Assembly: GCF_021869535.1 (NCBI RefSeq) | Contig: NW_026262593.1 | Location: forward strand, 14,694,001 to 14,758,000 | Source: Mytilus californianus | Taxonomy: Eukaryota | Direction: 5' to 3' | DNA length: 64,000 bases | Shown here: positions 1-64,000 of the stretch, piece by piece | How positions within the stretch are numbered: the stretch's first letter is position 1 | How the letters are laid out: each line of letters opens with the position of its first letter | Notes under the pieces: model-generated | Told to the model about the DNA's origin: nothing | The model's database searches: none | The model's input: the letters and a program-made list of their open reading frames with translations, nothing else | Translations under genes and position numbers: made by a program

Positions 1-240
1 AGATCGAAAACAAACTGACAACGCCATGGCCAAAAATAAAAAGACAAACAGACAAATAATAGTACAAATGACACAACATAGAAAACTATAGACTAAGCAA
101 CACGAACCCCACCAAAAACTGGGGGTGATCTTAGGTGCTCCGGAAGGGTAAGCAGATCCTGATCCACATGTGTCACCCGTCGTGTTGCTTATGTTATTAC
201 AAATCCGGTAAATAGTCTAATTCGGTAGGTCACATTCGTC
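1..240 (-). repeat. Fragment of an abundant dispersed repeat (3' region of a Penelope-like/RT-associated family)
   Basis: Contains GGTGCTCCGGAAGGGTAAGCAGATCC. Related copies occur at ~39960-40100, ~50650-50790 and ~58260-58450. A degenerate version follows the RT remnant at ~38280. Confidence 0.6.
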
Positions 241-859
241 AAAAGGGAAGGGTATATAAGTTGGATTTTTTGACGTGATTGCAGCGTACTTAAACTGTGC
301 ATCATTTTAAAAGACCAATTGAAGCAAAACTGAACAAAATTGTTTTGACGAGAAAAAATATGATTCAGATAGTTTAGGATAAGTTATTGCCTTTTTAGAA
401 TAAAATGCTAATCTGCCATCTTTTTTAACATGACCAAATTGCAGCATGATTAGATATACTAACAGATTGTACATGAGAAATATTCTTTAAACATTGACTT
501 TAAGTTGTATAAGTCTCTAAAAAACAAAATATTATACCATTTATGTTAGAAATGCATAGCCTCTGATAATGACTGACAACTTTAATTAGACGACAGATAT
601 TTGGGAACAATTGCAAATTCGACTTGCTTGTATAACAGTATAAAAGTAATGGAAATTATAACAAATCTTTGAGAGGAATCTGTACTCATATATTTTAAAT
701 GTTCAACATTAAAAAATACTTAATGTACATTGTATATGTAATTAATTGTTCATTCTTTTACGACCAACCACAGAATAAAGAAGACAGGACGGCACTGATC
801 GAATAAAGTTGCGATACATTTCCTAGTTGAAAATGAGTTGTGAACGCGGAATTATGAAT

Positions 860-2665
860 AAGATTTCTTTACAGATTTGGTATAAACATGTGTATATATA
901 ATATTAATTTTGTTATCAGTAAATTCAAATCAAACTAAATATCATTTTTATATACATATGCACATTCATGGCTCTACAATCTGTCGATAACCGTATCTTG
1001 GCATTGCACAAGGTCATGTTTTTCTCTGACTGTTAATGACGTCTTTACATTAAATCCATTGGATGTTGGATGTGTACTGATTGATATTTTAGTCTTAGAT
1101 GCATGATTTTTGTCGAGCCTGCGACTTTTGTCGCAAAAGTGAGACATAGCGATCCTACATTCTGTCGTCGTCGGCGGCGTCCACAAATATTCACTATGTG
1201 GTTAAAGTTTTTCAAAATTTAATAACTTTCTTAAACTATCCTGGATTTCTACCAAACTTGGACAGAAGCTTCTTTATGATCATAAGATAGTATCCAGAAG
1301 TAAATTTTGTAAAAATAATTCCTGTTTATTCGTATTTTACTCATAAATGCACTTAGTTTTTCTACCAGTTAACAATACATTCTCTCTGTGGTTAAAGTTT
1401 TTCAAATTTTAATTACTTTCTTAAATTATCCTGGATTTGTACCATACTTGGACAAAAGCTTGTTTATGATCATAAGATAGTATTCAAAAGTAATTTTTGT
1501 TAAAAAAAATCCTTTTTACCCGTATTTTACTTATAAATGGACTTAGTTTTTCTGCCAGTTTACATTACATTCACTCTGTGGTTAAAGTTTTTCAAATTTT
1601 AATAACTTTCTTAAACTATCATGGATTTGTACCATACTTGGACAGAAGCTTGTTTATGATCATAAGATATTATTCAAAAGTAAATTTTGTTAAAAAAATC
1701 CTGTTTATCCGTATTTTACTTCTAAATGGATTTAGTTTTTCTTCCAGTTAACGTTACATTCACTCTGTGGTTAAAGTTTTCAAATTTTAATAACTTTCTT
1801 AAACTATCCTGGATTTGTACCGAACTTGGACAGAAGCTTGTTTATGATCAAAAGCTAGTATCTAGAAGGAAATTTTTTGTAAAAAAAAAAATTCCTATTT
1901 TTCCGTATATATCTTATAAATGGACTTAGTTTTTCTTCCAGTTTACATTACATACAGTCTGCAGTTAAAGTTTTTAAAACATTTATCAGATTCATAAACC
2001 ATCCTGGATTCTTACCAAACTTGAACAGAAGCTTCTTACATTCAAAAGATAGTATCTAGAGGAAAATTTTTAATAATTATTTCCCCATTTTTGTTGAATT
2101 TTTTTTATTAGTTGTTATTGGCTTTGAATTAGCTGTCAGTAACTGCGAGTACTCTCAGATCTATTCTTGGTGTCTTTTTGTTGTGGAGATGTATCAGTAC
2201 CTTTGCACGTCCACTCTGTGTTTTTGTTTGATGTATTTCTATTTGTGTTCATCTGATGAGTTAAGCCCTTATCAACTGATTTTTATAGTTTGTTCTTATG
2301 TTGTACTGTTACACCACTGTCCCAGGTTAGGGGGAGGGTTGGCGCTTTCAAACTAGTTTAACACCGCCAAATTTCTGTATATGCCTGTCCCAAGTCAGGA
2401 GCCTGTAATTCAGTGATTATCGCTTGTTGCTGTATAACATATTTGTTTTTCGTTCATTATTTTGTAATGAATTACGTCGTTAGTTTTCTCGTTTGAATTG
2501 TTTTACATTTGTCATTTCTGGGCCTTTTATAGCTGACTATGCGGTATGGGCTTTGCTCATTGTTGAAGGCCGTACGGTGACCTATAGTTGTTAATTTCTG
2601 TGTTATTTGGTCTCTTGTGTAGTGTTGTCTCATTGGCAATCATACTATATCTTCTTTTTTTTATA
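860..2665 (+). repeat. Copy of the most abundant dispersed repeat in the window, split by a nested element at 1107-2100
   Basis: The uninterrupted junction GATGCATGATTTTTTTTATTAGTTG is seen in the copy at 14395-15015. Other copies: 3115-3355(-), 8575-9360(-), 31866-32140(+), 32270-32960(-), 33350-34210(-), 35460-35650(+), 51675-52090(-), 58040-58260(-). Confidence 0.8.
1107..2100 (+). mobile_element. Non-autonomous Helentron-type (HINE/pearl-like) element with central ~190-bp tandem array
   Basis: Inserted in a T-run with no TSD. It has a 5' GTCGAGCCTGCGAC...GTCGTCGTCGGCGGC microsatellite-like head. Array units start at about 1198, 1388, 1578, 1767 and 1961. ORFs 1497-1751 and 1726-1929 are array artefacts. 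Confidence 0.7.
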
Positions 2666-4231
2666 TTTAGTATCAATTAATTTAATTAGAGTTGATGGGT
2701 TTTAGTCATCGATAGAATGCAAGCGCTCTAAAGCTGTTGAAGTACACGTTTCATACAGCCATATAAAAATATACATTCAAGAGACCACTTCTTTAAAAAT
2801 TATCTTCCCTTTTGTTGCATTTTACCTATTAGAAATCAACGAGTCTGCTCCGTTTTGCAAGTCACCCTTTAATACTGACATTAAGCAATCTCTAATAAAT
2901 CACATATTTATACTTTTTGTCACTGGTCTCTAAAAGAGCGACGAAAGATATCAGAGGGACAGTAAAACTCTCTAGTTACCACTTAACACACAACTATATT
3001 CTCTTTTCCTCATCAAATGTTTCACGGCCCTATAAACTTTGCTAAAGTGTATTAATGCAGAGAAGTTGGCAGATATTTTGTTACATGTTATGATTTTCTC
3101 TTCTTTTGATGTTCATATAAAAAAGAAGATGTAGTATGAATGCCAATGAGACAACTCTCCACAAGAGACCAAATGACACAGAAATTAACAGATTTAGGTC
3201 ACCTTACGGCCTTCAACAATGAGCAAAGCCCATACCGCATAGTCAGCTATAAAAGGCCCCGAAATCACAAATGTAAAACAATTCAAACGAGAAAACTAAC
3301 GGCCTAATTAATGTACAAAAAAATCAAAGAAAAACAAATAAGTAACACAGCAACAGTTTGTTTTACATAGGACATGCACTGACTAAATATTTTGTAAATC
3401 ATCATTATTGATTGCTGTAACTTTTTATGGGCCTGATTTTGATTCTAATACTTGCAACTGGACATTTAAAAACTATCAAGAATCAATAATATAGTAGATT
3501 AACATGGGAACGTGCTCAGAACCTGCTTTTAGAAATATATACACACCATACCAGATAATATATTAAATAATAAAGTTTCAAGGATAAAACAAATCTGCTC
3601 ATCTACCAAATTACAAATCGTTTTTTGAAAGAGGAATTTACTTCTTCCCATAGCACCTGGCTTGATACTTACAAAATAAAGTCCGGATAAATTGCTGCCA
3701 GTCGGGAAGAACGGTCACTGTTGATGGAAATTTATTGAAAAAGCAATCCCAGTCAATTTCGTCACCTATGAAAATTAATAGTTACAACTAAATTGTATTC
3801 ATGTAAACGTTTCATTTCATATTGTACTAGATATTGGTATGTTGCTGGCTTTTACGAAGACAACTTTGGAATAGTATGACATGTGATGTATGCAAATTAA
3901 GAAGGAGATCCTCGTTGTACCTAGTATGACTGTATTTGTAGTTCCGAGTGTTTATTCTAATTTGTTATCTGTTAAAACCTGGATGTTATTATGTAAAATG
4001 AAATGGGAATGTTACCTTCATATTTATCTTATTGTATAAACACTCCAATTTTAGATTATAATTGTTAAACTTCAAATGCAATGTAGACCTGATCTTTATG
4101 GGAAAAAAACAAGATTGTAATTCCTGCAACAGAGAAGTTTTGAAATTGATAAAAAGAACGGGGAAATTGCGATGTCCACTTTTTTTGGAAACGTCGGTTT
4201 ATATTTCCGTCAAAACATGGATTTTTAATAA

Positions 4232-5215
4232 AATTGAGAATGGAAATGGGGAATATGTCAAAGAGACAACAACCCGACCAATGTGCAGACAACAGCCGAA
4301 GGCCACCGATGGGTCTTCAACGCAGCGAGAAAATCCCGCACCCGGAGGTGGTCCTCAGCTGGCCCCTAAAAAAATTGTGTACTAGTTCAGTAGAAATGGA
4401 CGTCACTCCAAAACATACAAATGAACTAAGATTAAAAAAAATTACAAGACTAACAAAGGCCAGAGGCTCCTGCCTTGGGACAGGCGCAAAAATGCGGCGG
4501 GGTTAAACATGTTTTGTGAGATCTCAACCCTCCCCCTATACCTCTAGCCAATGTAGAATAAAGATAACATAGCAATACGCACAGTAAAACTCAGTTAAAA
4601 GAAGTCCGAGTCCGATGTCAGAATAGGTAACAAAAGAAACTAAGCAAAATGATAATGATACATAAATGAACAGAGGACTACTAGCAGTTACTGACATGCC
4701 AGCTCCAGACCTCAATTAAACTGATTGACAGATTATGTCTTCATCGTATGAAAATCAAGTACAATCCCTCCCGTAAGGGGTTTAGTATCATACCATCATA
4801 AAATATATGAGAAGAACATAACCCGTATCATGCCAATAACTGGTTTAAGAATAAATGTGTTTATTTCCGATGCAAAGACCCTATGAGTGAATCAATATTA
4901 ATACCAAAATATGCAATCCTTAATGACTTGACAACGGTATCGTAACTATATCCTTTCCGAATAAGTCTGTTTAAAGGTTTGGTTAGCTTTTGAGGTGAAT
5001 GCCGACATTTTTGTGCTTTGTAAGGAATATTACCATAAAATATTGGATGTGAAATACCTGAACGTATAAGATGTATGCATGTTGATTTATATTTACGAAT
5101 GATGTCCTTGTACCGATGATAAAATTTAGTAAATGTTTTGACTAGTTTGTGATGTCGAAAACCCTGGTGTAATAATTTTTCAGTAATACAGAGATTTCTT
5201 CAGTTGAAATCAAAT
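4232..5215 (-). mobile_element. 5'-truncated Penelope-like retroelement (RT C-terminal region plus 3' repeat)
   Basis: Minus frame ~5200-4861 reads LCITEKLLHQGFRHHKLVKTFTKFYHRYKDIIRKYK...SLHRK*. This resembles the region that follows YISQLIRY in mollusc Penelope-like RTs. The abundant 3' repeat follows it. Confidence 0.65.
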
Positions 5216-5271
5216 ACGTTGTTACATACACGAGCGAATCGAACAAGGTTTTGTTTACTTGCAACAACACA

Positions 5272-5707
5272 TCAATTTATATAATTGCTCCTTATAGGAC
5301 CCATAATAATGAGAGTGTGGTCTTTATAAACAGTGCACGTAATTGTTATATTCCCTATAGAATGAAAAGATAATTATTTCAGTCTTGATCATTTTTAACT
5401 TTGTGTCCAAAGATCTGTTAAATGAAACTTTCATTAAACACAATTATTTGGTAAATGCTGTTAATGAAAAATTCCATAAGCAGCGGTACAAACATCTTCG
5501 TTATTTGCCTCATATATTGGAATCTTCTAATGTCATTGGTTATCTATACTTGACGCAATCAATTAGCATATTTATTGGAAGTAATGCTTATTTTGACGGT
5601 CTCAATTAAAGTATGCAAGTTCGTTTGCTCGCCAAATATTTTTCAAACACTTACCAGATCTAAGACAGATTTTCCTTATATTTTCCAGTATAGAACTAAC
5701 ATCTTGC
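5272..5707 (-). CDS. TNFR-like last two exons (5707-5655 and 5354-5272)
   Basis: Strong signals: TTGCTTTTCTTCAG/GTAAGT and TCTTTTCATTCTATAG. Phases 2-1 then 1 to stop. Encodes QDVSSILENIRKICLRS-GNITITCTVYKDHTLIIMGPIRSNYIN*. Confidence 0.6.
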
Positions 5708-8700
5708 CTGAAGAAAAGCAATAATAGAAACTGTTGCATCTAAACAATTGTAATGATAACATTCGACGTCATATTTCTTTTTCACTCATTTCCATATCAA
5801 ATCACTAACAAATGCACATTTTCTATGTCATTCGATCAGTCTTAAAAACAACGCATTGACGAAGGTGTGTATCACTGACGATGATTAAAACAACTTAAAA
5901 TTTTCAAAGAAGCATTTTCTTACGAGAAACATTTTCCTGACATAATTTGTGCACATATTTATTTCTATTGATTGTTGATTCCTTCCCTTTCAGTGGCTAA
6001 TATTTTATACATATTCAGGATGATATTTACGGAAGCGTATTAGCGCCACACAATTTTTTTATATTTATTCCTATAACGCAAACATTTGCGAAATAACGCA
6101 AACCTTTTTTTGTTATAACGCAAACCTTTGCGAAATAACGCTAGCCTTTAGGTTATAAGGCAAACATTTGTTTTATTTTATTAGGGAAGCAGCTGTTATA
6201 AATGAAGGAGGATGCATGTATTAAAATTATTATTGCAACGTAAAATGCTTGAGTGTTTAGCACATATCATGGTATAATAATGAGCAGGAAAATACTTGTA
6301 TACATATATTACAAAGAAAATTAAGTAATTGGAAGTAATACCGAAGAAAAAAAATCAACCCTGTTAATGTAGCCGAATTTAAATATATTTCCAAAGTAAG
6401 TGCTCGTTTGAGCATTGTGTAAGATTGGTTCGATCCAAACAAGCTAACCTATTGAAATAAAGATATAAGATGCAGATTTTGTATTATTATAATTATGTTC
6501 TTAACATTCAAATTGCTACCCAAACATCTTAAATAGCTACATCACTAGATTGAAGTTTAAAACCCCATTACTTTTTATCATAGAATCTTTATCATATTAT
6601 GAGATTTCAACAAACGATTTCTTACATCAAAATTTAAAAAAAAAAAATTATTCTAAATAGTTCATTTTAAAGCAGAAAGATAATTTTGTCTATTAGACTT
6701 ATAGTTTCACAACTGTATGACATCTTTTTGCTCTTCTTTTTTTTCCGTAATCAAAATTTTCAAAATCTTGACCTTTCAATTAAAATTTGCCTATACCATA
6801 TCTATTTTCATGTTAAATTGATATTATTATCTGATACAAAAACCAATCTTAATTTGTGTATAATTGCATTTTAATTATTCCCTTATTCCTATGTATATTT
6901 ATTATAATCATTTGACCTTGTGTTCGTGGTACTTCTCTTAACTAAATCACAACCGAAATTTACAGACAAACAGACATGCAAATGCCGACATTTACAAAAA
7001 CACTGCTTTCAAATTATATCATAAATGTAAAATGTTTATCCAATATAGTTTTTGATTATAAAATATACAAAACTTAATGAATAATTAAAATCAAAATGTT
7101 TGCGTTACAACACAAACATAGGAAGAAATTTAAAAATACTGTATGGCACTAAAATTCTTCCGTATAAAATATTAAGAATTTGACGAATAATTAAAATCCA
7201 AATGTTTGCGTTTAACGCAAACATAGGAAGAAATATAAAAAAAATGTGTGGCGCTAATACGCTTCCGTAGATATTCGTTATCAAATATTTACCTATTGAC
7301 AACTAAAATATCATTGCTAGGATTACTTTCGATTAAATTAGAAACATAACATTATATAATTATTATATCAACATTAACCGTTTTATAGGTTTATATGCCA
7401 TTTAATTATTATTTCTTACAATCTTGTAGAATTTTAGACTATTTAACAACAAACTTACTCTTAGTGGGAAAAATTTAGTTCCCTTTTTAAAGTCCATTAT
7501 TTACCCTTCAACATCAGTTTGATGTGTAATGCTCATTGTTGAGGTTCAAACTCATGGTCATATTGATTCAAAGACAAATGTCTTCTTCAACTCATTGTCA
7601 TATCACTTCTGGTTACTTTTTGGAATTACAGGAACAAACAAAGTTGCGACTACTACCTGCGACAAGACCAGAAATTTTGTTGTTCTATATAATTCATTCA
7701 TTTAAATAGAACAACGCATTGACGAATTTGTGTATCACTGACTATGATTCAAAATATTCAAAAATTGTCAATGAAGCATTTTCTTAAGTGAAAATTTACC
7801 GGACATAATTTTATGCAAATGATAATTGATATTGATTGTTGTTTAGTTCAAGTGCACTGGCATATATTTCATTCATATTCAGGATCATGCTAATTAATGA
7901 AAAGTTAAATACCTATTGACCAACGGCATAACGTTATTAGGATTTATATTGACCAACGGCATATCATTATTAGGATTCCTATCAACAAATTAGGACTTTA
8001 ACATTATATAACAAATTTTATAAACAATAAACGTATAATATGACATAGAATTATTTTTTTCTTTTTCATTTCATTACATTGTAGACTATTCAACAACAAA
8101 CTTACTCATAGGAAAACCAATCAAAAGTCAAGTTGAATTTGCTAACAACCATCTGTATCAGTTTGATATATAATGCTCATTTTAAAGGTTCAAGCTCATG
8201 GTCATATTAATTCGAAAACAACATAATGTGCTCGAAACATGTAGGACTTTTAAGTTTGTTTGTTATCATATAATTCATTTACTTGCAAAAACAATCCATT
8301 AACGAATATGTCTACCCCTAATGCGGATTGAAACCTTTCAAAGAAACCCTTTCTTAAGTGAAAATATTTTTCCAAATATTCGGCTTTGAGCGTTCCTGGT
8401 GAATGTAAATCCAGAAAAGCGCTTCGGACGCATGAAATTTCTAAAGTGTTGTTTTCATTTTTTACAGCACTGGGTCGATACCGCTGCTGGCTGGTGGACT
8501 ATCAGTACCCGGGATTATCATTAGCGCAGTAGTCAGTACTCCGGTATGGACATGATTTATAACAATAATAATAAGAATATGTGGTATGATTGCCAATGAG
8601 ACAACTCTCCACAGGAGACAAAATGACATAGCAATTAATAACTATGAGTCACCTTACGGCCTTCAACAATGAGCAAAACTCATATCGCATAGTCAGCTAT

Positions 8701-11700
8701 AAAAAGCCCCGAAATGACAAATGTAAAACAATTCAAAAGAGAAAACTAACGGCTTGATTAATGTACAAAATAGAGAACGAAAAAGAAATATGATATATAG
8801 AAACAAACGACAACCACTGAATTACAGGCTCCTGACTTGGGACAGGCATATACAGAATGTGGCGGGGTTAAACTAGTTTAAAGACGCCAACCCTCCCCTA
8901 ACCTGGGACAGTGGTGTAACAGTACAATATAAGAACAAACTATAAAAATCAGTCGAAAATGGCTTAACTCATCAGATCGATACAAAGCAGAAATACATCC
9001 AACGAAAACACATCCCCACAAAAAAGTACAGATATGAAAGTACTCGCAGTTACTGACGGCTAGTTCAAAGCCAATAACAACTAATTACAAAAAGCATGCA
9101 TCTCAGACTAAAATATCAATCAGTACACATCCAACACCCAATGTATTTAGTGTAAAGACGTCATTAACAGTCAGAGAAAAATATGACCTTGTGCAATGCC
9201 AAAATACAGCGATGAATGTGCATATGTATATAAAAATAATATTTAGTTTGATTTTGATTTACTGATAACAAAATCAATATTAATACCAATAAAAACAATA
9301 TTCAAAGATCTAATTACAGTGTTGAATTGGTAACCTTTTAGAATAAGTTTATTTAAAGGATCGATAAGTTAACCCGGATTGTTTATGAATTTCCGGGCTC
9401 GGTAAACAACATCACTGTAAAAATCAGGATGTGCTATCCCGTTTGAAATAAGTTTTCTGTCTGCAGATACATCTAAACTTCCAAACCAAATCTTTTGTAT
9501 CTTTGGAAGAATTTAGTAAATGTTTTAAGTAATTTGTGGTAACGAATTCCCTGACTTAATAATTTACAACCTAGTTTCTAAAATTGTCCGTTTATATATC
9601 TATAAATTATTAAGAAACTAAGGTTTCAACTCCCTCATGCAAAGTTGGCCTTAGATTGATTTGGCTATTATTTTCAAGTCCTTTTGGTCAAAGTACTCTT
9701 CAACTGTTATGTATCTTTCTTAAACATCTTTGACTTTCAAATATTCGGCTTCGAGCGTTCCTGATGAAGGTAAATCCAGAAAAAGCGCTTCGGACGCATG
9801 AAATTATTAAGTGTTGTTTTCACTGTTTGTCTTGCAAATAGGTTTCATATTTATCCCATGGCGTTGTCAGTTTCTCTCGACTAATGAGTTTTGAATGTAC
9901 CCTTAGCATCCACCGCTCCTATATTCATATTGATAGTTTTTTGCTTCACGTCCATTGGCAAATATTTGATACAAATTCAGGATGATAATAAATGAAAAGG
10001 AACTTACCTATTGACCAAGGAAATATTGTTCCTAGAATCACTATTGAACAAATAAGAAACATACAATAATATAACTAATTTTATTAATAATAATCGTATT
10101 ATATGTTATTAATTGTTTTCTTTTTCTTTTAAATCTTATAACATTTTAGACAATTTAACAACAAAGTTACTCCTCCCATGCAAAATAAAATAACCAAACT
10201 TGCATTTTATAAGCCATTTGCATCCCTTCTACATGAGATTGATATCTAATGCTTATTTGTAAGGTTTAAACTCTTGATCATTTTGATTCGAAGACAAAAT
10301 GATGCCTGGGATAAACGTAGGATTATATAGTCATTTGTTCATGTACGCATTGGCGAATGTGTGTATCACGATAACGAAAGAAGCTTGTTACGATGTGAAT
10401 AATTTTTCCTATATATTTTGTTGAAGCAAATAATTATTAATAATAATTGTTAATTGCTTCACGAACAGTGGCAAATATTTCAATCAAATTCAAGATGATA
10501 ATTAATGACAAGTTACTTACCTATTGATCAAGGAAATACCGTTGTTAGGATTACTATTAAATAAAAAAAAACTATTTACAACAAAGTCTCAAAGGGAAAA
10601 AATGAAAATAAAATTGCATGTTTTATGCCATTTTCATCTGTTTGATTCAAATATCCAATGCTGATATTTAAAGTTCCAAATCGTCAGAAAACAAATTACC
10701 CTAAATTCACTGGCATACACCAAACTATTCTGTATAACAGTAGTCTATTGAGTAACTGCTTGAAAATACTCATATGTGTATGACGTTCAAAAAAGTTTAT
10801 TTTTGAAGGTAAATATTTTAATTTTTTACAACATTTTTTTAATATTTACTTAAAAAGAAAAATCAGATTAAATTATGATATACATCATGAGTTGAGAAAA
10901 AACAACACTATAGCAAAAACAAAAGACGAACATTCCATCTCCTATCCACAAAACATTACATAGAGAATTAAAAAAAAAGCAATCCGAGACCCAGAATAAA
11001 ATAGGGTTGATTGTAAAAAGTGCCTGCTTGGCTTGTTGCACCAATCGTGTTGCTTATCTCGACCTAAAGAGCATGGCGTTAGAGAATATAGGGGAAAATG
11101 TGTTTAATTCAAGGACAACCACAAAAATGTAATCTAGTATTCTAGAGATCAATATACTTGTTTTAATATTATACAGGTGCCTACAACCTCATATGTTAAA
11201 CCTTGGTCAACGGTATAACAAAAGGTAAACAAAATATCTATATACTAAACAATCTGTACCTGAAATGCATTGAACTCTAATATATATTTCAGTTTTAGAA
11301 TATATAGGACTTTTCGTACAATCATTTATTGTACTCTCAAAAGGCTGCATTCTGTATTTTCTTTATAACAAATTAATTTACGGTTACGTTTGCATTGTGA
11401 CTTGTATTTTTTTCATATTATTTCTACTAAATCCTTAAGAATGCAATAATGATTGATTTTATGACACCTTCAATTATTTCAGCTTTGAGTTAGAAAGTCA
11501 TGCTGTTCATTTTATGATTTGTATTGTTCATCATACTTTTATTTTCCCCCTTATCTCTTACAGTTTCCATTGAACATTTCCTAACGCAGACAATTCATTA
11601 CTTATGTACAATTGGTTCAATTATTGTGATCAATTATGTTATACTTATCAATCATATTTTATTCATACTGAATTTATATGAGAATCTCATTTTTCTATCC

Positions 11701-14700
11701 TATCTTTTCTATCCCAGTTCCATTGCGGTTACCGAAAAGAAATAGGGACAATAAGGCATATATTTGGCTTAAAATTGGTGCAAAATTTAAAAGTTACATC
11801 ATGATCTTAATTTAAGAATTAAACAAAAGATTTTAAAAAATAATGACGAAAGTAGTATTTTTGAAAACTTTTTTGGTTTTCCCCTTCCTTACTCATCTTT
11901 TGTAAGTACATTTTGGTTTGAAAAGTATTGGCACATATAAGAAACAACTTCATATTTCATGACATCATGTAACAAGCTTTGACAGCTGCTCTAAAAAAAT
12001 ATCTAAGTTCTTTACACGTCGTTTTCACAAAAGGAAATATCGATGAAATACCAAATTATCAGCCTGTATCGTCAATTCCGTGAAGTAGATGCCGATTAAA
12101 AAAGTAGTATTGCGTTATATAAGTAAACATTTTCATTTTCTTATGTTATGTATTTTTCTTTATTATGTGCAAATGTGAAATAGTAAACAAAATGTTCAAA
12201 ATTTTCATTTTTTCAATTGCCAAAAACATGTCCTCCTACTCTTTTTATCAAAATCACCGAACACAGACTGGTTGGGAATAAGAATAAACGTATCATAAAA
12301 ACAATTTAGTATTCTATTTGTTTTGATTTAAAGTAACATAAAATAAACACACCCTAATTGATGATTTTTTTCTGTTCCTTGTCTTCTCCTCTTAATGAAA
12401 CATATGGTACACAAAGCAACTATGAATCCCACACCACTACCCATTCCAGCTTTTAAATAAGTACTCGGGCCGCTTTCAACAACTACGTGCATCACTTCTG
12501 AAAGACAAAATACAATGAACAATCGTTATTTTTTATGAATCAAAATTGAAAATGTTAAATCATTCTATATGAACAATCTCGCATGTCATATCTAATTTGT
12601 TGTTATATGGAGAATGTGATGTTGATGGAATTTTATATTTTACTGTGTGGTGTTTTCCGCTTCTTTGTTTAAGTAGAAGTTGTGCTTTTCCTTCACATAT
12701 TTATCTATTGTCTTTATTTTTGTCATTAACACATATTTTGAAATTCTCACTTTTGTTTTCGATAATAGATCTTTGTATTATGTGTTTGTGGGCTTTGTAT
12801 TTGTAGTTGGGTTGTTTCATCTTTATATCATGGCATTGTTTTTTGTTCTACTCTACCTTGACACCCGATAAAACCTGATGCTTTCTTAGGACTAGGAAAT
12901 ATTTGGTGTGGTCTTGTGGCATATCTTAGTCTTAGCCAGTTTAACGAAAGTCTCATAAGATAAGATTCTGTCCACAATTTAGGATAGCTAGAATGTTTTA
13001 GGCAATTTCTAAGACACAGATCAAAAGTCAAAATGAAAAAACAAATTAAACGGAATAAAATTCCTTTATATGTTTTTATTCCGACATTTTTTATCTTGAA
13101 TTAATTCCTTTTTTTACTCGTGCTGATGCAATGAGAACCGTTATACAGGTAATGCAAACGAGTGAACCCAAGGTCAAATCTGTTATACGTATTAATAACA
13201 CAACGATTATAACCTCTTATTAAATATCCTACATTTTAATTTTTAATTTTAGATAGATTTTGTTATATATTATCATTAACAGTCATTTCAATATCTTTTA
13301 TCGTATTGTTATTCTTGTAACATTTTATGTTATGTTGAAATAAAGAAAATACGATACTCCTTTTACATGTATACTATGAAATATCATAAATTTATTTCAT
13401 ATACGTCTCTATTTTTATATTCATCCATTAGATAAAATAGATTTAGGATCTTAGATACGACCATCATAAAGATGGTCTTGTTTTGCATCCTAAGAAATGT
13501 ATCAGCAAAGTTCTAAAACCATCCTACATTAAGACGTAACTCGGGACATATCTTTGATTTCATTGACATGGCCCCTGACATATTTTGTCATTTATTTCCG
13601 TTCCAGGTTTGGTGGAAATTAAATTTCTAATGTTTGGCAGTGTGTTTTCAAATTAGAGTTATAGTTCAAGCTCGGACACTGGGGCTACTCTTCATTGCAC
13701 GAAAACGTCCGATACCATGCTTGAAGATATATGAATCTTTTTGTCCCCTTTTTTTGTCGTTGTCGCAAAAGAAGATTGAACCTTGTCTTAGTCAAGATTT
13801 AAAAAAAACTATTTGGATGTCAGATATAATAAACGACATTTAAAGAACTGTAAATAATTTGATCACGAGGGCTACAGCGAAACTTGACATTTCACAAACG
13901 TACATCAAACTACAAACCTTTGTCTGGTATACATGCCATATTATGCGTGGTGTTACAAGGATACCACATTTCAGTATTGTTCGGGCATGATGTCATGCAT
14001 TGGTGACATGGCTCCAACGACTGAGCAGGATTGTAGGAGCTACCGTTGGTGCATGGTTTACACTGTGTATCTGTAAAATTTGATGCTGAAAATAGAAAAT
14101 ATGTTTTACTTACGAAGGAAATACTCAACATTATGTAAACATTTTTCTGTTCCACGATTGTTTTTTAAAGAAGAGGAAAATTTTGTTTTAGATGTTATTG
14201 TTCATATACATTACATCAGTTCAATAATATAGAAAGTTACAATGACGCAAGTCTAAATATCTAAAGATCAAAATCTCATGGCGAAATTCATATGTCATAT
14301 TGATTGAGTTGCTCTTTACTTGCATAGAGTCCAGTCTCAAATATTTAATGCATATTTAAGACAAGAACAAACGAACAATTATTGACATTGCACATTGTTA
14401 ATGACGTCTTTACACTAGATCCATTGGATGTTGGATGTGTACTGATTGATATTTTAGTCTTAGATGCATGATTTTTTTTATTAGTTGTTAATGGCTTTGA
14501 ACTAGCTGTCAGTAACTGCGAGTACTCACAGATCTGTACTTAGTGTCTTTTTTGTTGTGGGGATGTATAAGTACCCGGCCACTTCAACTCTGTGTTTTTG
14601 TTCGATGTATTTCTATCTATATCCATCTGATGAGTTTAACCTTTTTCAACTGATTTTTATATTTTGTTCTTATGCTGTACTGTTACACCACTGTCGCTTT

Positions 14701-15489
14701 CAAACTAGTTTAACCCCGCCACATTCTGTATGTGCCTGTCCCAAGACAGGAGCCTGTAATTCAGTGATTGACGTTTGTTGCTGTGCATCATATTTGTTTT
14801 TCGTTAATTATTTTTTACATGAATTAGGCCATTAGTTTTCTCGTTTGAATTGTTTTACAATTGTCATTTCGGGGCCTTTTATAGCTGACAATGCGGTATG
14901 GATTTTGGTCATTGTTAAAGGCCGTACGGTGACCCATAGTTGTTGATTTCTTGTTAATTTGGTCTCTTGTTAAAAGTTGTCTCATTGGCAATCATACCAC
15001 ATCTTCTTATTTTTTTATTTATACGAGTATGAAGTGGACTTATGTTAAAGGCAAAACATTTATGACTGCAACTTGAAACTGAGACTATTTCTGAAATGGA
15101 CAAAACTCTTGGTTTACGCCAGGCCACCTAGATGAATTCTTGCAATATAGAGAAAGCAAAGCATTCACACTTCGATTTAACATTCCCATGTTTATCGGTC
15201 GAAAATGCGAATTAGTACAGTCATCCCGTTTTGCCAAACAAACTTCTAAATTTGTCAAGACTTATAATGCTAGACAGAAGAAGAATAATAAGAATTTGAA
15301 GTAGAGAACTGGCTAAGCTTTTTCAGAACTTTACTGTTGGATGCATCAATTTATATTTTGTAAAAGGTAGACATTGCTTGAGTGAATAAAAAAATCGAAA
15401 ACAAAATAATCCCATACAGTCTAAGGTTGAAGGGAAAAGGAAAATAGTTTTGTTCACGTCTGCAATTGAATTACGCCCTTGGTTTTTAC

Positions 15490-15534
<45 letters not shown>

Positions 15535-15822
15535 CAAAAGTTAAATAAATACGGTGTACAGAATGTATATATTAAAATTTTAAATTCGCAGACTACATTT
15601 TACATCAAATAATAAAAGTTCGTTAAAATAATGTCAATAGCGCTTTCATGCCTTCTGGCAATCTTCAGGCGACGATTTAACAATGAACGTTACCAACGGT
15701 AGTGTCGTCAAGGACATTGTTAAATCGTCGCCTGAAGATTGCCAGAAGGCATGAAAGCGCTAGTGACATTAATTTAACGATTTGTTATTATTTGATGTGA
15801 AATGTAGTCTGAGAATTTTAAA

Positions 15823-15877
<55 letters not shown>

Positions 15878-18800
15878 TGTTACTTAACAAAATAATGTTT
15901 TTTGTGTTATTGGGATGTAAAAGCCCTTCATACTAAAAATGTGTACAACCGGTCATAAAATTACAAAATAAAACGGAAAACAGTTAAAGCAGAAATTACA
16001 AGCTAAATCAAGTTTGGTATGGTCACATTGTCATGGAGAGACTGCGATCATGACTGCTGCGTTAATTAAAATAAACTGAATACTTCAATTTAGAATATCA
16101 CGTGATTTATGTCTGCCAATGTAAATCATATATTGGAATCACCATACAACATCTACACGTATGTCATGTTATTATAACTCTTAACTATTGTGTGCATATG
16201 TAAATATGTCGGCAATATATGCAGCAAATTAAAAACAAACTTTGGTAAAATAAAAGAAAAGAAATGTTTTTCATACATTTACACCATATTAAAAAAGATA
16301 TTATCATAAGTGAAAAACAATCTTACCATTTGCTACTAACCCATGTCCAGCAGAACAAAGAGAGTTTGCCTGACAAAAGCCTCTTGCTGGTTCTCTTTGG
16401 TCTTTAGTAAAATGATACCCTTGAATACATCCGCAAACAGTGTTAGATGTTGCTGTGCATGGAGACAGGATAGCTGATACCCAATGATTCATGACAACCT
16501 CTTCACACCTTGTGCAACTAGTACAGTAGTTGGCTCTGTTTGAGGTAACCTGATAGGCGCCATCCGGGCATGGAACGCACTGCATTTGGGTATTTGAATT
16601 CTGTAAGTTAACAACAACAGATAAGCTAACAAAACAGATAGTGTACACAATCTTTAAATGAGTTAAAACCAAAATAGAAACAGGTGCTAATGTCAACTTT
16701 TAAACACCTTCCATTTTCAGACCGAAAGAGAAGTAATTAATATAATAAAAGCCAGTTAACCTAGTATTTAATTTACTCATAAAATTTAATACAGCTGACA
16801 ATTGTTGGATTTAGTGAATTTCAATATAAAGATGTATGAAAATGCTTCAAAGATGTTTCAATAAATTTGAATAAGAAAAAACATGACAATGTCATTCATC
16901 CAAAAACATTGACGTTGATGACAATTTTGGTGTAGTATACTAATTTTTTGTAAGTTTTTATTTTTCGTTATTAGATTCTGCATTAATTAAGTATGTACTC
17001 TTCTGAAGAGGAAAATTTCCTGAATTAAACTTTAAAAATGGTTATGACATTTCTATAGACAGATATTTCCTTGTGTGTTTTCAACAACAAAAAACTGTAG
17101 GTAGGTGTTCAATTAAGGAAGCTACGGTCATCTGAAATTTGACCATTTACAGAATATGGAAAAGGTGACAAATCCCAAAAATACCAGCAAAATATGCATT
17201 TTTCTCAAGTAATCAGGTCTACAACTCATTTCCTGTGCTTTATCTCTTTAAATAAACATATCATAGATACCAGGATTGAAAATATGTGCGCCAGACGCGC
17301 GTTTGGCCGAATAAAAAAAAATTAAAAAGGCCAAATAAAGTACGAAGTTGAAGAGCATTGAGGACCCAACATTCCTAAAACTTTTACCAAATACAGCTTC
17401 GGTAATCTATTCCTGAGGTAGAAAAGCCTTAGTATTTCGAAAATTCAAAGTTTTGTTAACAGTTAATATATAATTATGACCATATCAATGATAAGTCATG
17501 TCAACACAGAAGTGCTGACTACTGGGCTGGTGATACCCTCGAAGAGAAAAACTCCACCAGCAGTGGCATCGACCTAGTGGTTGTAAACAAACTCATCATA
17601 GATACCAGGATTGGAATTTTGTACGCCAGACGCGCGTTGCGTCTACAAAAGACTCATTGCCTCATGGACAAAACAAATATAAATAATACACCATATGAAT
17701 GCATATTAATTTTTTTTCTTCATCATATTGGATATGAAAAATTCACAAATTTATCACGAAAACTCCCAAACTCCAGATTTTACACTAAAAATATCACACT
17801 TTCCGAATTAAACTCTTTTGAAGACTTAATATATAGTTGGACCCACATAACATCAACATTTTAAGCCAAACAAAAAATGGAAAATTAATGTTTTGTCTGA
17901 AAAAGAATATATAGTTTGATATATGATAGAACTTGTAGGTTTGGTTTAGCCCTTTCCATCTACTTGTGTTTTAAATTTGCTGATTTGAGCCATTAACAAA
18001 TCGTAGGACGTCATATGTTCATGATCTCTACACTATTTTTCAATTTCGTTTCTTTATGATAAAAAGCGTAAAACTACCAAACGTCTGTATGGAATTAAAT
18101 GGTCGCAAACCCCTAGTCACCTTGCAAAATAACAATCCCTCTGTAAGGGAGATAATCAAAGGTTTCTACAATATCATTAGTGGCCATAACTCGGACATAA
18201 GAAGTTTTATAGATGTAATGTCTTCGACATTACATTGTATTACTTCATATGTGATCTGTATATAGGGTCAAGGCTTATGACTTTCCGCATTATTCCTTTC
18301 TATGTAAACATGTTGGAAATTGGCCGTAAACAGTAAAACGTTAGAGTAAATGGTGAAAAATATTTGCCTGCTTTTTTATTATGTTTTGATGAAAAAGCTG
18401 CCCTGGCACTCTTGGTTATTTGTTACTCAGTCTCTTTCTATTGAACAATGTTGAATAGTTGATAATACTTTCATAAAAATCAAAGCCAAAAACTTTAATT
18501 GCCCTGATTGGTTTTAAATTGCACCATGTTATAGGCCATGCTCTACTGAAAAAAAAATGTATGATTTCAAGGAAATTTTGTCAACAGAAGTCACTTTTGG
18601 AACTTGAAATGAACTTTGTTCCCATTGATATCAAATATCTTCCTTAATCCAACAGTACACGGTTTCAAGATATGTTTTAATGAACAATGGTTTTATTGAC
18701 AAAAATTACCTTCATCTAGCTTTGCTTTTTATCTTCTTGTCTTGGAGTCCAATGATAAAGACACTAGGTTCTTACGACTAAACGTTTACGAATTTTCCCC

Positions 18801-19637
18801 ACTTATACATTTCCGGACCTACGATAGGGACTATTGTCGTTTGAGAAATCCCCCACCCCTCCTTTCAAAACTATGTCAGGCCCCCAAAAAAATTAAAAGG
18901 ACGCTGACTAACTTCTAGACTATAGATATTTTGTTTAATTTTTGCTTGCCACTTTCAGCAGTTTGCCCCTCTCCCTTCCCGCCATTTCAGTGTACTCCTA
19001 CTCCACTGAAAAAATTAAATAAACATATATCAAAGGCATGAGATACTTGAGGCAAGTGCAAATTAGTAAATTGCTGCTTTGCTAACTTGGTTAAAAGTCA
19101 AGTCTTCAGAACCCTTACACGATCGGCCTAAATTACGTAATTTTAATCATCGAAAAATCATTTCAGCTTTCAATTAAAGTTGTGTATACATGATATATAA
19201 TAAAATCTAGAAGTTGAGAAAAAATGACAAGAAAAATTAGACTTGTTTTCTCCAAATATTTTGCCCAAAGAAACTATGGTCACGACTCAACACATTATTA
19301 TAAATTTAAATACCTTGCAATGCAATATCATTATGATCTAGATTAAAACATATCATTTTAACAAAAGAATTTTGGGTCATGTTCAAAAATCATATCATTT
19401 ATATACATACTTCCTGATTTGAACTAATAAAGGTAGATATTATATATTATTAATATTTATCTAAAAGGAAATTGTACTCACCAAACAGTCGCCAACCGAA
19501 TGGAAACCAGGTCCACAGTAAAAACACACTTTCCCGTTTTTCTCATACGAAGGCCATTTATTGTAATTACAGCAAATAGAGTCCAAGAAAGAAATTAACA
19601 CAAAACAATAAAACAAATTCTGTCGGCGATAAATCAT
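5272..19637 (-). CDS. TNF receptor superfamily member: signal peptide, 4 cysteine-rich domains, TM, repeat-containing tail, no death domain (predicted 11 exons, 378 aa)
   Basis: Exons (minus): 19637-19482, 16600-16327, 14085-13918, 12497-12353, 11985-11893, 10553-10521, 10040-10008, 7978-7913, 7325-7293, 5707-5655, 5354-5272. All have AG/GT boundaries, phases are compatible and the total is 1137 nt. CRD patterns: CFYCGPG..DC, CVPCPDG.Y..CTSCTRC..PCTATSNTVC, CQANSLCSAGHG..DTQC, CKPC..PCHQCMTSC..PCNTTHNMAC. Confidence is high for exons 1-4 and moderate for the 3' exons. Confidence 0.8.
6028..7269. mobile_element. MITE-like element with TIRs and a 6-bp TSD
   Basis: TIR TACGGAAGCGTATTAGCGCCACACA at 6028 with its reverse complement ending at 7269. 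Both flanks are GATATT. Subterminal ATAACGCAAAC repeats are present. Confidence 0.8.
7293..10553 (-). CDS. Four homologous symmetric (phase 2-2) microexons of 33, 33, 66 and 33 nt
   Basis: 10553-10521, 10040-10008, 7978-7913 and 7325-7293. Each ends in (G/A)TCAATAG followed by GTAAGT, GTAAGT, GTATTT or GTAAAT. Each is open in the same frame and sits in a homologous intron unit. Confidence 0.65.
8375..9825 (+). mobile_element. Retrozyme-like unit (hammerhead-bearing direct repeats at 8375-8460 and 9739-9825) with a nested ~1-kb insertion
   Basis: Repeat GCGTTC-CTG(A/G)TGA-...-GAAAAGCGCTTC-GGACGC. The body segments match the reverse complement of 17330-17585. Confidence 0.65.
11893..11985 (-). 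CDS. TNFR-like exon 5 (juxtamembrane tail)
   Basis: Tandem acceptors TTTTTAG/AGCAG and a GATGA|GTAAGG donor. Only one frame is open: CQSLLHDVMKYEVVSYMCQYFSNQNVLTKD. Confidence 0.65.
12353..12497 (-). CDS. TNFR-like exon 4 (transmembrane helix + basic stop-transfer)
   Basis: TCTTTCAG acceptor. Encodes GMGSGVGFIVALCTICFI-KRRR. The donor AGG|GTGTGT is the most plausible of three nearby GTs. Confidence 0.8.
13918..14085 (-). CDS. TNFR-like exon 3 (CRD4)
   Basis: Lies within ORF 13910-14155. TTTTCTATTTTCAG acceptor and AAG|GTTTGT donor. Encodes ASNFTDTQCKPC...MACIPDK. Confidence 0.85.
15562..15878. repeat. Foldback (arms ~120 bp, inner 48 bp perfect, 29-nt loop) associated with (TA)n tracts; each arm carries a hammerhead-like motif
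   Basis: TAGCGCTTTCATGCCTTCTGGCAATCTTCAGGCGACGATTTAACAATG ends at 15685 and its exact reverse complement starts at 15715. (TA)n tracts lie at ~15503-15532 and ~15827-15874. Confidence 0.85.
16327..16600 (-). CDS. TNFR-like exon 2 (CRD1 end, CRD2, most of CRD3)
   Basis: Lies within ORF 16304-16696. TTACAG acceptor, GTAAGA donor, TNFR cysteine spacing. Confidence 0.9.
17250..17665 (-). mobile_element. Retrozyme-like monomer with two decayed hammerheads ~336 bp apart
   Basis: Direct repeats ATCATAGATACCAGGATT...CGCCAGACGCGCGTT at ~17260 and ~17596. They match the intact hammerhead copy at 40790-40868. The cores are mutated or deleted. Confidence 0.7.
19482..19637 (-). CDS. TNFR-like exon 1 (signal peptide + start of CRD1)
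   Basis: MIYRRQNLFYCFVLISFLDSICCNYNKWPSYEKNGKVCFYCGPGFHSVGDCL followed by a GTGAGT donor, phase 0. Not in the ORF track. Confidence 0.85.
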
Positions 19638-20877
19638 AATTTTGAAGTATTCTAACTTAAGATATTGGTTTCATTTCATATTAATTTCTTTTGCGAATTT
19701 AAATTGAAAAAAGAAACTGGAAATACCAATCATTTAAAATAAAATCAAAGACAAAACATGAATGACGTACGTAATATTATGATCACAGTAGGCATATTGT
19801 CCGGCTGGGATCGTGTTTTTTCGAGTGATTTGATCGGGTTTTTTTCGAGTGTGACCACGTTTTTTCGAGTAAATACGATCAAAACTGTCAACAACCAGAT
19901 GTCTTTTCTGGTAAAAATGTAAACTTGATGCTTATACTTAATATACAACACCATACAAGGTAAGGTAGTATTTTTTGTTTAAAAGATATTATCAACCCTA
20001 CATTATTTTGTGTTATAAAAGTTTAATTTAGTCTTACCACATTCCAAAATATGGAGTTAACCCGTTTTTATATACATACCAATTCAAGTGTCAGAGAGAA
20101 TGCATACATGGCATGTATTTATCCTTAAATATATAGACACGTTATAAAAACTCTTGTTATTGCATTCATAAGAACATTTTGAAAAAAAATCATTTGTATA
20201 TATCCGGGTTTTTTCGAGAGCAGTTCGATGTTTTCGTGTGCGGTTCAGGTATTATCGAGTGAAAAAAATCGTATGTCTTAAAATGTTATATGCCTGTGCA
20301 TTTACGATTATATGATTTGCATATCTACAAATACTTGAATTGGATTGGTCCGTTAGCATTTTTTTCCTTGGTTTACACTTCGAAAGACCATGTTGCCGAA
20401 ACTATTTTCGTAACCTTCATTGTGATCTATTTGTGCGCGATACAGATGCATGGGATCAAATACATAACTGTTATTTCTATTCTAATGAATAATAAAAAGA
20501 ATTAATGCATTTAAGCTTGGAAAATGTATAAATTTACAATAAAATAAAATTCCGCGAAATTTCTTGAATGAGCTTGGCGCATTAACGTCATGGAAAAGCT
20601 TGACGTCATACGAATGAAAACTCTCAAGATGAAGATTATTCCGTTTTTTGTACGCTTCAAATTTAAATAATATTTCATTAAAATGAAGTTTTTGAGGTAG
20701 GTGTTATTTCATTTTAGATTCTATTGCATTAATCGAACATTTAATAGATTTAAGAAAGTCAATATGGCGGCTTACTCCCTAGTTACGAAATGTCAATTGT
20801 GCATTTGATGGTAAATAGTAGCCAATGTACCAAAAATTGATAATTAAAAATTGCAAATGTTTGGGTCAAGAATTATA

Positions 20878-21197
20878 AGGATTATACACATTTTTTCTAG
20901 AGGTTATTGATGTGTAAACTGAGTTGCTGACTCACAAACTTTACATAAAAGTCCTTCGGACTTTTATTCAGTTTGTGAGTTAATCGTCCCAGTTTAAGAT
21001 TAAAATTTAAACATATTTTTTCTAGAGGTTATTGATGTGTAAACTGGGGCGATTAACTCACAAACTTTACATAAAAGTCCTTCGGTTTGTGAGTTAATCG
21101 CCGCAGTTTACACATAAATTCGGACTTTTATTCAGTTTGTGAGTTAATCGCCCCAGTTTACACATCAATAACCTCTAGCAAAAATGTGTTTAATCCT
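20878..21197. repeat. Nested, partly duplicated long hairpin (core GTCC-TTC-GGAC)
   Basis: Outer inverted repeat AGGATTATACACATTTTTTCTAGAGG...CCTCTAGCAAAAATGTGTTTAATCCT. Internal arm segments are repeated in both orientations. Confidence 0.8.
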
Positions 21198-22114
21198 ATA
21201 ATAAACATCGTTCATTTGTATATATTAGCACATCTTATCGATTGCATGGACACCGGCATACATATTTTTGGATAGTCAGTCAACGCCGAAGTAAACATGC
21301 TGTATCGATCCAAACATACGTATATGATGTCGATTCCAATAGTAAATTTACGTGATTTGAACAATATATTCGTGATGTTAGCAATCTTTATGTAAGCACA
21401 GACTTGTTGAATTGAGACGTACGTACATACATGTATAGTGTGTTAAGCTAGTATATATATGTGTTGGAACAGAAAATTCATCCTAAATGTTTCATTTACT
21501 TTTTGTCTTGACGGTAATTTTTTTTTTTTTTATCGTTCTAAAAATGAACAATATTCAAATGCTACTACTGTGAAGAGGAGTCTAATTAAGCGTATGTTAT
21601 ACTTGATCACCCAGCAATAAAGCACAAGGTAGCTACCTTTACAAAAAGAAGTGTTTAAAAATGAAAAATATGGATTGCTGTCTAGACATTACAACGTCGT
21701 TTATGATGTTGTTAAAAACACTGGGCAATATCTGGGTTTATCATATTATACTTAAAGAAAATAATGGTATAATTGTACCCCATGATAAAACTTATTTGTA
21801 CATATATTTATTCATTAAATTTGAAGAATTGCCTTAGCCGTGTGGTATGACTTTTGTTATCAACTGCTTCCGGTTTATCAACTGCTTCCGGTTATTATCG
21901 CATGCTTTTCTGTAACGTTATCGCATGACAGTTCGACGTCATTCGGCAAATTCCGGAAAATGTACCTAAATGGTACGTTTTTTTTTAGTAAAACATAACA
22001 AAGTTGGAGAAAAAGAAAATATTAATAATCAGGAAAATATATTATTAAAAAATACAAAACAAATATTACAACAAATGCATTGTTTCAAAGTTTTAAAGAT
22101 AGTTTTGTCTGTAT

Positions 22115-22868
22115 GTCTTCTGCTGAAGTATATGATAAAAAGAACATAACATGTCGTTTTTCATATCAGACCCCTTATCAGCCCATGGTCAAAATCATCC
22201 CTCGAGCCTGTCGGCTCTCGGGCTGATAACATGACCTAGGGCTGATAAGGGGTGTGATATGAAAAAGGCCATGTTATAATCTATATTTATCACATACTTG
22301 TATAAAATATTACTTAAATTTTACAGTTCAATAACATTTAAAAATACTAAAAGGCTATAAAAGGATTACTATGTTTATTGACCAGATTCCTAAGAATTTC
22401 CTTGGCGGGCTGATAAACGAACCTTTATTGACTGCTTCCGGAATGTTATCACATGCATTTCCGTTAATGTCCGTGACGTTTATCACATGCAACTTCGTGC
22501 ATTTTCGGAAATTTGTTAGAAAACGACAACACAGCGCGGAAAACCGCAAGTGATTTAAGACTTTTCACAAAATGATTGAGGAGCAAAAATGAATTAAGAT
22601 TAAACATGTTTTGAAAGACATAAATGAGATGCCAGAAATTGTCCATGACAATTTAAAGGAAAAACTATGCACATGTTTTCGGGGGCAACAATCACAGGAA
22701 AGGTGGAAGTATATGATAAAAAGATAATTACATGTCATTTTTCATATCAGACCCTTTATCGGCCCTCGTTCATGATATCAGCCCTCGAGCCTGCGGCTCT
22801 TGGGCTAATATCACAACCTAGGGCCGATAAAGGGTCTGATATGAAAAATGCCATGTAATAATCTATAC
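22115..22868. mobile_element. Element bounded by two ~165-bp direct repeats that are each palindromes
   Basis: 22115-22285 and 22705-22868 both start GAAGTATATGATAAAA, are centred on GAGCC-(TGTC/TGC)-GGCTC and end TAATCTATA. Family not identified. Confidence 0.6.
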
Positions 22869-25800
22869 TTACATAAAAATTCTGTAAAGGCAAATGAAAA
22901 CAGAAATATTTTCAAATACTTCCAACACTACCCTTTGCGGTTCGCCGAATATAGACAGAAGTAACATATAATTTTATAGCATTTTCAATGGGAAATAGTA
23001 CAGGGGTAGATAAAGTTTTTGTTTGTTTGTGTTATTGCATTTTTTAATGGGAGAGGGGTGGTTGGCTCAATGCCTCTTTTAGTAGCATATTTGTGTTTAT
23101 ATTGCAATATTCAATTTTTTTACTGCTGTCCCTTAGTTTTCTTAGCTCTATTTTTAAAACTCCATGGTTCAACACTTTAATGTATATCAATTATGTTATT
23201 ATTGAATGTTAAAACAAAGATGTAACGAAATCGAAATGAAATTTAAAAGATTATGAGTCCCCAGTTATCGGTTCTAAATACCATTTCATAGAGGATCCAG
23301 TGATTTCTTATCATATCTTAATACTGCAAGGTTATGGTAAAATGTTTTCAGACCAGAACATTAGCATTTTATTGCATAGGTTTAAATTTGATCAACATAG
23401 TAGTATTTTTGTTTTGACTTATTGGAAATATATATAACATTTTTCTTCACTAAATTACAGTTAAAAACGAGGAAAAGAATGCCTTCTTTCTTTTTCAATT
23501 TTTCATTTAAAAAATCGGACCATTTGTTAAAAAAAAAACCAGCGTTAAATGTTGCTCTCTTAAAACCCCGGACAATGTAAAACACTGAATTATTATACGT
23601 GAAATACAAGGAAAATGTAGGTCGTTTGTGCTCAAAACATGTATAGTATTCAGAATAAGATAAACAGTCACGAATAAAACTATTATCCATGCAAAATGTC
23701 AGTAAATCGGTTTGATCGTATGTAATATCAATCGAAAAAAAAAATTCTACACTAAAAAAAAATATGGACCGATTTACTTGTAAAAAATGAGATCCCAGCC
23801 GGACACTATACCTACTGTGATGATAGGCATAGCATTTAAATTTAAATCAATTATCCTTTTACAATTGTAAAAATATGGGTCACATACAATTTTCGATTAA
23901 CCTCTAATGAATAAAATGAACTTTCGGATAACCAGTAATGCGACAACAACCCAGCGTAACATATAATAAAATGACATCTCGAGTTAGAAAACCGTCTTTA
24001 AAAAAAAGAGTAAGTGTCTACCCAATATGACAAGTATTAACTATCGTTCCGTGTCCAGCATAGTTGTAAATTTGGTTGAACGTATACTATCAAGGATTTG
24101 TCATAAATTAATTACTACATTTCTTAAATGATAAACAACATTCGTAAATTGCAGAAGACAACGACAAACAAGTTACCAGTCCTGATTTTGAACAGCCACG
24201 TGTTTATCTTGCTCGTATATCTCAATCCTCCCCTTTTACACCTCCCTCTGTTAAATGAAAAAGAAATATGACACACAAATGCGTGAACGCACGAAATTGG
24301 TATCACGTTTGTTGATATCAAAACAGGCCAGGACTTGTTTACACAAACAACAATAAACGGAAACGCTCGAGACCAAAGTTTCAATAGCTCAAAATATCAA
24401 TCGATTCGAGGCGATGTATACTTAATTAGAGCTCGCATCTAAAGTCGTCAATGGTCAATTTACCTTAGGTATTTGCATACCTAGTTGTAATGCAATTAAA
24501 AGATTTACTGTTTCAATTTAAAAGATTTACAACTTTGAATATGCATAATTTCCACCGCATTAGCTTCTGGTCGAATGCTTCGTATATAAATCTTTCGTAT
24601 TGTACACAAATTGAGAGCACATTAGTTATACCGATAGCATCACATTCTAAAATGGACAAACATTTAGTCACAATGGCAAGAATGGACGAGGCAGAAACAT
24701 ATGAAAGATATAGGGTACATACGAAGGACGGGTTGAGAGCTCAAAATAATGAAACTTCTCTCCATATGTTTAAGTGTCTGTCAAACGTCTAATCCATATA
24801 GACATAAAACTGTAAACGACATATATGTCTATAAAGCAAACGTGTGGGTATCAACTCAAATTCGCCTTCTTGAATTGAAAAGAGCCAATAACAAACTTTA
24901 ACATCGGAGGAATTCAGCTAAAAGTACAGAAAACATCTGACATGAACGCCGAATTTTGAGGGGGAAAAAGAACAAAAGATTATTGCTTATACAGATGAGT
25001 TCTAGGGAGAAACAGTATTGACACTCATTGTACAACGAAAATGTTCGTCAAAGTTTTCTTGGCTTCAATGAAAGGGAATGATTAGTTATGATCCAGTATA
25101 TATGTTACCTCAATCAATTGCATGCAGCCAGTGACGCAGATCTAGACCTGGTATTGGTCTTGTTTATTAAGCACCTACATGAGGACAATTTAAATAAACA
25201 TGCCATATTGAAAAATATGCTCAGTTAATGCCGTCAGGGGGGGGGGGTGTCTAAATTTAGCTCCATAGATTTTTTTAATAATTTGTCAAAATGTAGTTTA
25301 TATCATGCTTTTTTCAAAAATATAATAAAAAGTATGGGTCACTGAGCTTTTTTTTACGCTACAGGTTGTGCAAATTTGTCAGATGTTGTATAGATTATGC
25401 ATGGAAAACCCAATTTTGTGTGATAAAAAGAAACTACACCATAGAATTTTAAGATAAAATATGAGAAGATAGCTCTAATAATATTCTTTCAGATAAGATA
25501 AAGAAAAAATGGGGTCACCGGACTCGTTTTCTTGCTACATAATTATATAGGTAAATTCACAACACATTCTATTATAAAAGTTACTTTATCTGAGTTATCT
25601 CCCCTTATGTGGCAAATTTGTAAAAAATGAATCAAACAAAAATATTCTGATTTTTGTAAAATACAGCCGTGAATATGATAAAACACAAGGTCGTTAAAAA
25701 TACACATAAGAACGCTGCCTTAAGTTCAGTATGCTTGAATGTTTTGTCCCGGAAATCTGCCACTGTATTTTAAAATACATTTCATTCACTAACCATATAT

Positions 25801-26008
25801 AAGCAGTATGGTAAACCAATAGCATTGAAAGGTTATAAAAGTTTGTGAGCTAAGCTTGTCTTAGTACAGAAAATAAAAAAAAAAAAGTTAAAACAGTAAT
25901 GTTAATGATTTTTTTTTGAGTTAATCAATATACTTTCCTAGAGGAAGAAATTTCGAACACAAAAACCAGTCAAATACCATCTTCACATATTGCGGACAAT
26001 CTTTAAAT

Positions 26009-26781
26009 AGTATTATGACATTAATTAATTGGTTTTATTGAATAACTTACCGGTGTTTATCATTTTTCGAGTATGTGTGTGTATTTGTGTGTGTGTGTTT
26101 GTGTGTATCGATTCAAGGTTTTGTCCATATAAATATGAGCAAGGAATTATCCAATATGATCCTCTTTTTGTGTGATTGTATTCCTATTTTTTTTTTAAGT
26201 TTCTGCTTCTCGGTACAACACTAGTAATGATAACAACAATAATTTATACAATATTTAATGTCCCCGTCGATTCAGACAGACATGGGTCGGGGAGCCATCC
26301 ACATGTTGTCTTTACAATATATATAAAGAATAAAATTATCTATAACTATTTTATACATCGAGATAAAGAAATAGAGAGTCGCATATCACTCAACAGTATC
26401 TCTAACCTCACGAAAGGGCCAACAGTATGCTATCTTTCGTGCAGGGGTGTAAACTGTCGAGACTTGAAGTTAGTCTTTCCGGGATAGTTAACTCTCTCAA
26501 ATATCAGATAAATCGCGAGCTTTAATCCAAGAGTTGAATTTCTTTAGCTATTGTAACCATTTCACATAATATTGCGTGTTGGGTCCTTTGCCTTTCGAAT
26601 TCGTTTTGAGGATGTTTTCAACTTTCCACACATCGTCTTCCCGAACATCTACTTTCTGCACTTCTGATTGGTAGAAGGTTCCTGAAATTTCGTCGTCTTG
26701 AAAGTCAATAAGTCGATAAACTGGAAGCCCACCACGTAATATTCTTTGAGATATTCTAAATATCTCTCCGCTCCATTTCTC
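26009..26781 (-). repeat. Left inverted arm of the Polinton, including an inverted copy of the integrase 3' end (26497-26781)
   Basis: Reverse complement of 30000-30780 with roughly 20 substitutions and ~6 indels by eye. Minus frame EKWSGEIFRIS...VWKVENILK...YVKWLQ*LKKFNSWIKARDLSDI*. ORFs 26176-26487 and 30442-30630 are the same non-coding arm read twice. Confidence 0.9.
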
Positions 26782-26919
26782 TGAATATCAATCAGATCGT
26801 TATTCATATCAGTATCAAGACTGGGAACCCATACGGTCGGTAGACTGAGGAGTCATTTTCCCGACCCGTGGACGAGTACCAGTGGCGATAGACTCCTTTG
26901 ATATGAATAATAACTGGTT

Positions 26920-27526
26920 GTCTTTATCTTAACAGACCCATCTACGTGGGATTAACTATACTCGATTTGTCAAAGACACTTATGTACGATTTTCAATTTA
27001 CATTGTAATTATTTGAAGGATAAATATGGGCCTAGAGTAACACCCTTGTTCACGGACACAGACTCACAATGCTACAACATCAACACTGATGATATATATC
27101 AAGATATGATGGAGGACAAAAACTTGTTTGATACGTCAGAATATGACCCTGAACATCAGCTTTATAGCACATTCAATAAAACGGGTTAGGAAAGATGAAG
27201 GACGAAACACATGGTATTCCCATACAGGAATTCGTTGGTCTGAAGTCAAAGATGTACTCGTTAATATATGAGGAGAATAAAACACTCTGCGAAAAGAAGA
27301 CAGCCAAGGGTATAAAGAAGAGTGTGATCAAACAAGACACGAACATTATAAACAATGTTTACTCAATAAAGAGATCCACAGGTCTACCATGACACAGATC
27401 CGTTCATACGATCACAAGTTGTATAATATATCCATCAACAAACTGGGCTTATCCCCTTATGATGACAAAAGATACTTACTAGATGATGGGATACAAATTT
27501 TGGCCTATGGACATTGGAGAATATAA
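26920..27526 (+). pseudogene. Protein-primed family B DNA polymerase, C-terminal fragment, frameshifted
   Basis: LYLNRPIYVGLTILDLSKTLMYDF, LFTDTDS, GKMKDE, EFVGLKSKMYS, KTAKGIKK, LSPYDDKRYLLDDG, LAYGHWRI*. At least three frame breaks. Confidence 0.9.
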
Positions 27527-27601
27527 TAAGGATGTATGTAAATATTTTAATCACTCTATGTTTAACATTTGAAGGAAGAGGACGTGTTTAAAGAGCTCTC
27601 T

Positions 27602-29116
27602 ATGATGAATACAACATGTTCAGAATGTGGTATAGAATTTTCGAGAAAAGATGCTATGTTGATACATTATAGGAAAAAACACAAAATCAATCAACCATAT
27701 CCACCGAGCAGTCATGCGTATCCACCACCACCACCGCCACCACCACCACCACCACCACCGCCGCCACATGTGGTACTACATCATCCATTCACTATGATGT
27801 TGGCTGGACCTACTGGTTCAGGTAAGACGTTTTGGATGAAAACATTATTGGAGCGAGCACGGACTATGATAAAACCTTCACCTGATAGGATTATATGGTG
27901 TTATAAACGGTGGCAGCCATTATTTAGTGAAATAAAGCAGACCATTAAAAACATTTTGTTTATTCAAGGTTTACCTGAAAATTTGAATGATGACTCATTC
28001 ATTGACTCTAGATATCCAAGTTTAATCATCCTAGACGATTTAATGAGAGACACCACCAATAGCAAGGATGTTTGTGAATTCTTTGTGGAGGGCAGCCATC
28101 ACAGGAACCTAAATGTAGCTTGTAATATGCAAAATGCGTTCCCGAGGGGAAAGGAGAGTCAAACCATGAGCATCAATAGCCAGTATATAGTCCTATTCAA
28201 AAACCCACGTGATCAAGTTGGGCCATCCATATTTGCTAGACAGATGTATCCTAATTACCCAAAGAAATTCATGAATAAGTACAAAGAGGGGACACAACGA
28301 CCATATGGGAGTCTATTCATTGATTTAAAACAGAATACACCGGAAGACGACAGACTAAAACTTAATATATTCGAAAACAAGAACATGATTGGTGGAGGTG
28401 TTTCAGAAGAGTATATTAGCAGAAAAGAACTAGAACCACCTCAGTTTGAAGAAACATTTCAAAGTGAGCAGACGTATTTACCAGACGAGAGAGAAATCAT
28501 GCCTTCATGTGATGATTGCGGTGTAGTCTTTGAAAGCGTTCCTGATTTAGCTAGACACATGAATAAGTGGTGTCCGGAAAATAATGATTTAAAAAGAAAA
28601 AGGGGAAACGAGGATGACGACATTCCCTTAAAGAAGTCTCGTGTAGACGAAATTTATATAGAAGATGGAGAAGATATGGCTTTTATAAAATTAGCTGAAC
28701 TTGCCAGAGAGGCAAATGAAGATATTTGGGAAGAAAAAGTTGATAAATACATGGATGGTGATATGAATGAAGACCACGCAATAAGTAAGGCCGATCACAA
28801 ACTAAAAGATGAGGATATGGATCAGTTTTTGTCGAGATATAGCAGTTTGGGTGAGTATGTACTACAGTTACAAAATGGTAAATTGCATGGCAAAATCATG
28901 AAAATGATTACAGAATTAGTTAACGATGGCAAGGACTACGATAAAGCCATTAAAGTAGCCATCAGGAAATATAAACCTTTGTTGGAAAGCTATCTAGATG
29001 AAGCTATTGATAACGAAACAATCGATGATGGTTCTGAAAGTGAAGATAGCATTGATGATGATGAAGAGGAAGAGGAGGATGAGGAGGATGTAGACGATGA
29101 AAGCTCAACTATATAA
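27602..29116 (+). CDS. C2H2 zinc finger + poly-Pro + A32/FtsK-like packaging ATPase + second Zn finger + acidic tail (open ORF, 504 aa from ATG)
   Basis: Walker A GPTGSGKT, Walker B LIILDD, GSHHRN, VLFKNPRD. Zn fingers CSECGIEFSRKDAMLIHYRKKH and CDDCGVVFESVPDLARHMNKWC. The first ATG is at 27602 (the track starts at an upstream TTG). Confidence 0.85.
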   Translation: MMNTTCSECGIEFSRKDAMLIHYRKKHKINQPYPPSSHAYPPPPPPPPPPPPPPPHVVLHHPFTMMLAGPTGSGKTFWMKTLLERARTMIKPSPDRIIWCYKRWQPLFSEIKQTIKNILFIQGLPENLNDDSFIDSRYPSLIILDDLMRDTTNSKDVCEFFVEGSHHRNLNVACNMQNAFPRGKESQTMSINSQYIVLFKNPRDQVGPSIFARQMYPNYPKKFMNKYKEGTQRPYGSLFIDLKQNTPEDDRLKLNIFENKNMIGGGVSEEYISRKELEPPQFEETFQSEQTYLPDEREIMPSCDDCGVVFESVPDLARHMNKWCPENNDLKRKRGNEDDDIPLKKSRVDEIYIEDGEDMAFIKLAELAREANEDIWEEKVDKYMDGDMNEDHAISKADHKLKDEDMDQFLSRYSSLGEYVLQLQNGKLHGKIMKMITELVNDGKDYDKAIKVAIRKYKPLLESYLDEAIDNETIDDGSESEDSIDDDEEEEEDEEDVDDESSTI

Positions 29117-29172
29117 ATATGAGAACGTTTTACTCTGTATGTCATTCTATAATCATCATTCCATATGTAAAG

Positions 29173-30306
29173 ATGGCCTTTTGGGAAAAGTACTTGAGAA
29201 ATATTTATTACAATCCAGCTAACCCAGCGAGTTTTGCAGTCCTGATAAACTTTACAGATTTGTTCGAACAGATGGAAAGTTCGTTCTCAGTAAATATAGA
29301 ATACGAAAATGGCTACAACGACAGGAACCATACAGTTTACAAAGACCCTTAAAAAGGTCGTTTAAGCGGAACAGAGTTATCGTTATTGGGATAGACGACC
29401 AATGGGATGTTGATTTAATGGACATGTCTAAATTTTCTAAATTTAACAGTGGATTTAATTTCATATTGGTGGTGATTGACATATTCTCCAAATATGTATG
29501 GCTAAGACCTCTAAAGAATAATAAAGGTGAATCCGTGGCAAATGCTTTGAAACATGTTTTATCACAAGGAAGATCACCAAACAGAATAAGAACAGACAAA
29601 GGACAAGAATTCAGATAAAGATTAGTAGAATCTCTCCTAAAACAGAGAAATATTCAACATTTTCTTGCACAAAATACGGAAATCAAAGCTAATTACGTTG
29701 AAAGAGTTATCAAGACTATCAAATAAAAAATCTTGAGATTTATCACCAGTAAGCAGTCATATGACTATGTGGATAACTTACAGAATTTTGCTAACAGCTA
29801 CAACAAGACCTTCCATAGAACGATTGGCATGGCACCAGATAAAGTCACCCTATCTAAAGAGACAAACCTGTGATGGAAAATGTATTGGCCAAAAAGATTA
29901 CAACCTAAGACAGAGAAAGTACGAAAACCTTTCCGTTTCAAAATCGGTGATAAAGTTCGGATAACATACATAAAAAATCCTCTTACCAGGAAATACGATG
30001 AGAAATGGAGCGGAGAGATATTTAGAATATCTCAAAGAATATTACGTGGTGGGCTTCCAGTTTATCGACTTATTGACTTTCAAGACGAAGAAATTTCAGG
30101 AACCTTTTACCAATCAGAAGTGCAGATAGTTATCAAAGGTACCAGGATTATAAGTAAGTGGATGTTCGCGAAGACGATGTGTGGAAAGTTGAAAACATCC
30201 TCAAAACGAAAGGCAAAGGACCCAACATGCAATATTATGTGAATGGTTACACTGGCCAAAGAAATTCTACTCTTGGATTAAAGCTCGCGATTTATCTGAT
30301 ATTTGA
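29173..30306 (+). pseudogene. Polinton retroviral-like (rve) integrase with C-terminal chromodomain, disabled
   Basis: IYYNPANPASF, DQWDVDLMDM, VIDIFSKY, RTDKGQEF, YVER and the chromodomain VKWLHWPKKFYSWI. Frameshift ~29239, stops at 29616, 29724 and 29871, a 29-nt insertion at 30125-30153 and a 1-nt deletion ~30242. Confidence 0.9.
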
Positions 30307-33300
30307 GAGAGTTAACTATCCCGGAAAGACTAACTTCAAGTCTCGACAGTTTACACCCCTGCACGAAAGATAGCATACTGTTGGCCCTTTCGTGAGGTTA
30401 GAGATACTGTTGAGTGATATGCGACTCTCTATTTTTTTATCTCAATGTATAAAATAGTTATAGATAATTTTATTCTTTATATATATTGTAAAGACAACAT
30501 GTGGATGGCTCCCCGACCCATGTCTGTCTGAATCGATGGGGACATTAAATATTGTATAAATTATTGTTGTTATCATTACTAGTGTGGTACCGAGAAGCAG
30601 AAACTTAAAAAAAAATAGGAATACAATCACACAAAAAGAGGATCATATTGGATAATTCCTTGCTCGTATTTATATGGACAAAACCTTGAATCGATACACA
30701 CAAATACACACACATACTCTAAAAATGATAAACACCGGTACATTATATAATAAAACCAATTAATTAATGTCATAATAACTTAAAATGACGTCATAGAAAT
30801 AAGCCTCACATCGGGAGGCTACCTCTCAGGAGGCTACCTTTTCCCCATAGGGTTAACATTAGCAAAAAGTCGCCAGAACCGCCACTTCCCCCACTACTAT
30901 TTAAAGTCGAAAGCTAAACTTCAGAAAGCGTCAAATAATCAAAACAATATAGGAGATTTTACCAAAATATAGTACGTCAACATCAGAAGAAAAGCTCTCT
31001 TTTTCCTATTAGTATAAATATTTGATGCTTTAAAAATAAGTATCAGAATTCGCCAAACAAAACTAAAGTTTTGAGATAAGATGAAATGACAATATTTCAA
31101 TTAACTGAACTGAATGTGACTGGTATATTGTATGACATAGTTTGTGCATTAAAAAGACACATATACAAGTACAATTAAGTGGATTCATGACCTTTGAAAT
31201 CGTTACAGTTTGTGCTCTATGACATAACGTAATATACTTATTTTTCTGTTTTTTTTATCATTACAATATATAATTGAAATAATATCATGTCAGGTTAACA
31301 CTGTAACATTGTCGGTTAAATGTTTCCTATTTTGTATAATTACAATTATTTCAAAATATACTGTTTAATAGCTTACACAATTATGTCTGTTTGGTGAATT
31401 TCATTCTCACAAGAGTGAAATGTACTGCTTTTAGTTTTTTGCCTTTAACCTTTTCCCGCTTCCATAGCTTTGTTACTAATGCCGCTATCACTGCGTCGTC
31501 GTCGAACAGCTGTTGTTCGAATACCCTTTGATACTTTGGTGTAGGCAAGATTTAAAACATCCTCATTTCTCTTTTTTTCTGTTCATAACCTATGCATTCT
31601 GCCAAAGAAAGGTTCATGATGTTCTGGTTAGTCTTTCTGGTGTGATATATTTGGCTTAAGAAACTTTGGTCTCAAATGCACCTGAAAAAGTGTTTTTTTT
31701 TTTTTACAGTTTCACGTGTCATCCTACTAGTAACTAATAAACATATAGAACGTTTACATTTTCCCTTTTTTTTCTAGATGCAAAATCATCCTGGTTAATC
31801 AAATATATATAAATGAGATTCTTGTTACCGTGAACTCCTTCCTACAGCACACCATGCAAACTAGAGTCAGGAGCCTGTAATTCAGTGGTTGTCGTTTGTT
31901 TCTGTGTATCATATTTGTTTTTCGTTCATTATTTTGTACATAAATGAGGCCGTTAGTTTACTCGTTTGAATTGTTTTACATTTGTCATTTCGGGGCCTTT
32001 TATAGCTGACTATGCGGTATGGGTTTTCCTCATTGTTGAAGGTCGTACGGTGACCTATAGTTGTTAATTTCTGTGTCATTTGGTCTCTTGTGGAGAGTTG
32101 TCTCTTTGGCAATTATACCACATCTTGTTATTTTTATAGATGTTGTTTGCCATGTTAAACCCCCCGTTACATTTTTGATTTTTTTTAAAAACTCAAATTT
32201 AGAAATGCACTTGTCTATTTTCGATCGGCATCAAAGTAATACCATTTGTTAATGATTGAAAATATAAAAATAAGGCGATGTGTTATGATTGCCAATGAGG
32301 CAACTGTCCGACAAAGACCACATTACGCAGATGTAAGGTACGGCTTTTGACATGAAGCATAGCAAGCTATAAAAGGCCAACATGATAAATGTTTAAAATT
32401 CAAACGAGTAACTAACAAGAAACTAACGGCCTGAATTATGTACAAAATAACAAACGAAATTCTAAAACGATAAACAGTATGTATGGTTTTAATTGGTTCA
32501 TTTGGTACTTATAAAAAAAGCAGATGATAATAAAAAACAGACAGACAGCCTTTAAGTCCCAAAATATTTCCCCCTTGATATAAGAATAAGGAGACATGGC
32601 ATGGTTGCCAATGAGACAACTATTTACCAGAGTTCAAAGAACGAAGACATAAGCAATTAAAGGTCAATGTACGATCTTCAAGAATGAGAAAAACCCAAAT
32701 TGCATAAAAAAACGCCCCGACATAAAAAAAATGTGAAACTATTCAAACGAAAAAACTAACGAACCTAATACATAACAATACAATTTACTAAATAAAAAAA
32801 AACAAATTTGACAGACATGAATCTACAACCACCACTAAATAACAGGCTCCAGACTTACGGACAGGCACATAAAGATTGTCGCGGGATTAAAATTATTTAT
32901 GAGCGCTCAATTCTCCACTAAACTGGGACAGTAGTGTAACAGCATAACATAAAAACAAACTAAAAACATTCCTTTCCAGTCGGTCTGAACAACTTTCTAA
33001 TTCGACATGAAAGTGAAACAAACACAGGGAAAGTTTGTCATACCACTTTATTCTGAAACTTATCTACGTCAATCTCAAAACACATATGTTTCCGTTATTA
33101 CAATGTCAAATTAAAATGCGAGTGTGACAGTCCTACGAGGTCATCGAACTTCCTAAATGGTCGTTACAAATTTCAACATTTTTGCTTTTTTATTTTGGAT
33201 TGAACCAATAAAATTTCCGTTAGTGACCACTGAGAAATTCTTGTTCATTTGAATGCCCTTAAATCATTTAAAGAAGTCGCAATTGCAATAGCGCTAATTC

Positions 33301-35237
33301 TTGTATTAATGTTTGTAGGCCTTTTCCAGTAGATTGAAATATAATGTATAAAAATAAGGAGATGTGGTATGAATGCCAATGAGACAACTATTCACAAATT
33401 AGTGGATATAAGCAATGATAGGTCACCGTATGGCCTTCAACAATGAGTAAACCCATTATCGTATAGCTGGCTATAAATTAAAAGACCACGACACGAAAAA
33501 ATGTGAAACAATTCACACGAGAAAGCAAACGGCCTAATTTAAAACAATTTACGAAAAACAAATATGACAGACATGATCCAACGAATACCAATTACAGGCT
33601 TCTGACTTGGGTCAGGCACATAAATAATGTGGCCAGGTTAAATATGCTTATGAGCGTTCAATCCTCCCACTAATATGGGACAGTGGTGTAACAGTACAAC
33701 CTAAAAATAACTGTAAAAATCAAAAGATCCATACGACGAACAAAAACAACTAACATAAAAAAAATAGACACAAAGCAACGATGAACGAATTATCGCAGTC
33801 ACTGAAATTAGTTCAAAGCCATTTACAACTCATAAATAAATCAAGTTCTCCAAGACTTTTAAAGTATCAATCAGTACACATCCAACGAATTTAGTTTTAA
33901 AACGTCACAAACAACATAAGAAACGAATGACCTTCTGCAAAGCGAAACTATAAGTAAACAGTATCGACAGGGTGTAGGATCATGAGTTCCCATAACTGTA
34001 TATACATATATATATATATATATAGATATATATATATATATACTTAGTTATGTTTAAATTATTAAAAACTCAATGTAAGTACCGATAAAAACAATATTTA
34101 AAGATCTTTCTACTGTTTTAAATCGATAACCTTTAAGAATAAGATTATTCAAAAGATCAATGAGTTTACATGGATCGTATCTAAATTTACGGGCTCTATA
34201 AGCAATATCATCGTATTTGATATTTCGTTTTTGATAAGAATTCTACAGACACAGCCAAACTATATGTGTCAATGAAAGAGATAACGAATGATACCGACTA
34301 AAATGTTACCATGTTAACATAATATGCTTTTTTGGTGTGGTGTCTTAATAATAATCAATCAATGATATTTTGTTTGCTGACAAATCACTATATTTAGGTG
34401 TGAAGCAAATAGAAGACCTTCTACATATTTAAGACATGCGCAAATCGCGGTCATGTGGATTTGATTAGTAAAGTTTATTTTCCAAATTTCCAAAGTCAAG
34501 TGCATTATAGTAATTACTAATGTTGCAAGAAGTAGGTGAACTACTTTTCTATTGCCTTATTCCGTTTTCATGCATCAAATTTTGTAAGTCTTAGACGTGT
34601 TTTCTTTCCGTTTAAGGTAGGTATGATGCGTTGTTGTTTGAAATTTTAGGTACGTTAATTCATTGTTTTGCATTTTTGTTTGGATATGTTGTTGGGTATT
34701 GTCTACACAGACATCTTGCTTACCCTTGAATTGAATCCAAATCGGGGCTAGGACACGGCATTGTTTTGTCATAAATCATGCCGTTTGATTATCTTTCGTT
34801 TCACATTTTTGCGATGTCGAGGCCTTTTATAGTTGACTATACGGTATAAGGGTTGTTCATTGTTGAAGGCCGTACGATAATCTATCGTTTCTTTCATGGA
34901 CGTCCTATGTATCTGATGGATAGCTTCATCATTGTGGCTCATACCGCATCTTATTTTTATATTATTTCAAGTTTGACAACTGTTAGCCGTTAAATGAAGG
35001 CCGTACTGTGTACTATAAACATCAACTCACAATAGATACAAGAGAAAAAAATAAAACTGTTTCGGTAGTTTACAAGTTATTACTAGTGAATGAACTATTT
35101 GTTGTTTTGAGAGATTGTTCGTATAGTTAAATAAAATTACCCGAACTATAAACTAAATAATTTGAAATAATTTGAAATATCCGTTTTAATGTTGACCAAT
35201 AGAAGTTAGAGAATTTATAACTACATTTTATTTTTAG

Positions 35238-35245
35238 TATAAAAA
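35238..35245 (+). promoter_or_regulatory. TATA box of EPDR copy A (equivalent at 43579-43586 for copy B)
   Basis: TATAAAAA exactly 52 nt upstream of the ATG in both paralogues. Confidence 0.5.
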
Positions 35246-35289
35246 CGGTTATCGTATTTGGTCTAACTACAGTATACTCTACAGTTATT

Positions 35290-38200
35290 ATGGAGATATA
35301 TGTTCTTGTATTGAGTCTGGCTACACTTGGTGGCCAAGCGTATTCGTGCTGTCTGCCACAACAGTTAGAGGGAACGGTTGGGATGTCAATCGGTCTGAAA
35401 AATAATGGTAATCCGCTGGCAATTACGGTAAGTGCGAATTTCAAAATGTATAAATCAGACCGTTAATTTTCCTGTTTGAATTGTTTTACACTAGTCATTT
35501 TGGGGCCCTTTATAGCTTGTTGTTCGGTGTGAGCCAAGGCTCCGTGTTGAAAGGCGTACTTTGACCTATAATTGTTTGCTTTTTATACATTGTGACTTGG
35601 ATGAAGAGTTGTCACATTGGCACTTATACCATATCTTCTTATTTATATTTGGAACTTACATATTTCATGTTAGAAGTCTTGATTCTAAAAACAGGTCAAC
35701 TTAATAAGTATTTACACCAAGATGTCGTTAAATGAAATTGGATACCCTGCACTTATCATGCTTTTCAATAACATATTCGATCAAATCGGTGAAAACCACC
35801 TATTATCGTTAAATATCATTCTGCATTGACAATAATATATTGGTGTTAATTAGATACACCCATTGGGGCTAATGTCCTAAAGGTGTATCTAATACTTATA
35901 GTTGGTTTTGTCAAACCTGAATATAGTATACTCTACTATTACAATTTAAAGGATGATTACATTATTTCTGTAAAGTGGAACGTCAATCATAACGTGTCGT
36001 ATAAACAATATTGACGTTTTAATCGATTGTTTGTGAAGTCGATGCCACTGTAAAAAACCGACGAGAACTAGAGTCTGGGGCCATTTTATTAATCTTAAAA
36101 AATAGTAATAATGATATTAAAGCTTTGTTTTCGTACGATGTTAATTCTAAATAACACAACAAGATGCATGTCTCATTCCTTCACGTTCGTTGCTGGAGAA
36201 AGATGATTGTATCTCTTGAAGATAAAGATTTTATTCTTATCCATTTTATATAAAAAAAAATATTATAATATCATAAAGATTGATAGTGTGGCCCATTATG
36301 GACCTTACAATCAGAAGAGGCAAACGATTTTTCGTTTCTCTACTAGTTTGCCTTGGTAGTAGATATGTCTATTCAAAGTACGGAGACATACTATTGGCCA
36401 AAAAAAAATGAAATATACCAGAGGAACAGTAGCAACATAATCATATTTCTGCAATATGAAGTTCTCGACATTTTTATATCGGAGTCTATATATGTGTCTT
36501 TAAGAACATAACAACAACGATACCAATTTTACTGCATCAGGTGCTCATTTCGAGAATATCTCTTCAAAATATTAAAAAAAAAAACAAAGCCTAGTACAGA
36601 TGTTGTAGAGCTGATATTAACATAATATATCCTCGTAATATGGGTTTTCGTGCTATTAAGATGGCATTGTGACGTTATAATTTCCATTGAAAAAGCATGC
36701 ATAGTACGAATTCATATGACGTACGAAAACATATGATCTGACCATAAATAAATCATTATCCTTTGTATTTTTAGGCTGTGTATGACAAGTGGGCAATGGA
36801 TACTGCTAAAGGAAAAGGTTACCTTTCTGGAACAGTCTTCGTTGGGGGTCATGCAATTCACCAAGAAATTGTTCAGGATTTCAATAATGTAAGTCTAGGA
36901 GAACCTCATATTTTTGTATGCAGTTTTTTTTTTTTTTTAACATTTTGGTTCATTTAAAACACCTGTTGCGAATTTTGCAATTAAGAAGTGGATTACAAGA
37001 TAAATGGTCTTTTTATTTCAATTTTATTTATGAATTCAACAAATCAGTAAACCATCATACATCATACATGTATAGAAGGTTATAAAATGAAAAAAAAAGC
37101 ACATCATGAATTCCGCGCGTCCAAAGTGTTTTTTCAGGATTTACCTTATCAGGAACCCTCAAACCTAAGCATTTGGAAGCCTACGACTCATTTCACAAAA
37201 CAAATTGATGAAAAATACTCGTAAGTCATGACCATTTCAGTATAACTTAAGATCTATTTTAGTCGTAAGATCTTTTGTTGTTTCCAAGAATACGTAGCGA
37301 TTTTGTGTTATAAACAGTTACTGGTACACCTAACAGTATCCTTTCTCTTCCTTTTCAGCAAATACAGTATGAAGCTGCTTTGGGAAACTGTACAGTAAAA
37401 CCTTTACCATTTGAGTTTCGGACCGAAGGAGGAATGATTTGTTTGCCACGTAAGTGCTATAGATGATAATGATGACACTTTAACAAAATACATACGAATT
37501 TGATCGATAATGCATCAATGTCACTCCAATGAATAACCATTAACGAATCACTACGTGTATAACCAATCACATCTACTTATAACGATTTTGTAGTTTTTTT
37601 CTACCGTCGATGAATTAAATGAATTTGAAGGATGGTACATGAATGCATAAATAGAAAGAAATGAGGAATACCACAGGGTAAACTGAAAATATAAGTCGAA
37701 GAATCAAGAATAAAAAATACCATGCTGGACGACAACAAAGAAAGAAAAAAAAATTAACGATGAGCATGTGACACATAAATTTACTATCAACCAGGGTTAG
37801 ATGGCTCCGGATTAGTAAAAATTTCCGGTTCTACATTTGGCACCTGTAGATGTTTTTCTGTGTACGTACTTTGTATACTTTTTATTCCTGCAATACTTGT
37901 TTATACTCAATAACCCACACTCAGTAATATATCCCAGTGAACTTGAGATTAAGGATACATTTACTACAGAAACTAGAAGGTCTGCTTCATATCTTGATCT
38001 TATTGTTCGATATCGACACGGACTTCAAACTAGAGTCTATGTACAATGTGATTATTTCAACTTAACAATTGTCAACTTTCCATTTCTCAGCAATATCAAA
38101 CAAACCGTCTATTCCATCGTATGGTGGTGTTAACATATCTCAGTTGATACGTTACTATCGTGTTCACACTATATGAACTTCATTTGTATGAGTTGCTCCT

Positions 38201-40370
38201 TACATAATAACTTAGTTAGGAGGAAGAATGACTGAAATCGACACTACATAAATATTTTGTTCGGTCACCATCACGAATGGCGGGTGAAGCACGCACAGCA
38301 GGATACACTCACCCTGTCGATGCACCCGGTACCGTTTCTTTTATAGTTCCTAAGTCTTTGTTTGTTACATTGATTTGTCTTCTCAAATCGATGCATGAGA
38401 TTTGAACATCAGTAAACTACTGGTCTCTTCTTATATATCATTACTTTATCATGGTTTCTTTGTATTTTAATGGTATATACAAGGGTCTGGATAGGGGGTC
38501 CTTCAATTCTTAACTCTTTAATTGTTTATAGCTCTATTGCTCTATTCTTCATAAATTTTGTCCATTATCATCTATTCTTTATATTTTAGCGCTCAATTAT
38601 TCCCTATTCCTTATATTATTGGCCTTTTTTCTCTATTCTTTATTTTTTAGCCATTTATTTTGCACTTTTCCCCATTATTCTCTATTCTGGAAACCCTATC
38701 TAGACCCTCATATACATCATGTCTTTTCCTATATATAAATACTTAATCATGGTTTCTTTGTATATTAAAGGTATATACATTATTTCTCTTCATTTTACAG
38801 CTAGCTCAAAGGTAATGTCGAGCTATCATGGTTTAGGAGAGGACACGCTCAATGTTGACACGTACTATATTCCATTTGATGCAGGACATTTGACCATGTC
38901 ATTGACTACGAAAGGATGCGCACCAGTATCCGAAGGTTTCCAAACAAACGATGGCATCTTCAATATTGGTTTCATGGGACTAACTAGTGGCATAACAGAC
39001 CAATCTGTGTTCGAATTGCCTTCCCCTTGTAAGGAGGAGTCGATGAAAAAGAGAGTATGTATTAACATCAGCATCCTTCAAAGGATCGAATTTTATTTAA
39101 TCAATCCCTCCTAAAGTTCAACATATGCCAGATCATTACACTGTCCCATTTCTCAATAATATATAACACAACATTTAAATTAAGTGGAAAATATAGATAT
39201 CGTTTAGAGAGCCATTTTGTACAGAATTATAAGAGACTGTAACATTGAAACATTATAGAAAATTTGTTTATTATAAAACAAATATATAAGTACATTATTT
39301 ACAGTATAAAACACTTCTACGTCTTTTTGAAATTAGATAACAAAATGTCATGCTTTGACACAGCTACCAATCATATTTACTAAACATTCTTGACATAGTA
39401 ATATTAACAACTGAAGTACTAACAATATATTCTGTAATGTTAAACAAATATTCTACGTTGCACGCAGAAAATGTTTTCCTTACATGATAATTTCATATTT
39501 ATTTTATACTTGTGTTTTCTACTCATTTTATCTGCCCATATGAAAACCTTTCTGTTTAACCGATTATAACTCATATTAAAACGGAACCAAAGTCGAATTA
39601 AACATTGTCATTGTTTTTTAAAATAAATATCCACCCAATACCCCCAGCAACTGCAGTATTTGGAGTATATTAACCGACACTGGAAAAAATCTGCTAGCTC
39701 TATAATTATGTATAGCATTAATAAAAGAAAGATTTTATAACCCCAATACCAGTACCATATTCAGCATGTGGGAACACCAAACTTTCAGATAGTTTTGAAA
39801 AGACTGTATGAGGAACATAATAATAACATGAAAAAACCCACAGATACAAATGTAATACGATAAACCTAACAAGTAAATATTTGGAGATAGCTGATTTCTG
39901 TTAGATTTATACAATATAATGGAACAAGAAGAACCAATTACACATGCGCAACATGGAAAGCAGGATATTTTTACCCTTCCGGAGCACCTTGTGTTGGTCA
40001 GGTCTTGTCTTGTAGTGTTTTGTGGTCTGTTTATCTTTTGGTCGTTGTTCGTGTTTGGCTTTGACGTTGTCAGTTCATTTTCGACTTGTTTGATTATCCG
40101 CCTTTCTTGTAATCTTGTGCTGTCCTTATGTAACATATAATGTGTTTCTTTAGACTTACGCACCCAAAGCGATTGGCAGCCATTGCAAATAAAAGCTGAA
40201 TGCTGATACTATAAGTTTTTCTTCTTTTTGAAAGTTATATCAAATGCATACTATTTAAAATCCAAAGGCATATGTATGTGTGTTGTATATACGTTGATAA
40301 TGATTCACCAGAACTGTCAGTTTATTTTCTTTTTCAGGAAATACGACAGTCGCCATTCGTTCCCATCTGA
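35290..40370 (+). CDS. EPDR: Ependymin-related protein, copy A (5 exons, 209 aa, secreted)
   Basis: Exons 35290-35427, 36775-36888, 37359-37449, 38801-39054 and 40338-40370, all AG/GT, 630 nt in total. Signal peptide, CCLPQQLEG, GCAPVSE, FELPSPC. AATAAA at 40408. Confidence 0.9.
37900..38400 (+). mobile_element. Decayed Penelope-like RT fragment in EPDR-A intron 3
   Basis: IYPSELEIKDT..SASYLDL..NFPFLSNI then ISQLIRY in another frame. A shorter 3' remnant lies at ~49340-49530 in copy B. Confidence 0.7.
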
Positions 40371-40719
40371 TGTCAAAGTAGTTTCATTTTCATTTGTATA
40401 GAACAATAATAAATAAATCAAATATGTTTTTCTCTCAATAATTTACTATCAATTTAATCGATTCATTTATTATACATGTACAACGAATGACAACACAATG
40501 ACATTCATTTATAAAAGTGTCTTAAAAATTCATTAGTTTCGGAATTTATTTTTATGATATAAATACACAAATACAAGTTTTCTTTTAATGCAAACCTATT
40601 TTATATAATATATGAATCAAGTTTATATATACAAGGAAAAAAATAAAGCACAATGGTAAAATAATTAATATGGATCACCATATGTAAAAGATGGGAATAC
40701 AATCTTTTGAAAAACTTTT

Positions 40720-40868
40720 AGGAATTTTTCGTCCTCAATGATCCTAAACTTCGTACTTCATTTGGCATTTTTAACATTTTTTTATTCGAGCGTCACTGAT
40801 GAGTCTTTTGTAGACGAAACGCGCGTCTGGTGCAAATACAAAATTTTAATCCTGGTATCTATGATAAG
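40720..40868 (+). mobile_element. Retrozyme end fragment containing the hammerhead at 40790-40833
   Basis: Matches the reverse complement of both terminal repeats of the 17250-17665 unit. Confidence 0.7.
40790..40833 (+). ncRNA. Type I hammerhead ribozyme, intact core
   Basis: Stem I GCGTCA/TGGTGC, core CTGATGA, stem II GTCT-TTTGT-AGAC, GAAA, palindromic stem III CGCGCG. Predicted GUC cleavage after 40827. Confidence 0.8.
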
Positions 40869-41009
40869 TTTATTATATATATTTCAAAAGTCACAAAACG
40901 TTATATTCACAAAGTCACAAATAACAATATTTTACTAAGTTGTTCAGTTCAAATGGAAATGATGGGATGCTGCGTCAGAGTAGTCTATTACGCTGATGAG
41001 TCCTAGTTG

Positions 41010-42500
41010 GTATGTGCCTTTCAATAGTTGGAGTCTGTAGTCTATTACTCAGTATCGTCGTCCTTTTTGGTTGGCGGGCTCCTCCTGCTGCATACTGGAT
41101 AATATTACAATCTGTTAGTGCCTGGTTGATGTCTCTTCTTTATTTTCTTGTGCCATCCTTCCTGGTGATTGGTGGCACGAGGTCCTTCTGTGTAGAGGTG
41201 GTTCGGCCTAGAAAGCGGTATCCTTCAACCCAGAACTCTTGTCACGTAATCGATAAATGACGTTGTAGCGGCCGGGTATCATGTGTTGTCAGCTTTGCCA
41301 ATGTTTTCTAAAGTTGTAACCCAAACATCAACAACAAGGTGGGGTGGAAAAAGAGTAATACCGCGGCTCGTCATATAAGTCAAGTGATGTCTTCATTTTC
41401 TTCATACTACTACTGTAGTCATCATGTCTGTGCCATTCGCTAAATACACTGGGTAAAGTGGAAGAAGCGGCCACTCACGGTTACCACTGGGAACACTGTC
41501 CGTGCTGCGTTATTGGTTGCTGTCTCGTAATCAATAAATACTGTTTCATGTTGAAGTTGTATCTGATGTAGTTGAGCGATGTAACATATGTGGCTGAAGA
41601 AGCGTGAATAGATGACCTGGTCTTTTCCCTGTAGTAGAGCTAGTGGGAACATCTACATGAACTGTGTACATCCGATGGAAGAGAGTTGAACATGAGTAGA
41701 ATGTGCCGTCGTAGAAGATCGTGTTGGCAGCAGCAAGGTGTGTCAATTTGTTTGTTGTTGAGAAGATCAGCATAGGTGGGTAGATGTTGTCCGACGTGAA
41801 AAGGAACTGTTGTCTTGTAGCAGTAAGGCACCATTCATCCTGCAGGTCAATGTCACTAGTTGTCTTGTGTAGGAGGGGTCTGTTGAGTGACCTTTGGTGG
41901 TAGAGTGATGTCTTGCAGGAGTAATATGTTGGTAGTTGCGTCATTTGTAAAGCTTAGCTACTAAACAGTTGCATTTATATTCGTTAGAATTAATTGGGTA
42001 TTTTTTTATATTAATTTTCAGAACAGTGTATTTATTACAATAAAAAAAAATGATGAATTATAAATAAAAAGTAATTTAAATGGCATTTATTCTAATCTTT
42101 AGTTTCATTATTTTATTTTTTACTTTTTTTTCAGAACAATTAAAACTATTTGTTGATAATTTTTAAAATAATAAACATTTGTGTACACATTTTTGTCTAT
42201 TTTTTATACTTTGTCAAAATCAATATATCTTCCGGCTAAAAATATATCAAATATAAAATATTTTTGCACATTTGTCTTGTTTTAAATAGCAGAATGTAGT
42301 ACTTTTTTTATAAGTTTTACAGGTAGAATAAAAGGTAAAAAATATGACTCTAATTCAGAAATAAACTATAATTGTTAAAATAACATTTCCCCCTATGTTT
42401 ACATATGCATGGAAGTAAAAGTGGGCAAGCCAGGATGAGACCAGATAACCACATAAGTATGCTAATTTATGCACATCCATATACGGTAGTGTTCCCGACC
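41010..42500 (-). mobile_element. MULE (Mutator-like) transposon remnant, pseudogenised, one terminus retained
   Basis: Minus frames give FYDGTFY, FPLALLQGK..IY, FIDYETATNNAARTVFP..GRFFHFTQC and RATNHQEGWH, with stops and frameshifts. Putative terminus GGTCGGGAAC at 42500. Confidence 0.8.
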
Positions 42501-43630
42501 TGTTTAAAACATGCGCAAATCGCGGTCATGTGGATTTGATTAGTAATGTTTATTTTCCAAATGTCCAAAGTCAAGTGCATTATAGTAATTACTAATGTTG
42601 CAAGAAGTAGGTGAACTACTTTTCTATTGCCTTATTCCGTTTTCATGCATCAAATTTTGTAAGTCTTACACGTATTTTTTTTCTGTTTAAGGTAGGTATG
42701 ATGCGTTGTTGTTTGAAATTTTAGGTACGTTTAAGGCTCAATTATGAATTAAATTCATTGTTTTGCATTTTTGTTTGGATATGTTGTTGGGTATTATCTA
42801 CACAGACAGGGCTTACCCTTAAATTGAATCAGAATCGGGGCTAGGACACGGCATTGTTTTGTCATAAATCATGCCGTTTTATTTTTCTTTTATTTCACAT
42901 TTTGCGATGTCGGGGCCTTTTATAGCTGACTATACGGTATAGGGCTTGTTCATTGTTGAAGGCCGTACGATAATCTATCGTTTCTTTCATGGACGTCCTA
43001 GGTATCGGGTGGATAGCTTCATCATTGTGGATCATACCGCATCTTATTTCTGTATTATTTCAAGTTTGACAATTGTTAATCGTTAAATGTAGGCCTTACG
43101 GTGTACTTTAAATACCAATACACATAAGATACAAGAGAAAACAACTACTGCATACTTAGTAAAAGTGAGAATGGAAACGGGGAATGTGTCAAAGAGACAA
43201 CAACCCAAACAAAGAGCACAGCAAGAAAATTCCGCATCCGGAGGCGGTCTTCATGTGGCCTCTAAACAAAAGGGGGAACTAGTTCACAGAAAATGGACGT
43301 CACACTAAAATCCAAAACTCATGAATGAACCACAATTTGAAAAAATAACACATAGGTAGTTTACAAGATATTACTAGCAACTGAACTACATGTATTTGTT
43401 GTTTTGAGAGATCGTTGCTCCACTCATATATTGAAGTTCGTAATTACTATAATTCTATAATTAAATAAAATTACCCAACTTAAAAGTAAATACTTGTAAA
43501 TAATTTGAAATGTCCGTTATTCGTTAAAATGTTTAACCACTAGAATTAAGAGAATTTATAACTACATTTTAGTTTTGATATAAAAACGGTTATCGTTTTT
43601 GGTCTAACTACAGTATACTCTACAGTCATT

Positions 43631-46600
43631 ATGGAGATATACGTTCTTGTATTGAGTCTTGCTACACTTGTTGGCCAAGCGTATTCGTGCTGTGTGCCAC
43701 AACAGTTAGAGGGAACGGTTGGGATGTCAATTGGTCTGAACAATAATGGCAATCCTCTGGCTATTACGGTAAGTGTTTATTTCAAAATTTGAACTTTGGA
43801 ACTTACATATTTTATGTTAGAAGTCTGGATTTTTAAAAACGGGTCAACTTTATAAATATTTACACCAAGATGTCGTTCACTGAAATTGGATACCGTGCAC
43901 TTATCATGTTTTTAAATAACATATTGATCAAATCGCTGAAATAAAGACTTATTTGTAGATCTTTCTTTGCTGAACAATTTTGCTGTTTACAGTTTATCTC
44001 TATCTTTTTTAATATTTAAGATAATAACCAAAAAGTGCAAAATTCCTTAAAATTACCAATTCAGGGGCAGCAACCCAACAACAGGTTGTCTGATGCGTCT
44101 GAAAATTTCAGGGCAGATAGATCTTGACCTGATGAACATTTTAACCCATGTCAGATTTGCTCTAAATGCTTTAGTTTATGAGATACAAGTCAAAAACTGC
44201 ATTTGACCCCTATGTTCTATTTGTTAGCCATGGCGGCCATGTTTGTTGACGGATCAAAAATTCGGATATAAGTCATAAACTAGATTCCTAAAGGAACATT
44301 CATTTAAACTTTAGAAGTATTAGGCACAGTAGTTTCAAAGTAGAAGATTTTCAAATGTTAGCAAACATGAAGAACAAATTGTGTAAAATTGTCTTTAAAA
44401 GGCAATAACTCCTTAAGGGGTCAATTGACAATTAAGGTCATGTTAACTTTTTTGTAGATTTTACTTTGCTGAACATTATTGTTGTTTACAGTTTATCTAT
44501 ATCTATAATAATATTCAAGATAATAACAAAAAAACTGCATAGTTTCCTTAAAATTACTAATTTAGTGGCAGCAACCCACAAGAGGTTGTCTGATGCGTCT
44601 GAAAATTTCAGGGCAGATAGATCTTGACCTGATGAATATGGTCAGATTTGCTCTAAATGCTTTAGTTTATGAGATATAAGCCAAAAACTGCATTTGACCC
44701 CTATGTTCTATTTTCATCCATGGCGGCCATGTTTGTTGATGGATCAAAAATTCGGATATAATTCATAAATTAAGATTCCTAAAGGAACATTCATTTAAAG
44801 TTTAGAAGTATTAGGCACAGTAGTTTCAGAGAAGAAGATTTTTAAATGTTAGCAAACATGAAGAACAAATTGTGTAAAATTGTCTTTAAAGGGCAATAAC
44901 TTCATAAGGGGTCAATTGACAATTTTGGTCATGTTAACTTTTTTGTAGATCTTACTTTGCTTAACATTATTGCTGTTTACAGTTTATCTATATCTATAAT
45001 AATATTCAAGATAATAACAAAAAACTGCAGAATTTCCTTAAAATTACCAATTTAGTAGCAGCAACCCAAAAAGGGGTTGTCTGATGCCTCTGAAAATTTC
45101 AGGGCAGATAGATCTGACCTGATGAAATTTTTTTACCCATGTCAGATTTGCTCTAAAAGCTTAAGTTTTTGAGATATAAGCCAAAAACTGCATTTGACCC
45201 CTATGTTCTATTTTTAGCCATGGCGGCCATGTTTGTTGATCGATCAAAACTTCGGATAACTTTTAAAAACTAGATACCATAAGGAACATTCAGTTAACGT
45301 TTGAAGGTATTTGGCCCATTAGTTTCAGAGGAGAAGATTTTTGAAATAGTTTACGACGACAGAGACGACGACAGACGACGACGACAACGGACGACGGACG
45401 ACGACGGAAGCCAAGTGATGGCATAATCTCACATGGGGCCCTTCGGGCCTCGGTTAGCTAAATAAAGGGTTGAGATGAAAAACAATATCAGAAAGATAAC
45501 CATAACCTTGGACAAAATGCCGCCAAATAAAATAATATACACAGGTAAATAAAAATAATTTTGTTGTAAGATATACATGAAGTACGGAAATATTTTTTGT
45601 TTCTATTTGAAATTTAAAAAAATGCCGAATACAGATGTTGTAGATCTGATATTAACATATATTGTTAATTGCATATTTTTAAAGATTTGTGATTCGTTAA
45701 AACTTTATCACATGTGCATTTGTGTTTACTCAGTTTGCACGCCAATACTGTTATGTTTAGCTTTTCGTTGGTCAAAAACAGCATATTGCACAAGGCATAC
45801 TGCATGTTAAAGTCATATGAAACTTCAAATTAAAACAAAATGATGCATATAAATGTTGTTTTTTTTGGACTAAATGGCTAGTTTTTATTATAAAACTTTT
45901 GTACATATACTTTTTCTGAACAAAATTCTTTAATTTGTCCAAATTTAGAAGAAATTTACTTTTTTTAATTACTGGCTTCCCACACAATAATTCGCCGACA
46001 TGTTTCCCGTATGCAGTTTCCTCAGCGTGACCTTTCTCGTAAAAATCCGGTGATAGCAACACGAAAGGGGAAAACCAAATTAGCAGAGAGAGAGTCAGCA
46101 AGCGTAAACATCGCTCCCTCATCGAAATAAACTATTATATCTTATTGTACATGTTATACACGTGCTCACTTCAATATCCATGCTTGTATTAGTTATCCCA
46201 TAAGGACGCGGTGTGTTAGTGTAAGATCATCCCGATGGCCGGAGGCCAGAGGGTGATCTAACACTGACACACCAAGTCCGAATGGGATAACTATTTTACA
46301 TCCCAGCTGTTCTAGATTAGATAAAAAAACCATTTACGCTCCATAAAATCTAGTTTAGAACGCCACACAATCATTACTATATACTTTATATATTACTATA
46401 TTGTATATACCTTTATGAGCCCCGGACACAATGTTTAAATATGTTAAATTAACATTGATTTGCATCCACACGTGCTGGTGTAGGGGTATAACTTGTGTGT
46501 CTATATGCTAAAGGTCTTGAGTTCGATTCCCAGCATAGACACTGAAATTTTCAACATAAATTTTGATATTTAGTCTCTTCCGTATAAATATTTCTAAGTT

Positions 46601-49600
46601 TTAGTATAAATTTGACATTCCCGCCAAAATGTTACAGAACAAAGGAAAGCATGCAGAACAAAGAAACTCAAGCTAGGGTGATCACCACTGGTAGCACAAA
46701 GGAGCTGGGATGTAACTTTGTTGATTGTTTACAAAGGTGACAATCGGTAAACTTCGGCTTCAAAACACGACCATTAATTAGCTAACATATTTTCACAACA
46801 CTGACCGAGTGAAATATTTTTTTGACGATTATACGGTGTGGATGCGTAAAAAAATATAAATAAACAAAATCGTGCACAGAAGACTAAGTTTATGATATAT
46901 GCATGCATTGGTTCAAGAATTGGATTAACATTATTTTTCACCAGTCACTCGTTTCATATGACTTTAATTAATAAAATACATTCTAGAAATCCCCAATTTT
47001 ACATTGTTCTTGGAATAGTTGTTGATTAATAATATAACAATCATTGTAGCCTTTGGTTGAGGTCAATACGATGTTATATCGACCTCATACAAAGGCTATA
47101 ATTGTATAATTTCCTCGTATTATGGGTTTTCGTGCTATTACGATGGCTTTGTGACGTCATAATTTCCATTGAAAAAGCATGCATAGTACGAATTCATATG
47201 ACGTACGAAAAAATATGTTCTGACTATATATAAATTATTTATATCCTTTGTATTTTTAGGCTGTGTATGACAAATGGGCAATGGATACTGCTAGAGGAAA
47301 AGGTTACTTTTCTGGAACAGTCTACGTTGGGGGTCATGCAATTCACCAAGAAATTGTTCAGGATTTCAATATTGTAAGTCTAGGAGAACCTGATATTTTT
47401 GTATGCAGTTTTTTGCTTTTTTTAACATTTGGGTTCATTTAAAACACTTGTTGCGAATTTTGCAATTTACGAGTGGATTATCGGAGTAGTGGTCTTTTTA
47501 TTTAAATATTAAATTTATGGAAAATTTCAATTATAAATTCAACAAATCAGTGAACCATCGATCGATCACATATCAATTGTAAGATAATGAATCAATCATG
47601 AACAGAAGGTTATGAAAGGAAACAGCTATTCATAAATTTCGCGCGTTCGAAGTGCTTTTTTCTGGATTTTCCTTCTTAAGGAACCCTCAATCCTAAGCAT
47701 TTGGAAGCCTTGGTTGTACAAATATGTAGAAAAGTTCTGTGATGTATGTCCAAAGGGAACTTAAAAATGGAGTTGAATCTTAATTTATAAACTAAATACA
47801 TGGTCATTGCACTATCTCGGATAAGTTCTATAATGGTGGCCGATCGACTCTTTTTAAAAGAGAAATGCCCCTTGGAAATATTAAATTTATGGAAAATGGC
47901 CTCGTTAGCGCTCTCACTGGTACAATTCTTTCCAGGTTTTTATAAAACTTTTACTATAGGATAATATCAGCAATATTTCGGACAAGTTCTATAATGGTGG
48001 CCGATCGACTTTTTTAAAAAGAGTTATGCCCCTTGGAAATATTAAATTTATGGAAAATGGCCTCGTTAGAGCTCTCACGTGTACAATTCTTGCCAGATTT
48101 TTATGAAACTTATACTGTAGGTTAATATCAGCAATATCTCAAACAAGTTTTATCATGGTGGCCGATCGACTTTTTTAAAAGAGTTATGCCCTTGGAAATA
48201 TTAAAATTATGGAAAATGACCTCGTTAGCGCTCTCACGGGTACAATTCTTGCCAGATTTTTATAAAACTTATACTATAGGTTAATATCACCAATATCTCG
48301 GACACGTTCTCAAATGGTGACCGATTGACTTTTTTAAAAGAGATATGCCCCTTGGAAATATTAAATTTATGAAAAATGGCCTCGTTAGCGCTCTCACGGG
48401 TACAATTCTTGCCAGATTTTTATCAAACTTATACTATAGTTTAATATAAGCAATATCTCGGAAGAGTTTTTAATGGTGGACGATCGACTTTTTTTTAGTT
48501 ATGCCCCTTAAAAATATTAAATTTATGGAAAAATGGCCTAGTGAGCGCTACAAAACAGTGTTTTATTTAGTTATTGCTCTTGTACCTTGGATAGATAAAA
48601 TATGTGCAACGCGGGGGACATTGGAACTCTGTTCTTTTATCCATACATCTTGCCATGCCGATGTATCTGAGAGATATAATGATATGCCCAGTGATTGTCA
48701 TGCCGATGTATCTAAGAGATATAATGATATGCCCAGTGATTGTCAAAATGTTTAACTTATTAATTATGTTATGGACTCCGAACATGTAGCAAATAGTTCT
48801 CTGAAAAAGGTGCTTATATAAAAATAAGTAGATGTGGTATGAATGCAAATGAGACAACTATCCACCAAAGTTCAGATGAAGTGGAAGAAAGCAAATATAG
48901 GAAACCGTACAGTTTCCCAAAATGTCTTCTTTAACTCACAGTGATGTGTTAGTCCTTGTTTTGATTGAAAGGTCTCAACGTTTCTTCGAACTGAGAAACA
49001 GAAATTTGAGCTTTGTCTCGTTGTTTTTGGAATTGTTTACCAAAGAATAAGTAGAGAATTTGTGCTATAAACTGGTTCACCTAACAACATCCTTTCTCTT
49101 CCGTTTCAGCAAGTACAGTATGAAGCTGCTATGGGAAACTGCACCATAAAACCCTTCCCATTTGATTTTTCGACCGAAGGAGGAATGATTTGTTTGCCAT
49201 GTAAGTTCTTCATAACATGATTAACGAATCACTACATTTAGTAGTCACATCTACACTGTAACGATTTTGTTGATTTTCTTACCGTCGAAGAATTAAAGCA
49301 GTGTTACATGTAGGACTTTAGATAGAGTCGTCAAATCTGAAAACATATTGTGTCCGATTCTCGATTGGGACATTTTGACTAAGTGTGGATTCGCATGGAG
49401 GGTGAAGCATGCATAGCAGGATACACTTACCATGTCGATGCACCTGGTAACGTTTATTTTATAGATCATCAGTCTTTGTTTGTTACTTTGATTTGTCTTC
49501 TTTGAACATCGGTAAACTACTGGTGTCTTCTTATACATAATTAATTAATCATGGTATCTTTATATTTTAATGGTATATAAACAAGGGTCATAAATTGAAT

Positions 49601-51169
49601 TAAGCGGGTCCTTCAATTCTGAATTCTTTACTTTTTAGCTATTTTCCTCTATTCTACACAAATTTTGTGCGTTATTCTCTATTCTATATATGTTAGCACC
49701 GAAGTATTTCCTATTCCTTATATTATTGGCATGTTTTCTCTATTCTTTATATTCTACCCATTTATTTTGCACTTTTCCCCTTTATTCTGTATCAGGAAAC
49801 CCCATCTAGACCCGCATATACATCATGTCTCTTTCTATATATAAATACTTAATCATGATTTCTTTGTACATTAATGGTAACATACATTATATCTCTTCAT
49901 TTTACAGCTAGCTCAAAGGTAATGTCGAGCTATCATGGTTTAGGAGATGACACGCTCAAAGTTGACACGTACTATATTCCATTTGATGCAGGACATTTTA
50001 CCATGTCATTGACTACGAAAGGATGCGCACCAGTATCAGAAAGTTTCCAAATAAACGATGGCGTCTTCAATATTGGTTTCATGGGACTTACAAGTGGCAT
50101 AACAGACCCCTCCGTGTTCGAGTTGCCTTCCCCTTGTAAGGAGGGGTCGATGAGAAAGAGAGTATGTATAACACCAGCATCCTTCTAAGCATCCAATCTT
50201 ATTTAATAAATCCCTCATAAAGTTCAACATATACCAGATCATTAAACTTCATGTTAACAATTCAATTCAACTCAATACTTCATCTAAGTCTCATTTCTCA
50301 ATAATATATAATACAACATTACATCAAGTGGAACATATGGGTATCGTTCAGAGAACCATTTTGTACAGAATTATAAGAGACTGTAGCTCTATAATTATGT
50401 ATGGCATTAATAAAAGAAAGATTTTATAACCCGATACCAGTACCATATTCAACCAGTGAGAACACCAAACTTTTCAGATAGTTTTGAAAAGACTGTATGA
50501 GGAACATAATAATAACATGAAAAAAAAAACCCACAGATACAAATATAATACGATAAATCTATCAAGTAAATATTTGGAGATAGCTGATTTCTGTTAGATT
50601 TATACAATATAATGGAACAAGTAGAACCAATTACACATGTGCAACATGGAAAGCAGGATATGTTTACCCTTCCGGAGCACCTTGTGTTGGTCAGGTCTTG
50701 TCTTGTTGTGTTTTGTGGTCTGTTTATCTTTTGATCGTTTTTCGTGTTTGGCTTTGACGTTGTCAGTTCATTTTCGACTTGTAAGTTTGATTATCCGCCT
50801 TTCTTTTACAAAGGCAATATAAAAAAAAAATGCATTAAAACCATGTTCTTACTAGTATTTGTCATTTACTCGCAGGTAGATGTTAAACAAAAGTACAAGT
50901 TTAAATGTAATCTTGTGCTGTCCTTATGTAACATATAATGTGTTTCTTTAGACTTACGCACCCAAAGCGATTGGCAGCCATTGCAAATAAAAGCTGAATG
51001 CTGATACTATAAGTTTTCTTCTTTTTGAAAGTTATATCAAATGCATACTATTTAAAAATCAAAGGCATACATATATGTGTGTTGTATATACGTTGATAAT
51101 GATTCACCAGAACTGTCAGTTTATTTTCTTTTTCAGGAAATACGACAGTCGCCATTCGTTCCCATCTGA
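43631..51169 (+). CDS. EPDR: Ependymin-related protein, copy B (5 exons, 209 aa)
   Basis: Exons 43631-43768, 47260-47373, 49110-49200, 49908-50161 and 51137-51169. Exon lengths are identical to copy A, the frame is intact, and there are ~23 aa differences. AATAAA at 51298. Confidence 0.9.
43951..45462 (-). mobile_element. Helentron-type non-autonomous element with ~490-500-bp tandem units
   Basis: End GACGACGAC...GCCAAGTGATGGCATAATCTCACATGGGGCCCTTCGGGCCTCGGTTAGCTAAA. Units start at ~43952, 44451 and 44942. Absent from the paralogous intron of copy A. Confidence 0.7.
46190..47105. mobile_element. Element with a long hairpin at each end, inserted in EPDR-B intron 1
   Basis: Hairpin ~46193-46290 centred on TGGCC-GGA-GGCCA and hairpin ~47047-47098 (TAGCCTTTG..GAGGTC/GACCTC..CAAAGGCTA). 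An internal tRNA-like GAGTTCGATTCCC motif lies at ~46520. Not in copy A. Confidence 0.5.
47810..48550. repeat. ~160-bp tandem array (about 4.5 copies)
   Basis: GGCCGATCGACT anchors at ~47838, 47999, 48160, 48319 and 48478. Confidence 0.85.
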
Positions 51170-53315
51170 TGGCAAAGAACGACGAAGCTTGCTTATTCAA
51201 CATTGTATATAACTTCTCTGAAATCAAATGGACCAATTCAATACTTTTTTCCTTTTCAAGTCTACAAATTATGAACACTTTAACCATGTACAATTAAAAT
51301 AAACAATCATTTACGTTTTATCTGCACACTACTTTAGTGTATTTCAATGAGTTATTTTTAATGTAATAAAACAATAGTATTTAAAACTTGATGTAAACGC
51401 AATTACGTCCAATTGTCATTTAGCAGTTATCCTAGAAAAATAAAAAGCTGTATTAAACAGGAAATTGGTTCAGGAACATAGTTATTTATTAACTACGTCA
51501 ATGTTATATAAATGTATCTCTATCTGTTCGGTTCGGAGACTTGTAGGCGTTAAACAACAACCAAAAAATAAGATTCACCTAAGTGTACACAATGTACGCA
51601 ATTAATATTCAGAGGTAACGAAGTGAGATACAAGTCAAATTGATTAACTTTTTAGAGGAATTTAAACCAATAGAAATAAGAAGATGTGGTATGAGTGCCA
51701 AAGAGACAACTCTCCATCCAAGTCACAATGTGTAAAAAGTAAACCATTATAGGTCAAAGTATGGTCTTCAACACGGAGCCTTGGCTCTCACCGAACAGCC
51801 AGCTATAAAAGGCCCCAAATAACTAGTGTAAAACAATTTAAACAGGAAAAATAGCAGTCTAATCTATATAAAAAACGAGAAACGAGAAACACTTATAAAC
51901 CACATCAATTAACAAACGACAACCACTTAACATCAGATTCCTGACTTAGGACAGATGAAACGAATGCAGCGGATTTAGGTTTACTTTTTTTAACAGGCGC
52001 TAATATCTTCACCCTAACCTGAAGTAGTAGTGTAACATTGCAACATAGAAAGACACACTATAAAACATCAATTGAAATGGCTTAACTCAATCAAATAAAA
52101 ATATATAATCAGCGCCATGCACTTTCTACATCTTTACAAAACAGAAATTCCATACAGGACCACTAACACAGTATGTGACCTCTCTAACAGCTGAGTTAAA
52201 GAAGATCTTCATATGAACAGCTATCGTATGGCTATTTAGAATCTACAAGGTATGAGGATGCACCACGACGCTGCCTCGCCTCAATAGACATTTGATATTA
52301 TAATTACTATTTCCACCATTTTAATATATAGCACAACTCCTTTATTCAATGTTAGTTTTTCAGTCGGGCGCCCAACGTAACAGTAGTAGGGCATGTTCGC
52401 CTGCTATCATTAAGACGATTGAACTCAAGACCGCCAGAATAGTAAGCTAGCGTTCTCACGACTTGGGTAAACATGTTAAAGGAGCTAGCACTTTAAGTGC
52501 ATGATTGAGGGCTGTTATACAATTACTTGGTCGAAGAAAGAGTGCGTACATTATGTTTAAATAGTGCAATTAAAGCTTTTTATCGTTTCAACACTATGAA
52601 TTACGTTATATTAACATTGAATTCAAAATGTCAAATATTTGGTTAATGATCAAATCACTAAATGTCAAAACCTGTAACGATATACGTAAATATGTGTTAT
52701 GACATTCACTTGACAGTATAGTTTCATTATGATTATTTTTATCATCATCATCATACCGTAAAATTTTGGTTCAACTAAAAATTATTAAAGGTACAAATAA
52801 AACAGATATATCCAAAATGCTACAACGATTTTTATGCTGAATAAATCAATTAACCTAACCCGAATAATTTAGGCCCTCCCCTTTATCGTGGGTTTATGAA
52901 GTAATTGTAGATTAGCGGCTGAATATAAGGACTGAATTATTCGGGTTACAATTATATATATATAAAAGTCTAAATTGAAAACAACGTTCAAACCTATGAT
53001 TGCGTTGGATAAAAACCGCAATTTTTATACGTGTGCATGTAAAACAAATTTCTTGGTAGAGGGGTCTAAATACAGCACAAACAACAATTTCCAAAAGACC
53101 AAAAAAAGTGAAAAAGTCTATTTTAACAAAACGCATTTGACTAACAGGTCGAACAACTGATGTTCTTAAACCCTGCTGACTGCCATTGGCGATTGCCAAA
53201 TAAATTGATCACCAGATCTAACAAAATGGATCTTAATATTAATTTAATACCAAACAGAAAACAATAAACTTGTGGAAAAGATGGTATACCACAAACATGA
53301 GGTGCAAAAATTTGT

Positions 53316-53359
53316 ACACCATATCCGGATTTCGACACTTAATGTCTCTTCAGTGATGT
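53316..53359 (-). ncRNA. Type I hammerhead ribozyme, intact core (TCCGGA variant)
   Basis: Minus strand: stem I ACATCA/TGGTGT, CTGAAGA, stem II GACA-TTAAG-TGTC, GAAA, palindromic stem III TCCGGA. Predicted AUA cleavage after 53322. Confidence 0.7.
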
Positions 53360-53471
53360 TAGTGATCGAAACGGTATTTTATATATACTAAAGCAACAGT
53401 TGTTTAACAACGCTATTTAAATCTCTAAATTGATTAAAAAGACAAACCAATGTATAATTAATAAAAAAAAA

Positions 53472-53930
53472 TGAAAGAATCCAAAACGAGCGAGATCGGA
53501 AACGTCGGGAGTGTAAAATAGGAAAGAATCCAAAACGAGCGAGATCGGGAACGTCGGAAGTGTACAAAAGGAAAGAAACCAAAACGAGCGAGATCGGGAA
53601 CGTCGGAAGTGTAAAAAAGGAAAGAATCCAAAAACGAGCGAGATCGGAAAAGTCGGAAGTGTAAAAATGAAAGAAACCAAAACGAGCGAGATCGGGAACG
53701 TCGGAAGTGTAAAAAAGGAAAGAATCCAAAACGAACGAGGTCGGGAACGTCGGAAGTGTAAATAAGGAAAGAATCCAAAAACGAGTGTGATCGGGAACGT
53801 CGGAAGTGTAAAAAAGGAAAGAATCCAAAACGAGCGAGATCGGGAACGTCGGAAGTGTAAAAAAGGAAAGAATCCAAAAACGAGCGAGATCGGGAACGTC
53901 GGAAGTGTAAAAAAAGGAAAGAAAAAGAAG
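53472..53930. repeat. 49-bp minisatellite, 9 copies
   Basis: Unit GGAAAGAATCCAAAACGAGCGAGATCGGGAACGTCGGAAGTGTAAAAAA. The three overlapping minus-strand ORFs are artefacts of it. Confidence 0.95.
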
Positions 53931-54524
53931 ATACCAGAGGGGAATCACAAGTCTAATTAATAACATGACCAGAAATTAAAGGGGCATTAGCTGTCAAATT
54001 CATGTTCACCGATGTGACTCAAATTTTCATATTTGATTTATAATAACTTACTAAAATTATATCCAAATTACTTGCAAGTGAATAATTCATCACCGATGTT
54101 TCTTTGCTTAATTTGACAAAATTGAACCAAATTGGCTGCTAAAAGCGAATTATTATTTACATTATTTTACTTTTATTAATGATTGAAACAAACAAAATCA
54201 TATTCTATTTTTTTTTCATATCTCGTAGCTAATGCCCCTTTAAGGACGAAAAAACAATCAACAATAACAAAATATTAAATACAAAAGAAAACTACAGACA
54301 GTTCGCGAGCAACACGAGCATGCAAGTAAAAAATATCATGAGATGCTTTGACATTCCCAAGAAAAAAACGTTTCAGTAATATAACGCTACATTGGTGAAC
54401 AGAAAAAAATTAAATATATTACAGTGATTTAATTATTTTTTTCGTGGGTTGTTACCCTATGTATATTCTATGTATAATCTATGTATAAATAAAAACTGAG
54501 ATAATCGAATGATCTCCAAAAAAG

Positions 54525-54700
54525 AGCAGGGAACGTCGAGAGTGTAAAAGAAAAAAGAACGGGATCTGGAACGTCGAGAGTGTAAAAAAGGAACGGAATC
54601 GGGAACGTCGAGAGTGTAAAAAAAAAGAACGGGATCAGGAACGTCGCAAGTGTTAAAAAAGAACCGGATCGGGAACGTCGAGAGTATAAAAAAAGAAAAA
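54525..54700. repeat. 34-36-bp minisatellite, ~4.5 copies, related to the 49-bp array
   Basis: Unit GAACGGGATCGGGAACGTCGAGAGTGTAAAAAAA. Confidence 0.9.
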
Positions 54701-54759
54701 GAAGATACCATGGGGGAATTAGAAAATCACACGTCTGTACAAATCTCCTCTGAGGCACT

Positions 54760-55119
54760 TTCACCACTACTGCGCTATTTCGTGGCGGTAACTTTGTATC
54801 AGTGGAGGAAGCCGGGATGCTCTCAGAGAATCACCGACCTCAGGGGCGGATCCAGCCATTTTTAAAGGGGGTTCCAACCCAGGATTAAGAGGGGGTCCAA
54901 CCATATGTCCCCAATCAAAAGCATTTATCGTCAAAAAAGGGGGTTCCGGTGGTCTGTGGATCCGCCACTGGACCTTCAGTAGGAAAACTGACAATTATAG
55001 TCAATTAAGGCTGGAATCGAACGTACCTGCTACATGACGGATTCCCACTCACAACGTCAGTGTTGACAGGCTAGTGATACAATGGTTCGCCTACTTAGAC
55101 CAACCTTCACCGAGGCCCC
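54760..55119 (-). mobile_element. tRNA-headed SINE with a conserved central domain (V/Meta-type), interrupted by a MITE
   Basis: Minus-strand head GGGGCCTCGGTGAAGGTTGGTCTAAG and central GGTCGGTGATTCTCTGAGAGCATCCCGGCTTCCTCCAC, which resembles bivalve SINE cores as remembered. Confidence 0.6.
54841..54970. mobile_element. 130-bp MITE with a 5-bp TSD
   Basis: TIR CAGGGGCGGATCC...GGATCCGCCACTG with GACCT on both flanks. A related decayed copy lies at ~61448-61590. Confidence 0.8.
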
Positions 55120-55920
55120 GATTGTGACTTTGACTACCCTTATTATAGGTCTTCAGAGAAAATGGTGTCCGAAGCACTTTGGAATCGATATCAGACATTT
55201 ATATTCTACATAAGTCAAATGAATTTGCTTGAAATTAAATTGCTTCACTATTTAAATACAATAATGAAAATTCACTCGAATATAATGATTAGGTAGCAAG
55301 ATATATTTTTCTCTTCGTTTGCAGAGATAATGAAAACCATAAAATAGTTTTTTTTAATCATTTTACTACTGTAAACCTAAAGTTTAACAAAAAGCACAAA
55401 AAATTAGTAAAACATTCAGACTCTTTGTCTTTCCAACAAACATCGCATTAAATACCCAAAACTGACAAAAAATGGAATTGGGAATTTTCAACCCAGTCAG
55501 CCTCAACATAGCGGTTACAAATATCAAATCACTATACAATAACACAAGACATTTATTCTGAATAATACTTCTTTTTACGAGGATCATAAGAAAACACAAA
55601 GATGAACATAAGTGAAAAAGTCAAATATAATGTTATTGGGAATATCCGTATAGGAGGGTCTTCATTTAATTTGTTGGAGATATTTTCGCATTTACAAACA
55701 GTATCTGCGAAAATAACGCATATTCTGTAAAATTCTCAGATAAATAATTTTTTGCTTTTAAATTTATCCTTAATTATGGAATTACTTTATTTTGTACACC
55801 GTTCATTTCTTTAACAGTACTGTATAATCAATTCTTTTATTATCCAGTTATTGTTTATGCTGTTCCACCCAATTATTCTCTATACTTTATTTTTGTATTC
55901 TCAGTTTTCTCTATTCATTG

Positions 55921-55971
55921 TTTTTTTTTTTTTTTTTTTTTTTGTGGGGGGGGGGGGGGGGGGGGGGGGGC
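55921..55971. repeat. Homopolymer run T~25 G~26
   Basis: Seen directly. A similar poly-C + (CA)n run lies at ~58598-58650 and (TA)n at ~34003-34042. Confidence 0.9.
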
Positions 55972-56232
55972 AGTTATGTTCTATTTTGTAACCTCCATCC
56001 AATTCCTCATAAAGTTAATATAATTTCAATTTACAAAAGAAGTAGCATTAGTATGCAGTACAAAATGCTAACGGTTGAAAAAATAGGATGATCATGCATA
56101 TATGTATTGAATATTATTACTCACCTGGAACTTACACCATGTGACTAATCATAAGACATTTACCGGTATTTCTAAATATAGAGCGAGGAAGAAAATATAC
56201 CGGGTCGATTCGTAAATCTGGCAATACACAAG

Positions 56233-58596
56233 ATGGAAGTTAACATGTGGAGTGTACTCCTAGGTTTGCTTGTTTTCACAACAACTCCAGCAGAGACATC
56301 AACATGTTGTTTACCGCAAATGGAAGGGACATTAGGCTTCTCAAGCGGATACCAAGTAAAAGACAAGGGTTTCCTAACAGAGGTACGTTCCTTAAACACA
56401 GGTAGTTAAGGCATAGCCCCCCTTTTTTTGGCATTTAAAATTCTTCTATAAAATAAAATTTCTTTAGCAACTTTGTATTTATACAATTATCAGTAAAGAT
56501 ATAACAGTTTCTTTAGAAAATCCCAGGCTCTCGCGCATAAAATTAAAACAATAAGGGCAATTAGAGACCAAATTTAATCTTGAACGCATTGGTATGAACA
56601 AAATGTAGATGATCGAAGATTATGGAACGCCACAGCTGTCTTATGTGGAACTCTGATATTACGTTATGTTAATTTGTTCTGTTATTACTTGATGATAGTT
56701 TGTCTTTACATAATATGATTTTGACATTACGCAATGATGTTTTTATCGATATTACATGATATGGATTCGTATTGACTTGATATAGTTTTGTCATTACTTA
56801 GTATGGTTTTGTCTGTAACCGGAGAGCATGATTCTACTTGCAAAATCGCATGTCTCCACCGGGACTCGAACCCGGGACCTCTGTGTTACAAGGCATCGCG
56901 TTAACCGACTGAGCTAAAGAAGTACTTCCTTAGCTCAGTCGGTATACGCGCTGCCTTGTAACACAGAGGTCCCGGGTTCGAGTCCCGGCGGAGACCTACG
57001 ATTTTGCAAGTAGAATCATGCTCTCCGGTTACATTGTCGCCCAACAATAAAAACCCATGGTAGTTAGAGAGGATTTCTAGCTAGGGTATGTGTGTGAGAG
57101 TCATAATGGTAACTATGATGACTCTTGAGGTGGGGGAAGTGTGACGGGATTGCTTCCCTTCATTACTCGATGTAGTTTCACCATTATTTAATGTGGTTGT
57201 GTCATTAGGCAATGTGGTTTTAACATTAAATGATGTGTATGTGACTTGACGTGATGTAGTTGTTTCATTACATGATGTGGTTTTGTTATTTCGTAATGAT
57301 GATTTGCCGATTATTTATATGGCTTTAACATTACGTAATGATGTTTCAAAATTTGACGATTTTACACTACATGATGTGTTTGTTTCAGTATTTGATGTGG
57401 TCATGTCATTCTTTGATGTGGTTATGTAACAAAAAATTTGTTCATGCAATAATCATAAATAGTTTCTGACATACGGTTCGACATGCGACCCCCCCCCCCC
57501 CCCCCCCAACCCCCTTTTTAAAAAAAAATCAATATCTCTACAATTTTGAATCAAAACCAAAAAGTATACAGATCTTTAGATTAATATAACTAAGAAGTGT
57601 ATAAAATTTTAAGCAATAATCATAAATCGTATTTGACTCCCCCTTTTTTTACAAAATACTCAATAACTCAAAAATAAAATTTTGAATCATCACCAAAAAG
57701 TATACAGATCTTAAGATTAATATAACTAAGAAGTGTGTAAAGTTTTAAGCAATAATCATAAATTGTTTTTGAGATACCGCACGACATGTGAAAAAAATAC
57801 ACACACCTGTTTTAGTTACTAAGTCCCATAACTCAAAAATTTTTAATCTTATTTTCACCAAAAAGTATACAGATCGTTTGACCATCATTAGAAAGTGTTA
57901 CAACTATGTTAAGTTTCATGAAATTTGGATAAGTCGTTCTCAAGTTACGGTGCGACATGTTTACATCGGACAGACAGACGGACAGACGACATTTGTATAC
58001 CATAATACGTCCCGTCAAAATTTTGACGGGCGTATAAAAACAAATATGACACACATGAAACAACGACAACCATTGAACTACAGGTTCCTAACTTGGGGCA
58101 GGCATTTAAAGAAAGTGCACGCGGCGGAGTTTAACATGTATGTAAGCGCTAATCCCTATCATAACCGAGTGTATCATAGCACAGCATAAGAAGAAAATGT
58201 AAAGACAGTTTTGATTGGCTCAACTAAATAGATCAGTATGACTTGATAACATAAATCTATCAGTTGGATCTCGGATGCTTTGGAAGGGTAAGCGGATTCT
58301 GCTTAACTTGTGGCACCCGTCGAGTTATTCGTGAAAGTACAAACCCAGTGATTTTTTTTTTGGTAGTTTACATTCGAGTAAAAGATGACGGGATTGTGGT
58401 TACGACAACTGGAACCTATTCGTCGTCACCTTTGAAACAGATATTTCAAAAAGTTTTTTTTTTCAATTAGTGCGTGGTAAATCAGAAACTGCAATTAATA
58501 AAAAAAAAGTTTAATATTCATATGTTCAAATGAACATACACGCTAAAAAAAGCTGGAGAGTTCTTATTTTATAGAATTGATGCTTTGTTGCTTAGC

Positions 58597-58643
<47 letters not shown>

Positions 58644-61600
58644 ACACACATTTCCCTTTAACTTTATGTTCCAAATGTGCATAACAAGAGGTTTAAAAAA
58701 AATCTGCAAAATATGAATGATTCGATAGTCCAGGCTGAACACCTGAATTTTTTTTATGTCCAGCTATTATGTAACAATTTAAAGAAATGACGTTTTAACG
58801 CTATTTTCTGAATAGGGTCCACGACATAGTCGCTTATTATTTCCATTACACTGCTCTTAGCATATATTTATTTATATTTCCAGAATGTGCATATGCTGCA
58901 CTTTGATGTTAAAAAATAAGAAATATGTTGAACGTTTATGTTTAAAGCTTTGTGATAAACTAAGTGTCCAGTGTTTTTGTTACGCGTTTGTTTTCTGGGG
59001 AAAAATGCCGACGTCGTAAATGATTGAAGTAATTTGAAGACGTTACGTTTGTGGACTCAGCTTTATGCACACATCAAGTAATGTTAAAACCACATTGCCT
59101 AATGACATAACCACATAAAAAATCGTGGAACCACATCGAGTAATGACAGAACCATATTAAGTAATGACAAAACTATATCAAGTTAATACGAAATCATCTC
59201 ATTAAGTAATGACTATTCCATATTGAGTTATATCAAAACATCATTACGTAATGTCAAAACTATATTATGTAAAGACAAACTATCATTAAGTAATAATAGA
59301 ACAACATAACGTAATATCAGAGTTCCACATAAGACAGCTGTGGCGTTCCATAGTAGATGGTTACTATTTCGCTGTTGTGTGACGATAAATACAAGGCAGC
59401 CCAAGTCTACATTTTAGATTAGCTATATGGGTCATTTTCAAAAAATGTCGAATTTTAAAATGATTTAAAGTTACTTATTCATACAACCCTCGCTATAAGC
59501 AAATCAAAACAAACAGTACTTATAGAACAACATATAAAAAGATGCAATCTTGATAATGTCATACAAGAATATATTGAAACATTTTTTGATAGGTGGTGCA
59601 ATATTTTGTCTCTCCTGTTACCATGTTCAAAAGAAAATTCGGGTTATTTAGAAAAGGTTCCGATAAAATTTTAAGCTGGTTTTTCGTAGCCAATTAGATG
59701 GTTTTCAAGAGTAAAAACTTCTCTATATATTCATTCTGTGAAATAATAGATTATTTGCAAAATCTCCATGTTGTACTGAAAAACGCCTCTAAACATTGGT
59801 TTTAAAAGGTTATAAAAATAACCACCAGTAATGCAAGTCTAAGATAGCAATTCATAATATTCAGCTTTTTTCCTCTCTTTCAAGTAAACCCAACATCAAG
59901 TATATCCCTCACATGTTGGTTCACTTTTATTTTATTGGTAACAGGAACGTACGTTAATGATATATCACTGTATTAAGTTCTCTCCTGTTACCTTTTTGTC
60001 TATCCTTTTACCGATAGCAGTATTGCGTCTGCAAATGCTAAATTGCGAAGATTAAGAGTTAACACGTTATAAACTTTAGATGAGTTCAAACATATGTTAT
60101 TATAAACTTTGTAAAGACGTTTCTGTCTACTGTTGTCTATCATGTTACTGTAACCATAGCAACCATAGTAACAGGATACAAATTTCTTCATTTTTGAATG
60201 CTGTTGTGAAATAACTACTCTTCCTTTTGACAAAGTGATAATGTTTTTCTGTTGTGATTTTGGTTTCGAACACGTTATTGCACTTTTTACAAGTATATTA
60301 TTGGTGTAATTAATCAATATGTTGGTAACAGCATAGACATGAAAAAATTAAAAGTACGCGTACCCATTTTTTTTCACTAAATGTCTTAAAATTTCTTTTC
60401 TCTACACTGATATACAAGAAACGTGCTGTGTTAAATGTTTAGGTTACTTTGCGCTTTAGAAATCAACACTGATTAGTTCAATATTCACTGATAGGGAGAA
60501 CAATTTAACGGTTGATTTAAATAGCGGTAACAGGATGGACATGAACTTCTTGTACGCTGATTGAATTTAGTTTGTAGAAAAAAATGTTACATATAATAAT
60601 AAAGAAGCTGCGATTTCTAGTTAGAGTTATTAACGTTCTAAAAAAGTCTTTTTTTGCAGATATCAAGTCGATCAGAAAAAATAAAAAAAACATTTGAAAT
60701 GTGTTACTATGACACTGTACGCAAATAAATTACGCAAAAATCGGACTTAAATATATATATTATAATCTAATCAAAATAGATCTAAATCGTGTTTATTATT
60801 AATGTTCTGACTCATAAATCCCACAAACTTTCATTTAAACACTTACAACTGCATTTTCCATTAGAAATAAAAAAAATTAGCATGGGTGTACCGAAAATTC
60901 GACATTTTTTTAAAATGACCCATATGATCTGCATCATGGATCATCATGGGAAGTCGTCAACATTTTATTTATATTTATCAATCGGCAATCCTGGGCGAAT
61001 CCGCTACTCTCGGCCGAGTTGTGACGAATGTCTATTAATAACTCTTGGGGTGTACAGGTTTACCTAAATTAACTCTTATAGAATTCTGATATACAGTTAC
61101 TAGATTATAAGGTATTTTTGTCAATAAAAATGAGATACGCAAAATTTAATCGACCAAATATTGAATTGGTTACTAGTACAGTACTGACACATATGTTTAA
61201 CTATTATACATAATTATCATAAATAAATGACTTAAAATACATCTTGGGGTAAACGTCTCTATTGTTTTACCCAAACTTGATTACTATGGTTTCTACTTAA
61301 GCTTTCTAATCCACTAACCTGCAATTAAAACGGAAAACAATTTATTGCTGTAGTTTTGAAAAGTTTGCACAAAGGATTAGATAAGACAACAGCATCAAGG
61401 ACTATACAAAGTTTGACAGAGATTGAGGAAAGCCGAACATGTGTGTTGTGGCGGATCCAGGAATTTTCATAAGTGGGGGCCCACTGTGACTGACTGCCTA
61501 TGAGGGGACCCGCTCCAGTCATGCTTGAGTGATTCCCTATATAATCAACTAAATTTTCCCCACAAAGCCCCCCCCCCCTAAATCCGTCTGTATATGTGTG

Positions 61601-63617
61601 ACCTACGGTTGCTAACTGTAACGTCATTTCGAATCTGGTGGAAAGTTGTCTCATTGGCAATCACACCACACCTTCATATTTTTATATGTGTCTAGTTTTA
61701 GTTTACTTGCTATGTTGTTTGACGTTCACTTAACGTGCGTCTGGTCATTATAATATTCACTTGCTAGTAATTTGCAGGCCATATTTCGACTTGCATATGA
61801 TGTGAAAGGAAAAAGACAGTCCACTCTAGGGGAGGGACAAACTAATGGAATACCATTTAAAACTCATCAAATTGACGATTATGCGGCGGTGAGTAACAAA
61901 TACTATAGTAAAAAATATATCGTAGCTTTGTAATAAAATTTGTCATTTTGATTCTTCTGTAGTGGTCGTTTTTATTCTTATGTTTCAAAGAACACATGTG
62001 CAGTTTGAACGGTTTTCTAGAAAACGTGTGGGCTAAGGAACTAGTATTAATTTAGTTAATCTAAAATTTTGCTGGTACAGACAAACATATTAAATGTTGA
62101 TTAAATGAGCTTTTAAAAAATTTAAAAACATGGACATAAGAATCCTTAGAGGTAGCCAAATACATGTAACACATTGAAAAAAAATCGCGAAGTTATTGTT
62201 ATGAGAACATTAAAATGTGGGTTTGGCTCTAGTGCATGGCCAATCATTGTCAATCCACACCATCTTTTTATTTTTATGCCCTGACCGTTAGTCTGTATTA
62301 GTTAATGTTATAACACAATAATAACAGTTATAATATGTATGAAACGGGTGCTTTATGGTCCTTTCACACAAAGTATAGATTTCGAATAACTAAGATCCAT
62401 GTTAAGTTACGTCTATTCGGTTATCTTATTAAAGTAAGAATATTTCATAAACTAATGCCAAGTAATTTGGCGTATTAAGCGACGTAAACAACATATCATG
62501 ATATGTTTTAGTTGGATTTATGAAAATTAGTAGAAATACGGGATGATTTCATGATGAATGATATATAATCGGAAAACATTAATGTTTTAAACCATATTAT
62601 TTTGAGATATATCTTAATTTATATTTTACAACAGGGCAAGAAGTACACAGTGACAAATGGAAAGTGCGTTATTGTACCTTTAAAAACTGAGATGCTATAC
62701 TGTATTCCATGTAAGTGTTTTGAATCTTTATATATGAAACACGCTTTCACCGTGGTACCATATCACTTGTGCAATCAATGACAAACCATCCAGGGTTTAA
62801 AATGTTTGAAGAGTAAGCTACTCCGAGTCTCCATATTTATGTCCTACTTAAATTCATTTAACTTGTTGCGGCTGCACCTTATCTTCAACAAATAAATTTG
62901 AGAATGGAAATGGGGAATGTGTCAAAAAGACAACAAACGGACCAAAGCGCAGAAAACAGACCACATTACCCATGATTCTTGACAGTTGTTACATGTGTAC
63001 CCTTTGAAAATCCTTGAATGCTATGGCTTTGATATATTTCTACATCCCTATTTCAGATCTGAAACAGTAGATCTATAACTAGAATCTCAAAGGACTAAAT
63101 CTAGCCTCAGTGGAACATAGCAGAATCTAAAGCACCCACAAAAAAAATAATACATGTAGTCGCTATATTCCATACTTTATTTTGATTATTCGAAGTAGTT
63201 AGCTCCTATAGTTTGGTACACATAGATTGAAAGATGTTTATATTGCATTTGTCATAGTAAGACCTACAGGCCTACTACATAAATACATTACTACAAAGTA
63301 CACCATTTTTGTATGTGCTATTATACTTAAATCATTTTTCCACAGCTGATGCGAAACTGGTGATGTCAACCTTTATTGGATTTGATGACAAGAAAATTGA
63401 TGTGGACATGTACTCATTCTCATTTCAAGGAGCCACTGTTACTATGTCCGTCACAAAAGACACCTGTGTACCGGTATCGGAACACGTCACATATCCAAAT
63501 GTGTTGGTTGATGTTGGTTACATGGGAATGACCAGTGGTATTCAAAACACTACTGTCTTTGATATTCCAAAGCCTTGTCAAAAGGTTGGACTTATGGGAG
63601 TTCCTCATGAACAAAAT
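56233..63617 (+). CDS. EPDR: Ependymin-related protein, diverged copy C (exons 1-4; last exon not identified in the window)
   Basis: Exons 56233-56382 (MEVNMWSVLLGLLVFTTTPAETSTCCLPQMEG...), 61778-61888 (AIFRLAYDVKGKR...), 62635-62710 and 63346-63617 (TCVPVSE...FDIPKPC). Intron phases match copies A and B. Confidence 0.88.
56814..57033. mobile_element. 220-bp palindrome (TG...CA) of two divergent tRNA-derived cassettes; LTR-like, followed by PBS-like TGTCGCCCAAC
   Basis: 110-bp arms with 7 mismatches and no spacer (centre GAAGT|ACTTC). Each arm has A box TAGCTCAGTCGG, loop CTTGTAA, B box GGTTCGAGTCC and a T4 run. The acceptor stem is broken, so these are not functional tRNAs. Confidence 0.75.
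57440..58040 (-). mobile_element. Helentron/DINE-1-type non-autonomous element
   Basis: End CCCGTC-AAAATTTT-GACGGG hairpin + CGTATAAAAA, a (GACA)n-like tract and ~128-bp internal repeats. Confidence 0.7.
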
Positions 63618-64000
63618 GTAAGTATGATGACCACGAAGGTGATTTTTAACTACCTTGACTAGTCTACCCATGAGGCCAGGTCTTGCCTTGGTCGGTAAAT
63701 TTAAGAATCATTGAAATGATAGGCATACACAAAAAATAAACAAGTCGTAAACATGGGTTATTATATATCAACGATATAAGTAAGATACAATACATCACCA
63801 AATAATGAAATAATGTGTTTTAAAAAATCACATCTTAAATCATCTGGTCTCAGTTAAGAAACTGTTAAATGACAAGTAAGGGAACCTAGCTTGTAACAGA
63901 CCATCAGAATACAATTGGAAATGTTCTGATTATACAGGTATAATTCTGCGAGTATTCAATTTGCTTGGCAATACATAATCCCCTCCCGGTTAAACATTCA

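Follow-up and report, generated by a model that had tools for sequence, protein, structure and literature searches.

The cassette exons of this locus in Mytilus californianus probably belong, as coding microexons, to the gene of a TNF receptor with a death domain, in which the Asn-rich repeats that they encode serve as a juxtamembrane spacer of variable length. The gene, annotated by RefSeq as LOC127719635 (GCA_021869535.1, JAKFGE010000011.1), belongs to the TNFR family and is read from the minus strand of the window, which is the whole 64,000-nt stretch of DNA analysed here. Four homologous units carry the cassettes, designated c1 to c4 in the order of transcription.

Gene structure and exon map

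The exon map was obtained by codon-by-codon placement of isoform X1 (XP_052081818.1) on L003, whose sequence is that of the window. Exon 1 (19482–19637, minus strand, with its ends placed within 2 nt) holds the start codon, the signal peptide, and the first cysteine-rich repeat. Exon 2 (16328–16600, minus strand) encodes cysteine-rich domains 2–3, and exon 3 (13919–14086, minus strand) encodes cysteine-rich domain 4. The Pfam TNFR_c6 model (PF00020) matches exon 2 with 30.3 bits, which is above the curated cut-off of 29.4 bits, and exon 3 with 21.6 bits (E 0.0003), giving the extracellular TNFR/NGFR cysteine-rich repeats that define the TNF receptor superfamily. Exon 4 (12353–12497, minus strand) encodes the transmembrane (TM) helix followed by KRRRQGTEKNHQL-G and is 82–91% identical across four orthologues. 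Its hydrophobic stretch, followed by KRRRQ, is a helix in the AlphaFold2 model, and the receptor may have a type I single-pass topology. The donor of exon 4 (GG/GTGTGT at 12353) is in phase 2 and is joined directly to c1.

Downstream of the cassettes, a 53-nt exon (5655–5707, minus strand; QDVSSILENIRKICLRS) encodes a helix just ahead of the death domain (helix 4–14 of the model). This exon had been claimed in the initial annotation; it is present in the RefSeq model and is kept in both orthologues and paralogues. The following 96-nt exon (3673–3768, minus strand), located by tblastn to paralogues, codon mapping, and the fold, encodes the initial portion of this domain (GDEIDW...FIRTLF). Codon mapping places the last exon, encoding the rest of the domain, at L003 31619–31816, approximately 2 kb beyond window position 1. 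Within the window, no last exon was found, either by tblastn with full paralogue proteins or by hmmsearch with a profile built from the last exons of the paralogues.

RefSeq describes two isoforms. X1 consists of 407 amino acids and uses c1, c2, and c3, whereas X2 (XP_052081819.1) skips c3 and consists of 385 amino acids, which is 22 fewer; c3 is exactly the difference between the two models. Both proteins can be placed codon-for-codon on the TM exon, c1, c2, and the 53-nt exon. The NCBI labels for the gene ('TNFRSF5-like' and 'uncharacterized') are automatic names.

Two further exons had been suggested. A segment at 11893–11990 (minus strand), taken as an 'exon 5' from which the frame enters the array, is intronic and absent from X1 and X2; the frame instead comes from the TM exon, which is spliced straight to c1. 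Its 98 nt would break the frame if placed after the phase-2 TM donor. The orthologous sequence is 71–78% identical with frame-breaking indels, and no Pfam match was obtained. A weak 30-nt candidate at 10700–10729 (minus strand) is likewise not an exon: it lies outside the models, and its orthologues have no GT donor and contain an in-frame TAA.

Cassette exons and their units

As the initial annotation had described, each cassette of the four homologous minus-strand units is placed between AG and GT, is open only in the proposed frame, and encodes the peptide given there. c1 (10521–10553, minus strand, 33 nt, NPNNGISLIN) and c2 (10008–10040, minus strand, 33 nt, DSRNNISLVN) are included in both RefSeq isoforms. 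c3 (7913–7978, minus strand, 66 nt) contains two 33-nt repeats in one exon and is included in X1 only. c4 (7293–7325, minus strand, 33 nt, NPSNDILVVN) retains AG/GT and an open frame, and a purine-rich stretch (aatcgaaag) stands ahead of its acceptor. The proposal that all four cassettes are tail exons holds for c1, c2, and c3, which are annotated coding exons listed in public gene models and hence not new, but c4 appears in no public model.

The cassettes (33, 33, 66, and 33 nt) are all multiples of three and all in phase 2-2, as is expected of tandemly duplicated cassette exons. They are adjacent homologous exons with homologous flanking introns, and the homology of the units, which are spaced by 513, 2062, and 653 nt, runs on through the introns. 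In a pattern search of the window, the unit motif was found at four places only, with 0 expected by chance. Together with the RefSeq models, the unit homology agrees with the earlier view that the cassettes are TNFR-family gene exons that arose by tandem duplication. Selection had also been proposed, on the grounds that the introns had diverged heavily while the cassettes were kept; this argument fails between paralogous units, where intron blocks are 71–92% identical and cassettes 67–88%.

The encoded linker has a regular period of 11 residues, and 16 of its 57 residues are Asn, located beside short hydrophobic runs (ISLIN, PLVN). Because all copies share one phase and have lengths divisible by 3, any subset of them can be spliced in without disturbing the downstream death domain. 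The predicted variation in repeat number by means of this symmetric phase is supported by the public isoforms, which differ by c3 and thus carry 2 or 4 repeats, and by the different unit numbers between species.

In an RNA run of which 6% was sampled, the depth was zero on c1–c4 and on every unique base of 5996–11995; the gene was unsampled, and the run is therefore uninformative. When this run and three contig runs were considered on the same interval, coverage was found on repeat blocks only, with zero on the cassettes and on 11893–11990. A word search with the TM-exon ORF yielded no more than one 67-aa ORF, on a Logan contig of 3.1 kb that stops 42 nt past the exon and is uninformative for the cassettes, and a word search for residues 225–345 of the RefSeq protein found no transcript-derived fragments. 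The cassettes are probably used in the RNA of M. californianus.

Predicted death domain

The receptor is predicted to carry a diverged death domain, the final exon of which lies beyond the window. In the AlphaFold2 model, the C-terminal 116 residues form a six-helix bundle with a pLDDT of 87.5. The top structural matches in VIA-align were 2of5_A (Z 8.0) and FADD (Z 7.3 and 7.2, 25–28% identity), with further matches to TNFR1/TRADD/RIPK1 (Z 7.1) and RIPK1 (Z 6.9). Ranks 1–7, 9, and 13 were death domains (Z 8.0–5.9, rmsd 2.8–3.5, 77–90 residues aligned), where a Z of about 8 can be reached by chance among helical bundles. A profile match to the death domain of RIPK1, although weak (E 0.9), agrees with a death fold. 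Foldseek against the PDB gave nothing significant for the C-terminal domain, and the Pfam Death model showed no match at E up to 10 on four C-terminal tails. The initial annotation, to which the domain was invisible, had described a receptor with no death domain. This description needs to be revised, since the C-terminal residues fold confidently and their best structural matches are death domains.

Orthologues, paralogues, and origin of the array

Orthologues in four other Mytilus species (M. galloprovincialis, M. edulis, M. trossulus, and M. coruscus) have 3 to about 5.7 repeat units. Separately annotated models with orthologous cassettes are available for M. galloprovincialis, M. trossulus, and M. 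coruscus. In M. edulis, the orthologous cassettes are intact in the genome and are skipped by the model (CAG2188340.1). AG/GT and frame are intact in all five species for the orthologues of c1 and c3 (designated 'A' and 'B', respectively), except for a +1 insertion in 'A' of M. trossulus. The length of 'B' is 66 nt in the edulis complex, whereas M. coruscus has a 'B' of 123 nt. The c2 unit of M. galloprovincialis and M. edulis is a remnant from which the cassette has been deleted, and a separate c2 unit was not found in M. coruscus. An intact c4 orthologue is located in M. coruscus at L006 30392–30424, likewise outside the model of that species, and no c4 copy was found in the edulis complex.

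A full-library search with the ORF of cysteine-rich domains 2–3 gave best representatives with 45–55% identity, which are paralogues and illustrate the tail structure of the family. In two paralogues, the site of the array is occupied by just one phase 2-2 microexon (L002, 36 nt; L008, 24 nt), with residues unrelated to the cassette repeats. The array probably originated from an ancestral phase 2-2 microexon between the TM exon and the 53-nt exon, which the paralogues would have retained singly. Its amplification appears to have followed two routes: unequal-crossover duplication of an exon-plus-intron unit of approximately 0.5 kb, yielding c1, c2, c3, and c4, and duplication inside the exon, as suggested by c3 (2 × 33 nt) and the 123-nt exon of M. 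coruscus.

The cassettes have accumulated 12–14 nonsynonymous codon changes to 1 synonymous, compared with about 1.2–1.4 to 1 for the remainder of the CDS (p 0.004–0.016, Fisher test). The corresponding dN/dS is about 1 or more in the cassettes versus 0.17–0.6 elsewhere, and M. californianus and M. galloprovincialis have different residues at 42% of the cassette positions. The c1/'A' exon is 91–94% identical, versus 72–75% for its upstream intron (p about 0.02), which hints at some sequence constraint that a pure spacer would not need.

Possible roles of the linker

The linker would form an Asn/Pro-rich, intrinsically disordered stretch of 22–44 residues linking the death domain to the membrane. 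Most likely, it acts as a spacer for which length counts for more than sequence and which determines how far and how freely the death domain can move when oligomers or adaptors assemble. In the AlphaFold2 model, the repeats show no secondary structure and a pLDDT of 31–40, a weak indication of disorder because the alignments contained 10 sequences only. The initial annotation had proposed an amyloid/RHIM-like or adaptor-spacing module. Its adaptor-spacing half is close to the spacer role favoured here, whereas its other half, an Asn ladder polymerising in place of a missing death domain, is hardly credible. The abundance of Asn beside hydrophobic runs and the regular 11-residue period are features that such a module would have. 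However, the death domain is present, the tail contains no [IV]Q[IVL]G core of the RHIM type, most units have one or two prolines, and no strands are modelled in the low-pLDDT repeats. Moreover, the sequence is under weak constraint, with residues changing freely between species, and one isoform loses half of the repeats.

It is unlikely, although less so, that the 11-residue units are short linear motifs (N-P-x-N or D-x-x-L-V-like) docking an adaptor or sorting protein, with the copy number tuning valency. Although substitutions are many, every species shows the pattern N-P-x-N-x-(I/M/V)-(S/P)-(L/M/T)-(I/V)-N, the conservation of c1/'A' exceeds that of its intron, and c3 contains one DxxL[LIV]-like match. 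Nevertheless, no TRAF2, TRAF6, NPxY, or [DE]xxxL[LI] match is present in the tail, and the 42% residue difference, the dN/dS of about 1 or more, and the unrelated residues of the single paralogue microexons argue against docking motifs. There is a rather slim chance that the Asn-rich units constitute a copy-number-variable module, acting in multivalent docking or as a seed of higher-order assembly, that tunes the signalling threshold of the death receptor. In that case, the unit number would depend on splicing and on units being quickly gained and lost between mussel species, and the nonsynonymous excess would reflect diversifying selection (e.g. by pathogen effectors) and not relaxed constraint. 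We also consider it very improbable that the cassettes were annotated in error or are pseudo-exons undergoing decay, with an mRNA that joins the TM and 53-nt exons directly, as modelled in M. edulis. The zero reads (from an RNA run that did not cover the gene), the skipping in CAG2188340.1, the dN/dS of about 1, the decay of the c2 unit in the edulis complex, the unused c4, and the +1 insertion in M. trossulus 'A' are in line with this reading. A direct junction between the TM and 53-nt exons would, however, also keep the frame, so that predictors had no need of 33-nt exons; the cassettes are nonetheless included in the RefSeq annotations of two species (M. californianus and M. trossulus) and in the consortium annotations of two others (M. 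galloprovincialis and M. coruscus), the five annotations being not fully independent because gene models can be transferred between species by protein homology. Except for that insertion, the splice sites and frame of 'A' and 'B' are intact in five species, and the paralogues retain a microexon at the same site. To our knowledge, NCBI reports alternative isoforms only when they have transcript alignment support, which also counts against pseudo-exons.

Comparison with known systems

Like death-domain TNFRs of the TNFR1, Fas, DR3, and p75NTR type, the mussel receptor is predicted to have a TNFR_c6 ectodomain, one TM helix, a juxtamembrane stretch without structure, and a six-helix death fold at the C terminus. 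Unlike them, it has a linker built from tandemly duplicated 33-nt exons, the copy number of which varies by isoform and species, and its death domain is too diverged for the Pfam Death model. The repeats resemble RHIM and cryptic-RHIM motifs in that they form a short part of the cytoplasmic tail of an immune receptor and are rich in Asn and in beta-branched or hydrophobic residues, but they lack the core tetrad and are proline-rich, predicted to be disordered, and poorly conserved. The PEVK region of titin consists of tandemly duplicated short in-frame exons encoding low-complexity unstructured repeats, the number of which is set by splicing; the mussel array, in contrast, has 3–4 exons only, is located in a receptor tail, and has no known mechanical role.

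In human genes, tandem exon duplication yields adjacent homologous exons of equal phase by local duplication, with alternative use (PMC9741552). The mussel cassettes share these features, with alternative use suggested by the two RefSeq isoforms. However, classical tandem duplications are mutually exclusive swaps, whereas the mussel copies are additive, lengthen the repeat, and include duplication inside an exon. Schistosome micro-exon genes contain symmetric microexons of up to 36 nt, the skipping of which produces protein variants (PMC5825161). Their coding sequence consists mostly of microexons and their product is secreted. The mussel gene differs in both respects: microexons account for 3–4 of its 10–11 exons and encode a cytoplasmic linker only, and the gene is otherwise ordinary.

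No description of this linker array was found in the literature. TNF-receptor and death-domain families are greatly expanded in bivalves, and their signalling is largely unstudied. The locus provides a detailed example of the growth of a receptor tail, in which an ancestral microexon appears to have been copied both with its intron and within the exon, and the length of the resulting linker varies from isoform to isoform and among closely related species. It also corrects the domain picture of a subfamily that Pfam sees only as TNFR_c6. As this subfamily is predicted to have a diverged death domain, its genes are candidate death receptors.

Repeats and elements around the units

The motif located in the intron 3′ of each cassette was considered as a dispersed transposon, which was ruled out because within the window the motif is confined to the four units. 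A similar stretch of 50 nt does occur once in L002, between paralogues. An element of approximately 1.25 kb with 52-nt terminal inverted repeats (6023–7274; arms 6023–6074 and 7223–7274, 94% complementary) has inserted 19 nt past the donor of c4 and is absent from the corresponding spot in M. coruscus. The c2–c3 intron contains a multi-copy repeat block (about 8380–9900), on which reads and contigs pile up to very high depth on both strands, with many variants.

Tandem microexon units in the window

Four cassettes on the minus strand, c1 (10521-10553), c2 (10008-10040), c3 (7913-7978) and c4 (7293-7325), are each bounded by AG and GT and measure 33 nt, with the exception of c3 (66 nt). Only one of the three frames is open in each cassette, and its translation matches the peptides given in the initial annotation. 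The flanking intron is homologous in each unit as well (blocks D1, D4, D6, D7, D9, D12 and D15, 71-92% identical), and a 30-nt pattern from the intron immediately 3' of the cassettes matched at the four units only in a search of the window (0 expected by chance). Therefore, the four-unit repeat structure is real. The window is free of N runs. It had also been proposed that selection kept the cassettes while their introns decayed. Among the paralogous units this does not hold, because the cassettes are mutually 67-88% identical, which is not better than the intron blocks.

A GTAAGT-like donor motif, GAGTAAGTTTGTTGTT, is kept in each unit about 140-150 nt upstream of the cassette (minus strand; 7453-7458, 8100-8105, 10165-10170 and about 10694-10699). 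It aligns with the donor of a weak 30-nt exon candidate at 10700-10729. The motif might be left over from a second ancestral exon, or it might serve as a decoy for splicing.

Gene identity and exon structure

Upstream of the cassettes, open reading frames of the same strand gave matches to Pfam TNFR_c6. The window exons were entered as separate rows beside paralogous proteins (alignment A1), and a word search with this query retrieved XP_052081819.1 (TNFRSF5-like isoform X2, Mytilus californianus, 385 aa), whose exons are identical to the window; isoform X1 (XP_052081818.1, 407 aa) belongs to the same cluster. The locus of X1, LOC127719635 (L003; GCA_021869535.1, JAKFGE010000011.1), is base for base the same as the window, with the window position equal to 29638 minus the L003 position. 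Codon mapping of the RefSeq proteins placed exon 1 at 19637-19482, exon 2 at 16600-16328, exon 3 at 14086-13919 and the end of the transmembrane exon at 12353, all on the minus strand. These are followed on that strand by c1, c2, c3 (in X1 only), a 53-nt exon (5707-5655), a 96-nt exon (3768-3673) and the last exon, which lies outside the window about 2 kb past position 1. X2 differs from X1 by exactly c3 (22 residues), and c4 is absent from both. The transmembrane exon ends with GG/GTGTGT in phase 2 and therefore feeds the phase 2-2 cassettes directly.

Two previously suggested exons are intron sequence. The 98-nt "exon 5" at 11893-11990 occurs in neither model and would shift the frame, and its counterparts in four orthologous loci (71-78% identical) are broken by frame-breaking indels. 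The orthologues of the candidate at 10700-10729 have no GT donor and carry an in-frame TAA. At the other end of the gene, 5' of the annotated ATG at 19637 (19609-19653, minus strand), a different reading frame is similar to the N-terminus of the paralogue P0003, which is longer; this suggests a frameshift and a shift of the start codon.

Arrays in other Mytilus species and paralogues

The orthologues of c1, c2, c3 and c4 are designated A, x, B and C, respectively. In M. galloprovincialis, A is 33 nt and B 66 nt long, and the x unit persists as a remnant from which the cassette itself is deleted. The genomic layout of M. edulis is the same, and its older gene model omits the cassettes. This model (CAG2188340.1) lacks both intact cassettes (7461-7493 and 9191-9256 of the M. 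edulis locus L007) and the first death-domain exon, and is probably incomplete rather than a real isoform. In M. trossulus (locus L005), A is 34 nt long (15659-15692), with one extra A nucleotide before the donor, and the 66-nt B is used after it. The RefSeq model regains the frame via an AG/GT-flanked 5-nt exon, GATTC (16122-16126), which may be a genuine mini-exon that compensates for the extra base or else a product of the gene predictor. The M. coruscus array comprises A together with one exon of 123 nt that holds about 3.7 repeats; C is intact there but is not used by the gene model, and a separate x unit is absent. Because the layouts differ between species, units have been gained and lost since the split of these Mytilus species, and the array seems to have grown both by unit duplication and by in-exon duplication.

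In two paralogues, a lone phase 2-2 microexon separates the transmembrane exon from the counterpart of the 53-nt exon. Its length is 36 nt in M. galloprovincialis LOC143057957 and 24 nt in M. californianus LOC127720182, which is on the same chromosome as LOC127719635. A third paralogue has no microexon at the juxtamembrane site. The single microexon in two paralogues thus indicates that this feature is old in the subfamily and that its amplification is specific to LOC127719635.

The M. galloprovincialis paralogue locus (L002) showed two further features. At LOC143057957 (noted at 12047-12130 of L002), the RefSeq "isoforms" X1-X4 represent two tandem paralogous receptors. X3 ends inside exon 2 of the next gene, which it reads in a different frame, and may therefore be a read-through chimera. 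Between two paralogous genes, a 50-nt stretch (8535-8586) is about 77-79% identical to the intron motif 3' of the cassettes and has no adjoining cassette; either the residue of a unit since lost or a small repeat of the dispersed kind could account for it.

Properties of the encoded linker

In X1, the segment from the membrane to the 53-nt exon consists of 57 residues, including 16 Asn and 5 Pro. A pattern search of this linker found no RHIM core, TRAF2, TRAF6, NPxY or acidic dileucine motif. The only matches were one DxxLV-like site in c3 and one N-x-S sequon, which has no role on the cytoplasmic side. When the complete cytoplasmic region was modelled with AlphaFold2, the linker had no secondary structure (pLDDT 31-40; weak evidence, as the alignment contained 10 sequences only), whereas the death domain in the same model exceeded a pLDDT of 88.

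In A and B, species differ by 12-14 nonsynonymous codon changes against 1 synonymous change, compared with a ratio of about 1.2-1.4 to 1 in the other 292 codons (Fisher p 0.004-0.016, for species pairs that are not independent). The cassettes have a dN/dS ratio of about 1 or more; in the ectodomain the ratio is 0.17-0.26 for most pairs, and in the C-terminal part it is 0.18-0.61. Conservation is stronger in cassette A than in the intron upstream of it (91-94% vs 72-75% identity, p about 0.02), and B diverges as fast as its introns.

Probable C-terminal death fold

The receptor had been described as having no death domain, but the window stops before the last exon. The C-terminal regions of ten orthologues and paralogues could be aligned well (alignment A2), and AlphaFold2 gave a confident six-helix model (pLDDT 87.5, pTM 0.83). 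Pfam gave no match on the C-terminal tails, Foldseek returned nothing significant with the model, and a profile search of PDB sequences gave a weak match to the RIPK1 death domain (E 0.9). When the model was aligned exhaustively by structure to 48,161 chains, rank 1 went to a chain from 2of5, an oligomeric complex of death domains (Z 8.0, rmsd 2.8 over 79 aligned residues; with this tool, a Z near 8 can occur by chance for helical bundles). It was followed by FADD (Z 7.3 and 7.2, 25-28% identity), a chain from the death-domain complex of TNFR1, TRADD and RIPK1 (Z 7.1) and RIPK1 itself (Z 6.9); the death domains of Ankyrin-G and p84 ranked further down, and CARD and pyrin domains lower still. 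Because death domains run at the top of the ranking, the full domain is covered and the context is a TNFR tail, the modelled C-terminal region very likely adopts a death fold.

Possible mechanism of array growth

The symmetric microexon would multiply by two routes, namely unequal recombination involving the intron copies and, inside exons, slippage during replication. Any copy could be spliced in or out without harm to the death domain, which would be what keeps the frame under selection, and the product would be a disordered tether of variable length. The linker may act by length alone, or the N-P-x-N...L-V-N pattern may bind a partner, for which the conservation of A leaves room. RefSeq already lists exons c1-c3 as well as the isoform that skips c3. 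Compared with the annotation and the literature searched, the new points appear to be the recognition of these exons as a tandemly amplified microexon array with a species-specific unit number, the intact but unused fourth unit, the ancestral single microexon of the paralogues, and the death-fold assignment for this receptor subfamily. The array adds another example to a process that is already known, and should be moderately interesting for research on bivalve immunity or exon evolution.

Transcription evidence

Reads from one RNA run (about 6% read; same study as the best DNA source) and three contig runs were placed on 5996-11995. In the RNA sample, no read covered a cassette or any other unique sequence, and high depth occurred on repeat blocks only; support for transcription of the cassettes therefore rests on the public gene models. 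As a rule, NCBI lists an alternative isoform only if it is backed by aligned transcripts.

The three contig runs showed a modest depth (28-200) in the bin 10396-10595, which contains c1, and the neighbouring unique bins were empty. The repeat block at 8396-9795 in the c2-c3 intron attracted abundant RNA reads on both strands. These reads contain numerous variants and join unrelated sequence, and the block therefore represents a highly multi-copy, transcribed element family.

Follow-up and report, generated by a model that had tools for sequence, protein, structure and literature searches.

The closest described counterparts of the locus considered here are Penelope-like elements (PLEs) of the Hydra clade. 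In the accessible text of Craig et al. (2021, PMC8557442), 26 of the 27 families of this clade prefer (TA)n, and an inverted 5′-truncated copy with a 30-40-bp tail at one end is given as usual for PLEs. For Penelope-13_HM, the same text lists hammerheads on each of the two strands and a 5′-truncated copy in inverted orientation. For Penelope of Adineta vaga, the available portion of Arkhipova et al. (2013, PMC3846280) reports an inverted pLTR that is 37 bp shorter than the direct one (about 30-40 bp), a 31-bp tail on one arm, microhomology at the 5′ junction and palindromes at junctions, with head-to-head as the commonest arrangement. In Schistosoma, dual minimal hammerheads lie on opposite strands, 100-700 bp apart; minimal hammerheads with a palindromic helix III are described in the available text of the same report as dimers of same-strand tandem copies that cleave weakly in vitro (Cervera and de la Pena 2014, PMC4209133). 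Inverted repeats of Penelope are also tied to siRNAs in transgenic Drosophila, according to the accessible part of PMC3681739.

We analyzed a 64,000-nt stretch of DNA (the window) in which a TNFR intron carries a foldback of ~300 bp with a hammerhead motif on each strand. This foldback is very probably a single decaying, non-coding insertion of an EN+ PLE, doubly 5′-truncated and arranged head to head, that lies in (TA)n of the intron and is most like the Hydra clade. Placement in the Hydra clade itself is suggested by the sequence and should be considered a lead only; helix III differs from that of most Hydra rows. An inverted Penelope pLTR remnant had been one of two readings offered by the initial annotation, and all structural tests that could be run for a PLE support it. 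The foldback has a type I hammerhead in the pLTR near the 3′ end, an inverted 5′-truncated copy placed head to head, a one-sided 32-bp tail, a dispersed family with variable 5′ truncation and a palindrome at the inverted junction. It also has the Hydra-clade trait of insertion into (TA)n, which occurs in some Naiad and Neptune families as well and is therefore not exclusive. The features of the locus, named according to this reading, are as follows.

14086-16326, minus strand: host intron between two TNFR cysteine-rich exons, placed by GT-AG ends and Pfam.
15503-15533: left (TA)n tract of 15.5 units, the microsatellite that served as target, with a short (CA)n before it.
15534-15565, minus strand: 32-bp tail beyond the pLTR end, on the left arm only, placed by comparison of the arms and by the tail end in other copies.
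15566-15685, minus strand: inverted copy of the element 3′ end, 120 bp, the more strongly 5′-truncated of the two.
15633-15673, minus strand: minimal type I hammerhead motif, in the sense of the TNFR pre-mRNA.
15682-15685: head-to-head junction with 3-4 nt of microhomology, within the loop of a parental hairpin with a 7-bp stem.
15686-15714, plus strand: 29-bp “spacer”, which is ordinary parent sequence upstream of the direct arm and no dedicated loop.
15715-15834, plus strand: direct copy of the element 3′ end, without the tail.
15727-15767, plus strand: minimal type I hammerhead motif.
15828-15874: right (TA)n tract of 23.5 units, its first bases overlapping the AT-repeat end of the pLTR.

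The inverted arms are 120 bp each (15566-15685 and 15715-15834) and align with a constant coordinate sum and 8 mismatches. A perfect inverted repeat of exactly 48 bp (15638-15685 and 15715-15762) covers both hammerhead cores, just as had been annotated. The “many” mismatches ascribed to the outer arms come to only 8 in 72 bp, which are all that the arms contain. An extent of 15562..15878 had been proposed for the unit; it describes a foldback correctly and misplaces the start, which lies at 15534 with the 32-bp extension of the left arm. A GC content of 32%, the repeat types, the ependymin exons and a hammerhead-type repeat of roughly 350 bp suggest a mussel or related bivalve as the host. The setting was likewise borne out, with (TA)n tracts at 15503-15533 and 15828-15874 inside an intron of 2,241 bp (16326-14086, minus strand) that has GT-AG ends and flanking exons in frame. 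Pfam TNFR_c6 matches both exons, with E values of 5.7e-7 (above the cut-off) and 3e-4 (below the cut-off). The TNFR-like gene may have another exon upstream, in a cysteine-rich frame at 19464-19670 (minus strand) that has no Pfam match. Both flanks of the foldback are (TA)n, and a target-site duplication is unreadable inside such a microsatellite. No ORF is left in this copy. Head-to-tail repeats, which were looked for, are absent at the locus; this sets the foldback apart from a non-LTR retrozyme with tandem hammerhead repeats, although the family may have tandem copies elsewhere. Within the window, blastn found no second copy of the arm, and the upstream motif of the family was not found elsewhere.

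A foldback form between TA tracts would also fit a DNA transposon of the MITE type that targets TA, has long terminal inverted repeats and carries a hammerhead-like motif by coincidence. The outer ends are asymmetric by 32 bp, however, and symmetric terminal inverted repeats are absent. The family, as described below, is seen mostly as single arms that continue upstream, and the ribozyme signature is of the PLE type. We regard a MITE origin as extremely improbable.

We considered selection as the source of the perfect 48-bp core and do not adopt it. Given 8 mismatches, the probability of any run of at least 48 is 0.13, or 0.30 if the cluster at 15616-15619 is counted as one event, and such values are unremarkable. 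For a 48-bp window fixed in advance, the probability of zero mismatches is 0.014-0.043, and the probability of at most one mismatch in the 41-nt ribozyme is 0.17-0.33.

The plus-strand hammerhead stands as originally parsed. It spans 15727-15767, with the core CUGAAGA at 15732 and a CUA triplet that ends at 15762, and it comprises a stem I of 5 bp that can be lengthened beyond an internal loop, a stem II of 4 bp with U on either side, and a helix III that is a six-base palindrome. Its core is 102 bp from the pLTR end and ~60 bp from the other core. The mirror copy on the minus strand (15673-15633) was confirmed together with its one stem I mismatch, which is due to position 15637 and breaks the first stem I pair, next to the cleavage site. 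The family has the pairing base at 15637 (summed depth 3359/3381 in genomic run X1 and 1209/1255 in genomic run X8), and the change is therefore private to this copy.

A strict hammerhead descriptor found three sites in the window versus none in all 60 of 60 first-order Markov controls. The hammerhead motif is thus beyond chance. The minus hammerhead of the foldback fails this descriptor due to its stem I mismatch. Searches with Rfam gave no matches at the gathering score across the window, and hammerhead models were absent on 15400-16000 even at E values up to 10. The 16 sub-threshold Rfam matches on 15400-16000 were set aside; most are miRNA-precursor models that react to the hairpin or the TA tracts. 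When isolated, the plus ribozyme region is not unusually stable relative to shuffled sequences (z −1.58, with 15 of 200 as good).

Two other type I hammerhead motifs are present in the window. The one at 40791-40833 (plus strand) is minimal and belongs to a different family, its stem II closed by the canonical G-C pair and its helix III palindromic; it has no inverted partner in the window. The motif at 53358-53316 (minus strand) represents yet another family and is single within the window. Two decayed 3′-half copies of the 40796 hammerhead family also lie at 17251-17660 (minus strand), ~350 bp apart and head to tail, with damaged cores. Their spacing fits the 350-390-bp repeats of mussel retrozymes given in the accessible text of PMC7229834.

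To survey the family, four of 24 candidate runs were aligned to 15534-15827: the contigs of genomic runs X1 and X8, and two RNA runs. The search for candidate runs had a best share of 0.24-0.31 of 29 words, with no RNA run among the carriers listed, and is not taken as evidence. In total, 137 contigs (X1) and 99 contigs (X8) aligned to the arm, of which 93 and 70, respectively, were less than 95% alike, and the arm family is therefore a dispersed, diverged repeat. Summed depth, which should not be equated with copy number, peaks at 6876 (X1) and 2294 (X8), where single contigs have ~10-60. Loose ends of the family contigs vary, as would result from variable 5′ truncation. Other copies likewise have (TA)n beside the tailed end (5 contigs each in X1 and X8) and beside the tail-less end at 15566 (4 contigs, X1). 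At this locus, two 3′ ends of one multi-copy family face outward to (TA)n, and their 5′ truncation points differ. Pattern scans aimed at family members gave no matches in the viral, metagenome and prokaryote genome contig collections. A relaxed viral scan returned 13 matches, and these were discarded, as hammerhead stems were found in 0 of 13.

The junction can be read from the same contigs. Twelve contigs of X1 and 11 of X8 match from 15682/15683 on and have in common an upstream continuation (agreement 0.61-1.0), which identifies the 29-bp “loop” as ordinary upstream sequence of the parent. At the junction, 3-4 letters are common to both arms. Ahead of 15682/15683, the last letters of the loose-end consensus are the reverse complement of 15687-15693, and the two form a 7-bp hairpin with the junction in its loop; note that this palindrome is short and is based on a 30-letter loose-end consensus. 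Relative to the family majority, the left arm alone is changed at four of the mismatches (15581, 15601, 15616 and 15637), the right arm alone at three (15772, 15781 and 15782), and one is unplaced. Decay has thus affected both arms, and one of the left-arm changes, at 15637, is what breaks the minus ribozyme.

These data bear on whether the second arm could have arisen after insertion. If a single PLE end had inserted, a local inverted duplication (by a template switch in replication or by hairpin repair) might have made the other arm. Template switching, too, typically leaves microhomology and a small palindrome, both of which are found at the junction; palindromes can moreover homogenize near their center, which would fit the perfect 48-bp core. 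Each arm, however, has parent sequence that is missing from the other (the left has the tail, the right has 15686-15714), which indicates that both derive from a longer template and that neither was copied from the other. Each outer end corresponds to a recurrent class of family ends adjoining (TA)n, and no flanking host DNA is duplicated. Later duplication would need to be followed by a precise deletion, and we consider it very unlikely.

Insertion of two truncated element ends would proceed in a few steps. The GIY-YIG endonuclease encoded by the element would nick both strands of (TA)n. Synthesis of cDNA would then be primed from each side on the 3′ end of the element RNA, in one case at the pLTR boundary, which is a short AT repeat, and in the other 32 nt further. 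If synthesis halted after ~150 nt, the two cDNAs could be joined head to head via microhomology. Fold-back at the junction palindrome, as the available text of PMC3846280 proposes, would be an equally good route. By either route the foldback hammerhead would be the pLTR ribozyme of the parent, present on both strands only because the element end was inverted. An RT or endonuclease ORF linked to the pLTR of the foldback was not found in the viral, metagenome and prokaryote collections or in the 30-letter loose ends. Proteins of the Hydra clade are marked by a DKT motif, a CxCX5C linker and an endonuclease that lacks CCHH.

The other reading offered by the initial annotation was a small ambisense element with viroid-like ribozymes. 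A related possibility is that a foldback unit derived from PLE ends is mobilized whole, with a fixed junction and spacing, possibly via a rod-shaped RNA that carries a ribozyme in each polarity. Such a unit would be in keeping with hammerhead motifs on the two strands, with the −164.6 kcal/mol rod fold of the whole unit, and with a 48-bp core free of mismatches compared with 8 in the outer 72 bp. Recurrence with fixed spacing, which had been proposed as a test, is not what the contigs of X1 and X8 indicate. Other copies continue upstream as single arms, and joints lie elsewhere. Five joints appear in the contig tables, and two of these are head-to-head inversions at other positions (one contig each, 82% likeness). 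The joint from 15614 to 15716 (X8, side 51) leaves the inverted arm without a ribozyme, and that from 15672 to 15706 (X1, side 27) is weak, its side being under 30 letters. The remaining three, labeled as joining opposite strands, were dropped because their mirror coordinates indicate single-arm contigs that switch reference arm or have an internal deletion.

Summed depth is also low around the junction: in or next to the junction bin it is 308 in X1 (the lowest interior bin) and 274 in X8 (the second lowest), as against 2450-3580 (X1) and 1464-2294 (X8) over 15694-15723. No joint returning from the end of the unit to its start is among those listed. A contig spanning the whole of the aligned segment or its junction is not listed either, which should be considered weak evidence due to the tendency of short-read assemblers to break at inverted repeats and to a filter that drops records. 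Assemblers under-report hairpin junctions, and recurrence could be missed for this reason.

Folding calculations bear on the same possibility. In each arm alone, the hammerhead fold lies 1.0 (plus) and 2.4 (minus) kcal/mol above the minimum free energy of the arm. Within the whole unit the cost becomes 71 and 74 kcal/mol, and all pair probabilities for stems I and II are 0.0. With the 5′ ends pointing inward, transcription of either strand reaches the antisense arm before the ribozyme, which would thus gain no co-transcriptional head start. Neither hammerhead is predicted to be able to form within the rod. The minus copy, in addition, lacks the stem I pair next to its cleavage site.

For a viroid-like RNA, then, hammerheads forming in both polarities are contradicted by the computed folding and by the broken minus stem I, and a fixed arrangement across copies is contradicted by single arms and shifted joints, to which the assembly caveat applies. 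With arms that continue upstream, joints that vary and hammerheads blocked in the rod, the ambisense reading is not supported, and whole-unit mobilization with a fixed junction is highly unlikely. That the head-to-head unit or a subfamily of it is itself mobilized and transcribed as a rod RNA with hammerheads in both polarities is a distant prospect. The same estimate covers, jointly, a milder form in which introns retain such inversions because the ribozyme is locked by the antisense arm and the pre-mRNA of the host is spared.

Returning to the foldback as a doubly truncated PLE insertion, its effect would likely be a silent ribozyme and an intronic dsRNA hairpin. Competition between the hairpin and ribozyme folding, and the potential of the intron to yield dsRNA, had both been anticipated, and the folding calculation agrees with each as a prediction. 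In TNFR pre-mRNA the arms should pair, giving a 120-bp duplex that blocks the ribozyme and that could be edited or diced. RNA runs X23 and X24 (~6 in 100 of each) contained 4 reads among 10.3 million records and 1 read among 15.6 million, respectively. These reads were all less than 95% alike and had no pile-up of starts or ends. Note that the libraries are cDNA and oligo-dT libraries, which are unsuited to small circles or small RNAs.

Several other repeats and genes occur in the window. A 112-aa frame at 4864-5199 (minus strand), which we take to resemble the C-terminal end of a retroelement RT, is followed by a long 3′ region; this fragment has no significant Pfam match and no usable ESM Atlas match. 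A broken Polinton/Maverick-like remnant at 26551-30239 contains a 516-aa frame with zf-C2H2 and a weak match to Pox_A32 ATPase, an rve integrase fragment, and short frames that resemble pieces of a polymerase and have no Pfam match. An inverted pair at 2425-2664 and 3115-3355 (241 bp, 91% identity, 450 bp apart) probably represents two copies of a common repeat, given a similar stretch near 14830-15020. Tandem arrays are found at 1189-2055 (190 bp), 43947-45347 (491 bp), 47809-48549 (161 bp) and 53466-53923 (49 bp). The first three presumably recall internal repeats of Helentron-type non-autonomous elements. Two ependymin-family exons, 38704-39111 and 63261-63659 (plus strand), lie ~24.5 kb apart and suggest paralogues.

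As it stands, the foldback is a compact example of a published form of PLE insertion and matters little. It does point to a Hydra-like PLE family that targets (TA)n and is apparently unlisted: its particular family has no description in the literature compared, with Repbase and Dfam outside the comparison, and family motifs were not found in the accessible portion of the PMC8557442 supplement. The foldback also keeps a tail, junction microhomology and a palindrome within 300 bp, and these bear on the unsolved mechanism of PLE integration. Viroid-like RNAs are usually screened for by a rod fold combined with ribozymes on both strands, and PLE inversions produce this combination trivially. A mobilized rod-RNA unit, if true, would be a PLE-born route to viroid-like ambisense architecture in an animal genome.

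Viroid-like circular RNAs and the carnation retroviroid-like element, as presented in the available text of PMC8865084, resemble the foldback in having ribozyme motifs on both strands and a rod-like predicted fold. That text describes them as circular replicons; those that have a DNA form have it as a tandem. The foldback, unlike these RNAs, is one sequence inverted in chromosomal DNA with near-perfect pairing, and no circle or tandem was seen at the locus. Animal non-LTR retrozymes, including those of mussel, are like the foldback short, non-coding and PLE-related, with a type I hammerhead. They form head-to-tail tandems that release circles, however, whereas the foldback is head to head with one ribozyme per strand (PMC7229834 and bioRxiv 10.64898/2026.07.22.740005, in the parts accessible).

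Minimal hammerheads of metazoan PLEs agree with the foldback motif in the extra nucleotide after the core and in the palindromic helix III, and in a shrimp PLE row, taken from the figure text, helix III and the triplet are the same as in the foldback. The foldback hammerhead differs in lacking the usual G10.1-C11.1 closing pair and in the ~60-bp separation of its cores. The palindromic-helix-III hammerheads of Cervera and de la Pena act as same-strand dimers, whereas this locus has one copy per strand (accessible text of PMC4209133 for these comparisons).

Hydra-clade hammerheads in the available portions of PMC8557442 and its Files S1 and S2 come closer. The clade includes, for example, Penelope-5_HM and Penelope-13_HM. 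In 8 of 25 families the core and stem II, with its four base pairs, are those of the foldback except for the loop and the variable core position, and the unusual U/U stem II flank occurs in 14 of 25. The hammerhead lies near the 3′ end, as in the foldback. Most rows have a helix III of 3-4 bp, compared with the short palindrome of the foldback, and the mollusc member in the clade list is octopus, with no bivalve family in the list as available.

Inverted pLTRs of Adineta vaga differ in that the copies keep an ORF and often have an 8-10-bp target duplication, whereas the foldback arms are ~150 bp and the target is a microsatellite. In arrangement the two are alike, according to the accessible text of PMC3846280, sharing a shorter inverted arm, a tail on one arm, a palindrome, microhomology and head-to-head orientation.

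Follow-up and report, generated by a model that had tools for sequence, protein, structure and literature searches.

The element at positions 26,009–30,780 of a 64,000-nucleotide stretch of the Mytilus californianus genome (contig NW_026262593.1; the whole stretch is referred to as the window) is a non-autonomous, dead Polinton (Maverick) relic of 4.8 kb, and the mirrored-arm structure that an initial annotation had reported for it is real. Between the arms lie, from left to right, a 140-nt stretch, the last fifth of a protein-primed family B polymerase gene (pPolB), an open zinc-finger–ATPase gene and a full-length, broken rve-chromodomain integrase gene. Both termini are of the AG...CT type and start with AGT; neither terminal hexamer is exactly (AGT)2 or (AG)3, motifs that were defined for vertebrates. 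They are flanked by a candidate target-site duplication (TSD), TTAAAT on the left (26,003–26,008, + strand) and TAAAAT on the right (30,781–30,786, + strand), which consists of A/T only and is identical at 5/6 positions. A 5/6 match is reached by chance in 0.9% of random 6-mer pairs in the window, the left hexamer is matched equally well by 1.7% of random 6-mers, and 16 register/length combinations near the ends also match with at most one mismatch. Because the chance level is 1–2% per register and several registers fit, the TSD is suggestive rather than firm: the initial annotation was right to see an element derived from a Polinton, with its two ends present and a plausible duplication, while its “near-perfect 6-bp TSD” stands as a 5/6 match and not as a fixed register. 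The flanks are unique, with no homologous copy of the sequence adjoining the element (an empty site) within the 64-kb window, and no second copy of the element occurs there either. Rfam models gave no match in the element at E ≤ 1 and none in the window at the gathering score.

The left arm, or terminal inverted repeat (TIR), spans 26,009–26,781 (+ strand, 773 nt, beginning with AG) and the right arm 30,000–30,780 (+ strand, 781 nt, ending with CT), in agreement with the earlier estimate of ~775 bp running 285 bp into the integrase gene and ending abruptly. These lengths fall inside the published range for Polinton TIRs, about 50–1500 bp; intact vertebrate Mavericks have TIRs of 46–1447 bp, and that of the C. 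elegans Polinton measures 744 bp. The boundary at 26,781/30,000 is abrupt, with zero shared bases beyond it and no microhomology, and coincides with codon ~277 of the 368-aa integrase. The left arm accordingly carries 282 coding nt of the gene (285 with the stop codon) as a 3′ fragment on the minus strand (26,497–26,781; residues ~277–368, including the chromodomain), which is interrupted by one stop and has a block of 6 extra nt that keeps the frame. A hairpin with an 8-bp stem lies 15–33 nt inside the edge (26,748–26,766 in the left arm; 30,015–30,033 in the right). It is the element's only perfect 8-bp stem; the window has 0.3 hairpins of this kind per kb, a post hoc comparison. An inward-facing, predicted TATA-like motif is located at 26,128–26,135 (+ strand), with its right-arm counterpart at 30,674 on the minus strand; its 13-mer is identical to one upstream of the integrase gene (29,111–29,123). 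The non-coding part of the arm measures 477 nt. Within it, the block that follows the integrase stop (30,305–30,440, + strand) has good folding potential (z −3.2), shows conservation in a family that is more distant, and has no Rfam match.

Divergence between the arms, put at ~3% by eye in the initial annotation, was measured at 2.4% (18 substitutions in 750 aligned columns; 95% CI 1.4–3.8), with indels of 14, 1, 1, 6 and 29 nt; beside the terminus the arms also differ by 1 nt. An assembly artefact, from fold-back chimeric reads or collapsed repeats, is hardly credible. Polinton loci are repetitive, and frame breaks of related elements have proven to be assembly errors (PMC8547959), but these arms differ by 18 substitutions and by indels as large as 29 nt, the element contains no Ns, its flanks are unique, and the frame breaks lie outside long homopolymers (longest run 2–4 nt in 5/5 checked). 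Misassembly is considered unlikely, given the large indels and the lack of Ns.

The pPolB remnant (26,922–27,526, + strand) is the C-terminal fifth of the polymerase and retains motif C and the KxY region only, with frame changes near 26,995, 27,183 and 27,335. Its homology begins at 26,922, which corresponds to residue 875 of 1075, so that the left side is joined to the last fifth of the gene and not to its middle as first described. The hallmark polymerase of Polintons is thus present as a fragment, and a complete pPolB is absent. The nearest proteins are P0242–P0245 of Mytilus edulis. Relatives match DNA_pol_B_2-bearing clusters at 0.96–0.98, while a Pfam search by itself failed to identify DNA_pol_B_2 in them and a PDB sequence search with pPolB returned nothing useful; they carry motifs A, B, C and KxY. 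Protein P0251 was considered as a second copy of the pPolB junction and rejected, being a gene model that starts at a native Met five residues upstream. A scan of bacterial and archaeal genomes for relatives yielded three distant loci with 28–30% identity from 71 pattern matches, and these loci were left out of the comparisons.

Downstream lies an open reading frame of 504 aa (27,602–29,116, + strand) that encodes a C2H2 zinc finger, a poly-Pro region, an A32-like packaging ATPase, a second zinc finger and an acidic tail. It matches Pox_A32 at E 6.8e-05 and has 521 relatives at E ≤ 1e-30, which supplies the A32/FtsK-like hallmark of Polintons. None of the element's ten frame breaks falls within it (p = 0.0035, post hoc). 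Despite this, selection on the gene is not supported, since changes at conserved sites (2.7–8%) match those in the integrase (5–6%). Neither this open frame nor the retention of the whole integrase gene was mentioned in the initial annotation.

The integrase gene (29,173–30,303, + strand) is full-length, with PF00665 and a C-terminal Chromo domain, and is 93% identical to M. edulis protein P0002. It is broken by a frame change near 29,190–29,240, by stops at 29,616, 29,724 and 29,871, and by frame changes near 30,131–30,160 and near 30,241. Because the complete gene and a predicted TATA-like motif upstream of it are retained, integration in trans by a helper, as once proposed, is not required; replication and packaging alone would need a helper, the former to judge from the missing part of pPolB. 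The reported absence of capsid and protease genes was borne out: the interior is assigned to pPolB, ATPase and integrase, and a scan of 24 other ORFs (≥100 aa) gave no Pfam match to a capsid protein or protease. Going by family architecture, these genes would have lain on the parent's left side.

The arms (3 frame breaks in 552 coding nt) and the interior (7 in 1433 nt) do not differ in break density (p = 1.0), which indicates that the arms are as old as the decay. All three arm breaks are private, with none common to both arms, and divergence is similar in the outer (2.1%, 10/474) and inner (2.9%, 8/276) parts (p = 0.62). The arms were identical around the onset of decay, which fits their formation at or before integration. 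Uniform arm identity at birth would be expected equally of an ordinary TIR.

These figures bear on two ways in which the arms could have been assembled from other copies or at other times. In the first, the arms are the right ends of two family members, either in a recombinant of co-replicating genomes or through a nested inverted insertion followed by a deletion. Their 2.4% divergence is on the order of differences within the family (97–98% amino-acid identity among P0002, P0134 and P0148), but the three private arm breaks and a rate equal to that of interior decay are as expected for one copy ageing in place, and the matching flanks require an extra coincidence; this origin is very improbable. 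The second is that a full copy with short TIRs integrated, was soon broken or deleted on its left side, and was repaired from its own right end, so that the arm was extended into the integrase gene and filler was captured. In general, deleted DNA transposons can arise through gap repair with filler. Repair in place would account jointly for the TSD, the termini, the mid-gene edge and the filler, with no need for a free copy-back genome, and the 6-, 14- and 29-nt indels in the arms indicate that repair scars do occur at the locus. It predicts an inner arm less diverged than the outer, contrary to the figures given above, so that the event would have to be early, and the filler lacks enrichment for locally templated pieces. 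Such a repair is judged quite improbable.

The stretch at 26,782–26,921, called a “short” filler in the initial annotation, is 140 nt long. Its GC content is 44% (53% in the middle) against 33% in the flanks, and it contains a 12-bp internal inverted repeat (26,800–26,811/26,899–26,910), reached in 2/2000 shuffles yet in 12/913 real windows. It had no match in the element or the window beyond chance. An origin as a piece of pPolB, integrase or ATPase was rejected, with no significant match among 247 proteins and 150 further proteins; the best among the 247 (E about 8e-4, 144-nt subject) was scattered over different frames. Its six frames gave 0/6 matches to Pfam and 0/6 to PHROGs. A host-repeat origin was also discarded, as a 12-mer common to three host-repeat copies does not extend and the best score of 29 was reached by 5/20 shuffles. 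As a locally templated insertion it had 28 nt covered against 28.6 in shuffles (reached by 253/500); eight of nine tests of local templating gave no enrichment, and the whole element at k = 9 gave 37/500. A hammerhead-like reading was considered by eye and dropped, Rfam being negative.

The origin tentatively favoured, with confidence approaching but short of even, is one large deletion from a parent in which TIRs of ~775 bp already included the final 92 codons of the integrase gene; such a long TIR in the parent is the assumption on which this depends. At an earlier point in the family's history, panhandle repair or a template switch, to which the edge hairpin may have contributed, would have extended the TIR into the integrase gene at the element's end. 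The 140-nt stretch would then be sequence native to the parent, from immediately inside its left TIR, and a single deletion may have joined it to pPolB codon ~875. This step, either preceding or following integration, would have removed the left module together with most of pPolB; the copy would then have decayed without further spread. This origin is preferred because one junction (26,921/26,922) suffices, with fewer events, and the 140-nt stretch is explained. That this stretch matches nothing, is not locally built and has a GC content above its flanks counts in its favour, as do the arm length within published ranges, the published gene-containing TIRs, and the uniform divergence and break density across arms and interior. 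Recurrent deletion-type chimeras among relatives argue in the same direction: P0223 has pPolB joined to integrase residue 301, P0180, P0176, P0187 and P0189 of a related family have zinc-finger/poly-Pro sequence joined to integrase ~289, and P0158 and P0305 have internal gaps. Some of these chimeric relatives may be gene-model artefacts. A deletion would have to end no more than 140 nt from the inner edge of the TIR, which counts against it as a coincidence unless the base of a panhandle is prone to breakage. The predicted motif at 26,128 would be separated from any left-hand gene by ~650 nt containing several ATGs, an arrangement that suits a shorter parental TIR, and the edge hairpin and 12-bp inverted repeat are compatible, too, with a repair event that affected this copy alone. 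No description of a Polinton TIR ending inside the integrase gene was found in the literature searched.

The initial annotation had read the element as a copy-back genome. In a modified form, a free genome would have lost its left part during protein-primed strand-displacement replication, its left end would have been recopied from the right as far as integrase codon 277 by copy-back or panhandle repair, a second switch would have added the 140 nt from a third place, and the product would have been integrated by its own or a helper's integrase. This sequence of events is possible although on the unlikely side. The age of the arms and the lack of a frame break common to both are compatible with it, as are the plausible TSD and, post hoc, a mid-gene edge 15 nt from the only 8-bp hairpin, where a template switch could have occurred. 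Among the 247 proteins, P0204 (1/247, possibly an assembly chimera) passes, in a fold-back-like manner, from the end of the integrase into the non-coding part of the arm in reverse-complement orientation. A precedent also exists in that 3/33 complete mavirus-like elements are truncated yet flanked by TIRs that “must have regenerated” (PMC8547959). A simple copy-back predicts a single, direct pPolB–integrase junction, however, and the two genes are separated here by 140 nt that neither of them contributed; two switches and an unexplained donor would be needed. Furthermore, the arm edge lacks microhomology, no second copy is present in the window, and among the best 120 short proteins that contain the integrase end, no foreign N-terminus of at least 10 residues is joined at residue 277, a weak test because an in-frame stop three codons upstream keeps the junction out of predicted proteins. 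Where short proteins do carry foreign N-termini, most of them seem to be artefacts of frame shifts. Coding sequence within an arm does not by itself identify copy-back, because full-length butterfly polintons have gene-containing TIRs of ~2 kb. An ordinary deletion explains the structure at least as well as copy-back, and the element's candidacy as a satellite or parasite of a Polinton is not upheld for a single, decayed copy in the window.

As a deleted Polinton relic the element is ordinary: truncated, TIR-flanked relatives have already been published, and 96% of vertebrate Maverick loci are degraded (PMC8097293). Its interest hinges on the parent's TIR being short, in which case the arm is the record of a template switch at the terminus of a protein-primed, virus-like element of animals; the panhandle model of replication would gain support from this, and the “regenerated” TIRs of virophages would be explained. 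A broader and fairly unlikely proposal is that animal Polintons replicate as free, panhandle-forming genomes that shed copy-back-like derivatives, which are integrated and preserved, some of them (e.g., the group with zinc-finger sequence joined to integrase 289) amplifying as satellites. The locus would then be a fossil of such a derivative with its own integrase and an unusually unbroken ATPase gene, and would offer sequence-level evidence for a replication mode never directly observed and for TIR boundaries that creep into genes. A copy-back Polinton was not described in the literature searched, which consisted mostly of papers outside subscription.

The element resembles mollusc Polintons/Mavericks (Polintoviricetes; “adintoviruses”) in its TIRs, AG...CT ends, TSD of about 6 bp (a candidate here), pPolB, A32-like ATPase and rve integrase with chromodomain, a domain noted in PMC8502044, and M. 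edulis gene model P0247 has the same order of pPolB followed by zinc-finger–ATPase. Typical Polintons measure 13–25 kb, whereas this one of 4.8 kb lacks capsid and protease genes, keeps the last fifth of pPolB and a broken integrase gene, and has arms that end mid-integrase. The EMALEs of Cafeteria belong to a related virus group, and their truncated members (5.5–15.6 kb) keep TIRs whose regeneration was inferred by the authors, one with a one-mismatch TSD (PMC8547959); they are protist virophages rather than animal Polintons, and the relevant passage of that paper names no regeneration mechanism and is silent on any reach of the TIRs into genes. In butterflies the ~2-kb TIRs of full-length polintons contain hexon and adenain genes (bioRxiv 10.1101/2025.02.07.637071). 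Fragmented elements without polB or core genes retain both TIRs and TSDs and have apparently been mobile (bioRxiv 10.64898/2026.07.28.741278). As these sources present them, the former hold whole hexon and adenain genes in their TIRs and polB loss is accompanied by TE cargo, unlike the partial integrase gene in the arm here. Copy-back defective genomes of negative-strand RNA viruses are similar in that one end is copied onto the other, long complementary arms surround a retained terminal segment, and helper proteins serve replication; they differ in having a direct break/rejoin junction and a sequenced parent, where the present element has a 140-nt third piece and is a single copy in the window. 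Comparable systems in which one end is copied are ITR repair in adenovirus and the palindromic mini-replicons of phi29, and reportedly also a deletion-derived form of the Neurospora kalilo plasmid.

The element at 26009–30780 is a real, single and dead non-autonomous Polinton remnant. Its terminal inverted repeats (TIRs) lie at 26009–26781 (left arm) and 30000–30780 (right arm) and, from 26011 inward, show 18 substitutions over 750 aligned positions (2.4%, CI 1.4–3.8), with indels of 14, 1, 1, 6 and 29 nt between them. Arm similarity ends sharply at 26781/30000, and the alignment thus bears out the inverted, abruptly ending arms of the initial annotation. The AG...CT termini reported there are present at both ends, but the near-perfect 6-bp target site duplication (TSD) is less secure. 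The flanking hexamers TTAAAT and TAAAAT are identical at 5/6 positions, an agreement expected by chance at 0.9–1.7% per register, in an A/T-rich context where 16 register/length combinations fit with at most one mismatch. No further copy of any part of the element was found in the 64 kb, and there is no sign of the proposed satellite or parasite, the element being single-copy in the window. That two copies recombined to form it is judged very unlikely, and that the structure is a misassembly more improbable still; the weights given to all explanations here are judgements and were not computed.

The whole integrase gene, recognised by its similarity to the 368-aa Mytilus edulis integrase P0002, occupies 29173–30303 and encodes rve and chromo domains. 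Its translation, with X at three interior stops, is 93% identical to P0002, which sets the host in Mytilus or close to it, and residues ~277–368 are duplicated on the minus strand in the left arm. The ORF at 27602–29116 (504 aa) combines C2H2 fingers with an A32-like ATPase, and many relatives align with it collinearly. Similarity to the protein-primed family B polymerase (pPolB) begins at 26922, at residue 875/1075 of the M. edulis pPolB P0242, and therefore the last fifth alone is retained. The pPolB relatives resemble DNA_pol_B_2 clusters, and family B motifs fall in them at 655 (A), 817 (B), 916 (C) and 980 (KxY); Pfam run directly on these relatives called no DNA_pol_B_2 domain. An endonuclease VII (HNH-type) domain occurs in the M. 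edulis pPolB proteins P0242–P0244, in a part gone from the window copy, and agrees with the homing-endonuclease insertions noted in PMC11161782. A scan of prokaryotic genomes for relatives returned three loci at 28–30% identity.

Between the left arm and the pPolB fragment lies a 140-nt filler (26782–26921). Searches with it gave no significant hit within the element or elsewhere in the window, nor among 247 and then 150 more relative proteins, and none of its six frames matched Pfam or PHROGs (0/6 each). Its GC content is 44%, against 33% in the host flanks, and its fold has a z of -2.55; a 12-bp inverted repeat like the one within it occurs in 2/2000 shuffles and 12/913 real windows. A local-template test gave no sign that it was patched together from nearby sequence. 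The most economical reading is that the filler is parental sequence immediately inside the left TIR. The left TIR of the parent would then already have been 773 bp long, and one deletion from this long-TIR parent would account for the whole structure, an origin that is tentatively placed first, at somewhat below even probability.

The filler is the main obstacle to simple copy-back, because that model has a single junction, with pPolB joined directly onto integrase codon 277. Regeneration of the left end before integration by a copy-back-like process would require a second switch and a donor for the filler, and is considered possible but rather unlikely. In favour of a template switch at the arm edge is a hairpin with a perfect 8-bp stem 15–33 nt inside that edge, the sole perfect one in the element with a stem of at least 8 bp; the window as a whole has 0.3 such hairpins per kb, and the association with the edge is post hoc. 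Where a TIR stops within a gene it has to have grown at some point, and a template switch is a possible origin of the edge. The switch proposed in the initial annotation may therefore hold for how the edge arose, either within this derivative or before it, among autonomous family members, while its one-junction form fails on the 140 nt. A panhandle model of replication was reportedly put forward by Kapitonov and Jurka in 2006. Repair in place would face the same two demands and is judged improbable.

Ten frame breaks were located: three in the pPolB fragment, four in the integrase interior and three in arm coding sequence, with no break common to both arms. Break density is equal in arms (3/552 nt) and interior (7/1433 nt; p=1.0), and divergence does not differ between outer (10/474) and inner (8/276) arm (p=0.62), both on small counts; therefore the arms were identical about when decay started. 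This timing speaks against a conversion late in the element's history and against its having circulated for long as a satellite already decayed, and is compatible with both an ordinary TIR and a copy-back arm. With an integrase that was complete at that time and apparently free of breaks, the element could have used its own enzyme for the integration that had been attributed to a helper in trans, a helper probably being required just for replication and packaging. The ATPase ORF is fully open, with 0/10 of the breaks (p=0.0035, post hoc). Its conserved-site changes (2.7–8%) are as many as those of the integrase (5–6%), so luck is as likely an explanation as selection.

A folded non-coding block (z -3.2) lies 3′ of the integrase stop at 30305–30440, with a left-arm copy at about 26363–26498. 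It is kept in a more distant family (integrase ~75% identical) and has no match in Rfam. The element holds exactly three copies of a TATA-like 13-mer, one upstream of the integrase (29111–29123) and one facing inward in each arm (26127–26139 and 30663–30675); if active, the putative inward motifs would yield antisense integrase RNA without read-through.

Elsewhere in the window, three ependymin-domain exons (38704–39111, 49859–50185 and 63261–63659) lie within ~10-kb duplicated blocks, forming a tandem ependymin-related gene cluster, and a TNFR cysteine-rich domain exon is on the minus strand at 16307–16699. An abundant ~270-bp dispersed repeat (2392–2665, 3115–3355, 8565–8837, 14744–15017, 31865–32138, 51670–51946 and others) is found in either orientation and includes inverted pairs, for example 8558–8889/14692–15023. 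A spacerless 110-bp palindrome (56814–57033) is 94% complementary; by eye its arm resembles the head of a tRNA-derived SINE, including words similar to A and B boxes, and ARAGORN and Rfam gave no match. Tandem arrays have periods of 190 nt (1189–2055), 491 nt (43947–45347), 161 nt (47809–48549) and 49 nt (53466–53923), and pure G and C runs lie at 55946–55970 and 58598–58629.

The integrase end matches 134 short proteins; of the best 120, not one carries 10 or more foreign N-terminal residues fused at residue 277. The window junction would escape notice in such proteins, given the in-frame stop three codons upstream of it. Deletion-type chimeras recur among relatives: P0223 joins pPolB to integrase residue 301, P0158 and P0305 have internal gaps, and four clusters (P0180, P0176, P0187 and P0189; 32 member sequences) carry the beginning of the ATPase gene, with zinc finger and poly-Pro, fused to integrase ~289. 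Some may be gene-model artefacts or one allele resampled, and the four clusters are candidates for an amplified non-autonomous Polinton family of another host or for one allele sampled repeatedly. In a single record, P0204, the integrase C-terminus is followed by the arm's non-coding part in reverse complement; this is a candidate fold-back, circle or tandem junction, or assembly chimera.

The literature searches brought up no copy-back Polinton and no TIR ending within a Polinton integrase; TIR coordinates in supplements may bear on both. In vertebrates, intact Mavericks are reported to have 6-bp TSDs and TIRs of 46–1447 bp, and 96% of Maverick loci to be degraded (PMC8097293). Polinton TIRs of ~2 kb holding hexon and adenain, and mobile polintons without polB, have been described (bioRxiv 10.1101/2025.02.07.637071), and fragmented elements are said to keep TIRs and TSDs, with possible movement after gene loss (bioRxiv 10.64898/2026.07.28.741278). 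In outline the Mytilus element resembles an end-regenerated derivative, but it lacks the single junction of a classical copy-back genome. Among complete endogenous mavirus-like elements of Cafeteria (EMALEs), 3/33 are truncated but TIR-flanked, and their TIRs ‘must have regenerated’ (PMC8547959).

What the first reader, a model, noticed from the sequence alone, without database searches (positions are those of the whole stretch)
56814..57161. LTR-like unit that is a full palindrome of two outward-facing tRNA-derived Pol III cassettes, followed by a tRNA-Lys primer-binding site
Seen: a 220-bp spacer-less palindrome starting TGTAACC and ending GGTTACA. Each half has an A box, a Thr(TGT)-like anticodon loop, a perfect T arm/B box and a T4 terminator. 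One base after CA comes TGTCGCCCAAC, a 10/11 match to the tRNA-Lys(CTT) PBS TGGCGCCCAAC. The opposite TIR of the host element (~59140) shows the empty site GTC|ATTACTCG, so the insert is 56814-57161 (palindrome + PBS + ~115 bp). The flanking TTGTC match is therefore not a true TSD. Established: plant Cassandra TRIMs carry 5S rRNA Pol III promoters in their LTRs. Inference: an animal analogue using tRNA promoters in a bidirectional, self-complementary LTR, which could drive Pol III transcription both ways, form cruciforms or dsRNA, and sit 430 bp into an EPDR intron.
Basis: partly seen in the sequence, partly recalled or inferred. Interest (0 to 1): 0.8.

Follow-up and report, generated by a model that had tools for sequence, protein, structure and literature searches.

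The report
Rearranged copy of known Helenus retrotransposon
The 220-bp palindrome is real, but it is a one-off copying error at the front end of a damaged copy of Helenus, a small mussel retrotransposon with tRNA-like repeats that was described in 2024, and not a new kind of repeat.

Summary
Window 56814-57033 is a spacer-less palindrome with 110-nt arms that are 94% complementary. Each arm carries an A box, a perfect B box and a T4 run. A 10/11 match to the tRNA-Lys primer-binding site follows.

The insert is a copy of Helenus-1 (Kojima 2024, PMC10886601), a published tRNA-LTR TRIM of mussels. This genome holds more than 600 candidate copies. Normal copies are 456 bp: two 177-bp TG...CA LTRs, a Lys PBS, a PPT and a 4-bp TSD. 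Their LTRs are not palindromes.

In the window copy, the first 67 bp of the 5' LTR are replaced by an inverted copy of its last 110 bp. The 3' LTR is cut to about 23 bp.

About ten other loci carry similar aberrant ends. Seven that I read each have their own 4-bp TSD (five exact, two 3/4). They are scattered among ordinary subfamilies (one clade rejected, p = 8e-6). In two of them the arms come from different subfamilies.

The best explanation is a reverse-transcription strand-transfer error, seeded by a natural, conserved hairpin at the same centre. The resulting cDNA has two U5 ends and is then integrated. The palindrome is not inherited.

The family is known. The palindromic form and the hairpin are not mentioned in the Helenus paper, nor in the few other papers my searches found. 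Interest is modest.

The parts
56814..56923 (-). Left arm. An inverted copy of the last 110 bp (presumed R-U5, LTR positions 68-177) of a Helenus-1 LTR. It stands where the first 67 bp (U3) of the 5' LTR should be.
   Evidence: Its reverse complement is 96-98% identical to the R-U5 part of ordinary copies (minus-strand matches to query 1-124). It starts with TGTAACC, the inverted U5 end.
56924..57033 (+). Right arm. The normal R-U5 part of the 5' LTR, with the tRNA-derived unit: A box 56931-56942, B box 56975-56985, T4 57002-57005. It ends CCGGTTACA.
   Evidence: With the internal region it is 98% identical to ordinary copies.
57034..57139 (+). Internal region: a T, then the PBS TGTCGCCCAAC (57035-57045; family consensus TGGCGCCCAAC), a short body, and the polypurine tract GAGGTGGGGGAAG (57127-57139).
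57140..57165 (+). Stub of the 3' LTR (TGTGACGGGATTGCTTCCCT plus TCATTA). The last 6 bases, 57160-57165, are equally host sequence, so the junction is ambiguous within TCATTA.
   Evidence: Searches give the LTR start consensus. One search gives the empty-site joint and the loose ends ATTACTCGATG and TATGGTTTTG.
56810..56813 (+). Host bases TGTC next to the left end. This is the presumed left copy of a 4-bp TSD whose right copy was lost together with the 3' LTR.
   Evidence: Inference from the family's 4-bp TSD rule and the empty-site sequence.
56621..59352 (.). Host element: a 2.7-kb foldback-like repeat. Its inverted ends are built from 21-bp subrepeats. The Helenus copy sits in its left end.
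   Evidence: I2, I4-I6, I23; D1-D3. One search shows very high contig depth.

Best explanation
Window 56814-57165 is one damaged copy of Helenus-1, a published non-autonomous LTR retrotransposon (TRIM) of mussels whose LTRs contain a tRNA-derived Pol III-type promoter unit.

A normal copy reads: LTR (177 bp, TG...CA), then T plus a PBS for tRNA-Lys(CTT), about 75 bp of body, a PPT, and a second LTR, flanked by a 4-bp TSD.

Every normal LTR has a natural inverted repeat of about 2 x 18-22 nt. A stretch at the end of U3 (x') is complementary to the first roughly 20 nt of the tRNA-like unit (x). Its centre is exactly the centre of the window's palindrome.

Proposed mechanism. During reverse transcription, the 3' end of a minus-strand strong-stop DNA is the complement of R-U5 and begins at the U5 end. 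Instead of making the normal first jump, it anneals at this inverted repeat on another minus strand, or on itself. It is then extended back through R-U5 and the tRNA primer. The product reads inverted R-U5, direct R-U5, then PBS. It acts as a plus-strand strong-stop DNA. The finished cDNA therefore has a palindromic 5' end and a normal 3' LTR. Both tips are U5 ends (TGTAACC...GGTTACA), and integrase inserts it with a 4-bp TSD.

A transcript starting in R would rebuild a normal LTR, so the palindrome is a dead end that arises anew each time.

In the window copy the 3' LTR and the right TSD were probably lost later. A 159-bp deletion between two TCATTA repeats would do it: one at LTR positions 21-26, the other formed by TSD TC plus host ATTA.

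Shown: family membership, the anatomy, recurrence with TSDs, non-monophyly, heterologous arms, the natural hairpin.

Inferred: the order of strand transfers, the role of integrase, the later deletion.
For: Family and anatomy. More than 150 matches among 600-700 candidates in the genome. 29 full elements of 453-471 bp have LTR-LTR identity of 0.88-1.00, and 23 of 29 have a perfect TSD. The published Helenus-1 consensus has the same LTR ends, PBS, PPT and sizes.

PBS. 39 tRNA-Lys(CTT) genes end in CCCCACGTTGGGCG. The family PBS complements 11 nt of that end plus CCA.

Recurrence with their own TSDs. L002 AGAG/AGCG, L014 ATTG/ATTG, L017 TATG/TTTG and L033 CTTC/CTTC are each a palindrome plus internal region plus a full 3' LTR. 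L035 AAGA/AAGA is a solo palindrome. L034 AATG/AATG and L031 AGTG/AGTG are other forms with two U5 ends. The census found about 10 independent loci.

Not one lineage. On a tree of R-U5 plus internal region, the 6 palindromic copies need 5 changes. The AU test rejects a single clade at p = 7.6e-6. The window copy is 98% identical to ordinary copies.

Arms copied from different templates. In L017, the right arm against the 3' LTR is 0.94 identical, but the left arm against either is 0.64. In L033, the left arm against the 3' LTR is 0.90, and the right arm is 0.82-0.83 against either. The window arms differ at TTAAC/TATAC and ATG/ATA, both of which are polymorphisms within the family.

Footprint of reverse transcription. 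L031 holds GCCCCACGTTGGGCGCCA fused to A plus the inverted U5 end. That 18-mer is the last 18 nt of mature tRNA-Lys, including the non-encoded CCA. No other locus fetched has it.

Natural hairpin at the same centre. 81% of cells pair, against 24-59% when the partner is slid, across 46 LTRs of two Helenus families. Plus-sense RNA folds at -30.4 (z -5.0) and -32.4 (z -6.7) kcal/mol.

Precedent. Hairpin-driven self-priming of HIV-1 minus-strand strong-stop DNA is established in vitro (PMC6088434).
Against: No intermediate was observed; the pathway is inferred from end products.

The window copy itself has no TSD and no full 3' LTR. Its integration by integrase rests on analogy with the other copies and on the TCATTA coincidence.

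L033 has its left arm like the 3' LTR but a different right arm. That needs three templates in one particle, or later gene conversion.

The prediction that Helenus-2, which has the same hairpin, also makes palindromes found no case. Power was low: about 87 LTR starts at an expected rate of about 1.5%.

No read or contig listed spans the window's palindrome, so this locus has no read-level confirmation. The 7 arm differences and the other palindromic loci argue against an assembly artefact.

Identity to the published consensus was judged by reading, not computed.
Confidence: 0.72

Rival explanations
1. Intramolecular self-priming. The minus-strand strong-stop DNA folds back on its own terminal hairpin and copies itself, as HIV-1 cTAR does. 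Both arms would then come from one template.
For: The natural hairpin exists. The HIV-1 precedent is established. In L002 the two arms and the 3' LTR are equally alike, 0.975 each, which fits a single source.
Against: The arms of L017 and L033 belong to different subfamilies. The window's arms differ at known family polymorphisms. The hairpin is weaker in the minus sense, -23.3 and -11.1 kcal/mol, because its G.U pairs become C.A mismatches. Self-priming needs the RNA to start upstream of x', and that is unknown.
Confidence: 0.15
2. A DNA-level rearrangement after a normal insertion. Replication template switching or hairpin-induced inverted duplication at the natural inverted repeat turned a normal 5' LTR into a palindrome.
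For: Short inverted repeats are known seeds of palindrome formation (general knowledge). Older palindromes here show central deletions, as unstable DNA palindromes do: L002, L014 and L035.
Against: In the seven aberrant copies I read (all except the window's), the inverted arm ends exactly at the U5 tip and abuts the TSD, with U3 exactly replaced. A DNA-level switch would not stop at the element's last base or keep the TSD. It also cannot bring in an arm from another subfamily or a tRNA 3' end with CCA.
Confidence: 0.08
3. The palindrome is the working LTR of a new TRIM lineage, with two outward-facing Pol III promoters.
For: Each arm has intact A and B boxes and a T4 run. Several palindromic copies exist.
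Against: Ordinary LTRs are not palindromic. No copy has two palindromic ends. Palindromic copies do not form a clade. The family is already described without this structure. There is no RNA evidence.
Confidence: 0.03
4. An assembly artefact, such as a fold-back chimera in long reads.
For: No contig listed spans the palindrome in the short-read data.
Against: The arms differ at 7 positions that match family polymorphisms. An artefactual fold-back would be exact. Eight or more other loci show the same architecture with TSDs and diverged arms.
Confidence: 0.02

Closest known systems
Helenus-1_MyCo and Helenus-1_MyGa (Helenus / TRIMp3; Kojima 2024, PMC10886601)
   Same: Same LTR ends (TGTGACGGGATTGC...CTCTCCGGTTACA). 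Same tRNA-like core with GGTTCGAGTCC. Same PBS (TTGGCGCCCAAC) and PPT (GAGGTGGGGGAAG). 102-bp internal region, about 180-bp LTR, 4-bp TSD, host family Mytilidae.
   Different: The window copy has a palindromic 5' end in place of U3-R-U5, and a truncated 3' LTR. The paper does not mention palindromes, hairpins or inverted repeats.
Cassandra (plant TRIM with 5S rRNA-derived LTR promoter)
   Same: [quoted passage not shown]
   Different: Cassandra carries 5S (type 1 promoter), lives in plants and makes a 5-bp TSD. This element is tRNA-derived (A and B boxes), lives in an animal and makes a 4-bp TSD.
biv-TRIM (Satovic et al. 2019, PMC6934838)
   Same: A TRIM of bivalves that also forms solo repeats and tandem arrays.
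   Different: biv-TRIM has 202-218-bp repeats, a 77-80-bp internal domain, PPT GGGGAGA, no canonical PBS and a conserved TGATCCCAAAGGAC. None of these is present here.
TAR-dependent self-priming of HIV-1 minus-strand strong-stop DNA (Guo et al. 1997, reviewed in PMC6088434)
   Same: A hairpin at the R end lets the strong-stop DNA prime on complementary DNA instead of making the first jump.
   Different: In HIV-1 it is an in-vitro dead end suppressed by nucleocapsid. Here the products seem to have been completed, integrated and fixed in a germ line, and at least some were primed between molecules.
Foldback elements and MITE-like palindromes
   Same: A spacer-less inverted repeat. One derivative (L035) is a stand-alone palindrome with a TSD.
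   Different: The arms are the R-U5 part of an LTR, followed by a PBS and PPT. They derive from a retroelement, not a DNA transposon.

Membership tests
Helenus (TRIM with tRNA-derived LTR; TRIMp3) | Two direct LTRs ending TG...CA around a short non-coding internal region | tested here: met
   Met for the family: 29 elements of 453-471 bp with 177-bp LTRs. The window copy itself departs from it, with a palindromic 5' LTR and a 3' LTR cut to about 23 bp.
Helenus (TRIM with tRNA-derived LTR; TRIMp3) | A tRNA-derived sequence with conserved A and B boxes inside the LTR | tested here: met
   TAGCTCAGTCGG and GGTTCGAGTCC are present in each arm. Rfam tRNA scores 17 bits, below threshold, as expected for the non-functional tRNA-like units described.
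Helenus (TRIM with tRNA-derived LTR; TRIMp3) | A PBS complementary to a tRNA 3' end just after the 5' LTR, and a PPT before the 3' LTR | tested here: met
   The family PBS TGGCGCCCAAC is an 11-nt complement of this genome's tRNA-Lys(CTT) 3' end plus CCA. The window has 10/11. PPT GAGGTGGGGGAAG lies at 57127-57139.
Helenus (TRIM with tRNA-derived LTR; TRIMp3) | 4-bp target site duplication (animal Helenus) | tested here: met
   23 of 29 are perfect, and 25 of 29 match at 3 of 4 or better. The window copy has none; only a 2-bp overlap, TC.
Helenus (TRIM with tRNA-derived LTR; TRIMp3) | Sequence similarity to the published Helenus-1 consensus of Mytilus | tested here: met
   Judged by reading the supplementary consensus sequences against the copies.
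Cassandra | A 5S rRNA-derived sequence in the LTR | tested here: not met
   There is no 5S match in the Rfam scan of 56600-57400. The unit is tRNA-type.
biv-TRIM | 202-218-bp repeats, 77-80-bp internal domain, PPT GGGGAGA, conserved TGATCCCAAAGGAC, no canonical PBS | tested here: not met
   Here the LTR is 177 bp, the internal region 102 bp, the PPT differs and there is a clear Lys PBS.
Functional tRNA gene | A cloverleaf with paired acceptor and anticodon stems, detectable by tRNA finders | tested here: not met
   ARAGORN finds none. Rfam scores below the gathering score. The acceptor strands ACTTCCT and CGGAGAC do not pair (read from the sequence).

The most novel reading that the evidence does not exclude
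The rare palindromic 5' ends are germ-line fossils of a reverse-transcription side reaction. They would show three things not described for Helenus or other TRIMs.
(a) A conserved plus-sense RNA hairpin pairs the end of U3 with the first roughly 20 nt of the tRNA-like unit. It is present in Helenus-1 and Helenus-2 here. By eye it is also present in many published bivalve and coelacanth consensus sequences.
(b) This hairpin misdirects strong-stop DNA onto other minus strands, which implies that several TRIM RNAs are reverse-transcribed together in one particle.
(c) The partner integrase accepts cDNAs with two U5 ends.
The hairpin might have a function of its own, for example masking the tRNA-like fold from RNase P/Z or tuning strand transfer.
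Probability: 0.45. Interest if true: 0.5.

Novelty: new variant of a known kind. Interest (0 to 1): 0.33.

Why it matters
The headline idea, an animal Cassandra-like TRIM driven by a tRNA promoter, is real but was published in 2024 as Helenus. The finding therefore adds no new class of element.

What it does add is modest and specific. It gives a set of natural by-products that record how these miniature retroelements are reverse-transcribed, including a copy that kept the 18-nt end of its tRNA-Lys primer with CCA. It also gives a conserved hairpin at the U3/R border that the describing paper does not mention.

Both offer handles for testing where Helenus RNA starts, whether Pol III really makes the template, and how many RNAs share a particle.

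For annotation, it warns that 220-bp tRNA-like palindromes in mussel genomes are rearranged Helenus ends. They are not miRNA precursors, although Rfam miRNA models hit this one below threshold. Nor are they foldback transposons.

Tried and rejected
1. tRNA gene: ARAGORN found none and Rfam scored below threshold.

2. miRNA precursor: MIR807 and mir-769 hits are below their gathering scores. They only reflect the long hairpin.

3. Tandem or satellite unit: this was my first reading of the 279-bp spacing. I dropped it once the LTR-internal-LTR structure with TSDs was clear.

4. biv-TRIM membership: rejected on every defining feature.

5. One replicating palindromic lineage: rejected by the tree and the AU test.

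6. Transcription evidence: one raw RNA run gave 66 reads on 1 kb, mostly from the host repeat. It showed no start or end clusters, so nothing can be said on Pol III use or on the RNA 5' end.

7. Read-level proof of the palindrome at this locus: no spanning contig was listed.

8. Helenus-3_MyGa copies: the LTR-start pattern found none in this genome.

Power was low, so this is neither support nor refutation.

10. Pfam on the putative first EPDR exon and on an ORF of the host element: no hits.

11. Literature on palindromic LTRs formed from strong-stop DNA in retrotransposons: nothing relevant in the held library.

The new palindromic loci C110:48195063 and C57:30880078 were therefore seen only as the 80-nt match strings.
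Full report
**1. The observation**

The stretch 56814-57033 is a spacer-less palindrome. Its arms, 56814-56923 and 56924-57033, are 110 nt each and 103/110 complementary. As single-stranded DNA it folds at -124.6 kcal/mol, against -27.9 for shuffles.

Reading outward from the centre, each arm has TAGCTCAGTCGG (A box), a perfect GGTTCGAGTCC (B box) and a T4 run. Each arm ends CCGGTTACA. One base later comes TGTCGCCCAAC.

The tRNA-likeness is weak. Rfam tRNA scores 17 bits per arm and ARAGORN calls nothing. The unit is tRNA-derived, not a gene.

Contigs from two DNA studies, one RNA-library contig and two raw RNA reads carry the empty form, joining 56811 to 57160. It skips 348 bases with 2 ambiguous letters. 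These presumably come from other copies of the very abundant host repeat.

**2. What the family is**

A search of the window's own genome (1.65 Gb) gave more than 150 scored matches out of about 660 candidates. Most cover only query positions 89-348 and are followed 23 bp later by a second partial copy. Aligning 21 copies with their flanks resolved this.

The standard element is 456 bp:
- a 177-bp LTR (TGTGACGGG...CCGGTTACA);
- a 102-bp internal region that starts T plus TGGCGCCCAAC and ends GAGGTGGGGGAAG;
- a second LTR.

Among 29 distinct elements, LTR-LTR identity runs from 0.88 to 1.00, and two have identical LTRs. The 4-bp TSD is perfect in 23. The exceptions are mostly tandem arrays.

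The genome has 39 tandem tRNA-Lys(CTT) genes ending ...GAGCCCCACGTTGGGCG. The family PBS is the exact complement of the last 8 encoded bases plus CCA.

**3. It is already known**

Kojima (2024, PMC10886601) described Helenus: TRIMs with a tRNA-like sequence in the LTR, a PBS and a PPT, and a 4-bp TSD in animals. They were found in Mytilidae among other groups. Bivalve families use tRNA-Lys and other primers, and some are predicted as tRNA-Thr.

The supplementary consensus of Helenus-1_MyCo has a 182-bp LTR and a 102-bp internal region. With Helenus-1_MyGa it shares the LTR ends, tRNA-like core, PBS and PPT with the copies here.

biv-TRIM (PMC6934838) is a different element.

The Helenus paper contains no occurrence of 'palindrom', 'hairpin' or 'inverted'.

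**4. What is odd about the window copy**

Measured against the standard element, the window reads as follows:
- an inverted copy of LTR positions 68-177;
- LTR positions 68-177 in direct orientation;
- the PBS, with one G>T change, which creates the false TTGTC 'TSD';
- the internal region and the PPT;
- only the first 20-26 bp of the 3' LTR.

The U3 part of the 5' LTR (67 bp) is thus replaced by an inverted R-U5. I call LTR positions 68-177 'R-U5' by analogy only. The RNA ends were not mapped.

**5. Other copies of the same kind**

Pattern searches and inspection found about ten independent loci.

Four have a palindromic 5' end, an internal region and a full normal 3' LTR, each with its own 4-bp TSD:
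- L002, AGAG/AGCG;
- L014, ATTG/ATTG; its 3' LTR is split by an unrelated 1.3-kb insert;
- L017, TATG/TTTG;
- L033, CTTC/CTTC.

L035 is a solo palindrome with AAGA/AAGA. Two near-identical copies lie on C2. It could come from recombination between the right arm and the 3' LTR, or from direct integration of a palindromic duplex.

L034 (AATG/AATG) and L031 (AGTG/AGTG) are other rearrangements whose two tips are both U5 ends. L029 has a truncated left arm.

Three older palindromes (L002, L014, L035) have lost their centres, as long DNA palindromes tend to do.

**6. Inherited or recurrent?**

On a maximum-likelihood tree of the R-U5 plus internal region (37 rows), the six palindromic copies sit among ordinary copies of different subfamilies. 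The label needs 5 changes. The AU test rejects a single clade at p = 7.6e-6.

Searching the genome with L014, L017 and L033 gave ordinary copies as their nearest relatives, at 89-91%. The window copy is 98% identical to ordinary copies. The palindromic end therefore arises again and again and is not passed on.

This is expected. A transcript that starts in R would regenerate a normal LTR from the 3' U3.

**7. Where the arms come from**

- L002: the two arms and the 3' LTR are equally alike, 0.975 each.
- L017: the right arm matches the 3' LTR (0.94), but the left arm carries the U5 motif of another subfamily (0.64).
- L033: the left arm resembles the 3' LTR (0.90) and the right arm differs (0.82-0.83).
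- The window: the arms differ at TTAAC/TATAC and ATG/ATA. Both are variants that segregate among ordinary copies.

At least some palindromes were therefore assembled from two templates. That excludes a simple copy-back of one strand and any purely local DNA duplication.

**8. The seed**

Ordinary LTRs already contain an inverted repeat centred at the same point. About 18-22 nt at the end of U3 are complementary to the first roughly 20 nt of the tRNA-like unit.

I aligned 46 LTRs of Helenus-1 and Helenus-2. The Helenus-2 LTRs were picked by their LTR start, not by the hairpin. In this alignment 81% of cells pair, against 24-59% when the partner is slid. Full compensatory change is limited (pair 14-47, G-C to A-U, in 9 sequences). 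Many pairs are G.U.

Accordingly, plus-sense RNA folds at -30.4 (z -5.0) and -32.4 kcal/mol (z -6.7). The minus sense gives only -23.3 and -11.1 (z -1.5). The hairpin thus looks selected in plus-sense RNA. U3 is in any case transcribed at the 3' end of the genomic RNA.

By eye, the same motif (...GAGCTAxGGGAA / TTCCCTTTAGCTC...) is present in many published bivalve consensus sequences and in coelacanth LTR1_LCh. It is absent from the short-LTR families. Its function is unknown. Masking the tRNA-like fold from tRNA-processing enzymes is a guess.

**9. Mechanism (inferred)**

A minus-strand strong-stop DNA starts at the U5 tip and ends with the complement of x. Because x' is the complement of x, that 3' end can pair with the complement of x' on another minus strand. 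If the RNA includes x', it can also pair with itself.

Extension then copies R-U5 and the 18 nt of the tRNA primer. The resulting strand reads inverted R-U5, R-U5, then PBS, which is exactly window 56814-57045. Its PBS end can make the normal second jump. The completed duplex has a palindromic 5' end, a normal 3' LTR and two U5 tips, and integrase inserts it with a 4-bp TSD.

Hairpin-driven self-priming of strong-stop DNA is established for HIV-1 in vitro (PMC6088434).

A direct trace of reverse transcription is L031. It contains GCCCCACGTTGGGCGCCA, which is tRNA-Lys positions 59-76 with CCA, joined through one A to the inverted U5 tip. From general knowledge, plus-strand synthesis copies the last 18 nt of the tRNA before stopping. 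The element's own PBS covers only 11 of these. An alternative reading of this string is a PBS/PBS head-to-head junction with one substitution. That cannot be excluded.

**10. The truncated right end of the window copy**

The 3' LTR stops within TCATTA (LTR positions 21-26), which is also the host sequence at the junction.

Suppose the element was inserted with a TGTC TSD. Then TC from the TSD plus ATTA from the host would form a second TCATTA, and a 159-bp deletion between the two repeats gives exactly the observed junction.

The alternative is capture of an incomplete cDNA by end joining. That needs the 4 extra matching bases by chance (about 1/256) or by microhomology, plus an unexplained duplicated TC. 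I favour the deletion, roughly 2:1.

**11. Transcription**

There is no evidence that either is transcribed. RNA reads over the insert are 1-4 deep with no start or end clusters.

The T4 lies about 80 nt downstream of the tRNA-like start in every LTR. Full-length Pol III template RNA would therefore need read-through. This is inference, and Kojima leaves promoter function untested.

**12. Context**

The insert lies in the left inverted repeat of a 2.7-kb foldback-like repeat (56621-59352). That repeat lies downstream of an exon encoding a signal peptide and a CC motif (56233 to about 56385). It lies upstream of an Ependymin-domain exon at 63345-63578 on the same strand. The 'EPDR intron' placement is plausible but not proven exon by exon.

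**13. Verdict**

The family is already known.

The palindrome is a recurrent, non-heritable by-product of reverse transcription, not a new LTR design. The palindromic form, the two-U5-end integrations and the conserved U3/R hairpin are, as far as the Helenus paper and my few other searches show, undescribed.

Earlier notes of this scan on the same window concern other coordinates and did not bear on this reading.

Noticed in passing
window 56621-59352: Host of the insert. A 2.7-kb foldback-like element whose inverted ends (50 nt perfect at the tips) are built from 21-bp subrepeats. Inside it has 136-bp direct repeats (57539-57772) and long C/G runs. Contig depth in public runs is 10^4-10^5, so it is a very abundant repeat.
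   Followed up: partly
L031 (= L027) 1482-1499; G000:C1:46341288-46341506: A complex Helenus rearrangement with TSD AGTG/AGTG. It contains GCCCCACGTTGGGCGCCA, the last 18 nt of mature tRNA-Lys(CTT) including the non-encoded CCA, fused through one A to an inverted U5 end. This is a fossil of the primer-cDNA junction, or else a PBS/PBS head-to-head junction with one substitution.
   Followed up: partly
G000:C110:103753502-103811073 (L066-L069): A tandem array of at least 39 identical tRNA-Lys(CTT) genes with a period of about 1135 bp, all on one strand.
   Followed up: no
L014 1866-3160: The 3' LTR of this old palindromic Helenus copy is split by an insert of about 1.3 kb with terminal inverted repeats (CAGGTCAGGAATAACCATTAATTGGTGG...). 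It is probably a DNA transposon or MITE.
   Followed up: no
L007/L009 (C143:70426461-70427027); L053 (C165:52859217-52859914); L029: Tandem Helenus arrays (LTR-internal-LTR-internal-LTR). The L053 array is flanked by one TSD, CTAC. Similar arrays are reported for Cassandra and biv-TRIM.
   Followed up: partly
L020, L021, L022 (C140:827573, C140:257505, C90:3432108): Three near-identical Helenus copies with the same TSD (GTAT). They sit inside a tandem repeat of about 35 bp (...CTAAACACTGTATGTTGTCCACTAACAGAATGAATG...). So one insertion was amplified together with a satellite or a segmental duplication.
   Followed up: no
G000:C35:29112389-29112593, C2:75686889-75687089, C2:75824355-75824555: The same solo palindrome (L035 type, with the mutated tip AGTAATCAGAGAGC) occurs three times. 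It was probably copied as part of a larger duplicated segment. Flanks were not compared for the C2 copies.
   Followed up: no
window 38836-39030, 49940-50137, 63345-63578 (+): Three Ependymin-domain (PF00811) exons on the same strand within 25 kb. This is a tandem cluster of EPDR-like genes; another cluster lies on C110.
   Followed up: no
L070-L083: A second Helenus family, matching the published Helenus-2_MyGa LTR start exactly, is present with at least 87 LTR starts. It has a longer (22-bp), G.U-rich version of the U3/R hairpin. Helenus-3_MyGa was not found by its LTR start.
   Followed up: partly
window 56844-57003: The Rfam miRNA models MIR807 (70.9 bits, gathering score 113) and mir-769 (45 bits, gathering score 57) hit the palindrome below threshold. 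Automated pipelines with lax cut-offs could mis-annotate such Helenus palindromes as miRNA precursors.
   Followed up: yes
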